IMG/VR virus record: IMGVR_UViG_3300028840_002185
Location: 1-64,000 of that record
From: a virus
Length of the DNA stretch: 64,000 nt
Reading direction: 5' to 3' (one strand)
Below, in pieces: positions 1 through 64,000 of the stretch; position 1 is the first letter of the stretch, and each line of letters starts with the position of its first letter. The notes beneath the pieces were generated by a model that did no database searches, had not been told where the DNA came from, and was given only the letters and a program-made list of their open reading frames with translations. Made by a program: the position numbers and the translations under genes.

Positions 1-447
1 ATCAAGACGTATTTCTACCGAACCAGTTGTGTCATGTATAACTGTCTTTACCTCAAAATAATGCCAACGGGAATTTTGATAAACACTACTTGCACTTGAT
101 CCAAGAAGTGTACCTGCTCCATTATATACAACAAAACCAAATGAACTATTCATATGTACTCTTACTTGAATTGCATCACTTTCATCCATAATTTTAATAA
201 AAGGATAAGTTGAACTATATGAAGGTGTGCCTGCTCCTAAATAAAAAGCAAAACCTATTATTAATGTAGTTTTATTTCCAAGATTTAAATTCTTCTGCAA
301 AATGTGACTAATTACGCTTGCTGATGCTGCCTTAGTACCAAACCTTCCGGAAGATGTTAAGGTTGATAAGGATGCAGATGCCCATTTTTTTGCAACATCA
401 TCACCATCTGCATAAATATCAAATCCTTCCAAAAATAATAGAGCCAT
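1..447 (-). CDS. hypothetical virion-module protein, N-terminal 149 aa only (gene continues past the left edge)
   Basis: ATG at 447-445 on the minus strand, 7 nt after AGGAGA (rc of 455-460). I checked the frame triplet by triplet and it is open to nt 1 (MALLFLEGFDIYADGDDVAKKW...). Not in the ORF track because it is truncated. Confidence 0.6.
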   Translation of the reverse strand, partial: MALLFLEGFDIYADGDDVAKKWASASLSTLTSSGRFGTKAASASVISHILQKNLNLGNKTTLIIGFAFYLGAGTPSYSSTYPFIKIMDESDAIQVRVHMNSSFGFVVYNGAGTLLGSSASSVYQNSRWHYFEVKTVIHDTTGSVEIRLD

Positions 448-473
448 TTTCTTATCTCCTAACTAATTATTAG

Positions 474-866
474 TTAAATTTTAGTGGCTTTAATAGTAAT
501 TCCAATGTTGGCAAGATTAGCATCTGCCGGATTAGGACAGATAATACTCATGTAATCGCCAGAACCACCATCAAATTCTGTTGCTGATGCCATGATAAAT
601 GATGGACTTGATTCTGTAGCTCCAAAGCGAATCGTTCCTACAGATGCACCATTTTTTTGAACATCAAAATCTGCTTGTGCTGCTGCTGCAACAGATGACT
701 TACCATTAGATCCTGACATTGCTGCTGCAACCTCTACTTTCAAATATGAAGGAATTGAAATAGTAATAATCTGACCATCCAAAGGCTGATCAACGATTGA
801 CAAAGCAAAGGAAACATCTTTGCTTGCACCACCACCACCTAACGGAATTAATTCTGTATTTGCCAT
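474..866 (-). CDS. hypothetical virion-module protein (130 aa)
   Basis: ORF with GAAAGGAAA RBS before ATG 866. Packed in the minus-strand fibre gene string. Gly/Ala/Ser-rich, no family recognised. Confidence 0.6.
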   Translation of the reverse strand: MANTELIPLGGGGASKDVSFALSIVDQPLDGQIITISIPSYLKVEVAAAMSGSNGKSSVAAAAQADFDVQKNGASVGTIRFGATESSPSFIMASATEFDGGSGDYMSIICPNPADANLANIGITIKATKI

Positions 867-872
867 GATTTA

Positions 873-1298
873 TTATTTCCTTTCTTCTACAAGCACCGAA
901 CCACTTGCGGTAAATTGCAGAACAATTTGATCAGCATTACAACCAACAGCAATTTCTCTGATTGAATTACTTGGCACAGGTAAGCCTGGAATATTTGCCG
1001 TAGCTCTCAAGAAAGCTGTCACTTCAGCATCAGAGCTATTATAGATAACCACTTTTTTTGTTTCTCTATTAATAGAAACAGTCTGATCATCTCCAACTCC
1101 GGTTGAAGTAGCTGTCTGAGTACGCATCAAAGGATTATAATAGGGAGCAGCAGATACTTCAGTCAATCCGGCATCAAGCAAAACATATTCCATTGTTTTT
1201 GATTGTCCAGGTTCTATTTTAATCGTTCTCCTTTTACCATCAAGATCCTCTACTTCTTCAATAATAGCAACTGTGGTTTCATTTTTGTAAACTGGCAT
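873..1298 (-). CDS. hypothetical virion-module protein (141 aa)
   Basis: ORF 7 nt upstream of the next gene, same strand and operon. No family recognised. Confidence 0.6.
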   Translation of the reverse strand: MPVYKNETTVAIIEEVEDLDGKRRTIKIEPGQSKTMEYVLLDAGLTEVSAAPYYNPLMRTQTATSTGVGDDQTVSINRETKKVVIYNSSDAEVTAFLRATANIPGLPVPSNSIREIAVGCNADQIVLQFTASGSVLVEERK

Positions 1299-1335
1299 TT
1301 TTCATTCTCCTTATTATTTTATTATTAATATTATA

Positions 1336-2229
1336 TCACATAAATCGATGATAATTCAAGACTTCATTTGCGATTCTCTCAGGTTCAATCATAGCAAGGC
1401 AGGTCGCATATGGAGATCCTTTCCAAGGATGTTTGCATTTATCAATCGTTGAGATCCAACAGCCCCTTTCCCGACAACAATCAAATAATCCAAGTGAATT
1501 TATATATCTATGATCAGGATATGTTTCCCATCGACAATCTTCACGTCCTCCGGCAACCACCACACAGGGCTTATTAAATGCAGCAGCAAGATGCATTTGC
1601 ATAGTCACATGATTAATGCATCCTGAAGAATGATAAACCAATGAGAAATAGTCTCTTAGGTTCTCTGTAAGGCCCACCAAAGAACGAATTCTACTATGGG
1701 TATGATGTACATCCTTATTGCTGCCTACCTGATATAAATTCAATCCTGCATCCGTTAAAATATCAATAACCTTTTGCCACTTTACAGGTGGATACCCTTT
1801 AATAGGTATATCTATCTTTACTCCAGAATTAATTATCCAATAAGGTTTTTTAATTTTAAGACGATCTAAAATAATACCTTCTTTTTCATCTGGAGTTAAA
1901 TATATATCAGGTCTCATTGATGTTTTAAGTATTTTAAGATCATATAATTCATTAATCATATAAATAAACACAGAAGAAAAATGGTATCCAAGAGGAGCAA
2001 GTTTATCTCTTGAAGCAGCATAATCAAGTTCCTGAATAGGAACAGATCCATCTTTAGGAAAATAAGTAATATATGGATTATTGAAAAATACTTCTGGATA
2101 ACAACAAAGAACGTCTGTTTGTATAAGTCCAGGATATACTTTATGAAGATCTCTAATAGCACAAGTCAACATTAATAAATCTCCAGGGGCTTGCCATTGT
2201 TTAAATATTACTTTAGGTATAGCTCTCAT
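1336..2229 (-). CDS. glycosyltransferase family 9 (ADP-heptose heptosyltransferase)-like protein
   Basis: N-terminal GDLLMLTCAIRDLHKVYP and C-terminal GCINHVTMQMHLAAAFNKPCVVVAGG resemble WaaC/WaaF/WaaQ-type GT9 enzymes. The C-terminus also has a Cys-rich CC..RGC...C....C..MIEPERI tail. TAATG start/stop overlap with the upstream fibre gene at 2229. Confidence 0.65.
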   Translation of the reverse strand: MRAIPKVIFKQWQAPGDLLMLTCAIRDLHKVYPGLIQTDVLCCYPEVFFNNPYITYFPKDGSVPIQELDYAASRDKLAPLGYHFSSVFIYMINELYDLKILKTSMRPDIYLTPDEKEGIILDRLKIKKPYWIINSGVKIDIPIKGYPPVKWQKVIDILTDAGLNLYQVGSNKDVHHTHSRIRSLVGLTENLRDYFSLVYHSSGCINHVTMQMHLAAAFNKPCVVVAGGREDCRWETYPDHRYINSLGLFDCCRERGCWISTIDKCKHPWKGSPYATCLAMIEPERIANEVLNYHRFM

Positions 2230-3425
2230 TATTTCATCTTTATGTATTTTTTTATGCCTGATGGTAAACCTTGAGATAAAACAGGCAATTGAAATTTAGT
2301 TGAAGAATCATATTCTGTAAAATCGGCCCAAAGTTCAATGTCTGATCCATTATTACCTACCATAAACATTCCAACTCCAGGGATTACTGCTATTCTATTT
2401 CTAATATCTGAAGTTTGCGATAAAGATGTATTAATAGTTGTCGTGCGTGGTTGAAAGTTTCTGGCATCATCTTCTGCAATGTACCAAATAGGATAATATC
2501 TTGAATAACCTGTCATCATAAAGATATGTTTAGTACCATCATAATTACCTGTTGAGGGCCAAAACTCTGTAGATCCAAATTTACTTTGAATAAATGGAAC
2601 AGGCCACCAATCAAAGCCATTTGAAGATCTTAACCAAAAGTTATTATTAACGGTATTAAACCAAAGATTAAAATATGTTCCATCAAAAGTTACAGTACCA
2701 GGATATAAACCTTGATAATTAGGCGAAAGCCATTGAAAAATATCAGACGCAGTTGACCAGTTCTGTCCACCATCTGAAGATCTGTGCCATTTGTAATCAC
2801 TATAACTCCAGTAAATAAGATAGTTATTTCCACCACAGACATAAGCAAAATTAACACTATTGTCAGGCCATGATGCTGCATACCAATTGATTCCATCCGT
2901 AGAATAATCAAGAGGTCTTGGAGAAGTATTCATTGATGTTGCTACAAAATAATTTCCTGTCCAAATCAAGTAATTCCAATTTTTAGTTTGAGTCAATGAT
3001 CTGGAAGTCCAAGAGCTTCCATCTGTTGTGGTATAAGCTGTAGCTGAGTTATACCGGAGGGTCACAATAATGCTGCCATTGTTTGTTACCGTATAATAAT
3101 AATCAGATGAAGATCCTCCCAATGGACTATTAACATTCCAAGTGTCTCCGGCATCATCAGTATAAAGAACTTCAACTCCTTGACCTACAACAACTAATAT
3201 ATCTCCCATCCTTGTACAGGATTTAGGAGCATAAGTTCTTTCAGTCCAATACTGAAGTCGTTCATAACATTTTGGATGAAGATCTTGAGCTATTGCACAG
3301 TATTCAGGATAATCAGCTTGATCTAATATTTGACCATCAGCACATTTCCAATCTGCTGAAGGTGAAGCAATCGCTTCAATAACTGTACCGATTTCAAAAT
3401 CAACTTGAGTATTTATTAAATCCAT
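2229..3425 (-). CDS. tail fibre / receptor-binding protein: tail-collar-like N-terminus plus BNR/Asp-box-like repeats
   Basis: N-terminus GTVIEAIASPSADWKCADGQILDQADYPEY resembles the phage tail-collar domain. Repeats are TDDAGDTW, TTDGSSW, STDGINW and SSDGGQNW. Paralogous to 3425-4594. Confidence 0.7.
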   Translation of the reverse strand: MDLINTQVDFEIGTVIEAIASPSADWKCADGQILDQADYPEYCAIAQDLHPKCYERLQYWTERTYAPKSCTRMGDILVVVGQGVEVLYTDDAGDTWNVNSPLGGSSSDYYYTVTNNGSIIVTLRYNSATAYTTTDGSSWTSRSLTQTKNWNYLIWTGNYFVATSMNTSPRPLDYSTDGINWYAASWPDNSVNFAYVCGGNNYLIYWSYSDYKWHRSSDGGQNWSTASDIFQWLSPNYQGLYPGTVTFDGTYFNLWFNTVNNNFWLRSSNGFDWWPVPFIQSKFGSTEFWPSTGNYDGTKHIFMMTGYSRYYPIWYIAEDDARNFQPRTTTINTSLSQTSDIRNRIAVIPGVGMFMVGNNGSDIELWADFTEYDSSTKFQLPVLSQGLPSGIKKYIKMK

Positions 3426-4594
3426 TATTGTACCCTTATATATCTATTTAAACCCCTATCATAGTAGCGTTTCTTTTGATAATTGGGTAATTGAAAATGA
3501 GTACTTTCATTATAAATTTCTATCTTAGAAGTATAAGGCATTGAATAACCATAATTGCCAAAGACACACAAATTTCCTGATGTACTGTTATAAACTAAAT
3601 CATAACATTCACCCTCAAAAGGATTATTAAGCCAAGGATGAAATGTTCTAAGATCAAATGAATAAACACCCCAAGGTGATTGTGTTCCTACTCCAAAATA
3701 AATACTATCATAATATCTCCATCGCCATATATTAGCAGGTACATATCCTGCATTATTTAATGCTTCATCTGTATCAGTAGAAAAGGGTACAAACTCCCAA
3801 TCAGAACCATTATCTGAAATACCAACATATCCTTGAGCAGTACCAATTAAAAAATATCCATTACAATATTCTATTCCATACCACGGCCCTTGCGCTCCTA
3901 ATGTCTTTGACCAATTAGCTCCATTATCCGTTGAATAATAAATGGCTCCACCACTATTAGTAAGGACAATAGTTCCTGATCCATCAGAAGCACCATAATA
4001 GGTATTGTTAGAATCTGGCAAAACTCCAGTATCAGACCATGAGATCCCATCAGTAGATCTAATAACTTGAGTTTGATCTTTCGCTATTGCAATAAAATAC
4101 GTTCCATCAAAGACAATAACATTCCAATTATAGGAATAAGATAAAGTTCTGGTAGTCCATGAACTGCCTGTCGATGACGTTGCTCCTTCATTAGATCCAT
4201 ATCTCAAAGCACAAAAGACAGATCCATTCCATGCAGGGCCATACCAAGTTCCGGCAGTTGGCATTGTACTAAGAGTCCACGTAATACCATCTGTTGATCT
4301 ACTATATAATTGATCCCATCCACAAGCAACCCAAACTGGAGAACCAGTACTGCCGTTCCATTGAACTCTTTCAGCATATGGATAATCTCCACCTGTGTCA
4401 TAATCATCAGTAAAATTCCAATGACTATATAATTCAGGGTGTGGATTTTCCATTTTATTATAAAGAACAGGATAACTGGCTTGAGCTAATACTTGTCCTC
4501 TGCAAAGCATCCAGTTTAATGATGGAGGAGCATTACCTTCAATAATAGATCCAACAGGATATATTTCATCTGCTTTAGGAGCTAATAAAGTCAT
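3425..4594 (-). CDS. tail fibre / receptor-binding protein, paralogue of 2229-3425
   Basis: N-terminus VGSIIEGNAPPSLNWMLCRGQVLAQASYPVLY is tail-collar-like. Repeats are STDGITW, STGSSW, STDGISW, STDNGANW and SDNGSDW. 1-nt overlaps with both neighbours. Confidence 0.7.
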   Translation of the reverse strand: MTLLAPKADEIYPVGSIIEGNAPPSLNWMLCRGQVLAQASYPVLYNKMENPHPELYSHWNFTDDYDTGGDYPYAERVQWNGSTGSPVWVACGWDQLYSRSTDGITWTLSTMPTAGTWYGPAWNGSVFCALRYGSNEGATSSTGSSWTTRTLSYSYNWNVIVFDGTYFIAIAKDQTQVIRSTDGISWSDTGVLPDSNNTYYGASDGSGTIVLTNSGGAIYYSTDNGANWSKTLGAQGPWYGIEYCNGYFLIGTAQGYVGISDNGSDWEFVPFSTDTDEALNNAGYVPANIWRWRYYDSIYFGVGTQSPWGVYSFDLRTFHPWLNNPFEGECYDLVYNSTSGNLCVFGNYGYSMPYTSKIEIYNESTHFQLPNYQKKRYYDRGLNRYIRVQ

Positions 4595-5046
4595 TACGTT
4601 ACTCCATAATCAATTGTTATATTGTCACCAGAACTAATCGTTTCAAGTGAGACCTTAAATGATTTTGCTCCATAGATATTTGAGAAAACAACTATATCTC
4701 CCCAATACCTTGAAGATACTGCTTTCCCAAGATTATTAATAGGAACAGATTCACTATATCCAATTTCAGTATCCGCACTATCAAAAAATAAAAATCGAAT
4801 AGTAGCTACTGCTTGAGCATCATTAAAGGTGTTCTTTAAAATGATATAGTATCTACCACGTACCTCAATTGCTGAAGCAGGATATAAACCAGTAGATCCC
4901 TGAGTGGTTGTGACATTAGCAAGAGTTATCTCTCCCATTCCTGCAAGATCACGTTCAATCTGTCTGGTATTACCACCAATTGAAATCTGAACGGTTGAAA
5001 CATTCTTGCCAGAACCTTCAGTTACGGCAATCTGTGATTCAGACAT
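4594..5046 (-). CDS. hypothetical fibre-module protein (150 aa)
   Basis: ORF coupled to the downstream fibre gene (overlap at 4594). No family recognised. Confidence 0.55.
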   Translation of the reverse strand: MSESQIAVTEGSGKNVSTVQISIGGNTRQIERDLAGMGEITLANVTTTQGSTGLYPASAIEVRGRYYIILKNTFNDAQAVATIRFLFFDSADTEIGYSESVPINNLGKAVSSRYWGDIVVFSNIYGAKSFKVSLETISSGDNITIDYGVT

Positions 5047-5056
5047 AGTTTACTCC

Positions 5057-5683
5057 TTATACATCTTGAGCATTGACAGTAACAACAATCTTCAAGACTT
5101 CAGCAGAATTAAATGGTCGAGAAGAACTAAATCTTGCTGCACTAAACATTACTCCACCACCTGCTACATCTCCCTTAGTGGAAACACTAACCATCGATGC
5201 ACCATAAATTGTGTTAGTTCCAGAGGTACAAGTAAACTCTGCCGGAGTACCAGAGTTATCAAGTGATTGTGAAGATATAGATCCTTCAACCCATTCTTCT
5301 CTTGTAGATTCATCATAATTGGTAAATTCAGTATAGGTCGGAACTGCATATGTCCATCCTGCTGCCGGAGTGGAATCTGAACTAAAGATTGCAATGTACC
5401 AAGTACTTACTGCCGTTCCACCTTTAAAGACAACATCGAGAACATCATCCAATCCTTCATTCACTACCAAATTATGAATTACTTGTTTCCATTTAGGAAC
5501 CCATGTCATCGGCCCAATATAATCTCTCCAATCTTGAATAATTGCTCCATCTATATCAACATAGTTTCCACATTCAAAATTCCAAATGTTATAAAAACCA
5601 AATCCACCAAGTAATCCTTTTTTCTTCATTAAATAAATAACTGCTTTGCGAACTAAAGGATTGTTTAAATCGATAACTTTCAT
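5057..5683 (-). CDS. hypothetical fibre-module protein (208 aa)
   Basis: The track ORF 5057-5725 begins at a TTG. I prefer the in-frame ATG at 5683 (MKVIDLNN...), which is preceded by AGGAGG (rc of 5691-5696) and removes the overlap with 5698-5949. Confidence 0.55.
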   Translation of the reverse strand: MKVIDLNNPLVRKAVIYLMKKKGLLGGFGFYNIWNFECGNYVDIDGAIIQDWRDYIGPMTWVPKWKQVIHNLVVNEGLDDVLDVVFKGGTAVSTWYIAIFSSDSTPAAGWTYAVPTYTEFTNYDESTREEWVEGSISSQSLDNSGTPAEFTCTSGTNTIYGASMVSVSTKGDVAGGGVMFSAARFSSSRPFNSAEVLKIVVTVNAQDV

Positions 5684-5697
5684 GTTGTGTCCTCCTA

Positions 5698-5949
5698 TTA
5701 GGTAAATGTATTGACAACTTGCCAAGTACTATTATAATAAACTTTTTCCTGATCATTTCCTGTATCTATCCAACGCATACCTGCCGTAGGTGTAACAGAG
5801 GGCCAATTTTGCGCTGACCCTGGAGGATAGGCACTTGGAAATCCAAGCAATGCTGCTTCAATTAAATCCATATTATTATTCATTTCTTCATCATATCGCA
5901 CAGTACGATATGCAGGTTTTGAAAGATAAAATGCAGATGTATAAGCCAT
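5698..5949 (-). CDS. hypothetical small virion-module protein (83 aa)
   Basis: ORF coupled to the upstream gene (1-nt overlap at 5949). Confidence 0.5.
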   Translation of the reverse strand: MAYTSAFYLSKPAYRTVRYDEEMNNNMDLIEAALLGFPSAYPPGSAQNWPSVTPTAGMRWIDTGNDQEKVYYNSTWQVVNTFT

Positions 5950-6701
5950 TAGATTAAATCTCCCCCTTCATCAGAAGCAGTTATGTCAAGGTATTTTACT
6001 GGAGACCAATTATCATCAACATCAACCTGATAAACTTCAAACCTTAAATTAGGTTCAAAGTATCCATTATCTGAAACATTCATTGCTGCCGTATAAGTGT
6101 ACTGAGCAGACCCATCAGGAAACGATTTATTAACAATTGTAATAGTATCAGTTCTAAGAGTAGTGCTATCGCTAATACGAATAACTTTGACTTTAAATTC
6201 TTTAAGTTCACCGATTACATCTCCATCTCCATATGAAGTCTGATCTCCATAAGGAGCAACACCATAACCATAGGTGGATTTTTTTGTTCTGGTTCTCCAT
6301 CTTAATTCATAACTAATTACCAGATAACCATACCCACCATCGGTGAAACCAATGTTTTCTTCTATTTCCACATATATATCCATAGTATTAGAAATAGCAT
6401 CTCCTAAACCAAGTGATTCAAAAACATCAACCCAATTATAGGTGAAAGTCGTGTCACCTAAACCAAGAATCTCAGCAATTTCCTCTGGTAATATAATTGT
6501 TTCAATATCTCCTAATCCTATTGTGTCAGTAAAGGATTCTTCAGTCAACACAATATTTCCATCATTGAGACCTAATATTTCAGATAAAAAAGTACTGGTC
6601 TCAGAAACATTGGCAACATCTCCCAATCCTAAAGTTTCCTCAAGGTATTCAATCTCTGGTGGCCCACTACCACTATCTAATACAAACTTTAATACCTTCA
6701 T
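5949..6701 (-). CDS. fibre-associated protein with N-terminal E(S/T/I)LGLGD repeats
   Basis: Contains ETLGLGD, EILGLND, DTIGLGD, EILGLGD and ESLGLGD in aa 24-105. The same repeat occurs in the 2068-aa protein upstream. Confidence 0.6.
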   Translation of the reverse strand: MKVLKFVLDSGSGPPEIEYLEETLGLGDVANVSETSTFLSEILGLNDGNIVLTEESFTDTIGLGDIETIILPEEIAEILGLGDTTFTYNWVDVFESLGLGDAISNTMDIYVEIEENIGFTDGGYGYLVISYELRWRTRTKKSTYGYGVAPYGDQTSYGDGDVIGELKEFKVKVIRISDSTTLRTDTITIVNKSFPDGSAQYTYTAAMNVSDNGYFEPNLRFEVYQVDVDDNWSPVKYLDITASDEGGDLI

Positions 6702-6707
6702 AATTTA

Positions 6708-7361
6708 TTATTTTCTAACACCAAATACTCTTACTGTTCCAGTAATATTTCCTGAATCCATAAGAAATTGAAATGCATTTACTGCTGATGTACTATAATA
6801 TCTTGCTGTTCCTATCATATTATATAAATAATCAAGAGTAGAATGTATCATACTTAAATGAAAATTTAATCCTTTATAAAATGTAGTTGAATCTACATTA
6901 AAAAGTTTTAATTCTCCGTTCACACCACCCTGCGCTTGAGTATTAGATAATCCATCAGAAAGCAAAATTTGATTTGCTCCATCATTATCTCCTAAAGAAG
7001 TACTCGAAGAAGAATCTCTTATATAGAATACTGCCGTACCATAATTAGCTCCGCTATCATAAGACGTTCCTCCATTTGTAGACATTCTCATATATAATTT
7101 AGCAGCATCAGTTGCAGGAATAAGATTAAATAATTCTATTTGATATTCATCAAAATCAGATGAATACCAATTTTCCAAATCAATAGAAGCAACTCCAGAC
7201 GCTTCAGTTACAGATTCTAATAAAACCAAACCTTTGTTCACATTCTCAATAGTTATTTTTCTTTCTACCGGAGTTCCCCCAGGATCATCTACTTCATATA
7301 ATAAATTTTCATTATCCGGTGCTGTGTCCTCTGTTAATTGTGTTAATTTTTCATTAGCCAT
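6708..7361 (-). CDS. tail fibre protein (217 aa)
   Basis: N-terminus MANEKLTQLTEDTAPDNENLLYEVDDPGGTPVERKITIENV is a typical fibre-attachment N-terminus seen in many phages. It lies directly after the J-like proteins. Confidence 0.55.
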   Translation of the reverse strand: MANEKLTQLTEDTAPDNENLLYEVDDPGGTPVERKITIENVNKGLVLLESVTEASGVASIDLENWYSSDFDEYQIELFNLIPATDAAKLYMRMSTNGGTSYDSGANYGTAVFYIRDSSSSTSLGDNDGANQILLSDGLSNTQAQGGVNGELKLFNVDSTTFYKGLNFHLSMIHSTLDYLYNMIGTARYYSTSAVNAFQFLMDSGNITGTVRVFGVRK

Positions 7362-7371
7362 TTTAATATAC

Positions 7372-10300
7372 CTATTCTAATAATAATTTATCTCCAGATT
7401 CTAATAATAATGAATCACCTGATTCAAGTAATAATGAATAATCCAACACATTAGCAGCAAAAAGATGGACATATCCATCTTGTGAATATTCTGCTAAACC
7501 AACTTTACCTGCTGAAAGAATAGGACTTGAATCATCATAATCAATATGCCAAGATCCAGGCTCGTCAGATCTACTACCTGACCAAACCTTTACCCTTATA
7601 TTAGCCCCTACAACTCTCATTCTTATCCAATACCAAGTAGACGTATCAAGAGTTATTGAATAGGTGTCTAATGTTGCTCCTGATCCGGCATTATATCTTG
7701 AAAGAGTTATTTGATCTGAAGTAAAATTAGTCCAAACTATATAGCCATTTTCAGAAGCAGCACTTCCACTAAGTCTTGCAACAGGGCCAATATTATTTGC
7801 TCCATCTGCAATTGTTGTAATGCAAGTTAATATATCTACATCGTTGCAATCAGGTATATCATCCCACGTTGCTGCCATCATTGAAGCAGAAGTCATATCC
7901 AATTGCATAATATTTTTAGATAAACTACCTGAAGTGGTTATGTCTAATGAAAAATTTCCTGTATTCCATTGTTCTGTCCAATCTCCAGGGGGAGATGAAA
8001 GAGTGTATTCTTCAAAGTCAGTTATATAATCAAACTGTTCATCTATTAATGTAACTTTAAACTCGTCACAATAACCATCATCATTAAAATTAAATAATCC
8101 AATTTTACCCATTGAAAATATTTGATTAGTTCCAGTTTCAGTATAATCAATATGCCAAGATCCAGGCTCACTACCTCCATCAGCCCAAATTCTGATTTTA
8201 ATATTATCTTCTTCAACTCTCATTCTTATCCAATACCAAGTATCTATTGCTAATGTAATAGAATAGGTATCTAATGAAGTTCCTGAAGCATTTTTAAATT
8301 TATATAAAATAATTCTATTATTAGTATCGTCAGTAAAGACAAAATAACAACTTTCATCAGTATCAGATCCTCCGATTCTCATGGCAGGGCCAATCAAATA
8401 TGCTGCTGAAGTAGGCCATCTTACTTTACAAAGAATTTCTCCATTATATTGTAATCCTACATCATCCCATGATGCTGCTGCCCTTTGACTTAATGTGGTC
8501 ATATCAAATTCTAATGATTTACCACCTGTATCTGCCGGAGAAGTTACAATGTCCAAATCAAAAGCAGTTGTATGGAAATGCTCAGTCCAATCAGAAGGTG
8601 GAGATCCAGTTGAATATTCGCTGAAGTCAGTTTCAAAATCAAATGTTTCTCCTGCAACGTAATCTAAGTCATCTCCTAATCCAAGTGATTCAGATATTGC
8701 TATCAACATCTCAGCAATTGTGTCAGTATCACCTAAACCAAGAGTTTCAGTTATATATTCTGTAGCTAATGCTTGTGTATCGTCACCTAATCCAAGTGAT
8801 TCTGTTAAAGCTATCAACATTTCAGCTATTGTATCGGTATCTCCTAATCCAAGTGATTCAATTATCTGCACTATATCAATGTAATCTAAATCATCTCCTA
8901 AACCAAGTGCTTCAGTAATCCTTTCAATTTCGTCAAGAGTACCAGATAAGCCAAGAGCTTCAAATAGATATTGAGTTTCAGGTATCTCAGAAATAGGCTT
9001 ATGAATCGATTCAGGAAAGTAAGGCAATAATCCATAACCTACAAAATCAATATCTGTTTCTTCTCCTATGTTAAAATCACTTGTTAATCCTTGAACGGTA
9101 AATGAATTTGCTCTAAAAGTTATAGTAGTACCTATTAATGAAGAATCAGTTATTGAATAAGAAATAGTTGAATCTGATCTTAAATATAAATATGTAGTTG
9201 GATCTATTGAATGTTCAACTATATCTGTGTCCTTATATCCTCTAACCACATTCATAAAAGCATAATTAGTTGTATCCAAACCATGATAATAAACTAATTC
9301 ATCATCGATCCAAAGGATTCCTTCAGTTGGAAATGAACCATCAATGGTATCTGGATCATAATAGATAATTTTATCATCAACACCTACATCTTGAGCTAAT
9401 AAGACAGATGAAACCGTCTGATTAACGATTCCAAAGTATTGAAAATCAGTTCCTACCTTTTGATATATCCTTGCTCCTACAAAGAAACCTGCATCATTTG
9501 CAGGGGCTTTAAATAGAAAATGCAAAGCACCTGTTTCTATATCCTCTTTAACTGAAAACCTTTCAACGTTATTTGGTATATATGGAGCAGGAAAACCTGA
9601 ACGTGGATATGAAGTCATTACAGGAATACCACTATCATGATAACAATAAGGATTAAATTCCTCTAATTCCATTTTAACTTCAAAATCCATCATTTCATCC
9701 ATTGATATTATTCTAAACCATCGATTAGACCATCCTGTAATTTCATGACTTACACCAATGATCTCTCCCATGCATATAGTTGTTCCCATTATATCAGTTT
9801 CAAAGGAACAGGTATATTTTTGATAATTTATTTGATCAAGAATTCTTTGAGCCATACGTCCTGCTTGTGTAGCTCTCTTAATTCCTGGCATATTATAAGT
9901 AGCAATTTTTTCAATTTCACCTAACACATCTAATCGATATGTATCTTCAGCTTCGGCAATATCCTTTATATAACCTACTAAACGATTTTTAAATTGAACT
10001 CTAACTTTATTAGGTCTATCTATCTCAGACTTTTCAGCAAATGCAAAAGATCCTTCCTTTATATTGTCTTTCTTTATACTAAATGATTCCCCTTGAGTTA
10101 AACCAGAATTAAGTTTCATTCCAAGAGTTATATAAGTAGAAGTCTGTTCAATAACCACACCATATCTACTATCAGGCCAAGGATATTGAAAGTCTAATAC
10201 TTTACCAAAATCAATTTCATCTCCTCTCCAATAATTGTCTGGATAAGCAGAGAAATCAGCATAAATTATATCACTTGCATCTGGATCTTGACTTACTGCA

Positions 10301-13300
10301 AAATTAGCTTCATCTTTTCCAAAATAATGAACTGGTACTTCATCAACATTAGGTATAACTAATTTAAATGGACGGTTATTTGCATCTGACCATTCACAAG
10401 GAGATATAAAGCCCTGACAAGTAGCTAATACTTCATTAATTACATCCTCTATTTTTCTTGCTTGATCATACGTTTGAGAAAATTGAAATCGTGGTTCAAC
10501 AATATCAAGATCTCCCTGTGGTCTATATATAGTAGCAGGAATTAATTCATTACAAATTCCTTCAGCTTCATAAACGTAAAGTAAATTTTCAAAATCACTT
10601 GGAAAATATCTTGGATCAATATAACTATTCCAAAATAATTCCATTATATTTGCAGGATTTTCGTCACATTGATACCATCTACCATTTGAATTACCAAAAA
10701 ATCCATAAACACATTGTTGAAAACTATCTGCTGTTGAACCTTCTACAAGACGAAATCCTTGACCATCAAAATGAACGTCACTTTTATTGATCATATAAAG
10801 CATACCACTTGGATTAGATTCATTAGGTGGTATATACTTCCAAAATTCATTATGACCTCCTGCTCCATGCATACCAGACCATTTCTTTGCATAGAAATAA
10901 ATTTCTTCGGTCATAGGAAACTTACCAATTTCGTAAATATTATCTCCCCATTTATTTACTGTGTACATATCTACTTGGTACAATGGGCCTGTAGAAATGC
11001 CTTTACGAAAAGCTATTTTTTGAATTCCTACACGATCAATATCAGCACCATAAAGTATAGGAATATTACTTGAAAGAACTCTTTCATTTGAAAATTTACC
11101 TTGAGTTAATCTTAAAAAATATGTTCCCCAAACTGCCGGACTATTAATTGTTGTAGTATTATTATCAAAAACTCTTAACAATGCATACCATACATTTTCA
11201 TATTGTGATCCTGTCCATTCTTTAACCGGAACAGTACCAACATAACACCAAGTAGGTGTATGACTTGCTGCATTTTGATTCATAACAGCATCAACTTCTT
11301 CAATAACTGATTTACTGGTAATATCTATTAAATATGAATGAGCAGCAAATTGTGTTCCATATAATGCTTGATTTCCCCAAACAAAAATCTGCTTATCAGT
11401 AGAGCATATTCTATAAACTATATCTGATGCTGTCCACCACCACCATCCATAAGAATGAGTTAAAACACGATCACTTTTAAATGTGGTAACTGATCCTCCA
11501 GTATTTTTATTTAATCTAATAACTATATCGTGAGAAATTTGAAATTCATTTGATTCAAAAATAGTCATTCGTGCATTAACTTCTGCCCCAACTTCTAAAA
11601 GAAAATCATTAAACTGTGTTAATATAGGATCAATAATATCTTCATCATAAGTTTCATCAGGATAAGTAAAATAAATTATTTCCCCAGGAACAGGATCTCT
11701 ACTTAAAGAAGAAGACATAGAAATAGTAGTATCAGTTGGGCCACTATAACTACAATCTTGTTGCTCTCCGGCAAATCCACATTTGAGCCATTCGGTTGCT
11801 GCCGGAGAACACATATCTGTTGGGTCTGGAGGATTACAAATAATAACATCTCTTGTACTACCCTCTCCTGCAATAGCAAACCCACAATCAGTTGCCGGAT
11901 GAAGACTTAATTTAACAACACTACCTTCCGATGGAACCTTTCCCCAACCTCCAGTTAATCCACCTTGTTCATCTTCTACATCTATATAAGTAGATGTTTG
12001 ATTATTTATTTTACAATATTTATAATAGCTATCTTGCTGTAATGCTGCATAAGCACCATCCCAATAACCATTAGGGTATTGAGAAAAATCAGCATAGCAT
12101 CGAGTATATGAATTTGCTCCGGCAGTAATTTCTCTTAGATCGGAAACAACACAATCATGCTGAACTACATTAGCAAATAAATAAATATAAGTATCATCAA
12201 CTTCCATGCTTTTTATAAAAATAGCAGGATTAACATCACCACTCTGCATAGCATTACATTCATAATTATAAAGCAAAGAAGTCACATGAGCAGTTTCACT
12301 TGTATTGTCATGATAATAAATATCAAATTTTATTCCATAATCTGCATGATGATGATCTGTTTTATCTACTCCATATACACCTGCACCTTGATTGGGATTA
12401 GTCCAATTCCGGTAAGACAAAACATATGTCCTATCATCAAATATATCTGTGGCAAATAAATATGTTCCTTTCAAAGTTAAATTAGCAGTAGCCCAAGCAG
12501 GAAAGGCATCATATTCAATATCACCATCATTTGAAGGATAACGTGGAAATTGTTCCATTCCTTCATAATAAATTGGACAACGATTAACTGATGTATAGGC
12601 ATTTAATCCTGCCATCCATTTATTATTTCCTAATTTATTATTAAATACCGTACTGCACGTTACCACATATTGATATGGTGATTCTGGTTTAGGTAAAACC
12701 TTAGACACAATAAGGCCATGACCACCTTGCATTGATTCCGGTGGCATACGAACTTGCTGCCTATTCATTTCAGCAGTTATTAAAGGAAAAGTATTTATAG
12801 GCCCAAAAGAAAAATCCCCAGGATTCATTTCAGCAAGATTTTCCAATTCAAAATTTATTGTAGATGATTGAGGATCAGTATTTAAAGCTGAAAAATCTGC
12901 AAAAAATCCTTTAAAATAAGCAATGGTATTTTTATCAAAATTTGCATCAACAAAATTTTCAATGGGATATGATTGTACCCATTTTCCTTGAGATGCATCA
13001 AACATTGTCATAGCATCATATGGATCAACAGGATTATCATAATTTTCAAAAATATCACTTAAAATTGTCCAAAACCAAATTGGTTTTTTATTAAAATGAA
13101 CTACTCCAATATGATAGTCTTTATAAAGATTATTATAATCAATATATCTTCCTGTAAAATTAACAGCAAACTCAGCCCACATACCGATATTACTTGATCC
13201 CAATTGATCAATAAAAGTTTCCCATGCAGCTTCATTTACACTATCACCCATATCTGGCAATTGACCAGAATCATAAGTTCCTAACGTATTTTTATTTATG

Positions 13301-13578
13301 TAGATACATTTTGCTGAAACAATATCAGAACCAATAACATCGGGAACAGGATCAATTACTGTTCTAAAAGTCTTATAGTCATCATTGATATATTCTTTTC
13401 CTGCCGGAGGATCTGGTGCAAACAAGTATCCGGCAAGGGCCATCCCTATTTGAAACCCAGGATAGCCACCAAGATACCCACCTATTATTCCACCAACGGC
13501 AGAAGAAATCAGGTGAGTCTTTTGTTCTGAACTGCCTTCCGTAAATCCTTTAGCAGTTTTTTCTATATCCATTGTCAT
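7372..13578 (-). CDS. giant tail-tip / host-specificity protein (lambda gpJ-like core, 2068 aa) with a C-terminal receptor-binding extension
   Basis: Collinear similarity to the 745-aa neighbour: EPRFQFS, YADFSAYPDNYW, QTSTYI, IKEGSFAFAE, GIKRATQAGRMAQ and GVSHEITGWSNRWFRIISMDEM. Also has LGLGD repeats, two tandem ~200-aa lectin/LamG-like domains and an LLLESGD tail. ATGA overlap with the upstream gene. Confidence 0.8.
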   Translation of the reverse strand: MTMDIEKTAKGFTEGSSEQKTHLISSAVGGIIGGYLGGYPGFQIGMALAGYLFAPDPPAGKEYINDDYKTFRTVIDPVPDVIGSDIVSAKCIYINKNTLGTYDSGQLPDMGDSVNEAAWETFIDQLGSSNIGMWAEFAVNFTGRYIDYNNLYKDYHIGVVHFNKKPIWFWTILSDIFENYDNPVDPYDAMTMFDASQGKWVQSYPIENFVDANFDKNTIAYFKGFFADFSALNTDPQSSTINFELENLAEMNPGDFSFGPINTFPLITAEMNRQQVRMPPESMQGGHGLIVSKVLPKPESPYQYVVTCSTVFNNKLGNNKWMAGLNAYTSVNRCPIYYEGMEQFPRYPSNDGDIEYDAFPAWATANLTLKGTYLFATDIFDDRTYVLSYRNWTNPNQGAGVYGVDKTDHHHADYGIKFDIYYHDNTSETAHVTSLLYNYECNAMQSGDVNPAIFIKSMEVDDTYIYLFANVVQHDCVVSDLREITAGANSYTRCYADFSQYPNGYWDGAYAALQQDSYYKYCKINNQTSTYIDVEDEQGGLTGGWGKVPSEGSVVKLSLHPATDCGFAIAGEGSTRDVIICNPPDPTDMCSPAATEWLKCGFAGEQQDCSYSGPTDTTISMSSSLSRDPVPGEIIYFTYPDETYDEDIIDPILTQFNDFLLEVGAEVNARMTIFESNEFQISHDIVIRLNKNTGGSVTTFKSDRVLTHSYGWWWWTASDIVYRICSTDKQIFVWGNQALYGTQFAAHSYLIDITSKSVIEEVDAVMNQNAASHTPTWCYVGTVPVKEWTGSQYENVWYALLRVFDNNTTTINSPAVWGTYFLRLTQGKFSNERVLSSNIPILYGADIDRVGIQKIAFRKGISTGPLYQVDMYTVNKWGDNIYEIGKFPMTEEIYFYAKKWSGMHGAGGHNEFWKYIPPNESNPSGMLYMINKSDVHFDGQGFRLVEGSTADSFQQCVYGFFGNSNGRWYQCDENPANIMELFWNSYIDPRYFPSDFENLLYVYEAEGICNELIPATIYRPQGDLDIVEPRFQFSQTYDQARKIEDVINEVLATCQGFISPCEWSDANNRPFKLVIPNVDEVPVHYFGKDEANFAVSQDPDASDIIYADFSAYPDNYWRGDEIDFGKVLDFQYPWPDSRYGVVIEQTSTYITLGMKLNSGLTQGESFSIKKDNIKEGSFAFAEKSEIDRPNKVRVQFKNRLVGYIKDIAEAEDTYRLDVLGEIEKIATYNMPGIKRATQAGRMAQRILDQINYQKYTCSFETDIMGTTICMGEIIGVSHEITGWSNRWFRIISMDEMMDFEVKMELEEFNPYCYHDSGIPVMTSYPRSGFPAPYIPNNVERFSVKEDIETGALHFLFKAPANDAGFFVGARIYQKVGTDFQYFGIVNQTVSSVLLAQDVGVDDKIIYYDPDTIDGSFPTEGILWIDDELVYYHGLDTTNYAFMNVVRGYKDTDIVEHSIDPTTYLYLRSDSTISYSITDSSLIGTTITFRANSFTVQGLTSDFNIGEETDIDFVGYGLLPYFPESIHKPISEIPETQYLFEALGLSGTLDEIERITEALGLGDDLDYIDIVQIIESLGLGDTDTIAEMLIALTESLGLGDDTQALATEYITETLGLGDTDTIAEMLIAISESLGLGDDLDYVAGETFDFETDFSEYSTGSPPSDWTEHFHTTAFDLDIVTSPADTGGKSLEFDMTTLSQRAAASWDDVGLQYNGEILCKVRWPTSAAYLIGPAMRIGGSDTDESCYFVFTDDTNNRIILYKFKNASGTSLDTYSITLAIDTWYWIRMRVEEDNIKIRIWADGGSEPGSWHIDYTETGTNQIFSMGKIGLFNFNDDGYCDEFKVTLIDEQFDYITDFEEYTLSSPPGDWTEQWNTGNFSLDITTSGSLSKNIMQLDMTSASMMAATWDDIPDCNDVDILTCITTIADGANNIGPVARLSGSAASENGYIVWTNFTSDQITLSRYNAGSGATLDTYSITLDTSTWYWIRMRVVGANIRVKVWSGSRSDEPGSWHIDYDDSSPILSAGKVGLAEYSQDGYVHLFAANVLDYSLLLESGDSLLLESGDKLLLE
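7440..8650 (-). repeat. tandem duplication of a ~200-aa lectin/LamG-like domain
   Basis: Identical 28 nt (AACTCTCATTCTTATCCAATACCAAGTA) at 7612-7639 and 8215-8242, 603 nt apart. Peptides are TWYWIRMRV...SEPGSWHIDY and TWYWIRMRV...DEPGSWHIDY. Confidence 0.8.
8650..8970 (-). repeat. E(S/T/A)LGLGD peptide-repeat region inside the 2068-aa protein
   Basis: Includes a duplicated 27-aa unit, ETLGLGDTDTIAEMLIA(L/I)(T/S)ESLGLGDD. At DNA level the word atctcctaatccaagtgattc recurs. Confidence 0.85.
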
Positions 13579-15812
13579 GCTATTGTCACCACTTTTGTCG
13601 GAGAAGTAGCAAATGGAGCTACCAAATTATAAACCGTAACTGATACTCCTTTAATAGTCCATGACTGACCAACTTCTGAATCTTCAAAGGTGATAAATTG
13701 TGTTCCTGATTCTTTTAACATACAATATTTATCTATTGTATGGGCTGCTGCATTTGATCCTCTTGTGCATCCTGTAAATTCATAATCAGGATCACCTGAA
13801 ATCCCTGTATAAGTAATCAATTCATCTTCAATCCAAAAAGAACCTGAAGATGGAAACGATCCATATAAAGTTGAATTATCAAAACCGATTGTAGTTTGAG
13901 AGTCATCAATTCCGGCATCAAGTTTTACTGATGGAGTCACATAACCAATAGTATCTTTATAAACGTAATCACCACCACCTACGCTAACATATATTTTTGC
14001 ACCAACAAAATAAGGATTATTATCTGGTCTTTTAAATAAGATATAAATTTTATTCTCTGTGAGATCTTGCACAGCATAAAAACGTTCAACTATATTAGGA
14101 GCAATATATCTACTCTCAGGACTTGTATCATCTGAAGCAGGTACTTTAGTTATAGTATCTGAATAAACATTGGGATTATATTCAAAGAATTGAAGTTTAA
14201 CTTCATCGTTTTCCATTTCTTCCATCCCAACAATTCTAAACAATTTACAATTCCATCCTGTCTGAATATGACTGATACCAACTATATCTCCAACGGCATG
14301 ATAATATCCTTGATGATATGTAATAAACTCACAATAATTTCTGTTATATAAACCAAAGTCAGAATAGAACTGAACCATTCTCATTGCTTGAGATTTTCTT
14401 TTAATCCCTCCCATCCTGACAGTTTTTAATTTCGTATTTTGAGTATTATCAATGTAAAATTCTTCAGAATCTTTTTCTACAGCATTCCAAGAATATTCAT
14501 TGTGAAAATTATCATTTTCATCTTTAACTGCACGTTCAATAAATTCAACTCTAAATCTATTAGAGATCTCAGAATCAGCACTTTGTCTAAATTGAAAAGA
14601 CCCTTCTTTTATATTGTCTTTTACTATTTCAAAACTATCATTAAGATTAGGTGATACAGGAAGGTCATCGAATAAATCAATATAGGTGGAAGTTTGATCT
14701 TTAACTATAAATCGATATTCATTTCCAGAGATAGTAATAATTCCTTCATCTCCAAACCAATAAATATCAGGATAAGATGAAAAGTCAGCATAAAGTCTAC
14801 TAACTGTACTTGATGCTCCGGTATTAAATATTACTTTATGTTGATCAGAATAATATAATTCAGGTTCTTCAGTTGCTTTTTCTATTAGAGGTTCAATTTT
14901 TCCTTGTTTTAATCTAAGCAAACCTCTACAAGTAATCATCATATCGGTGATAATATCTACCGTTTTTACTCTGGTATCATAAAAATTTGAAAATCTAAAA
15001 CGTGGTTCATTAGTGGGTGTATCATCCCAATTAATATATTGAACAGAAGAATCACAATAATCTGCTTCAATCTTCCAAGGTGATCCTACTGTGTCTGGAT
15101 CTCCATTAAATAATGAAGTATCCATTCCTATTCCCCAACGTGAATTTGTTAAAAATTCATAAACACAACGAATTGGATTAGCATCTTCTTCACCACTCTC
15201 AATTAAAAAACCCACAACTTCAGCAGCAATAGAAGGTAGTTTCTGAAGTATTTGTCCTTCAACGTGTAAATCAACTACACTATAAGCTGTATGTTTGAAA
15301 TTTATTGCAGCAAGTGATTTGCCTGATTGAAATGAACTTATCCTTGAATCAATACTTTGAGCAGCAGAACCAACGTATGAAGTAAATCCTACAGAATATC
15401 CTTCAGCTTCCATTGTTCCGGCACGTTTATCATCTATATAATAAAGCCCAGTATATGAATCGATTTCACCTTCACAATGAGCAACGGCAAAATCAGCATC
15501 CATCTCTGCTTCCCATTCTGGATTCTTTCTTGATCCTTCATTATTCCAATCGGAGCTAACTTCACCTACCCAAATAACTCCACCATAAACTTTACATTGT
15601 CCAAAACATACGCCTACTGGAGTTGATCGAACATATGAATTTGTTTCAATATCTCCTAAAGCAGGGGGAGGAGGAGCATTAGGTGGATCTATCCAAAGAC
15701 CTAATTGACCACCTAAAGACATACCTATCATTGCGCCAGGAAAACCACCAATGACACCACCAATAACACCACCTGCTACCATCCCAAATGTTTGTCCAGA
15801 GGTTTGACCCAT
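13575..15812 (-). CDS. tail-tip / host-specificity protein (lambda gpJ-like, 745 aa)
   Basis: It follows the NlpC/P60 gene, as gpJ follows gpK in lambda-like tips. Has an N-terminal glycine zipper (GMVAGGVIGGVIGGFPGAMIGMSLGG). Motifs GIKRKSQAMRMVQ and GISHIQTGWNCKLFRIVGMEEM. Confidence 0.75.
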   Translation of the reverse strand: MGQTSGQTFGMVAGGVIGGVIGGFPGAMIGMSLGGQLGLWIDPPNAPPPPALGDIETNSYVRSTPVGVCFGQCKVYGGVIWVGEVSSDWNNEGSRKNPEWEAEMDADFAVAHCEGEIDSYTGLYYIDDKRAGTMEAEGYSVGFTSYVGSAAQSIDSRISSFQSGKSLAAINFKHTAYSVVDLHVEGQILQKLPSIAAEVVGFLIESGEEDANPIRCVYEFLTNSRWGIGMDTSLFNGDPDTVGSPWKIEADYCDSSVQYINWDDTPTNEPRFRFSNFYDTRVKTVDIITDMMITCRGLLRLKQGKIEPLIEKATEEPELYYSDQHKVIFNTGASSTVSRLYADFSSYPDIYWFGDEGIITISGNEYRFIVKDQTSTYIDLFDDLPVSPNLNDSFEIVKDNIKEGSFQFRQSADSEISNRFRVEFIERAVKDENDNFHNEYSWNAVEKDSEEFYIDNTQNTKLKTVRMGGIKRKSQAMRMVQFYSDFGLYNRNYCEFITYHQGYYHAVGDIVGISHIQTGWNCKLFRIVGMEEMENDEVKLQFFEYNPNVYSDTITKVPASDDTSPESRYIAPNIVERFYAVQDLTENKIYILFKRPDNNPYFVGAKIYVSVGGGDYVYKDTIGYVTPSVKLDAGIDDSQTTIGFDNSTLYGSFPSSGSFWIEDELITYTGISGDPDYEFTGCTRGSNAAAHTIDKYCMLKESGTQFITFEDSEVGQSWTIKGVSVTVYNLVAPFATSPTKVVTIA

Positions 15813-16288
15813 TAATCAAGTTCCTTGTGTCTAAGCATATATGCTAATCTTTTTTTATAGGATGGCTCTAAAATATCAAAATCTACTTTTTTATCTCTTG
15901 ACTTCCATCCACATTTAGCATGAACAAAATTAAACTGATCAATCATAATACCACTATGATGTGCAGGATAATCGTCACCAAATAATTTAAATAATGGTAC
16001 ATCTGCTTTATCATATAATTCATTATCAGATAAAATCCTGAATCCACAATTAAGCAAAGCATTAAGCAAACGTTCTTTTGCTCCTGTTTGCTTCCACCAC
16101 GCTACGGTATAAGAATAACCGTCACTTTTAGGTAGCTCAATTCCTGCTCGACTATAAGCCATATATAACAATCCGGCACAATCAATACCTAATGTTGACC
16201 TGCCGGAATGCCTAAATGGAGTACCAATAAATTTACGAGCGTTTTGAACTATCCTATCCTTTACAATATCGGTTCTTTGGGAACCCAA
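15812..16288 (-). CDS. NlpC/P60-family peptidase, tail-tip associated (lambda gpK position)
   Basis: GTPFRHSGRS..GIDCAGLLYMAY carries the catalytic Cys and HHSGIMI the His. Position is between the L-like and J-like genes. Confidence 0.85.
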   Translation of the reverse strand: MGSQRTDIVKDRIVQNARKFIGTPFRHSGRSTLGIDCAGLLYMAYSRAGIELPKSDGYSYTVAWWKQTGAKERLLNALLNCGFRILSDNELYDKADVPLFKLFGDDYPAHHSGIMIDQFNFVHAKCGWKSRDKKVDFDILEPSYKKRLAYMLRHKELD

Positions 16289-17082
16289 GGATAACCTCCA
16301 TATTCCGCATAATTTGAAAAATCAGTATCGCAGGTCTCATAATTTTTAGCACATAATTTAACTATATCTACATTAACACCGTTTGGTATAGTGCTATCAA
16401 ACGGAACTCTCACCGTAACCGATGAAGTATCATTTGTTAAAATTGGTCTAACCGCACCCTGCAAAGATCCAGATTTTATCTGAACATACCCAGGAACAAA
16501 ATAATCTGCTGCCTGTCCATGAGAACAAGTTAATGTAGTTCCATCTGATTGAGCAGATAAATTAACATTCGTTACATAATTAGACAAAGTAAGACCACAC
16601 GTACCAGATCCACAAAATGTCCAGTTACACCCTGCTTGATAAATTCGTTTAGGATATAATCTATCAAGGTAAGGAAATGGTTTTATAGACATTGTTATCC
16701 AATGTTCATCTCCTTTAGGTTCATCTGTGTATCCTTGAAACAAAAGCATTTCATAATCAACTGCCCAAACGGTTGATATTTTCTTAGGAAAAACAAGATA
16801 GATCTGAACAAGTTTATTATTATATTTACCAGATAATACATCATTTTTTAAGCTCAAATCTACATAATCCAAACCTATCTCTAATTCATTTAAAATCGTT
16901 CCTTCCTCAGATCTAACTGGATTACGTTTTAGAGCCAAAGCAGTATAATTTCCAACATCTACTGAATTAGCAATAAACTGTTGATCTTGCGCTGCATCAA
17001 TTGAAAACTTATAACCATTTAAAACGGTGATACCACTTCTAAAAAAATAATGTAAATAATCTGAATCAATATCTTTTGCCAT
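16261..17082 (-). CDS. minor tail protein, lambda gpL / DUF2163-BR0599-like
   Basis: C-terminal Cys cluster GCNWTFCGSGTCGL ... LCAKNYETCDTDFSNYAEYGGYPWVP. Start moved to the ATG at 17082 (TAATG overlap, GGGAG RBS) rather than the GTG at 17091 in the track. Confidence 0.7.
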   Translation of the reverse strand: MAKDIDSDYLHYFFRSGITVLNGYKFSIDAAQDQQFIANSVDVGNYTALALKRNPVRSEEGTILNELEIGLDYVDLSLKNDVLSGKYNNKLVQIYLVFPKKISTVWAVDYEMLLFQGYTDEPKGDEHWITMSIKPFPYLDRLYPKRIYQAGCNWTFCGSGTCGLTLSNYVTNVNLSAQSDGTTLTCSHGQAADYFVPGYVQIKSGSLQGAVRPILTNDTSSVTVRVPFDSTIPNGVNVDIVKLCAKNYETCDTDFSNYAEYGGYPWVPKEPIL

Positions 17083-17447
17083 TATAACCACTCCCTAAAG
17101 GTTATGACAAAATCCCAAATGTTTGCTATATTATCAGGATTATCATATTCAAAAGATTCATATTGAACTTGATAATAAGTTCCATAACCTGTATTCCAAA
17201 CAGTAGGCAAAACATTCCATTGAAAGTTTGTCAAAGGCCCATTATTATCATTCCAATGAGTAAGAATTGTATCTTTTTCTGAATTGGTTCTACCACGTAC
17301 CTCAACTGTCCACATGCGAATAGGATCAGTTGATTTTAAACGTGTCTTACGCTTCCACCCTTCCATATCAGTCTGCAACACATTCCAATTAGGAGTGTGG
17401 GGTTTGATAGAATGAACTTCAAAATTAAAAGGATCACCTGCTGCCAT
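17082..17447 (-). CDS. minor tail protein (lambda gpM position, 121 aa)
   Basis: First gene after the tape measure. The call rests on size and position only. Confidence 0.5.
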   Translation of the reverse strand: MAAGDPFNFEVHSIKPHTPNWNVLQTDMEGWKRKTRLKSTDPIRMWTVEVRGRTNSEKDTILTHWNDNNGPLTNFQWNVLPTVWNTGYGTYYQVQYESFEYDNPDNIANIWDFVITFREWL

Positions 17448-17457
17448 AGCTTACTCC

Positions 17458-20400
17458 TTAATAGGCGTTTTGTATTCCTTTTCTAATCGGTTTATTTTGT
17501 CTCAAATTCTTAATCATTTGACCCTGAATAACATCTGAATGTTTCATTAAGAATTGAGTGCCTGATTGAGTATCAATAGCACTTAGATGAATTGGCATAT
17601 GATATTCAACTTTATTTTGAGCAACACTTCTTTGCATCTTCTTAATAGGAGCAACAATTTCATTTTCACCATATTTAGCACGTTCACCAAAATTGTAGGT
17701 CTGTCCACTTTCTAATCCTTTTCCTACAATTGGTTCGGAGATAACACCACCATCTGCCATTCCATAAGCTGATGCTGCCATCATTCCCAAATTAGCTATT
17801 GTATTCATCGATGATCCACCACCACCTGCTGCTCCACCACCACCGAACAATCCTTTAAACCAATTGCCTATATTTGAAAAAACATCAGTAATACCTGAAT
17901 ACCATGATCTTGTACTTTCTTCTGCCTTTGCAGTATTCTCTGCAATCTCAGAAGATATATCAGCAAGATCTTGGGATACTCCCTGAACTCCTTGAGAAAC
18001 AACTGATCCAGTTCCACCTAACATTGCTCCCATGCCTTCACCACCTATAGGCCAATTGGTAACAAAGACTCTCATTCCTAATCCTACTTCTTCAGGTATA
18101 GGTATCTTAGACATTGGCTCAACAGCTTTAACAGTACTATCCATTAGATCTTGCGGATTATATACAGTCACAGGTATTGGTTTAGATGCTGTAATCTCTG
18201 TTGCTCCCCCTTTCTTACCAATATCTTTTTTGCCCCCAGGAAATAGTCCAAAGAATCCTTCCATTGGAGAACCTTCACCAGATCCCAAAGCACTTTGTAA
18301 TTGATCAGTGATTGATCTTTTTATAACTGTCTTTAAAACATCTTTTAAAATTTGTGCCTGTAATTCCTGTAATGCTTCAGATACAGAACCAACACCATCA
18401 ACAATATTAGATAAAGCATCAGTAAATCCATCAGCCCAATTATTTGATGCTTCAACGAGATCATTCCAAATAGGAAATTGTTTTTTCCTTAATTCTCTCT
18501 CAGTAACTTTAGTCAATTCAACCATCTGTTCCTGTAATGCTTGTACATAACGTTGAGCTTCAGCAGATCCCTCTCTGGTTGCCCATTGACCATCTTCAAC
18601 CCATATCCTATAAGTTGTATCAATTTCTTTTTGAATGTCCTCCATTGCTTTTTTATGATTAATTTTCAAAAGATTTATTTCACCCTGCATACGTTTAGCA
18701 GGTGAATAAGCTCCGGTCATAAACTCAGCACGTTTAGACATTACATCTAATTCAGCACCAGATGCTTTATAAGTCATATTAAGTTTTTCTACCTCAATAC
18801 GTTCTTTCTTTGTTATACCCCAAAGTTTAAGCATCTCAGGCACTAAACCTCTTTCAATGAAATCCTTATTATTAATAATTTCAAGTTTCATTTTAGCAAA
18901 TTCATCATTTATCTTAGAGATTGTATCAACCGGACGATGTGAAGTTAATTTTAATTTTAACTTCTCCATTTCATCATTTATAGCTTTAGTATCATCTACT
19001 CTACGTCTACCTAATGCATCATCTAATGCCTTTGATAAATTTTTAAATTCTTTTGCAACCAGAGGATTCTTAACTCTAAGTTCCTCCAGTTTATTTGACA
19101 TTTTTTCAAACCATTGATCAGTCTTTTGTGTTTTAGTTAAATCCTTTGGTGAAATACTGGTCAAAAGATCTTTATATTCTCTTGTCCATCCTGCCATCTT
19201 CTTACGTTGTTTTTCATTCCAATCTGATACTTGCTTATCATGTTTCTTTAAAGCAGCATCAGTAAGATTATTCATTTCAGCCAATGATTGTTTATGACCT
19301 GTAAGTGTATTAACCCAAAAAGTTAGTTTTTTAGGATCAGTTTTAAACTTACCTGTTAATGCTCCTTGAATATTTTCATCTAACTTTTTAATATTTTCCT
19401 GAAGTTTCGTTTTAATTTCATCAGGATCAGCTATTTCAAATTCTAATTCCTTTGCAAATTTTTCTGGCCCTTCCATTCCTGCAAGAGTAACCTGTTTTAA
19501 CTTAGGTGCAAGTTTAGCTACCCTTTCACCCAATGTAACAACGTTATTGGGTAATTTAAATAGATCTGGAGTTTTACCAAATTCATCATTTATCCCTGCT
19601 GCATGATCTCGCATCTTTTCAAACTGCTGATTAACACCATCCAGAGATCTCCATGAACTCCGTATCCATCCATTTTCACCTAACCAAATATTTTTAATAT
19701 CTTCATTAGCCTTTTTACCTTTATTAACGAAATCATCATAGAATTTTCCTGCCCCTTCAGTATCACCTTTCTTTAATGATTTATATATACCATAAAGAGC
19801 AACTATTCTATCGATCCAAACTTTAATTTCAATAGCTACTGATTTAACCAATGCAGCAATGAATTTTAGTGCCTGTGCTACCATATTCAGACCTTGTACA
19901 AAGACCTGAAGTAACATTATCAATCCATCCCATTGAGATCGATTCTTCTTTACCTGATCTTCAAATCCGGCAAATATCATTGCAGCATCAGCAATGTTCT
20001 GTACAATTCCACTAATGGCTAATAAGACAGCTTCAGTTACATCAACTATTGCTACCAGTATATCAAATACAGCTTTAAAAGTATTAAGTGTAGCAGTTAT
20101 CCATGATGCCCACATTGCTCCTCTTTCAGTTAATCGATAGAAACCATCTTCTGCTTTAGTTACAAAAGTATCGAGCAAGGCATTAAGTTCTTTAGACCAT
20201 CTAACTAAGAAGTCTTCACCACCAATACGTTGAATAAGACCCCAAACAACTTGTATTCTATTTTTAACCTGCGCCCATTCATCTTTCATGCGTTCATTCA
20301 TTTGAGCAAACGGTTCCAAAGCATCAGAAAGAACAGTAATCATGTCCTTTCCTTCCTTTTTACCATCTTCAATCAACTTTGAAATATTGATACCCATAAC

Positions 20401-22989
20401 CTGAAACATCTTAGCTAACTGGTCAGTTGCTCTTTGTCTACCTTGAATAACAGCATAAAGTTCCTGACGCATCTGAACTCCGGCATTAGCCATACCTTCA
20501 GTTAATGCCTTAATTGCAGTACCAATGGTTGCAATCCTTCGTACATCTTCTTCAGTCTTTGGAACAATACCTGCTTGAGCAAAGGTCTTAGTCAGCATAA
20601 CCATATCTTCAAGACTTAAAATGGTTTCTGCTGCGACCATTTCCAATTGCAACATTAATTTTCTTGCGTATGAATAAGCCTTGTCATATGCTTCTCTGCT
20701 ACTTTCAACCATCTGAAATGAAATTGCAGCAGCAAGTGACATTGCATCTTTACGATACTGAGCTATATTATCGAGCATCTTTATAACAGTTCTATTAATA
20801 AACCAGATTGCTCTTGTAACCAGATAAATAACTGCTGCAACCTGCCAACGGAAATTACGAATCATTTCCCAAAGACCTTGCTTTTGACCTTTAATAGATT
20901 GCCTACGAGCAGTTTCCATGCGCTTCATCATTCCAATTTGCATACGTTCGTATTGTCTAACCTGCTGCTGAAGCATCATCATTTGATTTTTGGTTTGTTG
21001 TATTTGATTAGTTACTCCTTCACCACCTAAACCTGCTCGTTGTAATCTTTTTAATCTTTCTAATGATGTATTTAATTTACGAATAGTTCCATTATATGAT
21101 TCAACCTGAGTTTTCAATTTAGCAACATAATCAAAACCAAATTTTAATTGCTCTGTTTTAATAAGACGTTTTCGACTAAGATTATCAACACGTTCACCAA
21201 CGGAATCAAATTCTCTTTTAAGAATATTCGTAGTATTTCTTATTTCATTAATTGGTATCAAATCTTTTGCTATTGATCTTCTAATCCTATTAACTGTAGC
21301 AATAGTTTCAGCTTCCATCTGTTTTAATGGATTAGCAGGTAAGACAGATCGTTTCATTTCAGCCAACAATCTTCTACGAATAGCTTTTACCCTAAGATAA
21401 TATGAATTCCATGCATTGATTGATGCTTCAGTAGTTGCCGTTGCTCCCATCAACCTTGCTCGATCCAACTCTTTATCTAATTGGGCTATGGTTCTTTGAG
21501 ATTGAGCAACCTTATTTGCATGTTGTTTATATAATGATTGTAAACGTCTTAAAGATATTTGAGTATTAATTACATTATCTTCATTAACCTTTCCCATTTG
21601 TCTCATGGAACCAATAACTAATCTAACTTCATCAGCTAATTTTCTCGCTTGATCAATACCACCTGCTGCAAACTTTTGCTGTGATATATTGGGAATGGAA
21701 ATGATTTCTTTTTTAGTTTTAGCAAACTCCCCTCTGAATTCTTTTATTTTACCAATAACAGATTGCAAACTTCTAATCTGTCTACGTGCATCAATTAAAC
21801 CAGATGATTGAAGGGTCTTTGCTTGTAACAATAAACCTTCCATCAACTTAGTCTTTTCCTTTAATGCATTATCTAATGCTTTACCTTTCCTTGCAGCATC
21901 AAAAAATGCCTGACCTGCACGTTCACCTGAAAGTCTTGCCTGACCCTCAAGGTTCTCCCACATCTTTGCAAAGTCACGCTTTAAATTAACTCCCCTTAAT
22001 GCCTGTTTAATTCCTCCAAGGCTTTGTTGTGCTTGTTTTTCAAACACACCTGTTATAGCAGTTTGACCTCTTGCAAAAGATTGGATCTTATTAAACATAA
22101 ACTCATACTCTGAACCAAGGCGTTTAACTACTGCTCTTGCCTTATCAACCATTTGTTTCTGTTGATTGTACAGAGTTTTATTCGTCTGCTGAGATAATAA
22201 TTGTTTTTGTTTCTGAAGATATTGTTCAGCCTGTACCTGCTTTTTCTGATGTTGTTTTAAAAGATTTTCTAATACCTTTATCTGAGCAGCACGTTGTTTT
22301 AAAAAACCTGCCCCTGCTTCAGCAAAATCAGCCTGACCCATAAATTTACGTTGTGAATAAAGTTGATTAAACCTACTTTGCATATCCTTCACAACATTAT
22401 TCACGGTAACTGCTGCTGCCCTTGAACCTTTCTCAATGGTCTTCATTGCTTCATTGACAGCATTGGCAAGATTTTTTACAAGTGTTTGAGTGGTAAGTTT
22501 TTCAATGTGAGCAATGTCTTTTTCATATTGTGCTTTTACCTGTTCAATTCTTCCTTTAATCTTTTTCAACAATCCGGTTTTAGTTTCATCGGATATATCT
22601 GCACCTTTAATTTGCATTGATGACCCTTTTAATTGAGCCATCTGCTTACGCATTGCTGTATAACGTTTTGTTACCTGACCTTGAAAACGATCTTGCATCT
22701 GTTGAATTTTAATCGTTTCATGTCGAACACCCTGCAAGGCAGATCTGGTAAAAGACACCAATTCCTGTACTTCTCTCTTATTACCTTTAAACATTGTACT
22801 AAAAGAAGTAGAGGTATGCCGAGCAAGTTGATTCATATTTGTACCAACTTGTCGTGTCAGTTGATTTGCATCTCTGGTGAATTTATCAAATGAATTGATT
22901 TGTTTTTTGAGTACTTCTTGGAAGTTAGTTTCTAATTTCAATACAATCTTAGAAACTTCCATTGCTGTACCAGATCCACCTTCAGGCAT
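17458..22989 (-). CDS. tail tape measure protein (1843 aa)
   Basis: Very long, with a Q/K/coiled-coil-rich N-half, hydrophobic segments mid-protein and a Gly-rich stretch near the C-terminus. It lies immediately after the G/GT chaperone pair. Confidence 0.9.
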   Translation of the reverse strand: MPEGGSGTAMEVSKIVLKLETNFQEVLKKQINSFDKFTRDANQLTRQVGTNMNQLARHTSTSFSTMFKGNKREVQELVSFTRSALQGVRHETIKIQQMQDRFQGQVTKRYTAMRKQMAQLKGSSMQIKGADISDETKTGLLKKIKGRIEQVKAQYEKDIAHIEKLTTQTLVKNLANAVNEAMKTIEKGSRAAAVTVNNVVKDMQSRFNQLYSQRKFMGQADFAEAGAGFLKQRAAQIKVLENLLKQHQKKQVQAEQYLQKQKQLLSQQTNKTLYNQQKQMVDKARAVVKRLGSEYEFMFNKIQSFARGQTAITGVFEKQAQQSLGGIKQALRGVNLKRDFAKMWENLEGQARLSGERAGQAFFDAARKGKALDNALKEKTKLMEGLLLQAKTLQSSGLIDARRQIRSLQSVIGKIKEFRGEFAKTKKEIISIPNISQQKFAAGGIDQARKLADEVRLVIGSMRQMGKVNEDNVINTQISLRRLQSLYKQHANKVAQSQRTIAQLDKELDRARLMGATATTEASINAWNSYYLRVKAIRRRLLAEMKRSVLPANPLKQMEAETIATVNRIRRSIAKDLIPINEIRNTTNILKREFDSVGERVDNLSRKRLIKTEQLKFGFDYVAKLKTQVESYNGTIRKLNTSLERLKRLQRAGLGGEGVTNQIQQTKNQMMMLQQQVRQYERMQIGMMKRMETARRQSIKGQKQGLWEMIRNFRWQVAAVIYLVTRAIWFINRTVIKMLDNIAQYRKDAMSLAAAISFQMVESSREAYDKAYSYARKLMLQLEMVAAETILSLEDMVMLTKTFAQAGIVPKTEEDVRRIATIGTAIKALTEGMANAGVQMRQELYAVIQGRQRATDQLAKMFQVMGINISKLIEDGKKEGKDMITVLSDALEPFAQMNERMKDEWAQVKNRIQVVWGLIQRIGGEDFLVRWSKELNALLDTFVTKAEDGFYRLTERGAMWASWITATLNTFKAVFDILVAIVDVTEAVLLAISGIVQNIADAAMIFAGFEDQVKKNRSQWDGLIMLLQVFVQGLNMVAQALKFIAALVKSVAIEIKVWIDRIVALYGIYKSLKKGDTEGAGKFYDDFVNKGKKANEDIKNIWLGENGWIRSSWRSLDGVNQQFEKMRDHAAGINDEFGKTPDLFKLPNNVVTLGERVAKLAPKLKQVTLAGMEGPEKFAKELEFEIADPDEIKTKLQENIKKLDENIQGALTGKFKTDPKKLTFWVNTLTGHKQSLAEMNNLTDAALKKHDKQVSDWNEKQRKKMAGWTREYKDLLTSISPKDLTKTQKTDQWFEKMSNKLEELRVKNPLVAKEFKNLSKALDDALGRRRVDDTKAINDEMEKLKLKLTSHRPVDTISKINDEFAKMKLEIINNKDFIERGLVPEMLKLWGITKKERIEVEKLNMTYKASGAELDVMSKRAEFMTGAYSPAKRMQGEINLLKINHKKAMEDIQKEIDTTYRIWVEDGQWATREGSAEAQRYVQALQEQMVELTKVTERELRKKQFPIWNDLVEASNNWADGFTDALSNIVDGVGSVSEALQELQAQILKDVLKTVIKRSITDQLQSALGSGEGSPMEGFFGLFPGGKKDIGKKGGATEITASKPIPVTVYNPQDLMDSTVKAVEPMSKIPIPEEVGLGMRVFVTNWPIGGEGMGAMLGGTGSVVSQGVQGVSQDLADISSEIAENTAKAEESTRSWYSGITDVFSNIGNWFKGLFGGGGAAGGGGSSMNTIANLGMMAASAYGMADGGVISEPIVGKGLESGQTYNFGERAKYGENEIVAPIKKMQRSVAQNKVEYHMPIHLSAIDTQSGTQFLMKHSDVIQGQMIKNLRQNKPIRKGIQNAY

Positions 22990-23001
22990 TTTATTTTCTC
23001 C

Positions 23002-23696
23002 TTAACGTTGCCACTTTCTCATTTTATCTGCCGGATTTTCATCTGGAAAATCCCAATTAATTGCACCAGTAGTTTTAGTCTGAGACTTTCTATAAACCAT
23101 TGATAATTGGGTTTCTTGCTTTTCCAGTTGTTTAACTCCTTTTTGCGGATCAGAGAAAGCAGAAGCAACGTCACTTATAAACAATTTACGTTGCCGGAGC
23201 ATTTCAAAATCAACAGCCATCTTAACATAGTAATACTGTTTATATGGCATCTGATCAAGTTGTTCAAAAGTATATGCTCCACCAAGAAAATTACATATCG
23301 CTGCGAATTCTTTGCAGCGAGCTATTAGTTTTTTTCCGTTTCTCCCTCTACAGTATCACTACCCAATTGATCAAAGATCAAACCCAAAACTCTTGTCTTT
23401 AATTTCATAGGCCAATCTGCATATTTAGTTTTCGGAAGTTGTTTGGTTTTATCATCTTCCTGTACCTCTACCAAGACTTCATGAAGAATGGTGTTTTGAA
23501 GATCAAGCAATTTATCTTCTTCTTCTTCAGACAAGGATTCTTTTTGTTCATCCGAACTAAGGGCTGTAATCTCCTTGCTGATTCCCATAACCTTTTTCAT
23601 CTTGGCATCATTCATTGCCGGAACTCGATAATTTGAACCTAACACAGTAAACTCAACTGCTTTAACCAGATCATTTAAATCCAATACTTCGCTCAT
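23002..23696 (-). CDS. tail assembly chaperone G-T-type fusion made by a -1 ribosomal frameshift
   Basis: After a -1 slip at A_AAA_AAC I read CTA ATA GCT CGC TGC AAA GAA TTC GCA GCG ATA TGT AAT TTT CTT GGT GGA GCA TAT ACT TTT GAA CAA CTT GAT CAG with no stop. This runs in frame into the 23002-23250 ORF (ATG CCA TAT AAA...). Confidence 0.6.
23325..23696 (-). CDS. tail assembly chaperone (gpG-like)
   Basis: Acidic 123-aa protein directly upstream of the tape measure. It ends in the slippery run G GAA AAA AAC TAA. Confidence 0.75.
   Translation of the reverse strand: MSEVLDLNDLVKAVEFTVLGSNYRVPAMNDAKMKKVMGISKEITALSSDEQKESLSEEEEDKLLDLQNTILHEVLVEVQEDDKTKQLPKTKYADWPMKLKTRVLGLIFDQLGSDTVEGETEKN
23328..23334 (-). 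promoter_or_regulatory. -1 programmed frameshift slippery heptamer A_AAA_AAC
   Basis: X_XXY_YYZ heptamer in the zero frame, 1 codon before the gpG-like stop. The downstream -1 frame is open. Confidence 0.6.
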
Positions 23697-23730
23697 TTTG
23701 ATTCCTCCTTAATTAACAATTAGTTTTAGT

Positions 23731-24069
23731 TTACGAATCAGCGATAACCGCACGTTCTACGATAAAGGGTATATCATAGCTTTTATCAACATCGGTGTCT
23801 GCTGTGATCACCGTTTTCAATTCGGATACATACGTCTTTGCCTTTAGACCTTTAGTATCATCAACTGCAAACGTCAACGTATAATTACCATTGGCTTTAT
23901 CGGATTTATCAAAATCATTATCCGCTTTTGCCAATGCCGGAGTTACATCAGATGCCTTTTCTTTAACCTGAAAGATTAAGGTCGCATCAGTTACATTAGC
24001 TCCACCTTTGGTAATGTTAAAATTGATGGTCTTAGCTTCACCTTGTTTCAATTTGATTGCATTCGCCAT
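23731..24069 (-). CDS. small beta-sandwich/Ig-like structural protein (112 aa), function unclear
   Basis: ORF just upstream of the chaperones. The alternating beta-strand-like sequence is my impression only. Confidence 0.45.
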   Translation of the reverse strand: MANAIKLKQGEAKTINFNITKGGANVTDATLIFQVKEKASDVTPALAKADNDFDKSDKANGNYTLTFAVDDTKGLKAKTYVSELKTVITADTDVDKSYDIPFIVERAVIADS

Positions 24070-24071
24070 GA

Positions 24072-24326
24072 TTATACCTCAATATTGATTGTTTCGTCCT
24101 CTGAGAGAACGATCTCAGCCTGATCTTCATCAAGGTCTATATTGACCCTTACATCAGATATATTAACAGTCACATCATCCATCTGAGTGACCAGAATATC
24201 AACATCATTATGTGCCACTTCCACGTTAAACTCCTCCAAGACATAAACCGTAGTTCCTGGGCCTGTTCCTGTGCCAGTTCCAGTAAAATCTGGCAATATG
24301 CCTTTAGTTGCTAATGCTAAACTCAT
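24072..24326 (-). CDS. hypothetical acidic structural-module protein (84 aa)
   Basis: ATGA overlap with the 633-aa gene. Contains a (TG)n stretch, TGTGTGTGPG. Confidence 0.5.
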   Translation of the reverse strand: MSLALATKGILPDFTGTGTGTGPGTTVYVLEEFNVEVAHNDVDILVTQMDDVTVNISDVRVNIDLDEDQAEIVLSEDETINIEV

Positions 24327-26224
24327 ACGATCACCATTTCATAACTGGTACATGCTCCATTAGACCAAGTAGCTGTCACCTGATAAGTGGCAATCAATTG
24401 AGTCTTTGCAGCATCTTGATATGTTCTTATCCTGGCACTCGTTAAAAGTTTAGCACCATTGTAATCCTGATAGACCTGCTGATCCATTACATAGTTCTCT
24501 TGAACCAGACCAAGTAATTTCAATGATGTATTATGTTGCCATACGGCATCTGAAATATCTGATGCTGTAATCACTTCAATAGATGATACATTTACCAAAT
24601 CAAGGTATGCTACATGAGAAGCATTATAGGTTGTTACATTATGAGCCAAACGAATTTTAACTTCATTGTTATTTGACCGATCAATATTTCTCTCAAAATA
24701 TTCATGAGCATATTGTGCATCTGAAGTCATTCCTCCAGGCATAAATTCACTAACCAATGTTTCCCATGCTGCTGCTTCATAATTATATGCAATGCAATCT
24801 AAGAAATGAGTTGTCGATGGTACTCCTACATATCTACCAAAGACAACTACCTGTCCTGGCTTATTACCATTAGGTATATTAAAAGTAAGCTCAACAATGA
24901 GACCATTAGTTCCATCTTCACCGATCTGCCAGTAAACATTATCTCTTATTTGAACTGAAGCAAAGGTTCCTGAATCCTCACTTCCTTCAATTACTGATCC
25001 ACTAATTGCTGTACTGTAATCGGTAGATGCTGCTGCTGCGAGATCTGCTTTAGTTGCTAATTCATGACCAAAGGTTCCGGCAATAGGATGATCTGCCAAT
25101 AGGCTATTCCAAACATGCAAAGAAATATTATCAGGATTAACCAATTCCCTTATATCTACAGAAGCACCATTAGAATTATCAACTACATTTCCAACTCCTC
25201 TGATAATTATAGATCCATTGGTTATTGTATTATCAAGAGTCACAGATCCAGAGTTTAAATCAATGCTTATTCCGTCCATTCCACTTAGATTTTTTATTCC
25301 TAAGTCTCCGTTGTAATTTCTTATGATCAGATCTTGGCCCGTACTTCCCATATCGATGTAAGGGATGCTCCCCCCAACTGCACCTGACCAACAATCGACT
25401 AAATGGGCTTCTTGTGATCCTCCTAATATAATCGTTCCTGGTTCTAATAGACATTGTTCTATTATCCCATTTATATAATTTAAATCGGTAATCATGCAGC
25501 CTTGAATTTTGCAACCACCATCTAAAACTCCAGTTACATGAGCATCATAAAAATGACAATCTTCAACATCTGCATTTGCTTCTACCGTTAATGTCGATTT
25601 AACCTGAGACTCACCAATAAATGCCATTCCATTAAAAGACAAGGAATCATCTATCGTAATGTCTCCCAAGATAAAGAAAGAAGTAAAGCCCCTATCAATA
25701 GCAATGGCTAAAGCATCAATTAAATTATTGACCGGAGCTTGTGGTGTTCCTATTGGATAACTGGTTCCTGAATAAGAACTGGTAGTGTCAACAGTCACAC
25801 CACCATTAAAAGATGCATATTCTATTTCAGGCAATTGTTGAATTGTAGAATCTACAAGAGAGGACACCTGTTGCATGATACGAACAGTATATGTACCAAC
25901 CGTATCAAGGAAAAAATCAGAACCATCCTCTGAATAGAGATTACCGTTAATAATTAAACGATGACTTGCATTATATGGTCTGATCTTCCAATCAGATGCT
26001 AAAAAGAAGGTTGTACCAAGAGCTTTTTCTCCAGGCAAAGGGTTTCCACCAACTGCTTCAACCGGAAAGTAAAATTTTCGCAAATTCTCATTAGCAACCC
26101 AATCTTCTTTACCATCACTATACAAGTCTTCTTTAACATCAATAAAAATTTCATCATTGGCATCTGGAGCTTGTGTAATCTCAATTATTTTTGTGATTTC
26201 ATTAAACGTAACCTTTGCTCCCAT
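24323..26224 (-). CDS. right-handed beta-helix (pectate-lyase-fold-like) tailspike/depolymerase candidate (633 aa)
   Basis: Central region GDITIDDSLSFNGMAFIGESQVKSTLTVEANADVEDCHFYDAHVTGVLDGGCKIQGCMITDLNYINGIIEQC shows a beta-helix coil periodicity. Confidence 0.55.
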   Translation of the reverse strand: MGAKVTFNEITKIIEITQAPDANDEIFIDVKEDLYSDGKEDWVANENLRKFYFPVEAVGGNPLPGEKALGTTFFLASDWKIRPYNASHRLIINGNLYSEDGSDFFLDTVGTYTVRIMQQVSSLVDSTIQQLPEIEYASFNGGVTVDTTSSYSGTSYPIGTPQAPVNNLIDALAIAIDRGFTSFFILGDITIDDSLSFNGMAFIGESQVKSTLTVEANADVEDCHFYDAHVTGVLDGGCKIQGCMITDLNYINGIIEQCLLEPGTIILGGSQEAHLVDCWSGAVGGSIPYIDMGSTGQDLIIRNYNGDLGIKNLSGMDGISIDLNSGSVTLDNTITNGSIIIRGVGNVVDNSNGASVDIRELVNPDNISLHVWNSLLADHPIAGTFGHELATKADLAAAASTDYSTAISGSVIEGSEDSGTFASVQIRDNVYWQIGEDGTNGLIVELTFNIPNGNKPGQVVVFGRYVGVPSTTHFLDCIAYNYEAAAWETLVSEFMPGGMTSDAQYAHEYFERNIDRSNNNEVKIRLAHNVTTYNASHVAYLDLVNVSSIEVITASDISDAVWQHNTSLKLLGLVQENYVMDQQVYQDYNGAKLLTSARIRTYQDAAKTQLIATYQVTATWSNGACTSYEMVIV

Positions 26225-26514
26225 TCTTCAGGCTCCACTATTTCGCCTTCCGGTGTAATGACAGGCAAAATCGTTTTTAAATGTTCATGCCATTCATCAA
26301 CCAAAGGTCTTGCAATTGGTATTACTTTCCAAGGATCATTAAATTCATCGATGTACCATGTTTCCTTGTAATTGATCCATCCCATGAAATGCTTTTGCCG
26401 TTCAAAAGATTTTTTAAAACCTTTGGGATATTTAATACCTTCATGTACTCTGTCCAGTTCCACTTCCGCTTTCAGTAAAGCCAAAAACCTTTTGATTTTT
26501 TTAACGTCTAACAT
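26185..26514 (-). CDS. hypothetical protein (109 aa)
   Basis: ORF whose end overlaps the next gene by 40 nt. No family recognised. Confidence 0.5.
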   Translation of the reverse strand: MLDVKKIKRFLALLKAEVELDRVHEGIKYPKGFKKSFERQKHFMGWINYKETWYIDEFNDPWKVIPIARPLVDEWHEHLKTILPVITPEGEIVEPEEWEQRLRLMKSQK

Positions 26515-26530
26515 ATTATTCCTTAATTGA

Positions 26531-26562
26531 GTAGCCTATTCCTATGCAAGCGAATAGGCTAC
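26531..26562. other. perfect 11-bp hairpin between the 631-aa and 109-aa genes
   Basis: GTAGCCTATTC (26531-26541) pairs with GAATAGGCTAC (26552-26562). The T-run is on the plus-strand side only, so it is not a canonical terminator for the operon strand. Confidence 0.4.
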
Positions 26563-26572
26563 CTTGTTTATT

Positions 26573-28468
26573 TTATGGATTTTCGTAGTTAAGTTCATCA
26601 GCACCATTAACTGCAATGTTCTGGCCTGTTGATTCGGTTATGGTATGTTCAGCCACCACGTACTGCGCTCCATCATATGCAATTGCCACAACATAAACTG
26701 GAGCATCTGAATTTGGTGTCCGACCACCTTGATTGTTATTGGTATAGTCAAAGTCAAATTGAATAGCAGCAGAAGAAATTTCACCATCAATGTCTGTTCC
26801 ACCATTGTCATCGACTATAACTGCCCCTGGAGATTCAAAAGGATTCTCTTTGACATTTGCTGCTTCTCCAGTTGCTTCCGTTGCAGGGGCAATACCATCC
26901 TCCTTTGTTGCTGTGACTGTGTTAGAAGATGGTGAGCCAGTAATTGACCAAAGACCATTGTTACCTGTCTCTGTTACAAAACCGGAGATGTAGACATAAT
27001 CACCAGATTGCAAATGATCTAATGCTCCGGCATCTCCCGACCAATCCAATGTTCCATTATCTCCAGTAACTCCGGTTACTGCAAGATCGGTAACAGAAGT
27101 TAAAGTAATATGCTGAAAGTACATCGTGTATCGGGTAGTATTATCAACTTCATCCACATAGTTCTGTGAGAAGTTCATCGTTCCGGCAGCAGTAAATGGG
27201 AATTGTCTTTGAGTTGTGGTATTAGGAAAGTCTTCTGAATTAAGACCGTAAGAAGCACCTGTACCTGCGGTAATATCCCACATGCGAATATTGTTTTTAT
27301 CATTGGCATCATAACCATCGATAAAAACGCCACCTTTAGTATGCAAAACATCACCAACAAAATCGGTAAATGGCAGAGCAACATTTCCATAGACCGTTCC
27401 GTAAGCATCTCCACCAACGTCATCATTAATATCCGTTGCCTGACGGAGTTTCCATTGCGCCCAGGAATGAATTTCTTTCAGACGTGCTTTGGTAGTTCCG
27501 GTATCTTCTACATCAAGAATTCTATTGAAAGCATAATACTCTGTACCGATCAATCTTTCTCCAGGGTATGCTTCCCATGTTGCCGTTCCACCCCAAGATG
27601 CTTGTGCTACTCCAGTTGATCCAGTAACGGTTCCTGCTCCGGTACATCTGAACCAATGTGATCCTGAACCATTGTCTTCTTGCACAACATCGTCTAAAGC
27701 ATAAGTGGTATCGGAAACCGGAGAAAACAATTGACCAACTATATAGTCAATTGTCAATTCAGAATAAGTAACACCTGAAATAGATCCGGCATCCCCACTA
27801 ATGGTTGTATCATTGTCAATAGCATTAAGGGAGTCATCGGCATTTGCAAGAGGAAGTCTGTATGCTTCATATTTAAGTAAAGCAAGACCCTGTTCAGCGA
27901 TAAGGTTATAAGAAGCAAAGGTTGTCTGTTCCTCTCTCAAGAAAACCTTCAGGTATCCAGAGTTATCAGGAGTTCCACCAGTACCCTTAATCTGAATATT
28001 TTCATTTACCTCTCCAGTTTTATCAAAGTTTGTTTTTGTCTGATCAAACCCTGCTGCTTGTGTATAATAGGCTTGATCACCTGGAGATGTGTACATCGAA
28101 CCAAGAGAGATGATACAGGCATTTTCTCTACCATCAGTTTCTTTAAAACCTGCATCTCTTATAAGGTCTCTGGTCTGATCATTTGCTGGCCCCCATCCAT
28201 TGATCCATTGAAAAGATGCTTCATAAATCATTTGGATAGGAAACCTGTGTTTGTTCAAATCACTATCTGATTTCCAAATTTCTTTACATTTAGAATAAAG
28301 ACATTTTCCTGTGACCCCTGAAGTAGCACCTGGAGAAGCATCAGACAAAGTACCTTGAGCAAGCAATTCAATTGTTTTTGCTCCGGTTTGGACTTCCATT
28401 TCATCTGATCCACCTGCGGTTGTATCTACCACATAGCTTAGATCATCAGGATCGACTAATTTAGCCAT
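26573..28468 (-). CDS. large structural-module protein (631 aa), unknown fold
   Basis: Long ORF with an RBS. Shares the C-terminal LNYENP motif with 28486-30117. Confidence 0.6.
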   Translation of the reverse strand: MAKLVDPDDLSYVVDTTAGGSDEMEVQTGAKTIELLAQGTLSDASPGATSGVTGKCLYSKCKEIWKSDSDLNKHRFPIQMIYEASFQWINGWGPANDQTRDLIRDAGFKETDGRENACIISLGSMYTSPGDQAYYTQAAGFDQTKTNFDKTGEVNENIQIKGTGGTPDNSGYLKVFLREEQTTFASYNLIAEQGLALLKYEAYRLPLANADDSLNAIDNDTTISGDAGSISGVTYSELTIDYIVGQLFSPVSDTTYALDDVVQEDNGSGSHWFRCTGAGTVTGSTGVAQASWGGTATWEAYPGERLIGTEYYAFNRILDVEDTGTTKARLKEIHSWAQWKLRQATDINDDVGGDAYGTVYGNVALPFTDFVGDVLHTKGGVFIDGYDANDKNNIRMWDITAGTGASYGLNSEDFPNTTTQRQFPFTAAGTMNFSQNYVDEVDNTTRYTMYFQHITLTSVTDLAVTGVTGDNGTLDWSGDAGALDHLQSGDYVYISGFVTETGNNGLWSITGSPSSNTVTATKEDGIAPATEATGEAANVKENPFESPGAVIVDDNGGTDIDGEISSAAIQFDFDYTNNNQGGRTPNSDAPVYVVAIAYDGAQYVVAEHTITESTGQNIAVNGADELNYENP

Positions 28469-28485
28469 AATTAATTCCTCCTAAA

Positions 28486-30117
28486 TTAAGTTGGATTTTC
28501 ATAATTCAAATCTTCAAACATTGACACTTTAATGGATGAATTTAAACTTGGTAACGTCAACCCATAAACATTATTAACATCGGGCTGATAATCTACATGA
28601 TGAATCAATATATCAACAGAAGCTCCTCCAGAATGACTATATGTTACCTGATATTTTCCATCACCATCTGAAGTGGTTGCATTTTCAACATGAAACAGTT
28701 CAGTACTGGTTCCTGCTGTAACAATGGTTACTTCAGTATTTAATTCTAATCCGGTAATTGTAAATGAATAGTTGGCAACCAAAGTAGTGCTTGCCCCTGA
28801 TCCATTTCGTACTGAGATATTGGAGACACCACTACCACCATCTATATTAATGGTTACTGCTCCACCTGAATTATTATAAATGACTTCATTTCCTGTCGAT
28901 CCGTCTGAAGCAGCATAACCGCTTACCCATAAATTAGTTAATGTATAAGAATTACCTGCACAAGCAGTAGTTAATTGTATGGCGTGGTTCGATCCATCTG
29001 ATACAAAGGTACAATCATCAACATTATCAGGATTGTCACATAATAAAGAAACGGCATCGGTACAATTACTAAAAGTGCATCCATCAAAATCTGCTCCGGC
29101 TTGAGTAACCTGCCCACATCGTCTAAACACACCACCACTAATAGTAGTGTTTGAATCAAAGACAAATGTGGACATATCAATAAATGAACAATCTGTTAAT
29201 ACAACAGTTGCATCATTTGTGGTGATCCATCTACCTTTTGAAGCATTGGTAGAAGGTTCAAGACAGATAAACTGAAAACCTGTCATTTCAATATTTGATG
29301 AACCATTTACTATTTCAATGGTGTTAAAATTAGCAGTTACTTTTGGACACCATTGAATAAATATAATTCTATTGGAATCTCTGAAATCAACAGGATTAGA
29401 AGCAGTACCTAATTGCATTAATCCTTTCCAGAGATAACCACCTGGAATTTGTTGAATCAGTCCATATCTATTATTAATGGAATCATTTACTGCTGCAAAT
29501 CCGGCAATGGTACAATAGCCATTACCTGAATCTCCATATTCAAATACGGCATCTCCTCTACCATACCTGATTACATCAACAGCATGTGGTTCTCCTTTTC
29601 CGATACCTGCTGTGGTTTTAGCAGCAGCACCAACTATTTCTTCACCAGATCCGGCATATGATCCCATAGAATCATCTGGTGTAACCGTCACATTGACTGC
29701 ATGGTTTTGCCATCCGAGATAAAGACCAACTCCAACATCATTACCTCCGACAGTCCATGCATAAAAGGAATTAACGGCATCCCCAACGAGTACCATCAAA
29801 CCATCATTTGCATAAGAGTCAAAATTAGGATTCGCAAATAACTGCCAAACAAAATAAGCTCCATCGGTTCCATGACCACCAATAGATGCACCATTATCAT
29901 AACCTAATGAAGCATATCCTGTTTTAGTACTGGTACAGGTTTGCGTTACAGCATAAGTATTTTGAATAAAGGGCCAGTCAGCATCAGCCCCTTGTGGTGA
30001 GCCTTGTATATCAAAGTCAAATCCATTAGAAGAAGGGCCAGTAAATTCAACCCAATTGCTATTGGATTCTGCTTGATCTAATGTAGATAAATTAGTGGAG
30101 TAACTTGGTGCTGTCAT
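28486..30117 (-). CDS. beta-helix-repeat structural protein (543 aa), spike/depolymerase candidate
   Basis: LTDCSFIDMSTFVFDSNTTISGGVFRRCGQVTQAGADFDGCTFSNCTDAVSLLCDNPDNVDDCTFVSDGSNHAIQL has a parallel beta-helix-like periodicity. C-terminus is ...EDLNYENPT. Confidence 0.55.
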   Translation of the reverse strand: MTAPSYSTNLSTLDQAESNSNWVEFTGPSSNGFDFDIQGSPQGADADWPFIQNTYAVTQTCTSTKTGYASLGYDNGASIGGHGTDGAYFVWQLFANPNFDSYANDGLMVLVGDAVNSFYAWTVGGNDVGVGLYLGWQNHAVNVTVTPDDSMGSYAGSGEEIVGAAAKTTAGIGKGEPHAVDVIRYGRGDAVFEYGDSGNGYCTIAGFAAVNDSINNRYGLIQQIPGGYLWKGLMQLGTASNPVDFRDSNRIIFIQWCPKVTANFNTIEIVNGSSNIEMTGFQFICLEPSTNASKGRWITTNDATVVLTDCSFIDMSTFVFDSNTTISGGVFRRCGQVTQAGADFDGCTFSNCTDAVSLLCDNPDNVDDCTFVSDGSNHAIQLTTACAGNSYTLTNLWVSGYAASDGSTGNEVIYNNSGGAVTINIDGGSGVSNISVRNGSGASTTLVANYSFTITGLELNTEVTIVTAGTSTELFHVENATTSDGDGKYQVTYSHSGGASVDILIHHVDYQPDVNNVYGLTLPSLNSSIKVSMFEDLNYENPT

Positions 30118-30544
30118 TTTTATACTCTCTTAATTTCTCTTGAATAAAATTCCAAACGTCATTTCCATTAGCACCTTCCGTTAAGAAAATTTGTGGTTTG
30201 TTCTTAAATGTTTGTAAAAATACAGAATTGCCACTTCTTTGAAATGCAGCAATTTGTTTCATTACTAAATCACTAATTATATAATTAGGATCAATAGTTG
30301 CAAAAACAATGTGTTCACTTAAATTCTCAAAAATGACGTGACATTTATCTGGTCGCATATCTTCATGTGCATTATCATCAAATTTCCAAGAGCAATTAAA
30401 ATTTACACAATCCTCCGGTCTGCTATCATAACGAATACACCCCACATTCAAATTACAATCAGGGCAGACTTCCAAAGGAGGACTCTGCTTGTCTCTTATC
30501 TCAAGTAATACACAACAAAGAGTGCATTCACCACATTCTTGCAT
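30092..30544 (-). CDS. YkgJ/UPF0153-family cysteine-cluster (CxxCxxCC) protein
   Basis: Contains CGECTLCC, then CPDC and GCIRYDSRPEDCVNFNC, the typical layout of the zinc/iron-chelating YkgJ domain. Confidence 0.7.
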   Translation of the reverse strand: MQECGECTLCCVLLEIRDKQSPPLEVCPDCNLNVGCIRYDSRPEDCVNFNCSWKFDDNAHEDMRPDKCHVIFENLSEHIVFATIDPNYIISDLVMKQIAAFQRSGNSVFLQTFKNKPQIFLTEGANGNDVWNFIQEKLREYKNDSTKLLH

Positions 30545-30855
30545 TAGTATTTCCTACCCATTTCAACAGCTAATTCTTTTTCAAGTTCTTCTTTCTTTGC
30601 CTTATAATCCATATAATTTTTAAATGCATACTCAGGCAATTGGTTAGGATCTCTTTTACCGCAACGTGACATAATATAAGTCATCTGATCCTGATACCAT
30701 CGGATATTATCTTTTAGACTATTAATTCTGATATTTACTCTATTTTGTTTAACATCATCAGCTTTAGCATACCGACCTTCCATAAAGTAAATACCGGAAC
30801 TAAAAGTACCAAGTACTGCTAAAGCTCCGAGTATTGCAAAAATTCTTTTCCACAT
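30544..30855 (-). CDS. membrane-anchored coiled-coil protein (103 aa)
   Basis: N-terminal TM segment IFAILGALAVLGTFSSGIYF followed by a charged helical region. 1-nt overlap with the YkgJ-like gene. Confidence 0.55.
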   Translation of the reverse strand: MWKRIFAILGALAVLGTFSSGIYFMEGRYAKADDVKQNRVNIRINSLKDNIRWYQDQMTYIMSRCGKRDPNQLPEYAFKNYMDYKAKKEELEKELAVEMGRKY

Positions 30856-30874
30856 AATTAATCCTTTTTAAATA

Positions 30875-30898
30875 GGGAGAGGTCAAAAGACCCCTCCC
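30875..30898 (-). terminator. terminator-like hairpin after the 180-aa gene
   Basis: On the minus strand GGGAGGGGTC, loop TTTT, GACCTCTCCC (one G-U pair), followed by TATTTAAAAA. Confidence 0.45.
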
Positions 30899-30919
30899 CC
30901 TCCAGTTAATCCATACTGA

Positions 30920-31462
30920 TTACTTCTTTGACATAGATTCATTAACTGCTGCTGCAACTGCTGCTGCAATAGCGTCTTTGAAGGTAGAGTCACGCAGGAT
31001 ATTTTCAGCGGTGTAGCCCTGTTCATCAACATTCCATTGACGATCAATGGAAAGATCACCATGACGTACAGCCTGTTTGCCCACCATATTCGCTGTCTCC
31101 ACAGCATTTTGCAATGCCTGATTAGCGATATTGTGTTTCTGCATACCGTACTCATGGGTATCGTTAAGAACACGATCCAAGAAAGTACGATTACGTTTGA
31201 TGGACTCCAACGATTCATGCTGATATTCATCGTAAGTCCTTTTGGTATTAGCAAACATCAGAGCAGCATTGTCAGCACTTTCTTTCGTGTACCGTTCACC
31301 ACCACCAATATCCTCCATACGTGTCTCAGAAGCAGACACACCTGAAGAAAGCGTTTGAGACTGAAGCAATTTTGAAATAGCTTCAGATACGGACTGACCT
31401 ACTTGTTGTGCAATCTGATCTGCTATTTGAGCAGCAGATTGTGCATCTTCTTGATCTGGCAT
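30920..31462 (-). CDS. hypothetical structural-module protein (180 aa)
   Basis: ORF with AAGGAG RBS. Gln/Ala-rich helical sequence. Followed by the hairpin at 30875-30898. Confidence 0.6.
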   Translation of the reverse strand: MPDQEDAQSAAQIADQIAQQVGQSVSEAISKLLQSQTLSSGVSASETRMEDIGGGERYTKESADNAALMFANTKRTYDEYQHESLESIKRNRTFLDRVLNDTHEYGMQKHNIANQALQNAVETANMVGKQAVRHGDLSIDRQWNVDEQGYTAENILRDSTFKDAIAAAVAAAVNESMSKK

Positions 31463-31651
31463 AATATAACTCCTTAGTTAATAATTTGTTAAAAGTTAAT
31501 AATAAAATGATGTGATAAACAATGTTTGGTCGAAGCATCCCTCCTTTCTTATATAATAACCCTTTTTTATTTTAGGGGAGACCCTCACCAAAGCAACATC
31601 AGTTTGATGATATAAAGGTCTCCCCTATGGCGCAGGGGGAGCAGCCAACTA

Positions 31652-32164
31652 TTAGGCAGATGAAAATCCACCAATTCGGAACAATTGATCACCGGAATCT
31701 CTCTGGTCATCAATCAATCCCACAAAACGACAAGCATAAACTCTCTGGTTGTCTGTAGTGAAGGCAATCTCGACAGCACCACCAACGTTCGGGGCAGCAT
31801 TATAGATCTGGTAAATCTCAGAACCATCAATCGGTTCCAAAACAAGCTCACCTGTGGTGACAACTTCACCAACAGGTTTACCAAAAGTAAGATAGGTTGT
31901 TTGATCGACAGCAGAAGCAAAAAGCAATTTAAGATTTGCAAATGTAGATTCAGTCATGTTTACTGTAACTTCCATGACCAAACCTGCATCCAACACCCTC
32001 AACGGAGTTTCACCGTACTGATCCGATTTCAACTCATAAGTATTTTGGGTAATTGAAACGGTAACACCACCAAAGGTATGCCCGATATGTACACCATCAA
32101 AGTAGACATAACAAGGCCCAATGGATATGTTATCCGAATCAAAAACAAGTGGATATTGTGACAT
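31652..32164 (-). CDS. putative major tail tube protein (170 aa)
   Basis: Position right after the tail-terminator-like gene, plus size and beta-rich sequence. The call is positional. Confidence 0.5.
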   Translation of the reverse strand: MSQYPLVFDSDNISIGPCYVYFDGVHIGHTFGGVTVSITQNTYELKSDQYGETPLRVLDAGLVMEVTVNMTESTFANLKLLFASAVDQTTYLTFGKPVGEVVTTGELVLEPIDGSEIYQIYNAAPNVGGAVEIAFTTDNQRVYACRFVGLIDDQRDSGDQLFRIGGFSSA

Positions 32165-32176
32165 AATAAATTCCTC

Positions 32177-32437
32177 CTATACAGTAGTTATAGTTTGACA
32201 ATTTCTACATTTAAAATGAACTTTGTTTTGCTGCTTGTAACCACGATCACGATACCCAACTATGAAATTACATTTATCCCCAGGTTTCTTATCCAAAGGT
32301 CTTCCACACTTTGTACAAAAACCTTCATGCATAATTATTTTTTCTTCCGTTCCATAGTCAAGCTCATTGCAGAAAGCACAAGATTTAATAGTTCCCTCAC
32401 AAACCACTCTTATCATTCGATACCGATAATTATCCAT
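32177..32437 (-). CDS. zinc-ribbon protein (86 aa)
   Basis: Three CxxC pairs: CAFC, CTKC and CRNC. Confidence 0.55.
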   Translation of the reverse strand: MDNYRYRMIRVVCEGTIKSCAFCNELDYGTEEKIIMHEGFCTKCGRPLDKKPGDKCNFIVGYRDRGYKQQNKVHFKCRNCQTITTV

Positions 32438-32457
32438 CAGAAGTAACCACTCTTTTT

Positions 32458-32901
32458 CTATCTTCTAACAACCGTTGAAAAACTAAAAGAAACCATTTTA
32501 ACATAAATAGGATTTCCGGCATCTCCTTCCGTAGGAGCATCAGAATTCCCGATCATTCCTATCTTCTTAATACCAAGATTCGTTAAAGTAACGTTATATT
32601 TCTCGTCAAATAAATCCATTAATCTTTCGGCAACTTGACCAAGTACTAATTGATTAATTGACAAAACCCTGAAGAAATAATTTATATTTGGTATTTGTGA
32701 AGGATAAGAATAGTTAGCACCTGTACGACTTCCAGATGATTTTCTAAAAACAATAGCAGCAGGGCTATTACTACTATAAACAATATCAAAAGATGGATAC
32801 CAAGCAAAAACCCGATTATCATTTGCAGATATACCCATCAATGTAATCATTGTGGAATCTTCAGTAATTGTAGTTACTACATATTCATCGATCTCTATCA
32901 T
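32458..32901 (-). CDS. tail terminator / tail completion protein (DUF3168-like position)
   Basis: Gene order (connector, closure, gp10-like, this gene, tube) and size of 147 aa. Confidence 0.5.
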   Translation of the reverse strand: MIEIDEYVVTTITEDSTMITLMGISANDNRVFAWYPSFDIVYSSNSPAAIVFRKSSGSRTGANYSYPSQIPNINYFFRVLSINQLVLGQVAERLMDLFDEKYNVTLTNLGIKKIGMIGNSDAPTEGDAGNPIYVKMVSFSFSTVVRR

Positions 32902-33578
32902 GTGTTACTCTCCCAATAAATATTAAATTTTAAAGCTCGATGAACTGACCATCTTCTTGTTGCTTCTTTAACAGCTTTTTCAAATTTACTACCCATCCAA
33001 TTATTCCAATATCTCTTTTTCCTATCAAGAATAACTTTTAAAAAATCAGGACGTGTAGAATTATTTAAAATTTTAAAGTATTGAGCAACTTGATAAGTAG
33101 GCCATTTTAAATCTTCATAACCAACGAATACTTTGCCCCACTTAAAAAAATAATTAACTTCAGTTCCTTGTGGAGAATCAATAGTAACCTTTAGTTCACC
33201 AGAACGATCTATTTCATACCAAAAACTTTCATAAAGAGATCCTGTAGGCAAACCTGCTTCCTGTGGTTCACCTGGAGAATGTGGTGGCCCTCCTTTAGCT
33301 GAAGCAGTATAATATCCAATAAAGGAATATTTAGGTGATCCACCTTCATTGTATTCCCATACTTCATAAGTATTTCCTGAAGGAGCAGTAGCCAAACGCT
33401 GTTGTATCTCAGAGACAATCATAAAACCAAGATCATCTAATATCCTGTCTACTGAATTATCAATTGAATCAAGAATTGGACGTAGTATATTTTCATTGAT
33501 ATGTTTACCTAACATTGATCTTTGAACTATACGATCAAGTGCAACCCTTTCATCAACTATGTCATTTCTTATAGCCAT
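32898..33578 (-). CDS. head-tail joining / neck protein (HK97 gp10-like position, 226 aa)
   Basis: Gene order. ATGA overlap downstream and 1-nt overlap upstream. Confidence 0.5.
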   Translation of the reverse strand: MAIRNDIVDERVALDRIVQRSMLGKHINENILRPILDSIDNSVDRILDDLGFMIVSEIQQRLATAPSGNTYEVWEYNEGGSPKYSFIGYYTASAKGGPPHSPGEPQEAGLPTGSLYESFWYEIDRSGELKVTIDSPQGTEVNYFFKWGKVFVGYEDLKWPTYQVAQYFKILNNSTRPDFLKVILDRKKRYWNNWMGSKFEKAVKEATRRWSVHRALKFNIYWESNT

Positions 33579-33931
33579 TAAGTTTCACTCAGTCCACAAT
33601 AGACTTCTTTATGATGTATTTTTTTTCTATCGTAAACCTGTTGAATTGGTTTAACAAATAACTCAAGACCTTTCCAAACGATCTTGTCACCTTTTTGAAT
33701 GTCCTGTGTTTTCTTAAAGAAAAATAAGTAATCATTTTCGGCTGAAACTCCTCCGGTTAATATGCGTAATCCGGCAGAACTCTCAAAAAGGTTTTGTCCT
33801 CTACAAGGAACGCTTGAATAAAGCGGAGTAGATCCATAATCAACAGGTGTGGTATAACCATGTGATTCCGCTTTATCATCGGTCTTACGATAAATGTCAC
33901 ATCTTTGAACTAATAAATTTGAATATCCCAT
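33578..33931 (-). CDS. head closure / head-tail adaptor protein (SPP1 gp16-like)
   Basis: 117 aa. Sequence RCDIYRKT....G......vPCRGQ...IVWKGLELFVKPIQQV resembles the head-closure family, and the position fits. Confidence 0.6.
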   Translation of the reverse strand: MGYSNLLVQRCDIYRKTDDKAESHGYTTPVDYGSTPLYSSVPCRGQNLFESSAGLRILTGGVSAENDYLFFFKKTQDIQKGDKIVWKGLELFVKPIQQVYDRKKIHHKEVYCGLSET

Positions 33932-34593
33932 TATGCAAATGCTACCTTTTTATATGGCATTAGATTTTCAAAAATAGTAGGAGCTAATCCTCTTAGCTCT
34001 CTTTGAAATTCCGGTGACATTAATTTATAAGTATAATTTCCGATTCTCTCTGACTGAAGTAATTCATTATCTGGTGAATTCATAAATTGTTTAATGGCAG
34101 AAAAACAAAGATACCTTAAATCTGACATTGATTCATGATCATCTGTATATCCACCATTCCATTTGACTTGAATATTTTGCAGATAATTATAATCAAAGCC
34201 CTGACCGTAAATTAATTTTCCTCTCCGATTATAAAGCCGATAACCATCTGAACAATCATAGTCATCATCATCTGCTACTGAAATGGCTGTACCACTTACT
34301 TTAAATTCAGTAAGAGAATTAACAGGATATGTTGGAAACCAAAAAGTATAACCTTCAGGTGCATCAAATAATGCATAATGAAGAAAATCAACACTATAAT
34401 CTGAATCCTGATCATCGTAAGTATAATCTCTTGCTTTTAACTTACGATTACAAAACTTCTCAAATTCTGAGGACACAGCATTAATCAAATCTTCTATCAT
34501 TGTTTTTTCTTTTTCGTCCTCAAGCCAATCTTCATCGGCATACATTTGATAGAAGTAAGTGGTATCAATTAATGCATTATCATTTAAAGCCAT
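33931..34593 (-). CDS. head-tail connector protein (gp6-like)
   Basis: N-terminus ...DTTYFYQMYADEDWLEDEKEKTMIEDLINAVSSEFEKFCNRKL is typical of gp6-type connectors, and the position fits. Confidence 0.6.
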   Translation of the reverse strand: MALNDNALIDTTYFYQMYADEDWLEDEKEKTMIEDLINAVSSEFEKFCNRKLKARDYTYDDQDSDYSVDFLHYALFDAPEGYTFWFPTYPVNSLTEFKVSGTAISVADDDDYDCSDGYRLYNRRGKLIYGQGFDYNYLQNIQVKWNGGYTDDHESMSDLRYLCFSAIKQFMNSPDNELLQSERIGNYTYKLMSPEFQRELRGLAPTIFENLMPYKKVAFA

Positions 34594-34595
34594 TG

Positions 34596-34874
34596 TTATT
34601 TCCTTTTTCTGATATTAGGAAAAAGTTTATCTTCAGGCCCAGGATACCTACCATTATCAAAAGACTCCATTATCTTATCTTCAGGAGCTTGAAATACTGC
34701 CTTATGCAAAGGTGGCCTATGTTCCATTTTGTTTCTGGAATTCAACTCAGAATCTTCAAATACCGCTTTACCTTGACTTATAAACCTCTGAGCCTTATTC
34801 ATCTCCATTGTTTGAATGACGCCACCAAAAGCTCTTATCAAATTCCGATCTAACAATTTTACTTTAACTTTCAT
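34596..34874 (-). CDS. hypothetical head-module protein (92 aa)
   Basis: ORF in the operon with GGGGGAG upstream at short spacing. Confidence 0.45.
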   Translation of the reverse strand: MKVKVKLLDRNLIRAFGGVIQTMEMNKAQRFISQGKAVFEDSELNSRNKMEHRPPLHKAVFQAPEDKIMESFDNGRYPGPEDKLFPNIRKRK

Positions 34875-34890
34875 TGCTCCCCCTAATGAA

Positions 34891-34920
34891 AGAGGGTAGA
34901 TACCGGAATATCTACCCTCT
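34891..34920 (-). terminator. perfect 12-bp hairpin after the capsid-associated gene
   Basis: AGAGGGTAGATA (34891-34902) pairs with TATCTACCCTCT (34909-34920) across a 6-nt loop. The U-tract is weak. Confidence 0.45.
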
Positions 34921-34960
34921 CAGAATTACATTCCGGTTTACTTCAAAAGACTAACCAGAA

Positions 34961-35410
34961 TTAAGTAGCAGACACTTTGGGTTTACGTCCGGTTCCAAAG
35001 GTCAAGGTCGGGGCAGTTCCAACCTGAGTTACAGGTCTGCGCTGATTCTCAAAGGTCATAAACAGACAAGACCAGACAACAGCATCAGTACCAACGGTAA
35101 CATTGACTCGCACATAACGGTGCGGATCATAAACTTCAATGAGATAAAGTCCGGCAGCATCAATTTGTTCTACCGTGAGAAAGTCTTCATCCCAAGTAGA
35201 CTGATCCTCTGAATCCTGAATAATCAGATCCAAAGTTCCACCAGTACCAACGCTTCCAACATCAGCCAAAATCAAAAGACTGTTGGGCAATTGGTTAGCT
35301 GTCCAAAGATCAACGCCATCATCATCCGGTGCATTGGCAGCAGCTCCGGCAGCATCGGAAACAGCCTGTTGGAAATACCCAAATTTATAGTTATTAAGCA
35401 TGTCAAACAT
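34961..35410 (-). CDS. capsid-associated protein (possible decoration/cement protein, 149 aa)
   Basis: Immediately downstream of the major capsid gene and followed by a perfect 12-bp hairpin. The function is a positional guess. Confidence 0.45.
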   Translation of the reverse strand: MFDMLNNYKFGYFQQAVSDAAGAAANAPDDDGVDLWTANQLPNSLLILADVGSVGTGGTLDLIIQDSEDQSTWDEDFLTVEQIDAAGLYLIEVYDPHRYVRVNVTVGTDAVVWSCLFMTFENQRRPVTQVGTAPTLTFGTGRKPKVSAT

Positions 35411-35481
35411 AATAAATACCTCCGTAATATGTTTATTTAAAAATTAGTTTTTGTTTAAAAACTCCTGTGATTTCCGGTTAA

Positions 35482-36732
35482 TTACGAAGTCGAAGCATCA
35501 AGTGCAACAAATGCTTGCGGAATTGCTGCCTGACCGTCAAGGCGACCAGAACATCTCAGGGCCGTTCTGTTATTACGGAATTTGTAATGCCGTGACGAAT
35601 CCATTGAGAAATCCTGACGGAAACCAATGTAGTAATATGACCATGTTCCGAGAATGAGATCTCCGGTAGAACCAAGGGCCGGAATCTTACCATCTGCCAA
35701 GAAAGCAGGTTTGCCCAGGATAGTCATGTCATAACCTTTGGCGAGATCAGGGTAGTAATTCTCCTGCAAAACAAGTTCTTTGGAACTTGAGGTAACGGTC
35801 TGACCACGAAGGGCAGCACGACCATTTTTAGTAATAAACCAAACAGCCCTGGAGTCAAAGGTGGAAGGCATACGTGCTTCCATGTTCAGAACATCTTGGA
35901 ACTCAATGGTGTCTGCGGTCTGACGATAGACCGAGAGGATCGAAGGATCGTTGATAATGCCAAGAGGTTGTTTTCCTCCGGTTCCCTGAATGAAGGATTT
36001 ATCGGTGTACCAATACCATGCAGCCCTGAAAAGACGAGTCAGGTAGTTGACCAGATTGATCACAGAGTCATCCAATAAGGTATTGGTGATTTCCGTATAA
36101 CCTGCAAGCTCATGAACGATCATTTCGACCATGCCAAAGGTCGGTTCGGTTTCGGCTTTCTCTCCACCTTCCTCTGTCCATTCAAAGGAAACTCCGGCAA
36201 AGTGATCAAAACCTGCATCCTCAACATCAGGATTCTGTTGCAGTTTCGGGAATTGAATTTTCTCACCATTCATGGGCCAAACGGTTGCCTTGTTCCATAC
36301 CAATGTGTCTTCAGCATCATACATGATCATGATGTTTTTGAATTCTTCCGGCACAAGGTATCCACCTTCATCGTCAACAGCAGAACTCAAGAACTTGCTA
36401 ACGACTCCGGTTTTCAGATAGGCAGTAAAGTCCTTTGCCCATTGGGTGACTTCTTCAGAACATTGAATCCAGGGGTTAGAAGAATTTTTAAGATTGATGA
36501 TCGAACCTTTATCGGTAGTCATCAAACCACCATCAATCTTAAAAGCACCACCGGATTGCTGAATCAATTGTTTCGACTGTGACATGGTAAATGGATTTTC
36601 CACATCGTTCTGAAGATCCTCAATCATTTTTTGAACTGTGCCTTTGACCACATCAGAGAATTCACCCCCTCCCATATAGTCCTTGACTTGAGAATTCAAC
36701 AGTTCAATCAGTTCTTCTTTCGTAAGTTTCAT
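35482..36732 (-). CDS. major capsid protein, HK97 fold
   Basis: 416 aa, with the DDEGGYLVPEEF motif typical of HK97-family capsid proteins and an N-terminal delta-domain-like helical ~110 aa. It follows the prohead protease. Confidence 0.9.
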   Translation of the reverse strand: MKLTKEELIELLNSQVKDYMGGGEFSDVVKGTVQKMIEDLQNDVENPFTMSQSKQLIQQSGGAFKIDGGLMTTDKGSIINLKNSSNPWIQCSEEVTQWAKDFTAYLKTGVVSKFLSSAVDDEGGYLVPEEFKNIMIMYDAEDTLVWNKATVWPMNGEKIQFPKLQQNPDVEDAGFDHFAGVSFEWTEEGGEKAETEPTFGMVEMIVHELAGYTEITNTLLDDSVINLVNYLTRLFRAAWYWYTDKSFIQGTGGKQPLGIINDPSILSVYRQTADTIEFQDVLNMEARMPSTFDSRAVWFITKNGRAALRGQTVTSSSKELVLQENYYPDLAKGYDMTILGKPAFLADGKIPALGSTGDLILGTWSYYYIGFRQDFSMDSSRHYKFRNNRTALRCSGRLDGQAAIPQAFVALDASTS

Positions 36733-36765
36733 AACGAGATTCCTCCTATAAGAAATAATTAATTT

Positions 36766-38163
36766 TTACTTAATAGATTTTTCTGCTTTCACAGAGTTGA
36801 ATGTTTCCTTCAGCTTTTTTCTGAAAACGCTATTTACGGTTTCGGCAACAGTTTTTGATTCCAACAAATCATCATCAACCTCAATGGTGTCATCGGAATT
36901 GGATTTATCATCGTTGGGGGATAACAACGAATCATCAATTTCGATTCCATCATCGTCTTCTGATTGAGATTTATCAGGATCATCAACATCAACATCATCC
37001 TCTTTATTATCGTCTATTTTTTGATCAGAATCAACCTCTTTTTCACTAACGAGTTTTTGAATATCGTCCAACTTAATCAAAATCTTATCAAAGATTTCGT
37101 CAAACGCTGAAGCAAGGGTCTCTGTCAATTTGACCATATTTTCCGTCATGATTCTTTCGATGGTATCACCAATAACTGACAATTCATCATTGGTCTGTTC
37201 ATCGTCAATCACATCGTCAACATCTTCATCGTCTGACTTCTCAATCTTAATCGGTTCCTCAAAACGTCTAACTTCTTTCTCAGCAGATTTTTCCTCAACC
37301 TCAAAGTCCTTATCCTTCTCCATCCATTTCCAATCATAATAATGGAGCTTATAAGTCTTATTGGTATGCTCATTGATCCATGCCTTTATATCTCCGGTTT
37401 GATAAGTATTAGGATCAAAATAATAACCAACAGGTATCGGATCTCCGGTACTACTATCATTTATATTACTAATTGAATTAGCATAGACCGCTTGAATTCC
37501 AGGGAACTCGTCCATTGCTTTTACTTCAGGATTAACAAACTCAGCTAATTCCTCACGTACCGGATAAAACAAACCGGACTCTGTTTCAGCAAAGACAGCA
37601 GGATAACCCAATTGCATCATGTTCTGAACGTTCTCAATACCATTCAAACTGACTGTAGCATTGGGATTGGCAGGAATGGTAACACCAGATACTTCAAGCA
37701 ATTCCTGTTTGGTGAATTCAATTCCTCCACCCCACTTATCTTCTTCATCTCTCCAAGCGAATTCAAGACCTCTGAAACCAACAGAGAAAGAAGTGAGAAA
37801 TCCATTTTTATATTTATTAAAAATCTTCATGGATTTGTCATCATTTTCATCGAACTGCGGTTTGATCATGAGTTTCCTTGCATCTTTGTCAACCCACGTT
37901 CTAAGTGATCGAGCAATGGGAGGTTCCCAATAATCGTGACTCCAGGGAATCATGGGATTCTTTTTAAAATTCTTCAGATCCCATCCATCTTGTCGGACAA
38001 TATCTTTATCCCTGTCTTCATCCTCTGTGGATGCAACAGCAACAAAGGACTTCATTTTATCGTCCAACTGTTCGATCTTCTCAACGGTGTAATCCATTGC
38101 TCTGACCGGATCACCATCTTTCATAATGGGCCGACCATCTTTTGCTAAAATTTTATAAGCCAT
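36766..38163 (-). CDS. prohead maturation protease (HK97 family) with a long acidic C-terminal extension
   Basis: DRDKDIVRQDGWDLKNFKKNPMIPWSHDY matches the N-terminal protease domain. The C-terminal ~170 aa is extremely D/E-rich. Position is between portal and capsid. Confidence 0.8.
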   Translation of the reverse strand: MAYKILAKDGRPIMKDGDPVRAMDYTVEKIEQLDDKMKSFVAVASTEDEDRDKDIVRQDGWDLKNFKKNPMIPWSHDYWEPPIARSLRTWVDKDARKLMIKPQFDENDDKSMKIFNKYKNGFLTSFSVGFRGLEFAWRDEEDKWGGGIEFTKQELLEVSGVTIPANPNATVSLNGIENVQNMMQLGYPAVFAETESGLFYPVREELAEFVNPEVKAMDEFPGIQAVYANSISNINDSSTGDPIPVGYYFDPNTYQTGDIKAWINEHTNKTYKLHYYDWKWMEKDKDFEVEEKSAEKEVRRFEEPIKIEKSDDEDVDDVIDDEQTNDELSVIGDTIERIMTENMVKLTETLASAFDEIFDKILIKLDDIQKLVSEKEVDSDQKIDDNKEDDVDVDDPDKSQSEDDDGIEIDDSLLSPNDDKSNSDDTIEVDDDLLESKTVAETVNSVFRKKLKETFNSVKAEKSIK

Positions 38164-38166
38164 AAT

Positions 38167-40101
38167 TTACTCCTTTACAATTGTACAATCACAAGATAAG
38201 TTTAATATTTCATTCGGAAATCTTATACGTGTTTTGCCTAATTGAAAATAATCATCAGAAATCATTTCTTTTAACTTGCCTTTATGCCCACATTCATTTG
38301 AATTAATTTTCCAAAGCATATTAGCTTTAAGTTCTCTGAAGATTAACCATTTGGCATAATTAATACACGCTTTAGACAAGGAATTTGTTATTTTTGAAAG
38401 TCTTGGATTGGAGTTTAATTGATCAATGAAGTAAATTTTCCACTCTTGATCTTTCCATTTTGGATTTTTAAATAATGTGTTCTTATACTCGTCTACCACC
38501 TTGTCTACCGTTGGAGTTATCCAATCGTCTACATCAATAGTTTCTGCTGAGATTGTTTTTTCTCCTAAGTATTCAAGCATATGAACGACCATACCTACTG
38601 TTATATCCGCAAATGTAGCTTTTAAAACTTTATCAATATTTTCGGGATCTGCTGCTGAAATATTTTCTTCAATATAACCAAATACAATATTTCTAACTTG
38701 ATCACATAAAAATTTAAAATTACCGTTGCTCAATGATCTACCATCCGTAGGGTTATCATCTCGATCATCTGATCCATCAGGATTAACATGAGAATCAGGT
38801 TCATCATCCCGATCATCATCCTCTGGATCTGTTCCAGTTTCATCATCGTCACCTTCTGCTATTGCTTGCTGTGCCGATAATTGAGAATCAATTATTTCAT
38901 CCACTCTATCTAAAGGTATCATATCCTTTGAAATAAAAATTCGCTCTCCACCATCAACAGCTTCAAGTTTATGTGTCTTCTCTCTAAACTCGTTAATAGT
39001 TAAGGTGGGAAGACCAACATGAATACGTCCTTCCTGTACCTCTATCAAACGATCCCTTGGAATTGGATTCTGATGTTTAAATTCAATATCAGTACTAAAT
39101 GAACTTAAAATACCTTCAGTCAGTTCTTCATCCCAAAGGGTTAAACGTGGTTGAATAGACTCTCTATTAAATGATATATCATTTTGTACATCACCAGATC
39201 GATTACCTTCAGCAAATCCCAATTTATTTTTTGGTACTCGATAGGCAGCAAAAACTTTTTCTCTTGTCCATTGAGCAAGACTTAAAAATTCAAAATCACG
39301 ATTGGCATATTGTAAAGGAACTGGTTTCAATCCTGTATCTAACACAGCAATGTCATGAAAAGTTCCTTGATATTTTGATTTCCAACGTTCTTTAATTTCA
39401 TCTGCTTTTTCCTGATCAAGTGATTCATCAGTTGATAATACAAAATCAATTCTTGCAGAATTTTTAAAGAAGTCACGTTCATAAACTTCAATGTATGAAT
39501 CAATATCCTGAGCATAGGCTTGTGCCTGAATAGGACTTGCTCCAATAAAAGGATTAGTAGGATGAACATAATTGATAACTATTAAATCATTAATATCAAA
39601 TTTGATTGTTTTACCAACACCAAATTTAAACTCATAAACAACTTTAGGATTGACCAAATCTTCTGACACTTCACATTTAACAAAGTCATTCATATTTAAA
39701 GGCCAAATCTCCCAAACCTGACCAAGTTTATTTTTACCTTTCCAAAGGACAGCCATACCACACATATCCAATTGGATCTGACACCATGCCTTAACAAAAC
39801 GAAAAGTCATTAAATCATTAGGATGGTAAAACGGTTTAGTATAGGAACTGTAACCTTTACTGGTTCGACTTAATTCTTCTCCAGTACTTTTCCTATAAAA
39901 TGAAAAAGGCAAAGTAGATACCCTATCTGAAATTAAACTAACACAGGAATAGGCCCAAGACTTATATTCTGCTAATTGAATTCTTGGTTGCTGTTTAAGA
40001 TTAACGTAATCTCCCCCTTGCTCCCTGCGTATCATTGCCGACAATTGTTCATAAGATTTTTTCTTAGGTGTTCGGGTAATTTCAAATGGGCCAAATTTCA
40101 T
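38167..40101 (-). CDS. portal protein (HK97-type) with an acidic linker and an extra C-terminal domain (possibly MuF/SPP1 gp7-like)
   Basis: 644 aa between terL and the protease. Acidic run EGDDDETGTDPEDDDRDDEPDSHVNPDGSDDRDDNP. The C-terminal ...NLSCDCTIV is reminiscent of the HPNCRCT motif of MuF-type minor head proteins. Confidence 0.8.
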   Translation of the reverse strand: MKFGPFEITRTPKKKSYEQLSAMIRREQGGDYVNLKQQPRIQLAEYKSWAYSCVSLISDRVSTLPFSFYRKSTGEELSRTSKGYSSYTKPFYHPNDLMTFRFVKAWCQIQLDMCGMAVLWKGKNKLGQVWEIWPLNMNDFVKCEVSEDLVNPKVVYEFKFGVGKTIKFDINDLIVINYVHPTNPFIGASPIQAQAYAQDIDSYIEVYERDFFKNSARIDFVLSTDESLDQEKADEIKERWKSKYQGTFHDIAVLDTGLKPVPLQYANRDFEFLSLAQWTREKVFAAYRVPKNKLGFAEGNRSGDVQNDISFNRESIQPRLTLWDEELTEGILSSFSTDIEFKHQNPIPRDRLIEVQEGRIHVGLPTLTINEFREKTHKLEAVDGGERIFISKDMIPLDRVDEIIDSQLSAQQAIAEGDDDETGTDPEDDDRDDEPDSHVNPDGSDDRDDNPTDGRSLSNGNFKFLCDQVRNIVFGYIEENISAADPENIDKVLKATFADITVGMVVHMLEYLGEKTISAETIDVDDWITPTVDKVVDEYKNTLFKNPKWKDQEWKIYFIDQLNSNPRLSKITNSLSKACINYAKWLIFRELKANMLWKINSNECGHKGKLKEMISDDYFQLGKTRIRFPNEILNLSCDCTIVKE

Positions 40102-40152
40102 TTTAATCTCCCTACCTTTACGTTGTCATACAAAAAGTACGTTTTAACGTTA

Positions 40153-41706
40153 TCACCAAACATTAGGGCCATTAGATTTACGATATAATGCTTTAACTCC
40201 TTCACGACAGAACCAAAGAGACATTACAATATCAGTAGTTTCAAAAAATGGATGATGTTTGAATTCTTGAAATAATTTCATCCAAGGATTACGTTCATCC
40301 ATTCCACCACCAGTAAATTCCATCTTTTCAGTAAAGCAAAACATCCATTCTTGATTCTCTAATTCTTTCTCAATGCTTGGTAATCCTGTAATTGGATCTG
40401 CTTTATTACGTCCGGTTTGAAATGGTTCAATTTTAATTCCAAAACGTTTATATTTATCTTCACCTAATGAAGAAATTAACATATCAATTAATGCTTCCTG
40501 AATACCGTTGTTTTCAGCCATGTACAATTCACAACCATATCTACGATACCATTGAAGCATTATTTCTGTTACTTCTCCAGATCCTCTTAATAATCTTATT
40601 TCTTGAGGAACCTTTAAACCAGATTTTTTATGAACAGCTAAACAGGACATAACTGTTCCTGGCCTTTGTAACCCTGCAAAATCAATACCACCAATAAAAA
40701 ACCAATTGGATTCATGCTCGATTGGAGCTTTAGGACTCAGGCCATAATGACAACATTTTAAAAAGGAAGGAAAAGTTTTATCAGAATCAGTATAAGGTAT
40801 CAATCGATAACCACGATCAAAATCCCTTGTACCTAATTCCTTATGTTTAATCTCAAGATCGTTTTTATTAAATTTAGTCCATAATGGAAATTCCATTTTT
40901 CGACCAAACGAATCAGTATATAAAAGATTTTCTTTATCTTCAGAACAAGCAATTGTCATCCAAGACCAAATTGGATTATTTTGAATCATTGAAGCTAAAT
41001 CGTTTTCATGCCACTTATTCATCATTACCAATACTTCTGATTCTTGTGGTATCAAACGTGTTAACCAAATGTTTTTAAAAACGTCTTCTATCTTGACTCT
41101 TGTGGTAGGTTCTAATACTGCGGTTTTTAAATCCTGGGGGTCATCGAACACTAACAGATTAGCACGTCCACCTATTGCTAATGAAAGAACTCCGTAGGCT
41201 TCAACTGTACCGTCCTTTAACATTGCATTACGTTTAACGATAAAACGTTGAGATCCCCAAATAGGAGTTGGCTGAATATGTGGTGCTAAACGATGAAAGT
41301 CTTCATCTTTTTGAATGTAGTCTCTAATAGCCCTACACCTTTTTACTGCTTCGGTTTCTGATACATGAACAATCTTGATCAGAATATTTGGATTTTTTGC
41401 GATTCTATATAAAAGGTATCCGGTACAGATCTGTTCAGTCTTTCCATGCCCGAATGCCCCCAAGATTAAATATTTATTAAAGCCTTTTTTATTTGCAAAA
41501 CGAATAAAGCGATGCATGATATTATGCACCGCTTCATTTTCAACCAAGTCACCTTTGGTATCTTTTAATACGTTTTGAACAAAAAACTCAGACTTTTTGG
41601 GAACCATGTCTTCATAAGAAACATCAATTCCATCCATCAATTCAGAAATTGATCCTCTTATAAAACGTTTAATATCCTGATCAAAAACAGTTGAAGACGT
41701 TCCCAT
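40153..41706 (-). CDS. terL: terminase large subunit
   Basis: Walker A LGAFGHGKTEQI, Walker B-like LLVFDDPQD and a C-terminal nuclease-like IGGIDFAG. Position fits. Confidence 0.9.
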   Translation of the reverse strand: MGTSSTVFDQDIKRFIRGSISELMDGIDVSYEDMVPKKSEFFVQNVLKDTKGDLVENEAVHNIMHRFIRFANKKGFNKYLILGAFGHGKTEQICTGYLLYRIAKNPNILIKIVHVSETEAVKRCRAIRDYIQKDEDFHRLAPHIQPTPIWGSQRFIVKRNAMLKDGTVEAYGVLSLAIGGRANLLVFDDPQDLKTAVLEPTTRVKIEDVFKNIWLTRLIPQESEVLVMMNKWHENDLASMIQNNPIWSWMTIACSEDKENLLYTDSFGRKMEFPLWTKFNKNDLEIKHKELGTRDFDRGYRLIPYTDSDKTFPSFLKCCHYGLSPKAPIEHESNWFFIGGIDFAGLQRPGTVMSCLAVHKKSGLKVPQEIRLLRGSGEVTEIMLQWYRRYGCELYMAENNGIQEALIDMLISSLGEDKYKRFGIKIEPFQTGRNKADPITGLPSIEKELENQEWMFCFTEKMEFTGGGMDERNPWMKLFQEFKHHPFFETTDIVMSLWFCREGVKALYRKSNGPNVW

Positions 41707-41715
41707 TAATTGAAA

Positions 41716-42255
41716 TTATCCTCTCGATCTAATTCTTTCAGCTTCTTCAGGTTCATAACCCAACATCTTATCTTTCTGCATATTGATAATCTCATTGTCA
41801 ACATCCAGTTCCCGTAGCTTCTGTAGAAACGACTGTCGGATCATTGGTTCAAGTGCATTAACAGCTTTAAAGATCAATTGGATAAAAGAGGAAAGTTTAA
41901 TATCATACTCATGCCGTACAGTATCTTTCTTTGCGTACTTCTCAGGAAACTTTCTTTCAAGTATCCAAGCAGAAGCATTCCACATTCCTCCATCTCCGGC
42001 ATCTTTGATATTATCCAAGCATGATTCCTCACACTTGGCAGAACACGTTTGAACAAATTCTTCAAATTCAGGATCGGATCTGTAAACGGAAAGCATGTAG
42101 GGAGAAACCCCACATAACTTTGCAGCATCTTCAATATCCAGACCTTTTTCCATATAAAGGCCCAATCGTTCTTTGGTTAAAAAATCTGGTTGAAACTCTT
42201 GATTTCCATTTCCATTTCCGTTATTCTTGATTTGTAAGTTTAAACGCTTTGCCAT
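41716..42255 (-). CDS. terS: terminase small subunit (HTH)
   Basis: First gene of the late operon. HTH GLDIEDAAKLCGVSPYMLSVYR, and SAWILERKFPEKY is typical of small terminases. Confidence 0.7.
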   Translation of the reverse strand: MAKRLNLQIKNNGNGNGNQEFQPDFLTKERLGLYMEKGLDIEDAAKLCGVSPYMLSVYRSDPEFEEFVQTCSAKCEESCLDNIKDAGDGGMWNASAWILERKFPEKYAKKDTVRHEYDIKLSSFIQLIFKAVNALEPMIRQSFLQKLRELDVDNEIINMQKDKMLGYEPEEAERIRSRG

Positions 42256-42303
42256 AATGTCCTCAAAATTTAGGAAATTAATTGTACATAATAATCTATT
42301 ATC

Positions 42304-42333
42304 ATTTTAAACGCAAGTCAATAATATTGTCAA
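42304..42333 (-). promoter_or_regulatory. candidate sigma70-type promoter for the late operon
   Basis: On the minus strand TTGACA (rc of 42328-42333), an 18-nt spacer, then TAAAAT (rc of 42304-42309), ~50 nt upstream of the terS ATG. Confidence 0.35.
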
Positions 42334-42346
42334 GGATTTTGATTAA

Positions 42347-42787
42347 ATGAGAAAATCAACAATCAATCGATTCAATCAGCATCCCAAAAAATATCCATTC
42401 ATCAGACAATTTCAAGAAATAATGATAGCCAAGTTGACTGGAGACCTTACCAAAAAAGAAATTAAAACTTTGATCGAGAGCAAATTCAAGCGTCCGTTGA
42501 GTTCGATCAAAGTGGATCACAAAAACCTTTTATTATTAAGTACTGAGGTCGAGCCTGAAATTTATATACTGGTTCAAGAGACCGCTAAAAAGGTAACAGG
42601 TGATTACATACCAATTGAACAGCTTTTACATCTGCTGCTGACCACATTCATTCAGACCTATCAGCAGGAACCTTTCAAAAAAATCCCATTCGTCCATGCT
42701 CGTAAAGGCGCAAGGTATAAGGCTTTACACTCCCTCCAATCTCGTTTAGGCACAGAATTCAACGCCTATGTTAAATCATGGCAATGA
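42347..42787 (+). CDS. hypothetical protein (146 aa), first gene of the rightward module
   Basis: ORF divergent from terS with a weak RBS. Confidence 0.6.
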   Translation: MRKSTINRFNQHPKKYPFIRQFQEIMIAKLTGDLTKKEIKTLIESKFKRPLSSIKVDHKNLLLLSTEVEPEIYILVQETAKKVTGDYIPIEQLLHLLLTTFIQTYQQEPFKKIPFVHARKGARYKALHSLQSRLGTEFNAYVKSWQ

Positions 42788-42831
42788 AAACCCTTATAAT
42801 TCCTTGATTTATAAGCCCTCACAAATTTTTA

Positions 42832-42859
42832 TTGACATTAACTTGGATTATGATATAAT
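42832..42859 (+). promoter_or_regulatory. sigma70-type promoter with extended -10
   Basis: TTGACA 42832-42837, a 16-nt spacer ending in TGa, then TATAAT 42854-42859. Confidence 0.6.
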
Positions 42860-42883
42860 AGGTATATTGTGCTTAAAAGAAGG

Positions 42884-42927
42884 GGAGAGGGTAATTTCAG
42901 GCGACCAACCCCAAAATTACCCTCTCC
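42884..42927 (+). other. perfect 14-bp stem-loop in the 5' leader of the 43038 gene
   Basis: GGAGAGGGTAATTT (42884-42897) pairs with AAATTACCCTCTCC (42914-42927) across a 16-nt loop. There is no U-tract after it. Confidence 0.6.
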
Positions 42928-42993
42928 GGTGAAAGGAGGTTAGAAAAATACTTTCACATGACAAAAAACCCCTAAACCAAAAAGGAGGTTTAA

Positions 42994-43041
42994 ATGACCC
43001 CTTTAATGACAGGCAGTATCACTAAAAGGAGCTTAATATGA
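42994..43041 (+). CDS. 15-codon upstream ORF (MTPLMTGSITKRSLI) coupled to the 43038 gene
   Basis: AAAGGAGG RBS 5 nt upstream of ATG 42994. Its TGA (43039-43041) overlaps ATG 43038 in an ATGA arrangement. Confidence 0.35.
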   Translation: MTPLMTGSITKRSLI

Positions 43042-44744
43042 ATCTTAGTGCATTAATAAAAGAATGTCAACTAAAAAATTACTTATTTAATAATGAGTGT
43101 ATTTGTTGGGATGAAAAACAAGAATTTTATAACAATTGCCGATTCTATATCAACAATACGATTACCTTGGAAGGTAGCCCTTGGGCCAAAGGGTCTGCTC
43201 CAATTTCCTATTATAAAAAGATCGGCCTTTCTGTTCTGCAAAAACGAATTATTAAATACCTCCACGAAAATTTTTTCCAATACGGATCACCATCATATCT
43301 CAAGATCGAAACCCTTGCCAATCGAGTCAAATCATCAAGGAGATCAACATACAGAGCAATCGGAAGATTAGTTGATCGAAAGATCCTAATACGACTCCAG
43401 ATCTTCTCAGACAAATACAAACAATATCGTTCAATCATCCTTCCAATCAATCCCCTCAAAATCAAGTTAATCAATAAATTGCGTAGTTTAGGTATCAAAC
43501 GGTCTCCTCTCGATGCCAAACGGTCTCTCCCCAAAGAAATTAGACGAGACCATTTGTTATCTAAATTACCAAAATCATTCCAGATAAATCGACAGATAAT
43601 AGATTATATATATTCTATTAATACTATTTATACTAATAACATCATTAGTGGTTCTAAAGAAGATTATAAACCTTCGGTTTATACGCAACGCCAAAGTCGT
43701 TGCGCTGAGAACACGTCTTTAAATCTTTCACAAGAGAGGAGCAAAAAACCTATGTCCATTCCCAGGTATAAATTAAAGCCTATTGATTCCAAACCTGTTA
43801 CCCTTGATCGAACACTTGTTGACCTTGTTTCATCAGTTGATTTTGATATATTTAATCTTGCAGACAATCAAAGAAAAAATCTATTGGATTATGTTGAAAA
43901 GCATACCTATGATTTTGAGTTCAATAAACTGTTTTCTGAAAAGAAGCTCAATGTACGTCATGTTGTCGGTCAAAGGCAGAACCGACTATTGCTTTCCGAT
44001 TACTTGAAACTATTCTTTTCCAATGAACCATTGAACCATGAAATAACCAATCACATTTTGCGCTATTGGAACAATGTTGATAACCCACGATTCCAAAAAC
44101 ACAAAATTGATAATCCCAATTCAATCACCTACGCCAAACTTCTTATCTTAACAAATTATATGTTAAAATTTTATTACAAAAATGATATGACCATCTTTCT
44201 AAATAACATCAGTCGAATTAATATGTATGGATCTCAGAATCATTATCTTGCCAATATTCTAAAGAAGTGGGGGTTGGATAACTTGATCATGCAGCGCAAT
44301 ACAAATGGAATGAAAAAGTATTGGATGATTGAAAAGAAAGATTTTGAAGCTGAGTTATTTAAATATCGTAGTAGAAATAAAGAAGCAGCACAACGATGGA
44401 AAGAAATTTACATTCACTCATTTTATGGCAACGATCAAAAATTGGGCCTTGAAAAATACAACCAGTATCACAGCAAATTGGATTCATTTCTGGATCTGTT
44501 AATCAATCGATTAAGCGAATGCCGGAGAGAACTTTATAAAAGAAATTTGACCAAACAGATGATGATCGATGGATATGAAACTGATTCGATTCTGGCAGAT
44601 TATTGTGATTGGATTAGCTTCAGCATTGCTAAACGACCATCTATCATAGATTTGTGCAATTATGATCATTTTATGCAATTTGTGTATCAGGAAATGAGAG
44701 GGGTTAGAGGGATGGAAAAATTTTGGCAACCAATCAGGACTTGA
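43038..44744 (+). CDS. large DNA-binding protein with a winged-HTH-like N-domain (568 aa), possibly a replication initiator/organiser or regulator
   Basis: ETLANRVKSSRRSTYRAIGRLVDRKILIRL looks like an HTH recognition segment. AAAGGAG RBS. The function is not established. Confidence 0.6.
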   Translation: MNLSALIKECQLKNYLFNNECICWDEKQEFYNNCRFYINNTITLEGSPWAKGSAPISYYKKIGLSVLQKRIIKYLHENFFQYGSPSYLKIETLANRVKSSRRSTYRAIGRLVDRKILIRLQIFSDKYKQYRSIILPINPLKIKLINKLRSLGIKRSPLDAKRSLPKEIRRDHLLSKLPKSFQINRQIIDYIYSINTIYTNNIISGSKEDYKPSVYTQRQSRCAENTSLNLSQERSKKPMSIPRYKLKPIDSKPVTLDRTLVDLVSSVDFDIFNLADNQRKNLLDYVEKHTYDFEFNKLFSEKKLNVRHVVGQRQNRLLLSDYLKLFFSNEPLNHEITNHILRYWNNVDNPRFQKHKIDNPNSITYAKLLILTNYMLKFYYKNDMTIFLNNISRINMYGSQNHYLANILKKWGLDNLIMQRNTNGMKKYWMIEKKDFEAELFKYRSRNKEAAQRWKEIYIHSFYGNDQKLGLEKYNQYHSKLDSFLDLLINRLSECRRELYKRNLTKQMMIDGYETDSILADYCDWISFSIAKRPSIIDLCNYDHFMQFVYQEMRGVRGMEKFWQPIRT

Positions 44745-44792
44745 CAAAGCCCTTCAAATAGTTTAACTTGGAGACTGAAGGAGGAAAATCAT

Positions 44793-45449
44793 ATGGTTAT
44801 CAAAGACGAAATAGAATTCTTAAACCTGCCGGATTGGAAAAAAGTGCATCTTAAAATTTCATATTCTAAGTTTGCCAACTATCGGTTAATGACGGACGAG
44901 CAGGAACAAAACCGCAAACAAAAGATCTTTGCTATAGCTGCCCACTACGGTCAGTTAGACATTGATGAACTGCAACAAAACCCAAACCTGACCTTAGACA
45001 ATTCATGGCCCAAAAATCTTGAAAAATATATAACCCCAAGATTGCTTGATCTGTTCAACGTAAATTGGTTCTGCAAATTTGGTTACTGTTATATGTGTGA
45101 TTATTTTAGTGGTTACAATAAATTGCATTATAAATATTTATTTGCCAAAAAACCTAAAAACAAATTGATTACATTTTCCGGCAAATGCAGACACATTTAT
45201 AATCGCAGAAATCAAAGAGCAGATTGGATCAAAAACCATCATGAATTTGTTGATCCTAAATTCTGTTGTCACCTATGGGAACCAATGGAGCTTTATTTTC
45301 AGATCATACAGATCGAAATCTCAAATAGACTTTATACATTGAATTCTAAAATGGATTTTGATTATGATGTTGAAGACTATGCATTCGATCTTCATAATGT
45401 TAATATCTGGAATTACTTCTTCAACAAATATGATCGATACGAATTATAG
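44793..45449 (+). CDS. hypothetical Cys-rich protein (218 aa)
   Basis: GAAGGAGG RBS. No family recognised. Confidence 0.65.
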   Translation: MVIKDEIEFLNLPDWKKVHLKISYSKFANYRLMTDEQEQNRKQKIFAIAAHYGQLDIDELQQNPNLTLDNSWPKNLEKYITPRLLDLFNVNWFCKFGYCYMCDYFSGYNKLHYKYLFAKKPKNKLITFSGKCRHIYNRRNQRADWIKNHHEFVDPKFCCHLWEPMELYFQIIQIEISNRLYTLNSKMDFDYDVEDYAFDLHNVNIWNYFFNKYDRYEL

Positions 45450-45462
45450 GAGAGTAGTTATC

Positions 45463-45951
45463 ATGGCACGTAAAAAACTATCTGTTAAAGCGGAATCAAA
45501 GAAAACCTCTCTGAGCAAGAAACTCAAATTGAAAACTATAGAAAAAATTAATGTTACTGATTTGTTTGATTCAGATAAACCCATCTTTACATCTCACAAC
45601 ATTGTCACCGATGACAATTGGATTGCTTTAATTGTTCCCGATGCTGACCAATTCGTAATGAACAATAAGTTACCCAATAAACTTGTTTCTTTTGTTATCA
45701 ATGAAGATGATCTTGCTATCGAATATGATAAAAATAATATGTTGGAACCATATCAGATTGATCCTGATATTTTTATATTTGAAGCAATCGGTAGCATAAA
45801 TGATAAACAGTACAATTGGTTCAAACAGACCTATCCCAATTGTGCGTTTTACAGAATAACAAAATGGTTTGGGAAAGAAGTAAACACTCTGGTTATCGTT
45901 CTGGTAGAGGAGCTTGGTAAACCTGTTGGAATCCTAAAAACTATCGAATAA
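45463..45951 (+). CDS. hypothetical protein with a basic MARKK N-terminus (162 aa)
   Basis: The track ORF starts at 45358, inside the previous gene. I prefer ATG 45463, preceded by TAGGAGAG. Confidence 0.6.
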   Translation: MARKKLSVKAESKKTSLSKKLKLKTIEKINVTDLFDSDKPIFTSHNIVTDDNWIALIVPDADQFVMNNKLPNKLVSFVINEDDLAIEYDKNNMLEPYQIDPDIFIFEAIGSINDKQYNWFKQTYPNCAFYRITKWFGKEVNTLVIVLVEELGKPVGILKTIE

Positions 45952-45964
45952 GGAGGTTGTTATC

Positions 45965-46342
45965 ATGGCAAGAAAAAAAATTCAAAGTACTACTACTGGT
46001 AAAGGCAGAAAGAATCTTCAAACAAAGGCTAAAGCTGTTACTAAGAAAAAAACCACTACTCGCAAAAAACCTGGGCCAAAACCGACTAAGAAAGTTCCTG
46101 TCGGTTTCACCATGTTGAAGCGAGATGAAAATGCTTTGGTTAAAGCGTATGCCAAACTGGAGAAATCATTTGATACATTCGCTGAACAACTTAATAACTA
46201 CTGTTATGAAAATGGCGATAAAATGAAAGCAGCAGTTGAAACCAATAAAGCTGTAACTAATTTCAATAAAGAAACGTCTGCTTTCCGCAAAGCGTTGATG
46301 AAATCAAAACAAGGATTGAAACCTGTTTACGAAAAAGCATAA
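45965..46342 (+). CDS. lysine-rich, histone-H1-like basic protein (125 aa)
   Basis: MARKKIQSTTTGKGRKNLQTKAKAVTKKKTTTRKKPGPKPTKKVP. AAGGAGG RBS. Followed by a terminator. Confidence 0.65.
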   Translation: MARKKIQSTTTGKGRKNLQTKAKAVTKKKTTTRKKPGPKPTKKVPVGFTMLKRDENALVKAYAKLEKSFDTFAEQLNNYCYENGDKMKAAVETNKAVTNFNKETSAFRKALMKSKQGLKPVYEKA

Positions 46343-46364
46343 TTAATTACATAAGAGTGTTTAC

Positions 46365-46419
46365 AAATGCCCCTATCGTTATTTATTACAAAATTAGTCT
46401 TTCGATAGGGGCATTTTTT
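46365..46419 (+). terminator. rho-independent terminator
   Basis: AAATGCCCCTATCG (46365-46378) pairs with CGATAGGGGCATTT (46403-46416), followed by a T-run to 46419. The loop is large (24 nt). Confidence 0.65.
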
Positions 46420-46435
46420 CCAAAAAGAGGTTATC

Positions 46436-47461
46436 ATGAAAAGTTTGATTAATGAAATTAATGAAATTGGTTACATTGATTTTAGCAAAATCAATATAGC
46501 TGTCATTGGTGATTGTATGCTTGACATTTATCACTATGGATCAGTTGAACGTATCTCACCTGAAGCACCTGTTCCAATTTTCAAATCAAATAACTTAGAA
46601 CCAGAATACCGATTAGGTGGAGCTTGCAATACTGCATTGAACCTTGCCAAATTAGGTGTTAAAACTCATTTATTTGGGTTTGTAGGCAAAGATATTAATG
46701 CAACCTATATCAAGAGCTACTTGTTGGAACATAACATCAATTTTACATTAATTGAATTAAAAGACTATCCTACCATTACCAAAAACAGATACTTCTCAAA
46801 GAATCAACAAATCATCCGAATCGATCATGAGAACACAGATGGAGAGATCTACAATCATGGAAGACAACAGCAATTAATTAAAGTATTCAATGAAATGTGT
46901 CCAAGAATGGATGCTTTAATTATTTCTGATTATGGTAAAGGCACACTCTACAATCCTGTGTTAAATGCAATCATTGATGGTTGTGCTGAGAAAACTCCTT
47001 TCTTTGTTGATCCTAAAATAAATAATTGGGAGTTCTATAAAAACTCATTTTGCATTACTCCCAATTGGAAAGAATTCAAAGATGCTTGTCATCGTCCTTT
47101 AATGAAATACGATCCTGGTGCAGTTTCAATCATTGCAAGGCATTTATGTCATGAATACAACATCAAATACATTTTGATTACATTAGGATCTAAAGGAATG
47201 CAATTATGCAGCAAGGATGGTCACATCGAATCTCGATCAACAAAAGCTGAAGAAGTTTATGATGTTTCTGGTGCAGGTGATACGGTCATTGCTACTATGG
47301 CTGCTGCTCATTGTAAAGGTTATACAATGACCATTGGTATGCAATTAGCAACTATGGCAGCAAAAGTAGTTATAAGTCATCTTGGAACTTATGCTGTAAC
47401 TGATTCTGAATTAAGATTAGAATTATGTAAAAAGCATAGTACAAGTGGAAAGGAGTGTTAA
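46436..47461 (+). CDS. D-glycero-beta-D-manno-heptose-7-phosphate kinase-like (HldE/RfaE domain I, pfkB family)
   Basis: VIGDCMLDIYHYGSVERISPEAPVPIF, GGACNTALNLAKLG and DVSGAGDTVIATMAA match the HldE kinase-domain signatures. There is no C-terminal adenylyltransferase domain. Confidence 0.75.
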   Translation: MKSLINEINEIGYIDFSKINIAVIGDCMLDIYHYGSVERISPEAPVPIFKSNNLEPEYRLGGACNTALNLAKLGVKTHLFGFVGKDINATYIKSYLLEHNINFTLIELKDYPTITKNRYFSKNQQIIRIDHENTDGEIYNHGRQQQLIKVFNEMCPRMDALIISDYGKGTLYNPVLNAIIDGCAEKTPFFVDPKINNWEFYKNSFCITPNWKEFKDACHRPLMKYDPGAVSIIARHLCHEYNIKYILITLGSKGMQLCSKDGHIESRSTKAEEVYDVSGAGDTVIATMAAAHCKGYTMTIGMQLATMAAKVVISHLGTYAVTDSELRLELCKKHSTSGKEC

Positions 47462-47836
47462 GTGGTTACTAAATACAAATACAAAAACGCAGTTAAAAAG
47501 AGATACGGAGAACACAAATGTCCTTATTGTGGTAAGATCTTTCATCTGTCTGAATCATTAGCAGGACATATTGGTGGAGCGCATAGACGTTTCACAACTC
47601 AAACTGGAAAACCACATTGCAAGTTTTGTGAAACTGAATTGGTCAAAGGAAAGAATTGGCCTATGTGGGCAGTTAAACAACAAAATTTAATCTGCAAAAA
47701 ATGCAAACGTGAACAAAACCGAAAATCCTACCTAAAGAAAATGACCACCAAAAGAGAAAATAGAAGATTGTATGAAGAACGAAAAGCCAAAGCAATTGCC
47801 AATCGGTTAAAAAGGGAGCAGAAAAAAAATGACTGA
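47462..47836 (+). CDS. C2H2 zinc-finger plus zinc-ribbon protein with a basic tail (124 aa)
   Basis: CPYCGKIFHLSESLAGHIGGAH fits C-x2-C-x3-F-x5-L-x2-H-x4-H. It is followed by CKFC...CKKC. GTG start abuts the kinase stop and GGAAAGGAG lies upstream. Confidence 0.65.
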   Translation: MVTKYKYKNAVKKRYGEHKCPYCGKIFHLSESLAGHIGGAHRRFTTQTGKPHCKFCETELVKGKNWPMWAVKQQNLICKKCKREQNRKSYLKKMTTKRENRRLYEERKAKAIANRLKREQKKND

Positions 47837-48503
47837 AGCACCAATTATACCACGCAAAGCATTCATTGAGTTGATTGAGGAAATGGATCTTGATGACTTT
47901 ATGACAATTAACTTTAAATGTCTAAAGTTTGTATCAGGTAATATCTCTTTGACTGAGCTATTTCATATTGCAATGACCGTTTCTTTATTCCGGCCTAATT
48001 GGATTATGGAATTTGGCACATTTAATGGCAGAACTACATTGAATATGGCAATCAACAATGAACATGCAAATATTATAACAATTGATCTTCCAAAAAACCA
48101 AGTCAATCGTACACGTTATCCATTAGAAAGCAAAGGAACCAATAAATTACAATTGGATGAAACTGGATACGTTGGATTGAAAGGAAAACTCTGGACAGGT
48201 CAATCAAGTGAAATTGTTCAACGCATTACTCAAGTATGGTCTGATACTGCAAAAGTAAAATTCAATCAATATAAAGATAAAATTGATTTTCTTTTTATTG
48301 ATGCATCCCACACTTACGAAAATTGCAAGAATGATTCATACAATGGTCATAAGGTAATTAAAAAACATGGAATCATTTACTGGCATGATTACGCAGGATG
48401 GCCTGGAGTCACAAAAGCATTGAATGAATATTATATCAATGAAGGTGAACCAGAAAAGATGTATTGGTTTGATAACACTTCTATTGTTGGGAGATTTTTT
48501 TAA
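47829..48503 (+). CDS. class I SAM-dependent methyltransferase (Methyltransf_24-like)
   Basis: IMEFGTFNGRTTLNMA (motif I region), FLFIDASHTYENCKNDS and GIIYWHDY. Confidence 0.7.
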   Translation: MTEAPIIPRKAFIELIEEMDLDDFMTINFKCLKFVSGNISLTELFHIAMTVSLFRPNWIMEFGTFNGRTTLNMAINNEHANIITIDLPKNQVNRTRYPLESKGTNKLQLDETGYVGLKGKLWTGQSSEIVQRITQVWSDTAKVKFNQYKDKIDFLFIDASHTYENCKNDSYNGHKVIKKHGIIYWHDYAGWPGVTKALNEYYINEGEPEKMYWFDNTSIVGRFF

Positions 48504-49492
48504 TGAGCAAAATAATTATTTCTTTTATGGATCAAAAGAGTAAACCAAAAAATCCAGATAATTTATTTGGAATTCTTGATACTGAAAATGAACATTTTGA
48601 ATGGATTAAATTGTCTCATTTAAACAATACCAACAATTTTGTACATGGTATGGGAATGACTTATAATCAAAATTATTTCTGTGCCGGAATAATCCCAATA
48701 AGAGAAAGACTAACTTCAAATATTCTCACCATAAACCTTGAAACTGGTGAGAAAAAAATAACATATTTACATTTTACAAAAGCAATTCATGGCATGACTA
48801 CTTTAGATAATAACAGATTATTAGTCAATGCTACTCAAAACGATTGTGTTGTGGAGTTGTGTCTTAACAATGGATGGGTTGTTACTGAAGATCTTTATCA
48901 TCATTTTTTATCCAAAGACTATTGGGAAGAAATAAGGAGAAGATATTGTGATTTAAGACAGGATCAAATTATCTATCGTGGGCCTACATATGTGGACGAT
49001 AATTATCACAACAATTCATTATTTAAATTTAAAAACCATATCTATGCAACCATGTTTAGAGGATTACCACATATGCAAGGCGTAGATGGTGGAGGAGCAA
49101 TGTTTAATTTAAAAAATGGAAATGTGATAATAGATAATTTATCTCAACCTCATACTGCTTTTGTTGATTCGATGAAAAATCCTTGTGTATGTAATTCCTC
49201 CCAATTCACTTTTATTGTCAAAGGTAAGTTTAAAATTGCCCTTGACGGATATACAAGGGGGATACATGAAGACAAACAAAAAAGCGGATATTGGATTGGT
49301 ATATCAGCATACCGCAAATACAATGCAAAATTATCAAAATGGATTGAAAAGTATCGTGGAGACCAACCTCTTAAAGGAGCAAGAATTCAATTTGTCAGTT
49401 ATGATGGACAGATCGGAAATACTATCGAGCTTTCGCAGTATGGTAAAGAAATATTTGATCTCTTGCCCTACAAAAACGGAAAATGGAATTAA
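48503..49492 (+). CDS. hypothetical protein (329 aa), possibly DUF4915/TIGR03032-like
   Basis: TAATG coupling to the methyltransferase. The family guess comes only from general resemblance (HG..., RG...-rich repeats). Confidence 0.55.
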   Translation: MSKIIISFMDQKSKPKNPDNLFGILDTENEHFEWIKLSHLNNTNNFVHGMGMTYNQNYFCAGIIPIRERLTSNILTINLETGEKKITYLHFTKAIHGMTTLDNNRLLVNATQNDCVVELCLNNGWVVTEDLYHHFLSKDYWEEIRRRYCDLRQDQIIYRGPTYVDDNYHNNSLFKFKNHIYATMFRGLPHMQGVDGGGAMFNLKNGNVIIDNLSQPHTAFVDSMKNPCVCNSSQFTFIVKGKFKIALDGYTRGIHEDKQKSGYWIGISAYRKYNAKLSKWIEKYRGDQPLKGARIQFVSYDGQIGNTIELSQYGKEIFDLLPYKNGKWN

Positions 49493-49509
49493 AAAAAGGA
49501 GAGTTAAAA

Positions 49510-49716
49510 ATGAAAAGACACGCAAAGGCAAAAATCCGTAATCTGATTAATCTGGAAGAAAAAGATGGTTTGACCAAAACCATTAAACGATTGCAAAAGA
49601 GATACAGTTATCTTTTAAGCAATCGTAACCGTATTGGTGGAGAATCAAGGCAGATGAAATATATTCAATACCATATGAAGAAATATCAGAGAATGTATCA
49701 GGAGGGAATTAGATGA
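49510..49716 (+). CDS. small basic protein (68 aa)
   Basis: ATG 49510 preceded by AAAGGAGAG. The track start at 49483 lies inside the previous gene. Confidence 0.55.
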   Translation: MKRHAKAKIRNLINLEEKDGLTKTIKRLQKRYSYLLSNRNRIGGESRQMKYIQYHMKKYQRMYQEGIR

Positions 49717-49931
49717 AGCGTGGAAATGTTAGAACATCTAAAAAGTACATAGTGGATTCTGAAGGAAACAAAACAATCAAATATGAGATCCAAGGAAAAC
49801 GCAATGGTATTTGGATGACTGTTCATGAAATGGATAAAACAACTAAAAAGAAAACTCCCATGATCTATGATACTATTGAAGAAGCTGAAAAACAGTTGTT
49901 AAAGATAGTTCAGCAAATAAAAGGGAGGTAA
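49713..49931 (+). CDS. hypothetical protein (72 aa)
   Basis: ATGA overlap upstream and CAGGAGGG RBS. Confidence 0.6.
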   Translation: MKRGNVRTSKKYIVDSEGNKTIKYEIQGKRNGIWMTVHEMDKTTKKKTPMIYDTIEEAEKQLLKIVQQIKGR

Positions 49932-49934
49932 TTA

Positions 49935-50156
49935 ATGGATCTCAAAGATGCTAAGTTTCTATTGAAAGAATTAAGAAGTGATGAATGTGCCTGTGGTAAA
50001 TATAAAAAATCAGGCTTTTCGTTTTGTTATAGTTGTTACTCCAGTTTGTCAAATGACTTACAAAAGAAGTTGTACAGGAGATTCGGAAATGGATATGAAG
50101 AAGCCTATGAAGAAGCATATGGATGGCTCAGAACTTGGGAATGGGATGATGAATGA
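49935..50156 (+). CDS. small Cys-rich protein (73 aa)
   Basis: Contains CAC....CYSCY. AGGGAGG RBS. Confidence 0.6.
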   Translation: MDLKDAKFLLKELRSDECACGKYKKSGFSFCYSCYSSLSNDLQKKLYRRFGNGYEEAYEEAYGWLRTWEWDDE

Positions 50157-50598
50157 CTTCTACAAAAACATGGTTTCATTGGAGATAGATACTAATAAGT
50201 TAATCAAAAAAGTTTGGGGATGGGAATACTGGATAATCAATTGTGAACAATATTGTGGTAAAATCTTAATTGTTAAAAAAGATCATATCTGCTCAACTCA
50301 TTATCATCAAAAGAAACACGAAACCTTTCATATATTATCTGGTCATCTCTACATGGAGTATGATATAGACTTTACTGAAAGAACCCATTGGAGAATGATT
50401 CCAGGGGATACTTTAATTGTTCCACCTTATACTAAACATGCTTTTGGTGGCATTACCGATGTTAAATTTCTTGAAATATCAACTCAACATTTTGAAAATG
50501 ATAGCTATCGTGATAATCAAAGTCGATATGTTGAAAATGGTTCTGAAGAATGGTATAATAATTCATCTAAATATGTAAATGGAGGTAATCAATGTTGA
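50146..50598 (+). CDS. cupin-fold sugar isomerase/epimerase-like protein
   Basis: WGWEYW..GKILIVKKDHICSTHYHQKKHETFHILSG ... GDTLIVPPYTKHAFG gives the two cupin motifs. I start it at ATG 50146, overlapping the previous stop. The track's 49978 start would overlap the whole previous gene. Confidence 0.6.
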   Translation: MMNDFYKNMVSLEIDTNKLIKKVWGWEYWIINCEQYCGKILIVKKDHICSTHYHQKKHETFHILSGHLYMEYDIDFTERTHWRMIPGDTLIVPPYTKHAFGGITDVKFLEISTQHFENDSYRDNQSRYVENGSEEWYNNSSKYVNGGNQC

Positions 50599-51110
50599 GA
50601 AGATCAAATAATTTAATTTGGTTTTTTATTGGTGTTTTAATAATTATTCTTCTTACTGTAATCTATGAAAAAGTTAGTGCGGAAGAATTAACTGCTCATT
50701 ATAATATTACTCTTTATACAATGAGTACAGATCAGCAGTTAACAGTTGCTTGGGATGATACCAATCCAGATATACAAGAGACTTTTGAATTTTATTTGTG
50801 GAATCATGGTGAACAAAGAAAATATGCAATTGGACAAACTCAGCAATTGCAAGTAACTACATTTATTCCACGTACAGGTCTTTATGCTTTCTTTGCAAGA
50901 GCCTGTGATAATGTTACTACTTTACCTACTTCATTAACTGAAAATGAAGTTACAGAGTACAAATGTTCTGAGTATGCTTCATCAGTAATGGAACAACCTG
51001 ATGGAACACCCTATGGTGTTGTAAAAGATCCGGCAACAGGACAATTAACTCCTGGCAAATGGATGATTTACGGACACGTTGGCGCACCTACTGGTGGTGG
51101 AGTCGAATAA
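50592..51110 (+). CDS. membrane-anchored protein with an FN3/Ig-like domain (172 aa)
   Basis: N-terminal TM segment LIWFFIGVLIIILLTVIY. TVAWDD...FEFYLW...YAFFARAC has a beta-sandwich-like pattern. Confidence 0.55.
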   Translation: MLRRSNNLIWFFIGVLIIILLTVIYEKVSAEELTAHYNITLYTMSTDQQLTVAWDDTNPDIQETFEFYLWNHGEQRKYAIGQTQQLQVTTFIPRTGLYAFFARACDNVTTLPTSLTENEVTEYKCSEYASSVMEQPDGTPYGVVKDPATGQLTPGKWMIYGHVGAPTGGGVE

Positions 51111-51156
51111 TCGATTCCTAATCTTATAATATATTATTTAATAGGAGGATTTTATT

Positions 51157-51495
51157 ATGGCAGCTATGCTAAAGTTCAAACCGAGTACATCAGCAGACGT
51201 TGCGAGTTACAAACTGTTCCTCAAGCCTGATGAACCGAATGTGACTCTTGACAAAAACAATGCATCTCAAACAGTCGATCTTGGCAATCCTGCACCAGAC
51301 ACAGATGGATTCATTAAAGTCAATTTGCAAGCCATTCCTCAATTGGCAAACCTTGATGGAATGTATGATCTTGGTGTTTGTGCTGTGGATGATGCCGGAA
51401 ATGAATCACCATTACTGTTACAGGGGCTTGCCGATATAAGCCTGGATTTTTTGGCTCCAAGCCCTCCTTCGGAAGCAAGCGTTTACTGGATTTAA
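51157..51495 (+). CDS. FN3/Ig-like domain protein (112 aa)
   Basis: VASYKLFLKP ... YDLGVCAVDDAGNESP is typical of FN3-like phage domains. TAGGAGG RBS. Confidence 0.55.
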   Translation: MAAMLKFKPSTSADVASYKLFLKPDEPNVTLDKNNASQTVDLGNPAPDTDGFIKVNLQAIPQLANLDGMYDLGVCAVDDAGNESPLLLQGLADISLDFLAPSPPSEASVYWI

Positions 51496-51646
51496 TTATA
51501 CAATATCCTGAATGCTATTATTCCAGTAAAAATGTCGGTCAGTTTCTAAAATGTGTTGATAAACAAGCACCGATTAAAAAAAAAGTCTTGGAAGTATTAG
51601 CATATTACTTTCCTTAGACAATCCGATTGAAGGGCAGTAGTAAAAT

Positions 51647-51670
51647 AGCAGGGGTTTAAAAGCCCCTGCT
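51647..51670 (+). terminator. weak terminator-like hairpin
   Basis: AGCAGGGG (51647-51654) pairs with CCCCTGCT (51663-51670). The U-tract is poor. Confidence 0.3.
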
Positions 51671-51684
51671 TAATTCAAAGAGTA

Positions 51685-52029
51685 TTGGGAGGAATAGTGG
51701 CTTATCTTTATGATCCAAGGGTTAAAACCTTTGTGGATACAAACAATCCTGCAATTATTATGGCTGATGCCATGATAAGAATAGGAGCAATCGAACCAGA
51801 TGATAAATTCTGGCAAAAAATAGAGTTATTGGCTAATTATGCTGATTCAGGAAATGGAATCGGCCCGATGATAAAAACAGAATATGAAAAGGAATTAAAA
51901 AAAAGCAAACCTAAACGAAAACCAAGAAAAAAGAAAACACAAACAAATTCTGAAGTAATTGAATTACCAAAAAAGAGATTAACACTTAAAGCAAAGATCA
52001 ATGGAAGCAAAAAGAAAAATATGGTTTGA
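51685..52029 (+). CDS. hypothetical protein with a Lys-rich C-terminus
   Basis: TTG start in the track. An in-frame GTG at 51697 sits 4 nt after GGAGG, so the start is uncertain. Confidence 0.5.
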   Translation: MGGIVAYLYDPRVKTFVDTNNPAIIMADAMIRIGAIEPDDKFWQKIELLANYADSGNGIGPMIKTEYEKELKKSKPKRKPRKKKTQTNSEVIELPKKRLTLKAKINGSKKKNMV

Positions 52030-52423
52030 TCCTGAGTATCGGAAAATCAAACGTCATCGATTAAGTTTTTTCTGTCCGATGTTTAATACTCAGTTATCCG
52101 GTTGCAATATGACTTGCAATCCATGTCTTGCTTTAAAATACAGAAAAGAGGAAACAACCATAGTTAATGTTAAAACGGATGACTATGATATTTATATAGG
52201 CAGAGGTTCAAAGTGGGGAAATAGGTATCGTATCGGAGAGGATGGAACCAGAGAGGAAGTAATTGAAAAATATAAAGCAGACAAGTTAGAAGATCCCTAT
52301 TTCCTGATGGACGTTGTTAGGCAACTGCAAGGAATGAGATTAGGTTGCCATTGTAAACCCTTAAATTGTCACGGTGACTTCCTTGTTGAAGTGGCAGAAG
52401 GGAGAATTAAATATGGAGACTGA
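52001..52423 (+). CDS. DUF4326-domain protein
   Basis: YDIYIGRGSKWGNRYRIGEDGTREEVIEKYK ... LGCHCKPLNCHGDFL matches the DUF4326 pattern. The start is uncertain because there is no clear RBS. Confidence 0.6.
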   Translation: MEAKRKIWFDPEYRKIKRHRLSFFCPMFNTQLSGCNMTCNPCLALKYRKEETTIVNVKTDDYDIYIGRGSKWGNRYRIGEDGTREEVIEKYKADKLEDPYFLMDVVRQLQGMRLGCHCKPLNCHGDFLVEVAEGRIKYGD

Positions 52424-52793
52424 ATTTTTAATTCGATTGACCATCGTATTATTAAGAGTTTGGTTATCCACTTATGGACAGGATTACGGAGTACAAAACG
52501 ATCCATTTATTTTCTTTTTAGAAGGCAATCGTTTTGTTGTCACCGGAGAATTTAAAGACGTTGAAAAAATAGTCTTATGTAATAACGAATATTTACATAA
52601 GTGTGATTTTCTTAACGAACAAAAGATTATTCTAAAAGGTGAAACTCAAATACTTCTTGAGGTATCAACATATCCCTGGAATTTTGGAGATCCTGTCTGG
52701 TATCATACAGTACCGTCACATGGCAAAGGCTATCGTTTTATTATTGGTCAGATCTATGATCAAATAACCCCTATCGAGAAAGGAGGATATTAA
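52413..52793 (+). CDS. hypothetical protein (126 aa)
   Basis: ATG 52413 after AGGGAGA. The track start at 52374 lies inside the previous gene. Confidence 0.55.
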   Translation: METEFLIRLTIVLLRVWLSTYGQDYGVQNDPFIFFLEGNRFVVTGEFKDVEKIVLCNNEYLHKCDFLNEQKIILKGETQILLEVSTYPWNFGDPVWYHTVPSHGKGYRFIIGQIYDQITPIEKGGY

Positions 52794-52795
52794 TA

Positions 52796-53059
52796 TTGTT
52801 TAAAAAGAAATCTAAACCTGAAGATCAATTGGATATAATTAATCGCAAGATCTTTGAAATTTTCTTTTATGTCAAATGGGTATTAATTGCTTTATTTGTT
52901 TATCTTACTATATTAACCATATCTGAGGGCGTTTTCACGTTGCAAAACATAAATAGTAATGCCGTAGGAAGGAGCAGACCGTGGGAAACAAAACAAACTT
53001 ATCGTGTTTCCAATCAAAACCCAAATTTAGAATTGTCATCCGAAATAATAAATATGTAG
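52796..53059 (+). CDS. small membrane protein (87 aa)
   Basis: TTG start 9 nt after AAAGGAGG. TM segment WVLIALFVYLTILTI. Confidence 0.5.
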   Translation: MFKKKSKPEDQLDIINRKIFEIFFYVKWVLIALFVYLTILTISEGVFTLQNINSNAVGRSRPWETKQTYRVSNQNPNLELSSEIINM

Positions 53060-53241
53060 CTCAACAATTTTGTGGAATCTGGAGAATTGGATTCTATTGG
53101 GATATTACTTGTAATCAATATGCTTATGAATATCAATTTGAGCATACAACCAGAGCAGAAGCAGAGTTGATCCTTCACCAAGCAATGAAGGATTATAAAC
53201 ATAAATCCTACACTATAAAGGAGTATGAGACATGCAAGTAA
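52981..53241 (+). CDS. hypothetical protein (86 aa)
   Basis: GTG start after AGGAAGGAG. Overlaps the previous ORF by 79 nt in another frame. Confidence 0.45.
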   Translation: MGNKTNLSCFQSKPKFRIVIRNNKYVAQQFCGIWRIGFYWDITCNQYAYEYQFEHTTRAEAELILHQAMKDYKHKSYTIKEYETCK

Positions 53242-53516
53242 TTATGAACAGATCAAGTTTTGAGGTATTTATTGGTGATTTATCTCCTGAAGCATCTGTG
53301 ACTATGCAATTCAAAGATGAAAAACCTTTGAAAGACAAAGCAGATGAAGAAGGAAATGTTTATTTTGACTGTAAAAAAATAATTCCCAAAAAGTTAAGGG
53401 AAGAAGTTGTTATTGCAGTTAATGAAAAGGGTAAACCGAATATGGAATATGTTTATGAGATCAGAATGACTAAACTTGTATCTAAACGTATTATTGAAGT
53501 TAGAAAGGAGAAATGA
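53232..53516 (+). CDS. hypothetical protein (94 aa)
   Basis: AAGGAG RBS 8 nt upstream. Confidence 0.6.
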   Translation: MQVIMNRSSFEVFIGDLSPEASVTMQFKDEKPLKDKADEEGNVYFDCKKIIPKKLREEVVIAVNEKGKPNMEYVYEIRMTKLVSKRIIEVRKEK

Positions 53517-53929
53517 TGAACAAGAATCAAAGAAACATTGCTGATGCTGCTGCTAAACTGGCCTTTCAAAAAAAAAGATCTACGATGCCTGGGAATCAAA
53601 TGGTAAATATCGATCCTGAAGTAATTAAAAAAGGTGAAGATATGCTTTGTCAAAACGAGATTCCCGATCCTGAAAAGTCTGGAGAGTTCTTTACTTGTGG
53701 TGGCCCAATCTTTGTCGATGCTTACCGATTGAAATATGTCTCTCCAATCATGTCTCCCACCGGACAACAAACTGTAGGCAATGTCATGATTGGAAAGATC
53801 TGTGTTGCCTGTGGTAAAGTCTTCAGTCCTGATGAATGGTTAGCTAAACGAAACAAAAACGTTGAGGAAGGCATTCAGGATAAAAGAGATGGTGGACTCT
53901 TGGATGAAAAAGGCAATCCTATTAAATAA
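53513..53929 (+). CDS. hypothetical protein (138 aa)
   Basis: ATGA overlap upstream. Contains CVAC plus an upstream Cys. Confidence 0.6.
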   Translation: MMNKNQRNIADAAAKLAFQKKRSTMPGNQMVNIDPEVIKKGEDMLCQNEIPDPEKSGEFFTCGGPIFVDAYRLKYVSPIMSPTGQQTVGNVMIGKICVACGKVFSPDEWLAKRNKNVEEGIQDKRDGGLLDEKGNPIK

Positions 53930-53958
53930 AAATTGATTATTTAGAAAGGTGAAATATA

Positions 53959-54174
53959 ATGGTCTGGATAATTCTTGTGTTGTTAGGATTGGCTTTTCAT
54001 ATTTTTATGCAATATCATTTTTGGTGGTGGCTACCTCAGATATTTTTAATGTCTTTTTTATTCATTTTGCCTTGGTGGAGTAAATTATGCAAATTAAACA
54101 ATCAGTCGGATTGCTTGTCTTGTCAGGATTGCTCACAATGTCCTTATTTGGATGCATCAGACGATACGATGTGA
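53959..54174 (+). CDS. small membrane protein with a Cys-rich tail (71 aa)
   Basis: Two hydrophobic segments, then CLSCQDCSQC. Confidence 0.55.
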   Translation: MVWIILVLLGLAFHIFMQYHFWWWLPQIFLMSFLFILPWWSKLCKLNNQSDCLSCQDCSQCPYLDASDDTM

Positions 54175-54213
54175 AGTTTTCCGTTGTGATTGGAAAATAA
54201 GGAGGAAACTTAA

Positions 54214-54417
54214 ATGTCGTGGGAACTGTGGTACTTCAATCATTGGCTAATGCATTTAATTTATTTTACTGCCGGACTAATTATTATTTTTGCAATGGCA
54301 TCCAATTATTATATTAGTTGGAAACAAAAAATGATAATTTTTGATCGATTGGAACGATATTCCAAATTAAGTGCCATAGATCCACATACCAAAATTGCAA
54401 AGGAGTTTGAAAAATGA
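54214..54417 (+). CDS. small membrane protein (67 aa)
   Basis: TAAGGAGG RBS. TM segment LIYFTAGLIIIFAMA. Confidence 0.6.
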   Translation: MSWELWYFNHWLMHLIYFTAGLIIIFAMASNYYISWKQKMIIFDRLERYSKLSAIDPHTKIAKEFEK

Positions 54418-54599
54418 CACTTGAATCAATGATGTTGTATCAATGCTCAGTATGTGGCAATGCAATGTGTGGAATTGAATGGGATGAACACCCAGGACAA
54501 TTAAAAGATTTCAAATGTCCATCATGTCTACACCTGTTAAATGAAGACGAATTATATTCAGAAGAAATTGAAAAGGAGGATGATAGCAATGAAAGATGA
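54414..54599 (+). CDS. zinc-ribbon protein (61 aa)
   Basis: CSVC...CPSC. ATGA overlap upstream. Confidence 0.6.
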   Translation: MTLESMMLYQCSVCGNAMCGIEWDEHPGQLKDFKCPSCLHLLNEDELYSEEIEKEDDSNER

Positions 54600-54999
54600 C
54601 TTTGCTCCATCTGTCGGAGAAAACAAAATTTCAAACAAAAAACCTATTACCATACATGAAAAAGTTCAATTGAAAGCAGGTCAATTAGCTGAAGAATTAG
54701 ACGAGCTAATTGAGGAGAAACCTTTGAACAATATGTTAGAGATGCTTGAGAAGATCAGCAGCATCTTTAAATTTACATTGGGCCAGAAAGTTCGTAACCG
54801 TCATAGTGAAGATGGTTATATCGAGCTATGTGGTATCGACTATCGTGGTGTTATCTATCTGGTTCACATGCCTGGGAATCATCACACATGGTACACAGAG
54901 TTTGAATTGAAACCTGTCTATAGTTCTGAAAATGACAAAGAATCCAACATTAATCTGAAAAGTAATCAAAAGATAAAGACAGACATACCTCAACCATAA
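54589..54999 (+). CDS. hypothetical protein (136 aa)
   Basis: ATG 54589 after AAAAGGAGG. The track start at 54541 lies inside the previous gene. Confidence 0.6.
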   Translation: MKDDFAPSVGENKISNKKPITIHEKVQLKAGQLAEELDELIEEKPLNNMLEMLEKISSIFKFTLGQKVRNRHSEDGYIELCGIDYRGVIYLVHMPGNHHTWYTEFELKPVYSSENDKESNINLKSNQKIKTDIPQP

Positions 55000-55013
55000 G
55001 AGAAACCAATCCA

Positions 55014-55103
55014 ATGCATTTTGATCCACTATTTTTATTAATACTGATCATTGCTCTTATCTTAATAATCATTTTAACCTATGATGGAAACAATGACGAA
55101 TGA
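55014..55103 (+). CDS. 29-aa hydrophobic peptide (MHFDPLFLLILIIALILIIILTYDGNNDE)
   Basis: Below the ORF-track size cut-off. Single TM segment, weak RBS. Confidence 0.35.
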   Translation: MHFDPLFLLILIIALILIIILTYDGNNDE

Positions 55104-55116
55104 AAGGAGGTTAATC

Positions 55117-55209
55117 ATGGACGTATGGTTCTATCTCCCATTGATTATTTGGGGGATACTGGTTATCGATGCTTTAATTCAATTAATTAAATGGAGGAAA
55201 TCATGTTAA
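55117..55209 (+). CDS. 30-aa hydrophobic peptide (MDVWFYLPLIIWGILVIDALIQLIKWRKSC)
   Basis: GAAAGGAGG RBS 6 nt upstream. Overlaps the next ATG. Confidence 0.55.
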   Translation: MDVWFYLPLIIWGILVIDALIQLIKWRKSC

Positions 55210-55418
55210 TCTACAAAATCACCTATCAAAAGAAGTATGAAGGTGCAACCATGACTAAAACCAAATGGGCCGGATCTGGTAAAGACGCAGGTTCCATCAG
55301 AAAGAATGCCCGACAGGAACATGGTTATGTTCCCAACTCAGTTCAAACTGCCAAGATCGATGTTCCCACCAAGAAAGACCTGTTGATTGATTGGCTCAAT
55401 ACAATGAAAGTCCGTTAG
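55203..55418 (+). CDS. hypothetical protein (71 aa)
   Basis: ATG 55203 after TGGAGGAAA. The track start is 55191. Confidence 0.6.
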   Translation: MLIYKITYQKKYEGATMTKTKWAGSGKDAGSIRKNARQEHGYVPNSVQTAKIDVPTKKDLLIDWLNTMKVR

Positions 55419-55438
55419 AGCCGTAAGTAATGGTTTAT

Positions 55439-55477
55439 ATGAAGGGTTGTGCTTGCATGACCCTTCATGTCGTTTTT
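55439..55477 (+). terminator. rho-independent terminator
   Basis: ATGAAGGGT (55439-55447) pairs with ACCCTTCAT (55460-55468), followed by GTCGTTTTT. Confidence 0.7.
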
Positions 55478-55509
55478 AGAGCCATAAGTAATGAATAAAG
55501 GAGGTTGTT

Positions 55510-55842
55510 ATGGGTTTAAAATACGAGATAGTCTATTGGGATCATGATGATGAAGGTAAATGTCTATTTGAACAGAATAATCTGGTGTCGTTCCCACCTT
55601 ATCAAATTGATCAACTCATTATATTTTACCGTTATATAGATAAAAATTCTGCAATAAAACCAGTTAATCTTTATGATGGTCTCTATGAAAAAGATAAATT
55701 CAAACGACATGAGGACTTTGCCACCTTTCAAATAAAAGATATTCGTTATATGATTCATGATAAGTATTATATTGGTCATCATGAAGTCATCAATCGTATG
55801 GAAGTATCTATTCAACGTTATGCTCTAAAAGAAAAACGGTAA
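55510..55842 (+). CDS. hypothetical protein (110 aa), last gene of the rightward block
   Basis: AAAGGAGG RBS. Followed by a strong terminator. Confidence 0.65.
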   Translation: MGLKYEIVYWDHDDEGKCLFEQNNLVSFPPYQIDQLIIFYRYIDKNSAIKPVNLYDGLYEKDKFKRHEDFATFQIKDIRYMIHDKYYIGHHEVINRMEVSIQRYALKEKR

Positions 55843-55866
55843 CATATTTCAATATTCAGTTGTTCA

Positions 55867-55902
55867 AGGCTCATTCCTATCCTGGGAATGGGCCTTTTTT
55901 AT
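55867..55902 (+). terminator. rho-independent terminator
   Basis: AGGCTCATTCC (55867-55877) pairs with GGAATGGGCCT (55885-55895, one G-U pair), followed by TTTTTTA. Confidence 0.75.
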
Positions 55903-55921
55903 TTAATTTACGTGTTTTAAT

Positions 55922-55934
55922 CGAGCGAAGCTCG
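55922..55934. other. CGAGCGAAGCTCG mini-hairpin (contains the GCGAAGC core)
   Basis: 5-bp stem with a GAA loop, read directly. d(GCGAAGC) is a known extra-stable DNA hairpin motif. Confidence 0.5.
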
Positions 55935-56272
55935 CACGATCCCCTCTAAAACGACCTCTTATAGCCCCTTTCACAAAATAGGCCGTTTAAATCACTTTAA
56001 AATGGTCTAATCCGACCTAACTCCCCTTATATGATGATAAGTTAGTCTATTTGGGCCTAAAATAGGCTATTTTGGACTAATAATACCTCTTTATCTTGAA
56101 ATTAGTTATATTTTAAGACCTCCCCAAGGGTGAATTTTCCAAATTATATGATATTACGACCCCCTTTTATACATTTCTAATATCAACATGAACGATAGGA
56201 CTTTGAATTTTAGAAAAATTTGTCGCAGGGGGGAGTTAGTATGGCTGAAGTCAATCAATCAAATGGTCGGTA

Positions 56273-56292
56273 ATTGATTGATTGATTGATTG
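56273..56292. repeat. (ATTG)5 tetranucleotide run, inverted relative to the CAATCAATCAA at 56252-56262
   Basis: Read directly: aATTGATTGATTGATTGATTGc. Confidence 0.9.
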
Positions 56293-56299
56293 CAATTGG

Positions 56300-56313
56300 C
56301 AATTGATCAATTG
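56300..56313. repeat. perfect 14-bp palindrome CAATTGATCAATTG
   Basis: Read directly. It equals its own reverse complement and contains two CAATTG sites around a GATC. Confidence 0.9.
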
Positions 56314-56363
56314 ATTATACTTGGATAATATCAATCAATCAATTGCCTTTATTGCCTTGATCC

Positions 56364-56702
56364 CTAAAGATCAATACTTGGATCAAGATCATAATTGCCT
56401 TGATCATATGCAATTGATGAAATATAGCTTGACATTATATCCAGTATACCTTGATCAATACCTTGATCATTAATTGGCAGGATCTTAATATTATGATCAT
56501 TAAATGATCTAATGTCATATGCAATAAATAAATAATAGCTTAACTGGTTTATGGTATCTTTTCCTATATCCTTTAAAAGATAAAAATCAATTATACCGTC
56601 AAACTGTATCAATGCTATATATTCAAATGATCCATTATTCATTAATTCATTGATAAAAGATAGTTGTTTTATATTATCGAAAGATATTTCATTATATATC
56701 AT
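56364..56702 (-). CDS. hypothetical protein (112 aa) downstream of the RHH gene
   Basis: ORF with AAAGAAAGGA RBS inside a duplicated leader. The C-terminal third is encoded by extremely GATC-dense DNA. Confidence 0.5.
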   Translation of the reverse strand: MIYNEISFDNIKQLSFINELMNNGSFEYIALIQFDGIIDFYLLKDIGKDTINQLSYYLFIAYDIRSFNDHNIKILPINDQGIDQGILDIMSSYISSIAYDQGNYDLDPSIDL

Positions 56703-56723
56703 TTGCTTTATGTCCTTTCTTTT

Positions 56724-56930
56724 TTATACCTTAATTTGATTTAAAATGGATCTTAATCTTAAAAGATCCTGCCTGTTAATAGATTGATCCTGTAATGATT
56801 TTAATCGATCAATATGATTATTTATTGCATTAGTGCAAATGGCCGAAACATTGATCCTATAATCTTTCTTGATCCTTTCTAATTTGCTATATGTATCTTG
56901 ATCTATTGATATGTTAATACGCTTGATCAT
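56724..56930 (-). CDS. ribbon-helix-helix (CopG/Arc-like) DNA-binding protein (68 aa)
   Basis: MIKRINISIDQDTYSKLERIKKDYRINVSAICTNAINNHI fits a beta-strand, helix, helix RHH layout. Confidence 0.6.
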   Translation of the reverse strand: MIKRINISIDQDTYSKLERIKKDYRINVSAICTNAINNHIDRLKSLQDQSINRQDLLRLRSILNQIKV

Positions 56931-56951
56931 TTGCCTTTATATCCTTTCTTT

Positions 56952-56980
56952 TTTATACCTTGATCATTGCCATTGATCAA
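56952..56980 (-). promoter_or_regulatory. candidate promoter for the RHH gene
   Basis: On the minus strand TTGATC (rc of 56975-56980), a 17-nt spacer, then TATAAA (rc of 56952-56957). The -10 lies inside the duplicated leader. Confidence 0.3.
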
Positions 56981-57006
56981 GAAAGATCATTGCATATATA
57001 AGCAAT

Positions 57007-57043
57007 AAGGCAGGATCTTAATCAATTTAAAAGATCCTGCCTT
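57007..57043 (-). terminator. perfect 13-bp hairpin after the 377-aa gene (terminator or operator)
   Basis: AAGGCAGGATCTT (57007-57019) pairs with AAGATCCTGCCTT (57031-57043) across an 11-nt loop. The U-tract is weak. Both arms are copies of the GGCAGGATCTT motif. Confidence 0.5.
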
Positions 57044-57061
57044 TCTATTGCCTATTGGATA

Positions 57062-58195
57062 TTAAATAAAATTAGTATTATTTAAATATTCCATAAATTC
57101 GTCAATATGACTTACTTTCACCTTATCAAGATCATTGCAATGATCTTGCAAGTGTTCAATTATCAATCCCTTGGTGGTGTCTGTCAATTTTTCTGCCTTA
57201 ATCAATGAAACAATTTCGGCTATAATAGGTTTATCGACTTGCAATAAATTTGCCCAGTATTCAAAATCCTTAACTATAGTCGGATTTTTAGATTGATCAA
57301 GTTTATTAGATCCTTTTATTAGATCAAGATCCTTTCCTGTTTTGATCAAGCTATCTATTGCCAATTTCATGCTATTGGGTGCAAAAAGCATTGAGTTATT
57401 ATCGGCCCGGTATGATTGCCAAATGGCCCTACAGGATTGATCTATTGTATCACCATTGCTAAAATCAATCCCATTGATAAAAAAGATGAATTCAGGCAAT
57501 TGATCGGCCTTTCCAGATTTTGCAAATTTATGATTAAAATAGCCTTTGAAGTGTTCATAGATCCCTTGATATGTATCTTGATCAATGGATTGATCAGTTA
57601 AAAAAGATCCTTTATTATTTGCCTTTCTGGTAATTACTTTTTGATTATTAATGGCAGGATCTTTTTTATCTGTCTTGGCTGTATTAATCGATTTTGCATG
57701 TAATGCATTAATGGCATTAAGGCAGGATTTTTGATCTTTTCCGATAATGGCAATCAATGAATTATTTTCATAAATGCATTTTGAAAGATCCTTAATATCG
57801 TTTATTAGATCCTGGATTAATACCGATTGATCATTTATGGTCTGTCTCAATGTTTCCACTTCAGCAAATTTATTCAAATTAAGATCAGATTTTTCATTAA
57901 ATGATTTTTCTTTAACCTTATCTTTTAATGATACCGCATTAATAGGTTTTGCATTGCCATTGCCAGAATTAATTGCTTGTAATTTTTCTTTTATTCCCAT
58001 TGTAATTTTATTCCTTTCTTTTAATTGATTTATTCCGAATTCGGTCGGATTGAATAATGTTACCATCTTAAAAGTATTATCATTTATTCGATAATATCTT
58101 TTAATTGAAAGGCAATCGATCCGATTATCAAAATAAGGATAATCGGATTTTAAAAGATCCTGCCTTTCATCATTTGCCGATAAATAATTTGCCAT
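57062..58195 (-). CDS. hypothetical protein (377 aa; 395 aa if started at 58249)
   Basis: I prefer ATG 58195 (MANYLSAN...). It is preceded by CACTTAAAAGGAAAGGA, a leader also found before the neighbouring 54-aa gene. The track start at 58249 has no RBS. Confidence 0.6.
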   Translation of the reverse strand: MANYLSANDERQDLLKSDYPYFDNRIDCLSIKRYYRINDNTFKMVTLFNPTEFGINQLKERNKITMGIKEKLQAINSGNGNAKPINAVSLKDKVKEKSFNEKSDLNLNKFAEVETLRQTINDQSVLIQDLINDIKDLSKCIYENNSLIAIIGKDQKSCLNAINALHAKSINTAKTDKKDPAINNQKVITRKANNKGSFLTDQSIDQDTYQGIYEHFKGYFNHKFAKSGKADQLPEFIFFINGIDFSNGDTIDQSCRAIWQSYRADNNSMLFAPNSMKLAIDSLIKTGKDLDLIKGSNKLDQSKNPTIVKDFEYWANLLQVDKPIIAEIVSLIKAEKLTDTTKGLIIEHLQDHCNDLDKVKVSHIDEFMEYLNNTNFI

Positions 58196-58252
58196 AAATT
58201 TTTCCTTTCCTTTTAAGTGGTTTTTGTTTGTGTTGCTTTCCATTGCCATTGC

Positions 58253-58417
58253 CTATTTATTCAAATTGTCAATTGCTTTCTGTATTTCAAAGGATTTTGC
58301 TTTTATGTGGCTTATTTCAACCGTCAAAAATCCCTTGCTATTGTAAAGGTAATTAATGCAAAAAATCATTGCAATGATCAAGATCCCATAAAAAATAATC
58401 CCTTTTAATTTTTCCAT
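58253..58417 (-). CDS. 54-aa membrane protein (MEKLKGIIFYGILIIAMIFCINYLYN...)
   Basis: Below the track cut-off. I translated it fully with no stops. GAAAGGA RBS. First gene after the leftward promoter. Confidence 0.55.
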   Translation of the reverse strand: MEKLKGIIFYGILIIAMIFCINYLYNSKGFLTVEISHIKAKSFEIQKAIDNLNK

Positions 58418-58470
58418 TTTTTAATCCTTTCTTTTAAGTGTTTTTGATGATTGCCTCGACTTTCACCTAT

Positions 58471-58499
58471 AATATATATCAAGCAATATATAATGTCAA
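58471..58499 (-). promoter_or_regulatory. sigma70-type promoter, leftward
   Basis: On the minus strand TTGACA (rc of 58494-58499), a 17-nt spacer, then TATATT (rc of 58471-58476). Confidence 0.6.
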
Positions 58500-58729
58500 G
58501 CAAATAATGCAATGATTGATTATTTTTTTAAAAAAAATATCAATCAATCAAATAATATAATAATATCAATCAATTGTATATTAAAAAAATATTAATTATT
58601 TTGTATCAATTGCCCTTATCTTATAATTGATTATTTTATATTGCAATTAATTTGATTAAATTTAATAATCAATTGAAATTTATTTTTTTAATATCCTGTA
58701 AATATTTGATATTATTAGTTTTTATCAGT

Positions 58730-58758
58730 TTGACATATACTATTTAATATGAGATAAT
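58730..58758 (+). promoter_or_regulatory. sigma70-type promoter with extended -10, rightward
   Basis: TTGACA 58730-58735, a 17-nt spacer ending in TGa, then GATAAT 58753-58758. Confidence 0.6.
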
Positions 58759-58779
58759 ACGTTATAACATATTGAATTA

Positions 58780-58803
58780 ATTGAATTAATCAATTAATTC
58801 AAT
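58780..58803. promoter_or_regulatory. operator-like inverted repeat just downstream of the rightward promoter
   Basis: ATTGAATTAAT (58780-58790), spacer CA, then ATTAATTCAAT (58793-58803): 11-bp arms that are exact reverse complements. Confidence 0.5.
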
Positions 58804-58993
58804 TCAATTGATTGACCAGACCGGAGAGGATCTGATCGATCAATTGATCAATCGCATCAAGCGTCCAGGTATAAGACGCCTTATATATAATCGATTGAAA
58901 CGAATCAATTACTACAATATTAATCACTCCAAAAATTTTGATTCATTTTCAATTAAAACCAAAACCAATCAATCAAATGAAAGGATCAGTACA

Positions 58994-59824
58994 ATGAAAA
59001 AGAATCACATCTTCAATCAATCAACTGGCAAATGTTTTTGTGGAATCGATCACACCAATCAATTGATAGCTTTCGATCATGAAGGCGATTGGTTTGATTC
59101 AAATGTCAATCCTATTGACAATTCCAATTATCAATCCGTATTGTGCATCAATTGCATGAAACAATTCGATGTTGATTTGATTGATAAATTCCAAATGGAT
59201 GCTTTCCTTATTGATTATGGCAATCGAATTCCAAATGGCAAAAGGGCAATGGCATTCTTTAAAAGGCAAGCCCAATTGAAACGTAAATCAATTGATCGAT
59301 CTGTACCTATTATAAAGGCCGATAAAAAACCTTCCGAATCAAAACCTACCAATCAATCAAAAGACAAGCCAATTAAATCCGATAAAGGCAAGGCAAGAGC
59401 CGAAAGAAAAAAGGCCAATCAATTGAAAAAGACCAATCAATCAAAAAAGGCCGATGACAAATGCAAGGTAATTGCCAAACCGACCAATCAATCAAAAGAC
59501 AAGCCAATTAAAACCGATGATAAATCAATCGATCAGAAAATTAATGATCGCAAGCCATTGATTGATTTGTCCAATGGCCCTGTTGTAATTGAAACTATCG
59601 ATCCAAATGACGATTGGACAATTGGTGATCCAATCAATGACGATACGATATTTGAATTGACAATTGGCAATGATTGGAAATTGATTAGACATGACAAAAA
59701 GCTCAATCAATGGAAGTTTGTCAATCGGCAAGTAGTCAAAGGCATTCCCAAATGGATCGATGATTCGGAATTCATTGATTACAATGAAGCAAGCCAATTG
59801 ATTATTGATGGCTATTGCGAATAA
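58994..59824 (+). CDS. hypothetical protein with an N-terminal Cys motif and a basic KPTNQSKDKPIK repeat region (276 aa)
   Basis: ATG 58994 preceded by the conserved AATCAAATGAAAGGA element. The track's TTG start at 58808 would make the 5' leader coding. Confidence 0.6.
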   Translation: MKKNHIFNQSTGKCFCGIDHTNQLIAFDHEGDWFDSNVNPIDNSNYQSVLCINCMKQFDVDLIDKFQMDAFLIDYGNRIPNGKRAMAFFKRQAQLKRKSIDRSVPIIKADKKPSESKPTNQSKDKPIKSDKGKARAERKKANQLKKTNQSKKADDKCKVIAKPTNQSKDKPIKTDDKSIDQKINDRKPLIDLSNGPVVIETIDPNDDWTIGDPINDDTIFELTIGNDWKLIRHDKKLNQWKFVNRQVVKGIPKWIDDSEFIDYNEASQLIIDGYCE

Positions 59825-59839
59825 TCAATCACACCCTAT

Positions 59840-59886
59840 TCCAGAACCCTATTCCAGAACTCAATTGATTGATCCTAATCCAGAAC
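59840..59886 (+). repeat. three TCCAGAAC copies in one intergenic spacer
   Basis: TCCAGAAC at 59840-59847, 59853-59860 and 59879-59886, in the contexts CTATTCCAGAACC, CTATTCCAGAACT and CTAATCCAGAACT. Confidence 0.85.
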
Positions 59887-59921
59887 TCCGATTGGGATCA
59901 ATCAGAAAGGATTAATCAATC

Positions 59922-60134
59922 ATGCCGAAATACCAATTACAAATGTTAATGAAAGACGAGCCAATCATTGATGCAATTGAAAGAAAATCATTTGAAATGG
60001 AAACAGGGATTTCATTCAATCAATACGATGCTTGGCTTGAAAAAAAGCGATCAATTGGCAAAAAGAAACTCAATCGAATTGATAGGCGTGAAAGACGATT
60101 GGCAATCAAAAAGAAAATGAAAGGAATCAATTAA
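59922..60134 (+). CDS. hypothetical basic protein (70 aa)
   Basis: ATCAATCAGAAAGGATTAATCAATC precedes the ATG. Confidence 0.6.
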   Translation: MPKYQLQMLMKDEPIIDAIERKSFEMETGISFNQYDAWLEKKRSIGKKKLNRIDRRERRLAIKKKMKGIN

Positions 60135-60136
60135 TC

Positions 60137-60424
60137 ATGGCAAAAGAATGGATCATTCATTTTGAAGTAATTGCAATCAATGTAATTCCACATTCATTCC
60201 CATTGGATATGCTTAGATTCGATCATTGCTATCCAAGCAATGATGATTCAATTAGTGAAATACTTGAATCATTGGATCAATTGGGATCTGCAATTGATTA
60301 TGAGCCAAAACCTATTAGATTGACTTGCCTATCACATGGTAATCGCAATTGGAAACCGAATGAAAGACGATGGCAATCATTTGGCTATCGAGTAATTAAA
60401 ATCGATCAACCCTATTCCGTTTAA
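60137..60424 (+). CDS. hypothetical protein (95 aa)
   Basis: AATGAAAGGAATCAATTAATC precedes the ATG. Confidence 0.6.
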   Translation: MAKEWIIHFEVIAINVIPHSFPLDMLRFDHCYPSNDDSISEILESLDQLGSAIDYEPKPIRLTCLSHGNRNWKPNERRWQSFGYRVIKIDQPYSV

Positions 60425-60452
60425 TCAATCAATGAAAGGAGATCAATCATTT

Positions 60453-60677
60453 ATGTATGAAATCACTATTCAAATGGTTATTCAATTAATCGCAAAAGTC
60501 AAAGGCATTACCCTTCCAATCAATGAATGCTTATTGCCATTTGGCTGCAAACTATGCAATCACAATCAAAAGTTTTATATCAAACATTATGCTTACGATC
60601 AATCGGATCTGAAACAATTGATTGATCGATTTCCTTTCCTGCACAATCCAAAATCTAATCCATTGCACAATATTTAA
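60453..60677 (+). CDS. hypothetical protein (74 aa)
   Basis: AATCAATCAATGAAAGGAGATCAATCATTT precedes ATG 60453. The track start at 60432 is the ATG inside the conserved element. Confidence 0.55.
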   Translation: MYEITIQMVIQLIAKVKGITLPINECLLPFGCKLCNHNQKFYIKHYAYDQSDLKQLIDRFPFLHNPKSNPLHNI

Positions 60678-60695
60678 TCAATTAACAATTTAATT

Positions 60696-60736
60696 GGAAT
60701 CCCTATTGCAGAGCAGTAATTGCAATTAGGGATTCC
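60696..60736 (+). terminator. strong hairpin (15-bp stem with one bulge) after the 60453 gene
   Basis: GGAATCCCTATTGCA (60696-60710) pairs with TGCAATTAGGGATTCC (60721-60736). There is no clear U-tract. Confidence 0.45.
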
Positions 60737-60759
60737 TGCATTCAAAGGATCTGATCCCA

Positions 60760-60855
60760 ATGGATAAATTCCCAATTGTCATTGGATTTTTGCTATCGGT
60801 TTTACTATTGGCTATACTTTACCCTTACCTATTAATCCTGATTGCTTCTCATTGA
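60760..60855 (+). CDS. 31-aa hydrophobic peptide (MDKFPIVIGFLLSVLLLAILYPYLLILIASH)
   Basis: Below the track cut-off. AAAGGA lies 12 nt upstream. Single TM segment. Confidence 0.35.
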   Translation: MDKFPIVIGFLLSVLLLAILYPYLLILIASH

Positions 60856-60896
60856 AATAAGGCAATCACTAAATCAATTGAAAGGAGATTAAATCA

Positions 60897-61100
60897 ATGG
60901 CTATCGACATTAAAGAATTGCACAATCAATTGGACATGGTAAAAACCAGATCAATGTCAATTGCTTCAATGATTCAAGATTTTGAAGTACATCGATTGAA
61001 TGATTCGGATGAAGTGACCGAATTATTGAATGATTGCGAAGGCGATCTGAATGCTTTGCAGATCCATTTAGAATCAGCATGGGAAGCAATGGGTGATTAA
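60897..61100 (+). CDS. hypothetical acidic protein (67 aa)
   Basis: AATCAATTGAAAGGAGATTAAATCA precedes the ATG. Confidence 0.6.
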   Translation: MAIDIKELHNQLDMVKTRSMSIASMIQDFEVHRLNDSDEVTELLNDCEGDLNALQIHLESAWEAMGD

Positions 61101-61191
61101 TTAAAACCGGAAATCGATTGCCTTATGGTAATTAGGCTAATCAATTGCTACAAGGCAATCGAATCCAAAATCAATGAAAGGAATTAAAATT

Positions 61192-61623
61192 ATGACTGAA
61201 GCAATTACTTTAAGGACGCATGGATTGACAATTGACGATTTAATGAATGCTTGGCAATTGGATCGAAAGCAGGTGCAATTGATCCGCAAGGTGATATATG
61301 ATCCAGATCTCGATCTCAATCAATTCAAATCGGTACGCAATCGAATTAAAGAATGCTATAATCCACCTGATCGAATCAATTGCCAATTGACAGCAATCAA
61401 CGAATTGATCGATGGATTCGGAGTTGAATCAATTGAAGTATCTTCAGATCTATTTCAGGATCGCTATTATTGGAATTCAATTGGATTGTATGTCAATCAA
61501 GGTGATACATACCTATTGACTGTTGTTTACAATACAGTTGATCGATTGTTTGAATTAACGTCATGGGGCGATTATTACGAATCAATGGAAAATCGATTGC
61601 AATTGGATGCTACAGATTATTAA
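61192..61623 (+). CDS. hypothetical protein (143 aa)
   Basis: AATCAATGAAAGGAATTAAAATT precedes ATG 61192. The track start at 61174 is inside the conserved element. Confidence 0.6.
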   Translation: MTEAITLRTHGLTIDDLMNAWQLDRKQVQLIRKVIYDPDLDLNQFKSVRNRIKECYNPPDRINCQLTAINELIDGFGVESIEVSSDLFQDRYYWNSIGLYVNQGDTYLLTVVYNTVDRLFELTSWGDYYESMENRLQLDATDY

Positions 61624-61653
61624 AAAAAAGTGTAAAAAATTGTAATCGGCCTA

Positions 61654-61682
61654 TTGACAGCGTGAAATACCTATGTTATATT
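61654..61682 (+). promoter_or_regulatory. sigma70-type promoter with extended -10
   Basis: TTGACA 61654-61659, a 17-nt spacer ending in TGt, then TATATT 61677-61682. Confidence 0.55.
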
Positions 61683-61767
61683 GGCATATCATTATCAACA
61701 AAGGCATGGCAGCAGTTTTTTCAATCAATCACAAACTTAATCTAAATCAAATGAAAGGAGTCAATCA

Positions 61768-62640
61768 ATGCAATTAAACTATCACGTCATCAAACAAATT
61801 ATTTCCGATCTGGACAAATCAATTGATCTTCACCGTTTGATCAAAGTACTTTATCCTAATTGCACTTGTAACAATGCTTCCGAATCAATTAAAAAATGTT
61901 TTTTGTGCAAATGCAAAGAAGCAATTGACGATCTCGATTGCTTGAAATCCCACCTTGAGCCAATCTCCAAAAACACTATCAATCATCTTCAATTGATTGA
62001 AGCTGAAGCATTCCGATTTGCTTTGAATGAACATTTATCATTCAATGAATCAGTTAGATGCTATCCTATTTACAATGATCCTAATGCAGACCATAATTCA
62101 GATCCGAAAGATGCTGATTCATTTGCAATTGAATGCACTACTTCTCGATATGCAATGGATGGCAATGGTTATCATGTTGGATATGAGAATGTAACCTATC
62201 AATGGAAAGCAATGAGAAAAAGCGATCTCAATTTAAGAGGTATTCCTTTATTACTTTCCAATTGGGTGATTGATCCTACCAATTATGAGATAATCAAAAA
62301 AGATTTACCTGATAATGAATTGCCTGATCCAGATCATTCACATGATGACGATTGCGAATTCAAAGGCAAAGGATTTGATGATTGCGATTGCGCTGAATAC
62401 TTTGAGGGCTATTGGCAACCAGATGATGACTTCTTTTATCAGGAAATGGAATCAATCATTGACCAATTGAAATATCCTGAAGCAGAATTTGATTCCGATA
62501 AACGTGAATGGCAATTGGGGGAAGTATCATTCAATCTCTTATTTTGTATCAATTGCCCTTATCTTATAGATGAATATCAAAATGATCCTGATTATGCCGA
62601 TGATTGCAATTGTAATTATGGTGAGCCTTTTATTGAATAG
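61768..62640 (+). CDS. hypothetical acidic Cys-rich protein (290 aa)
   Basis: AATCAAATGAAAGGAGTCAATCA precedes the ATG. Confidence 0.65.
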   Translation: MQLNYHVIKQIISDLDKSIDLHRLIKVLYPNCTCNNASESIKKCFLCKCKEAIDDLDCLKSHLEPISKNTINHLQLIEAEAFRFALNEHLSFNESVRCYPIYNDPNADHNSDPKDADSFAIECTTSRYAMDGNGYHVGYENVTYQWKAMRKSDLNLRGIPLLLSNWVIDPTNYEIIKKDLPDNELPDPDHSHDDDCEFKGKGFDDCDCAEYFEGYWQPDDDFFYQEMESIIDQLKYPEAEFDSDKREWQLGEVSFNLLFCINCPYLIDEYQNDPDYADDCNCNYGEPFIE

Positions 62641-62644
62641 GTAA

Positions 62645-62665
62645 TCCAGAACCTTAATTCAGAAC
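62645..62665 (+). repeat. TCCAGAAC plus the TTCAGAAC variant
   Basis: TCCAGAAC at 62645-62652 and TTCAGAAC at 62658-62665, directly after the stop at 62640. Confidence 0.8.
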
Positions 62666-62698
62666 TCAACTAACAATCAATTGAAAGGAGAATCAATT

Positions 62699-63178
62699 AT
62701 GTTTATTCAGCAGCAATGTGGTTGTATCGGTCTATTAATTGAAAATGAATTTGGCTCAAAAGAATTCTACAAGATTATTGATTGTCGTAGAGAAGACAAT
62801 TCAATTGGTTTCTATGAAGATCATGAATCAATGGAATATCGAAGGTATCGGCAATTAAACAATCATGAATTACATGCTATTGTTCGATTGATAGGTCAAA
62901 CAATGGCAGATGCCGATAGGTATGAGGAAGTTCAATTGGCATTGGGAATCACCGGATCGCAATCACAGCAAAAAAGACGTGAAGCAAGAATCAATTGGGA
63001 TCGAGTATGTCAAGAGCAATTGACATTCACTTCATTTAATGAAATTGATACTATCAAAGCATTCCCATTAGATGATCGCAATCAATCGGAAATCGATAAG
63101 GAAACTGATCGATTGCAATTACTCAAAGAACGTGAAAACAAAAAACTCGATCATTGGCCCGATCCATTTAGCAGTTAA
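62699..63178 (+). CDS. hypothetical protein (159 aa)
   Basis: AATCAATTGAAAGGAGAATCAATT precedes ATG 62699. The track's TTG start at 62681 is inside the conserved element. Confidence 0.6.
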   Translation: MFIQQQCGCIGLLIENEFGSKEFYKIIDCRREDNSIGFYEDHESMEYRRYRQLNNHELHAIVRLIGQTMADADRYEEVQLALGITGSQSQQKRREARINWDRVCQEQLTFTSFNEIDTIKAFPLDDRNQSEIDKETDRLQLLKERENKKLDHWPDPFSS

Positions 63179-63186
63179 TCCAGAAC
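63179..63186 (+). repeat. TCCAGAAC copy (TAATCCAGAACT overlapping the stop codon)
   Basis: Read directly. Confidence 0.8.
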
Positions 63187-63218
63187 TCACAATCAATTAA
63201 ATGAAAGGAGATCAATTA

Positions 63219-64000
63219 ATGAAAAAATCTATTCTAATCGGCATTCAAGGCAATGACAAGGTTATTCTGGAAGTAAAATTGACAAAAAAGGACATTACCC
63301 AATCAAGCGCAATTACAACACTATTAACTCCAGTTTATAGCGATCATTTCCTGCAATTGTCAATCTCAGGATCAATTGGCAATCATTCATTCGGTCAAAT
63401 CTATGATTCAATCCTGCCTTCAATGATGGATGAATTGTTTATTGATGAAGATGTTCTGATTCAATTGATTACTTATTGGAAAGCGTGTCATTTGAATGAC
63501 ATGAATGCCGGATCTGAATTACAAATGGAATATGTTGATTTCTATCGCAATCAATTCCTAAAAACTGAAAGTTATATTGGTTACGATAAAATTTGTGCAA
63601 TGCTCAATCAGCACCATTTATTGATTGACAAAGAAACCAATCCCAATTTAAATGTTGGTTACAAGTATGGTACTTTATGGCTTGTTCGATTGATTCCCGA
63701 TGAAGTAATCAAATTCATTGATTCTCTGCAATCAACTCCACAGGATATGATTCGATCAAATATCCTTGACTATCTTCTGGAACACAATTACAAATGGACA
63801 ATCACACCTTCCGATCACAATCCCTACATGACCAATCAATCAACTGATATGGATCATTGGAAAGCTGTTTTCAAAAATTCCGATGGCAATCAATTCACTA
63901 CCTATTTCAGTACAGGATTAGGTCATCGATTGTATCCTACCAATAAGCAATCGTCATTGAATCTCATTGCAATGAATTGGGCAAAAAAGACAATTAGAAT
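63219..64000 (+). CDS. hypothetical protein, N-terminal 260 aa only (runs off the right edge)
   Basis: AATCAATTAAATGAAAGGAGATCAATTA precedes ATG 63219. I translated it to nt 64000 without a stop (MKKSILIGIQGNDKVILEVKL...). Not in the track because it is truncated. Confidence 0.65.
   Translation, partial: MKKSILIGIQGNDKVILEVKLTKKDITQSSAITTLLTPVYSDHFLQLSISGSIGNHSFGQIYDSILPSMMDELFIDEDVLIQLITYWKACHLNDMNAGSELQMEYVDFYRNQFLKTESYIGYDKICAMLNQHHLLIDKETNPNLNVGYKYGTLWLVRLIPDEVIKFIDSLQSTPQDMIRSNILDYLLEHNYKWTITPSDHNPYMTNQSTDMDHWKAVFKNSDGNQFTTYFSTGLGHRLYPTNKQSSLNLIAMNWAKKTIR

What the first reader, a model, noticed from the sequence alone, without database searches (positions are those of the whole stretch)
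56230..64000. Abrupt oligonucleotide-signature switch: an ~8-kb arm saturated with CAATTG, CAAT/ATTG runs and GATC
The sequence texture changes right of ~56.23 kb. By hand I counted ~47 CAATTG sites in 58801-64000 and ~10 more in 56261-58800. Base composition alone predicts about 2-3 in 7.8 kb. I counted ~47 GATC in 56341-58440 (about 1 per 45 bp), of which 24 lie in 56341-57060; composition predicts about 1 per 300 bp. (CAAT)2-3, (ATTG)2-5 and TTGATCAA words are everywhere. They occur in all three reading frames, on both coding orientations and in intergenic DNA. This looks like a DNA-level property that then forces N/Q/S/I/D-rich proteins (NQS, IDQ, SID). Phages usually avoid short palindromes, so strong enrichment of two of them, CAATTG and GATC, confined to one arm is unusual. 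Possible meanings (inference): a binding array for a phage or host DNA-binding protein, dense methylation targets controlling early expression or injection, a decoy for restriction or SeqA/MutH-type proteins, or a module acquired from a different lineage.
Basis: seen in the sequence. Interest (0 to 1): 0.8.

Follow-up and report, generated by a model that had tools for sequence, protein, structure and literature searches.

The report
CAATTG-saturated early domain of a phage
An uncultured 108-kb phage that has purged most short palindromes from its genome instead packs one palindrome, CAATTG, and its half-words into almost every position the proteins allow across a 26-kb early and replication gene block, and its relatives do the same, so a still unknown factor probably reads or writes this word on the DNA.

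Summary

- **Not explained by composition or coding.** Composition, amino-acid usage, codon usage, and matched di- or trinucleotide counts all fail to explain the CAATTG/CAAT excess.
- **Part of a larger domain.** The 8-kb arm is the visible tip of a domain of about 26 kb (58.8 to about 84.6 kb). This is the rightward, sigma-70-promoted unit of early and replication genes. About 70% of peptide contexts that can encode CAATTG do so there, against about 25% elsewhere.
- **Apparent decay.** Word density falls with distance because later proteins allow fewer permissive peptides, not because the pressure weakens.
- **Conserved in relatives.** Relatives down to 44% protein identity keep the same two-domain pattern, while individual sites turn over.
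- **GATC is separate.** Its codon-context preference is genome-wide. There is also a local cluster in a minus-strand accessory module that relatives lack.
- **Extreme palindrome avoidance.** The genome has 0 CTAG, 0 CGCG and 0 GGWCC, and 39 of 64 hexamer palindromes are absent.

The most likely reading is a maintained array of recognition words for a factor that binds or modifies double-stranded DNA. The function is unproven. The rivals are biased mutation or repair, an RNA-level or host-mimicry effect, and restriction-driven word choice.

The parts
55866..55896 (+). Terminator-like hairpin followed by a T run. It closes the upstream plus-strand block (43-55.8 kb), which lacks the signature.
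   Evidence: 14-pair stem, then TTTTATTT. Word density in that block is at baseline.
55897..56249 (.). Non-coding spacer without the signature, rich in short C runs. The texture switch happens at its right end.
   Evidence: Sequence read. Profiles.
56250..56350 (.). Densest non-coding cluster: (CAAT)2-3, (ATTG)4 and four CAATTG in about 50 bp. It has an 18-nt inverted repeat (56269-56286 / 56330-56347) and lies downstream of the minus-strand operon.
   Evidence: (I19, 94% complementary). (palindromes at 56300-56315).
56341..57060 (.). GATC cluster of 24 sites in 720 bp, many as CCTTGATCA. It lies inside the 112-aa and RHH genes.
   Evidence: count. (GATC O/E 1.88, z 8.4 in this module). Not conserved in relatives.
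56364..56702 (-). 112-aa ORF with no family match, downstream partner of the RHH gene.
56724..56930 (-). 68-aa ribbon-helix-helix protein, CcdA/Arc-like.
   Evidence: PF07362, 1.7e-5. (Arc-like repressor PHROGs).
57009..57041 (.). Perfect 11-bp-stem hairpin GGCAGGATCTT...AAGATCCTGCC between the 395-aa and RHH genes. The AAGATCCTGCC word recurs at 56758-56777 and 58149-58168.
   Evidence: (family D7).
57062..58249 (-). 395-aa ORF with no family match. Its L044 counterpart is a 423-aa minus-strand gene at the same position, and that locus has about 1 GATC per kb.
57128..57147 (.). 20-bp perfect palindrome AAGATCATTGCAATGATCTT. Its 14-bp core recurs at 58365-58378. It is operator-like.
   Evidence: (I11).
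58253..58417 (-). 54-aa ORF, first gene of the leftward operon.
58418..58807 (.). Divergent control region at 25% G+C. It has near-consensus sigma-70 promoters (minus 58499-58471, plus 58730-58758) and TATCAATCAAT repeats. It is the left edge of the CAATTG-saturated domain.
   Evidence: (D2). (step in saturation).
58808..64000 (+). First 5.2 kb of the CAATTG/CAAT-saturated rightward unit. The plateau continues outside the window to about 84.6 kb. Here CAATTG is 9-12 per kb, CAAT+ATTG is 54-72 per kb, and 77% of permissive peptide contexts are encoded as CAATTG.
58997..59824 (+). First gene of the unit, 275 aa. It has a Cys/His N-terminal domain, a lysine-rich low-complexity linker and a Trp-rich C-terminal domain. 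The family is restricted to this phage clade. It is a candidate DNA-binding protein, by inference only.
   Evidence: 32 homologues, all unnamed. (invariant H5, C16, C51, C54, KGKAR). (AlphaFold2 mean pLDDT 58, too low for a fold search).
61654..61682 (+). Internal near-consensus sigma-70 promoter (TTGACA, 17 nt, TGnTATATT) in the 61624-61767 gap.

Best explanation
CAATTG and its half-words (CAAT/ATTG, best written CAATYG/CRATTG) form a maintained high-density array of recognition words on double-stranded DNA. The array marks one genomic domain: the rightward unit of early and replication genes. That unit starts at consensus host-type promoters at 58.5-58.8 kb and runs for about 26 kb.

**Shown.** The pressure acts on DNA words in any frame and is close to strand-symmetric. 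It saturates about 70% of the available positions. Its strength is flat across genes of very different function and constraint. It drops to about 25% outside the unit. It has been held across a whole clade of phages while individual sites turn over.

**Inferred.** A palindromic hexamer whose half-sites also count is what a dimeric sequence-specific protein reads. That protein could be a DNA-binding protein that coats or organises this domain. It could equally be a DNA-modifying enzyme whose marks are wanted at high density there. Possible roles are temporal control of the early unit, or shielding the part of the genome that must work before phage defences are expressed. Which protein this is, and whether it binds or modifies, was not determined.

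The GATC excess is a separate layer. It combines a genome-wide context preference with a local cluster in a non-conserved RHH-containing module.
For: **Word specificity.**
- CAATTG is 3.0-fold above synonymous permutation (z 16).
- One-off variants are enriched only if they keep a CAAT half-site. CAATCG is 2.6-fold, CAATTA 1.5-fold and CAATTC 1.45-fold, whereas AAATTG/CAATTT, which changes the outer C or G, is at 0.64.
- The enrichment survives matching of all dinucleotide and trinucleotide counts.

**Saturation of permissive peptide contexts.**

| Context | Arm | Comparison |
|---|---|---|
| Q-L encoded as CAATTG | 67% | 29% expected from codon usage |
| [SPTA]-I-[VADEG] | 71% | 20% in the rest of the genome |
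| X-N-[CW] | 82% | 33% in the rest of the genome |

**Domain behaviour.**
- Saturation is 0.77, 0.71 and 0.68 in 58.8-64, 64-71 and 71-84.6 kb.
- It is 0.21-0.28 in the late genes, the 43-55.8 kb block and the minus-strand module.
- CAAT O/E is 1.94 in all three sub-regions of the unit, against 1.18-1.55 outside.

**Promoters.** Consensus sigma-70 promoters sit at the left edge.

**Clade conservation with site turnover.**
- Early and replication loci of relatives show saturation of 0.55-0.72. Fourteen late loci give 0.23 (164 of 699).
- Only 20-27% of CAATTG sites share a column between orthologues at about 65% nucleotide identity. The figure for all hexamers is 15-17%.

**Strand symmetry.** CAAT and ATTG are both enriched on the sense strand.

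**Genome context.** CAATTG is the commonest surviving 2-G+C hexamer palindrome in a genome that lacks 39 of 64. Its abundance is therefore tolerated or wanted, not accidental.
Against: - No reader or writer was identified. No DNA methyltransferase Pfam domain was found in about 104 of 108 kb, although small unannotated ORFs in 12.2-42 kb were not scanned. The host is unknown. The model of the first early protein was too poor to search with.
- There is no helical or other long-range spacing between the words. No motif longer than about 8 bp stands clearly above a Markov-3 background: TCAATTGA has 22 sites against about 12 expected.
- A flat synonymous bias across a whole unit, with amino-acid effects that scale with protein freedom, is also what a regional mutation or repair bias would give.
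- The same bias exists outside the domain at roughly half strength. Word z-scores inside and outside correlate at r = 0.64.
- There is a sense-strand excess of CAAT over ATTG (1.97 against 1.49). A purely double-strand reader does not predict this.
Confidence: 0.4

Rival explanations
1. A regional mutation, repair or gene-conversion bias. A context-dependent process creates CAAT/CAATYG words everywhere in the genome. It acts about twice as strongly on the rightward early and replication unit. This could be because the unit is transcribed, replicated or recombined differently or for longer. The words themselves have no function. This is the type of model proposed for cyanobacterial HIP1 (my recollection of Elhai 2015, not re-read here).
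For: - The synonymous-level bias is flat across 26 kb regardless of gene function: CAAT O/E is 1.94 three times.
- Amino-acid-level effects fall with protein constraint. Permissive contexts go from 33.9 to 19.6 to 14.3 per 1000 codons.
- The same direction of bias exists outside the domain (r = 0.64).
- Sites turn over while density is kept.
Against: - Saturation of about 70% of permissive contexts needs a very strong bias.
- The product expected from a very-short-patch-type T:G to C:G correction, TAATTG/CAATTA, is enriched at 1.47-fold rather than depleted.
- I know of no process that would produce a sharp step at a promoter region within one DNA molecule and hold it across a clade.
- The minus-strand module next to the promoters lacks the bias in this phage, and its word density is also low in L044.
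Confidence: 0.25
2. Transcript-level selection or host mimicry. The words are favoured in the mRNA of genes that must be expressed by unmodified host machinery. CAA-rich unstructured leaders and coding sequence would be one example, and matching the host's own oligonucleotide usage would be another. Because CAAUUG is its own complement, an RNA-level reader is not excluded by strand symmetry.
For: - The sense strand prefers CAAT over ATTG (1.97 against 1.49), and CAA has z = 23.
- (CAAT)2 is three-fold commoner in the sense orientation.
- Every gene start carries the leader AATCAAT..GAAAGGAG..ATCAAT.
- Sub-words of the -10 hexamer (ATAA, TAAT, GATA, AATA) are avoided on the sense strand inside the domain only.
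Against: - ATTG, the antisense half-word, is itself strongly enriched on the sense strand (z 15).
- RNA folding z-scores are the same inside and outside the domain, -0.3 to -0.8.
- The leftward operon, also driven by a consensus promoter, lacks the bias.
- Non-coding DNA outside transcripts (56250-56350) is the densest spot.
- The host genome was not available, so mimicry is untested.
Confidence: 0.15
3. A by-product of restriction pressure on the first-exposed DNA. The region that enters or acts first must avoid the widest set of restriction sites. It therefore drifts into a small vocabulary of words already proven safe, and CAATTG is the commonest of these.
For: - Restriction-type avoidance is extreme genome-wide: 39 of 64 hexamer palindromes are absent (summed expectation 489), with CTAG 0/304, CGCG 0/85, GGWCC 0/56 and CCSGG 1/27.
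- The arm over-uses exactly the surviving palindromes.
- 6-mer and 7-mer diversity is 6-14% lower in the arm.
- In relative L054, GATC is nearly absent from the first 4 kb of the early operon, 2 against 10 expected.
Against: - The forbidden set is equally absent from the rest of the genome, so the arm is not avoiding more of it.
- The extra depletion of words such as GTAC and AGCT is not specific to palindromes. The median arm/rest ratio is 0.64 for palindromes and 0.76 for non-palindromes.
- All 5-mers are still present.
- Matching every di- and trinucleotide count does not reproduce the CAAT/CAATTG excess.
- The codon-level pressure is a plateau, not a gradient from an end.
Confidence: 0.12
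4. A recently acquired foreign module that still carries the oligonucleotide signature of another lineage.
For: The switch at 56.2 kb is abrupt, and most arm proteins have no family match.
Against: - The arm has none of the genome's forbidden words (0 CTAG, 0 CGCG, none of the absent palindromes).
- The same gene order and the same two-domain signature occur in relatives from at least eight other samples at 44-71% protein identity.
Confidence: 0.03

Closest known systems
HIP1 (GCGATCGC), the highly iterated palindrome of cyanobacterial chromosomes
   Same: It is a short palindrome far above any composition- or codon-based expectation. It is found in coding DNA in all frames and in non-coding DNA. 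Its density is kept in evolution and its function is unresolved.
   Different: - HIP1 is a G+C-rich octamer spread over whole chromosomes and is linked to orphan GATC/CGATCG methyltransferases (my recollection of Elhai 2015; the papers listed were not read).
- Here the word is an A+T-rich hexamer in a phage.
- Here it is concentrated three-fold in one 26-kb unit.
- Here the non-palindromic half-words are enriched too.
- No cognate methyltransferase was found.
Oriented or self-marking chromosomal words (Chi, KOPS, DNA uptake sequences)
   Same: These are short words kept at high density by selection on number rather than position. They are read by a DNA-processing machine.
   Different: Those words are 5-12 nt, non-palindromic, and act in one orientation or as longer cores. 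Here the core is a palindrome, orientation bias is small, and no core longer than about 8 bp stands out.
GATC clusters read by Dam/SeqA (E. coli oriC) or controlling phage P1 pac cleavage
   Same: There are 24 GATC in 720 bp, many as TGATCA. This density is like that of oriC or P1 pac as I remember them.
   Different: The cluster lies inside protein-coding genes of an accessory RHH module far from the terminase genes. The equivalent region in relative L044 has about 1 GATC per kb.
First-step-transfer region of phage T5 and the leading regions of conjugative plasmids
   Same: Each is a genome segment that acts first in the new cell, is full of small genes of unknown function, and is shaped by restriction pressure.
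   Different: The known feature there is absence of particular sites and the presence of anti-defence genes. It is not saturation with one palindrome. Whether this domain enters first could not be tested.
Dispersed or cooperative binding arrays of phage DNA-binding proteins (SPO1 TF1, phi29 p6, RHH omega heptad arrays)
   Same: These involve many weak or short sites in direct and inverted orientation that cover a region of a phage genome or operator. They are tied to early-gene control.
   Different: Those arrays span tens to hundreds of base pairs, or depend on base modification or bendability with a defined period. Here the words fill 26 kb of coding DNA with no periodicity.

Membership tests
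Highly iterated palindrome (HIP1-type) | Palindromic word far above expectation after correcting for codon and oligonucleotide usage | tested here: met
   CAATTG is 112 against 36.8 (z 16) under synonymous permutation and 112 against 67 +/- 6 with trinucleotide counts matched.
Highly iterated palindrome (HIP1-type) | Present in all reading frames and in non-coding DNA | tested here: met
   Frames 28/37/9. Non-coding density 9.2 per kb against 6.9 per kb coding.
Highly iterated palindrome (HIP1-type) | Spread over the whole replicon | tested here: not met
   3.85 per kb in 58.8-94.6 kb against 0.93 per kb elsewhere. Saturation is about 0.7 against about 0.25.
Highly iterated palindrome (HIP1-type) | Cognate DNA methyltransferase in the same genome | tested here: inconclusive
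   No DNA methyltransferase domain in about 104 of 108 kb. Only generic class-I SAM methyltransferases were found. A 3.7-kb gap, small unannotated ORFs in 12.2-42 kb, and the host genome were not examined.
Chi/KOPS-type oriented words | Non-palindromic word with strong orientation bias relative to a DNA end or replication direction | tested here: not met
   The core is a palindrome. CAAT against ATTG is only 1.3-1.45 to 1 and follows gene orientation.
DNA uptake sequences | Conserved core of 9-12 nt repeated hundreds of times | tested here: not met
   The commonest 10-mers reach only 16 copies and 12-mers 7 or fewer.
Dam/SeqA-type GATC cluster (origin or pac control) | GATC at about 1 per 20-30 bp over a few hundred bp | tested here: met
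   24 in 720 bp at 56341-57060.
Dam/SeqA-type GATC cluster (origin or pac control) | Conserved cis-element at the same place in related genomes | tested here: not met
   L044 has about 1 per kb in the equivalent module. L054 has 2 against 10 expected at the start of its early region.
Dam/SeqA-type GATC cluster (origin or pac control) | Methylation of the sites and a reader protein | not testable with these tools
   No methylation data. No Dam or SeqA homologue was seen in the annotated parts.
Operator or iteron array of a repressor (RHH/HTH) | Defined motif of at least 8-10 bp with fixed spacing, concentrated in control regions | tested here: inconclusive
   Palindromes of 14-20 bp occur at 57128-57147 and 58365-58378, and there are dense clusters at 56250-56350 and 58500-58860. 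The bulk of the words are in coding DNA without spacing rules.
Restriction-site-free leading segment (T5 first-step-transfer type) | Fewer restriction sites than the rest of the genome | tested here: not met
   The forbidden palindromes are absent everywhere. The extra depletion in the arm is not specific to palindromes.
Restriction-site-free leading segment (T5 first-step-transfer type) | Located at the DNA end that enters first | not testable with these tools
   Contigs assemble as circles with a 123-bp overlap. No read data were available for terminus mapping.
Horizontally acquired island | Signature foreign to the host genome, including its avoided words, and absent from relatives | tested here: not met

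The most novel reading that the evidence does not exclude
A phage clade uses an iterated palindrome code (CAATTG and half-sites) to mark one 26-kb temporal domain of its chromosome for a dedicated reader or writer. One candidate is a clade-specific early protein, such as the Cys/His plus lysine-rich product of the first gene, that coats the domain. Another is a sequence-directed DNA modification, possibly made with the phage's sugar-kinase, glycosyltransferase, methyltransferase and thymidylate-synthase-like genes. Either would shield or time the genes that must act before the phage's other defences exist. That would be domain-level chromatin-like marking written into the coding sequence of a virus.
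Probability: 0.25. Interest if true: 0.85.

Novelty: new variant of a known kind. Interest (0 to 1): 0.66.

Why it matters
Over-represented short words such as Chi, uptake sequences and HIP1 are among the few cases where selection on DNA itself visibly overrides coding. Several of them led to new machinery once the reader protein was found.

Here the effect is unusually clean. One hexamer is driven to about 70% of its possible positions. It has a sharp domain edge at a promoter region. The virus otherwise eliminates palindromes, and the pattern has been kept across a clade from several marine and saline sediment metagenomes.

If a reader or writer exists, it would define a new way for phages to label part of their genome for protection or timing. 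If the cause is a repair bias, it would be a rare example of a regional, word-specific mutational process.

The companion finding is of interest for restriction-avoidance studies in its own right. CTAG, CGCG, GGWCC and 39 hexamer palindromes are totally absent from 96-104 kb of sequence.

Tried and rejected
**Explanations tested and rejected.**
- **Amino-acid or codon usage:** rejected by synonymous permutation.
- **TpA or homopolymer avoidance, or any di- or trinucleotide bias:** explains only about 25% and about 64% of the CAAT excess, and 19% and 41% of the CAATTG excess.
- **Helical phasing or curvature:** there is no periodicity beyond word chaining at +2, +3 and +4.
- **General excess of dyad symmetry:** palindrome counts equal or fall below Markov-3 expectation.
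- **IHF consensus WATCAANNNNTTR:** 13 observed against 11 under Markov-3.
- **Minimal-vocabulary model:** 5-mer diversity is unchanged and 6- and 7-mer diversity is only 6-14% lower.
- **RNA secondary structure:** z-scores are the same inside and outside the domain.
- **Very-short-patch-type repair signature:** TAATTG is not depleted.
- **Spurious -10 avoidance as the driver:** modest, z -5.2 against -3.1.

**Searches that found nothing useful.**
- Near-identical phages in INPHARED: none. Capsid and terminase have only hits below 30% identity.
- IMG/VR searches with two arm proteins and with the leader pattern: nothing relevant.
- Host identification: the only genome hit is a probably mis-binned Thermoplasmata MAG contig.
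- Rfam over the window: no match.
- PADLOC on ten arm proteins: no match.
- AlphaFold2 of the first early protein: mean pLDDT 58, so no fold search was run.
- Literature searches on CAATTG, iterated palindromes in phages, and palindrome avoidance in early genes: no report of anything similar in the held library.

Full report
**What the window is**

- The window is part of a phage genome of about 107.8 kb. It was assembled independently as 107,941-bp (JGI 3300017963) and 107,905-bp (ENA ERZ27256798) contigs. Different break points and a 123-bp end overlap mean the assembly closes as a circle.
- I recovered about 104 kb of it in four steps (L001, L004, L055, L056).
- Late genes (portal, protease, capsid, tail) lie on the minus strand from 42 kb leftwards.
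- A plus-strand block at 43-55.8 kb carries a DnaD-like protein, a PfkB kinase, a methyltransferase and a cupin. It ends in a terminator-like hairpin at 55866-55896.
- A small minus-strand module follows at 56.3-58.4 kb.
- A long plus-strand unit starts at 58.8 kb. It runs through about 30 small ORFs of unknown function into a split DNA polymerase A, an AAA protein, a RecA-like protein and a PDDEXK nuclease. SbcCD-like proteins, a weak thymidylate-synthase-like hit and ribonucleotide reductase come after that.
- Near-consensus sigma-70 promoters diverge from 58.47-58.76 kb, and another sits at 61.65 kb. I therefore treat the two operons as early, host-polymerase units. That is an inference.
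- There is no close cultured relative, and the host is unknown.

CAATTG is 47 plus 10, which is 57 in 7.8 kb against 52 in the other 56.2 kb. GATC is 47 in 56341-58440, with 24 of these in 720 bp.
- Expected CAATTG in the arm is 2.7 from composition, 7.6 under Markov-1, 21 under Markov-2 and 35 under Markov-3.
- The words occur in all frames, in genes of both orientations, and at least as densely in non-coding DNA.
- Permuting synonymous codons within the arm genes gives 28.5 +/- 4.2 CAATTG against 74 observed. It gives 190 CAAT against 345 observed.
- A harder control fixed the protein sequences and codon usage and also forced all 16 dinucleotide or all 64 trinucleotide counts to their observed values. 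This covered the coding sequence of 58.8-84.6 kb.

| Word | Observed | Dinucleotides matched | Trinucleotides matched |
|---|---|---|---|
| CAAT | 495 | 309 | 405 +/- 7 |
| CAATTG | 112 | 51 | 67 +/- 6 |

**What the unit of enrichment is**

- The enriched vocabulary includes CAAT, ATTG, TCAA, GCAA, GATC, CATT and AATC. It consists of A+T-rich words without TpA steps or homopolymer runs. CAAT stands far above the others, with z about 22-24.
- Among hexamers, CAATTG is 3.0-fold above synonymous expectation.
  - One-off variants that keep a CAAT half-site are also raised: CAATCG 2.6-fold, CAATGG 1.65, CAATTA 1.47 and CAATTC 1.45.
  - AAATTG/CAATTT, which changes the outer C or G, is depleted at 0.64.
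- The best description is therefore CAATYG/CRATTG, with half-sites that count on their own.
- No spacing rule exists beyond direct chaining into CAATTG, CAATCAAT and GATCAAT.
- There is no general excess of palindromes.
- No longer motif dominates.

**The arm is the tip of a domain**

- Raw density falls gradually from 72 CAAT+ATTG per kb at 59 kb to about 33 at 70-77 kb and about 20 at 84-86 kb.
- The pressure itself does not fall. I counted the peptide contexts that can encode CAATTG (Q-L, [SPTA]-I-[VADEG], X-N-[CW]) and asked how many actually do.

| Region | Fraction encoded as CAATTG |
|---|---|
| 58.8-64 kb | 0.77 |
| 64-71 kb | 0.71 |
| 71-84.6 kb (polymerase, RecA and so on) | 0.68 |
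| 85-94.5 kb | 0.33 and 0.53 (small numbers) |
| Late genes | 0.26 |
| 43-51 kb | 0.28 |
| Small ORFs, 51-55.8 kb | 0.21 |
| Minus-strand module | 0.25 |

- CAAT observed over expected is 1.94 in each of the three sub-regions of the unit, against 1.18-1.55 elsewhere.
- What declines with distance is the number of permissive peptides. They go from 33.9 to 19.6 to 14.3 per 1000 codons, against a baseline of about 11. This shows how far each protein has been reshaped.
- The feature is therefore a plateau of about 26 kb with a sharp left edge at the divergent promoters and a soft right edge near 85 kb.

**Conservation**

- The terminase has relatives in 36 viral contigs at 53-96% identity.
- Syntenic early regions were recovered from other samples:
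  - L044 (marker protein 65% identical);
  - L045/L050 (61%);
  - L054 (44%);
  - L047-L051.
- All show CAAT+ATTG at 40-70 per kb and CAATTG at 4-13 per kb at the start of the plus-strand operon. Density declines towards the polymerase genes.
- Saturation is 0.55-0.72 in their early and replication loci, against 0.23 (164 of 699) in fourteen late loci.
- Only 20-27% of CAATTG sites sit in the same alignment column between orthologues at about 65% nucleotide identity. That is little above the 15-17% seen for all hexamers. Density is kept while sites turn over.
- A differently organised phage that shares one early protein family (L053) has no such signature.

**GATC is a separate matter**

- The codon-context preference for GATC is about 1.36-fold in every part of the genome. 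It is higher, at 1.88-fold, only in the minus-strand module.
- TCGA has no context preference. Its excess comes from codon choice.
- Relatives do not share the GATC or TCGA enrichment.

| Locus | Region | GATC |
|---|---|---|
| L044 | minus-strand module | about 1 per kb |
| L054 | first 4 kb of early region | 2 observed, 10 expected |
| L044 | later part | 140 observed, 53 expected |
| L045 | later part | 107 observed, 43.5 expected |

- The local cluster at 56341-57060 lies in an RHH (CcdA/Arc-like) gene and its 112-aa partner.
- That module also holds several structured elements:
  - repeated CCTTGATCA words;
  - a perfect hairpin at 57009-57041;
  - a 20-bp palindrome at 57128-57147 whose core recurs at 58365-58378.
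- These look like operators or terminators of an accessory module, not part of the clade-wide feature.

**Genome-wide context**

- In 95.6 kb, 39 of 64 hexamer palindromes are absent. Their summed expectation is 489 from composition and 394 under Markov-1.
- In 104 kb, CTAG and CGCG are still absent.
- In the 95.6 kb, CTAG is 0 against 304 expected, CGCG 0 against 85 and GGWCC 0 against 56. In the 86-kb composite, CCSGG is 1 against 27.
- In the 82 kb examined at that step, 23 of 24 palindromes with four G+C are absent, against 9% of non-palindromic hexamers of the same composition.
- Relatives share this avoidance.
- This is restriction-type avoidance of unusual breadth. CAATTG is the commonest survivor, 2.7-fold over composition even outside the domain.
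- The arm over-uses exactly the survivors: CAATTG, ATCGAT, TGATCA, TTGCAA and GAATTC.
- The arm is not simply avoiding more words. All 5-mers are present, 6- and 7-mer diversity is only 6-14% lower, and the extra depletion is not specific to palindromes.

**Interpretation**

- *Shown.* A DNA-word pressure that ignores frame and is close to strand-symmetric. It is near saturation, flat over one promoter-bounded unit, weaker but present elsewhere, and old.
- *Preferred reading (confidence about 0.4).* The words are recognition sites for a dimeric factor on double-stranded DNA. The factor either binds at high density across this domain or modifies it. Number of sites matters, not position.
- *Roles that would fit the domain limits.* Temporal control of the early and replication unit, or protection of the genes that must work first in a lineage under heavy restriction pressure. 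These are inferences.
- *What keeps this tentative.* No reader or writer was found. No DNA methyltransferase domain appears in the 104 kb examined. The clade-specific first early protein (Cys/His domain, KGKAR-type basic linker) is only a candidate.
- *Main rival (about 0.25).* A regional, context-dependent mutation, repair or conversion bias predicts the same flat synonymous signal. Against it stand the strength of the bias, the sharp step within one molecule, and the lack of TAATTG depletion.
- *Second rival (about 0.15).* An RNA-level or host-mimicry component is suggested by the sense-strand excess of CAAT and the CAAT-rich ribosome-site leaders. It does not explain ATTG enrichment, the dense non-coding cluster at 56250-56350, or the unbiased leftward operon. 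RNA folding is unremarkable.
- *Third rival (about 0.12).* A pure restriction by-product.
- *Fourth rival (about 0.03).* Recent foreign origin is contradicted.

**Comparison with known systems**

- The nearest known phenomenon is the cyanobacterial highly iterated palindrome HIP1.
- The shared features are strength, frame independence and unknown function.
- The differences are that this word is A+T-rich, sits in a virus, is limited to a domain, comes with enriched half-sites, and has no cognate methyltransferase in view.
- It is not an oriented word like Chi, not an uptake sequence, and not an origin- or pac-type GATC cluster conserved in relatives. It could not be shown to be a T5-type leading segment.
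- My searches of the held literature found no report of a phage with a domain-restricted saturating palindrome. That does not prove none exists.

**Verdict**

- The finding is real, larger than reported and statistically very strong.
- It is conserved across a clade and currently has no assigned mechanism.
- I rate it a new variant of a known kind of feature (iterated genomic words), with interest 0.66.

Noticed in passing
window 1-64000 and all recovered parts of the genome (about 104 kb): Total absence of CTAG (expected about 300), CGCG (about 85) and GGWCC (about 56), with CCSGG at 1 against 27 expected. Also 39 of 64 hexamer palindromes are absent, including every one with four or more G+C except a single TCCGGA. 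Relatives share this. It points to an exceptionally broad restriction pressure or to a phage nuclease that cuts such sites.
   Followed up: yes
window 46436-51110 and 1336-2229; L056 13379-14110: A set of sugar and small-molecule enzymes sits in this phage. They are a PfkB kinase, a Methyltransf_24 protein, a cupin or lyxose-isomerase-like protein, a family-9 glycosyltransferase, two further class-I methyltransferases and a weak thymidylate-synthase-like protein. The DNA polymerase exonuclease part is fused to a UDG-like domain. Together these could mean that the DNA or the virion is chemically modified.
   Followed up: partly
window 59840-59887, 62645-62653, 63179-63187: The motif TCCAGAACY occurs five times (0.9 expected). 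All five are on the plus strand and lie just after stop codons inside the early operon. This may be a processing, termination or regulatory signal.
   Followed up: partly
window 58596-58634 and 62539-62577: A 39-nt repeat (TTATTTTGTATCAATTGCCCTTATCTTATA...) is 92% identical between two copies. One copy is in the divergent control region and the other is inside the 290-aa ORF. It looks promoter-like.
   Followed up: no
window 58950-63220 (upstream of each plus-strand gene): A conserved translation leader of the form AATCAAT(N0-5)GAAAGGAG(N0-3)ATCAAT(N)ATG precedes most early genes. It combines a strong Shine-Dalgarno sequence with CAAT repeats.
   Followed up: partly
window 59342-59383 and 59477-59518: A 42-nt internal direct repeat, 95% identical, lies in the first early gene. 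It encodes the lysine-rich PTNQSKDKPIK segment.
   Followed up: no
L054 951-5000: In a distant relative, GATC is nearly absent from the first 4 kb of the early operon (2 against 10 expected) but at expectation further on. This is the opposite of the window phage and suggests host-specific selection on GATC that is strongest at the start of the early unit.
   Followed up: partly
L053 15547-15969: A differently organised phage that shares one early protein family carries a weak Ocr-like (anti-restriction DNA mimic) hit in its early region. It lacks both the CAATTG signature and the CTAG avoidance.
   Followed up: no
window 56364-56930: The RHH (CcdA-like) gene followed by a 112-aa ORF resembles a toxin-antitoxin or repressor cassette. 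I saw no counterpart among the called genes of relative L044, but this was not checked by sequence comparison.
   Followed up: partly
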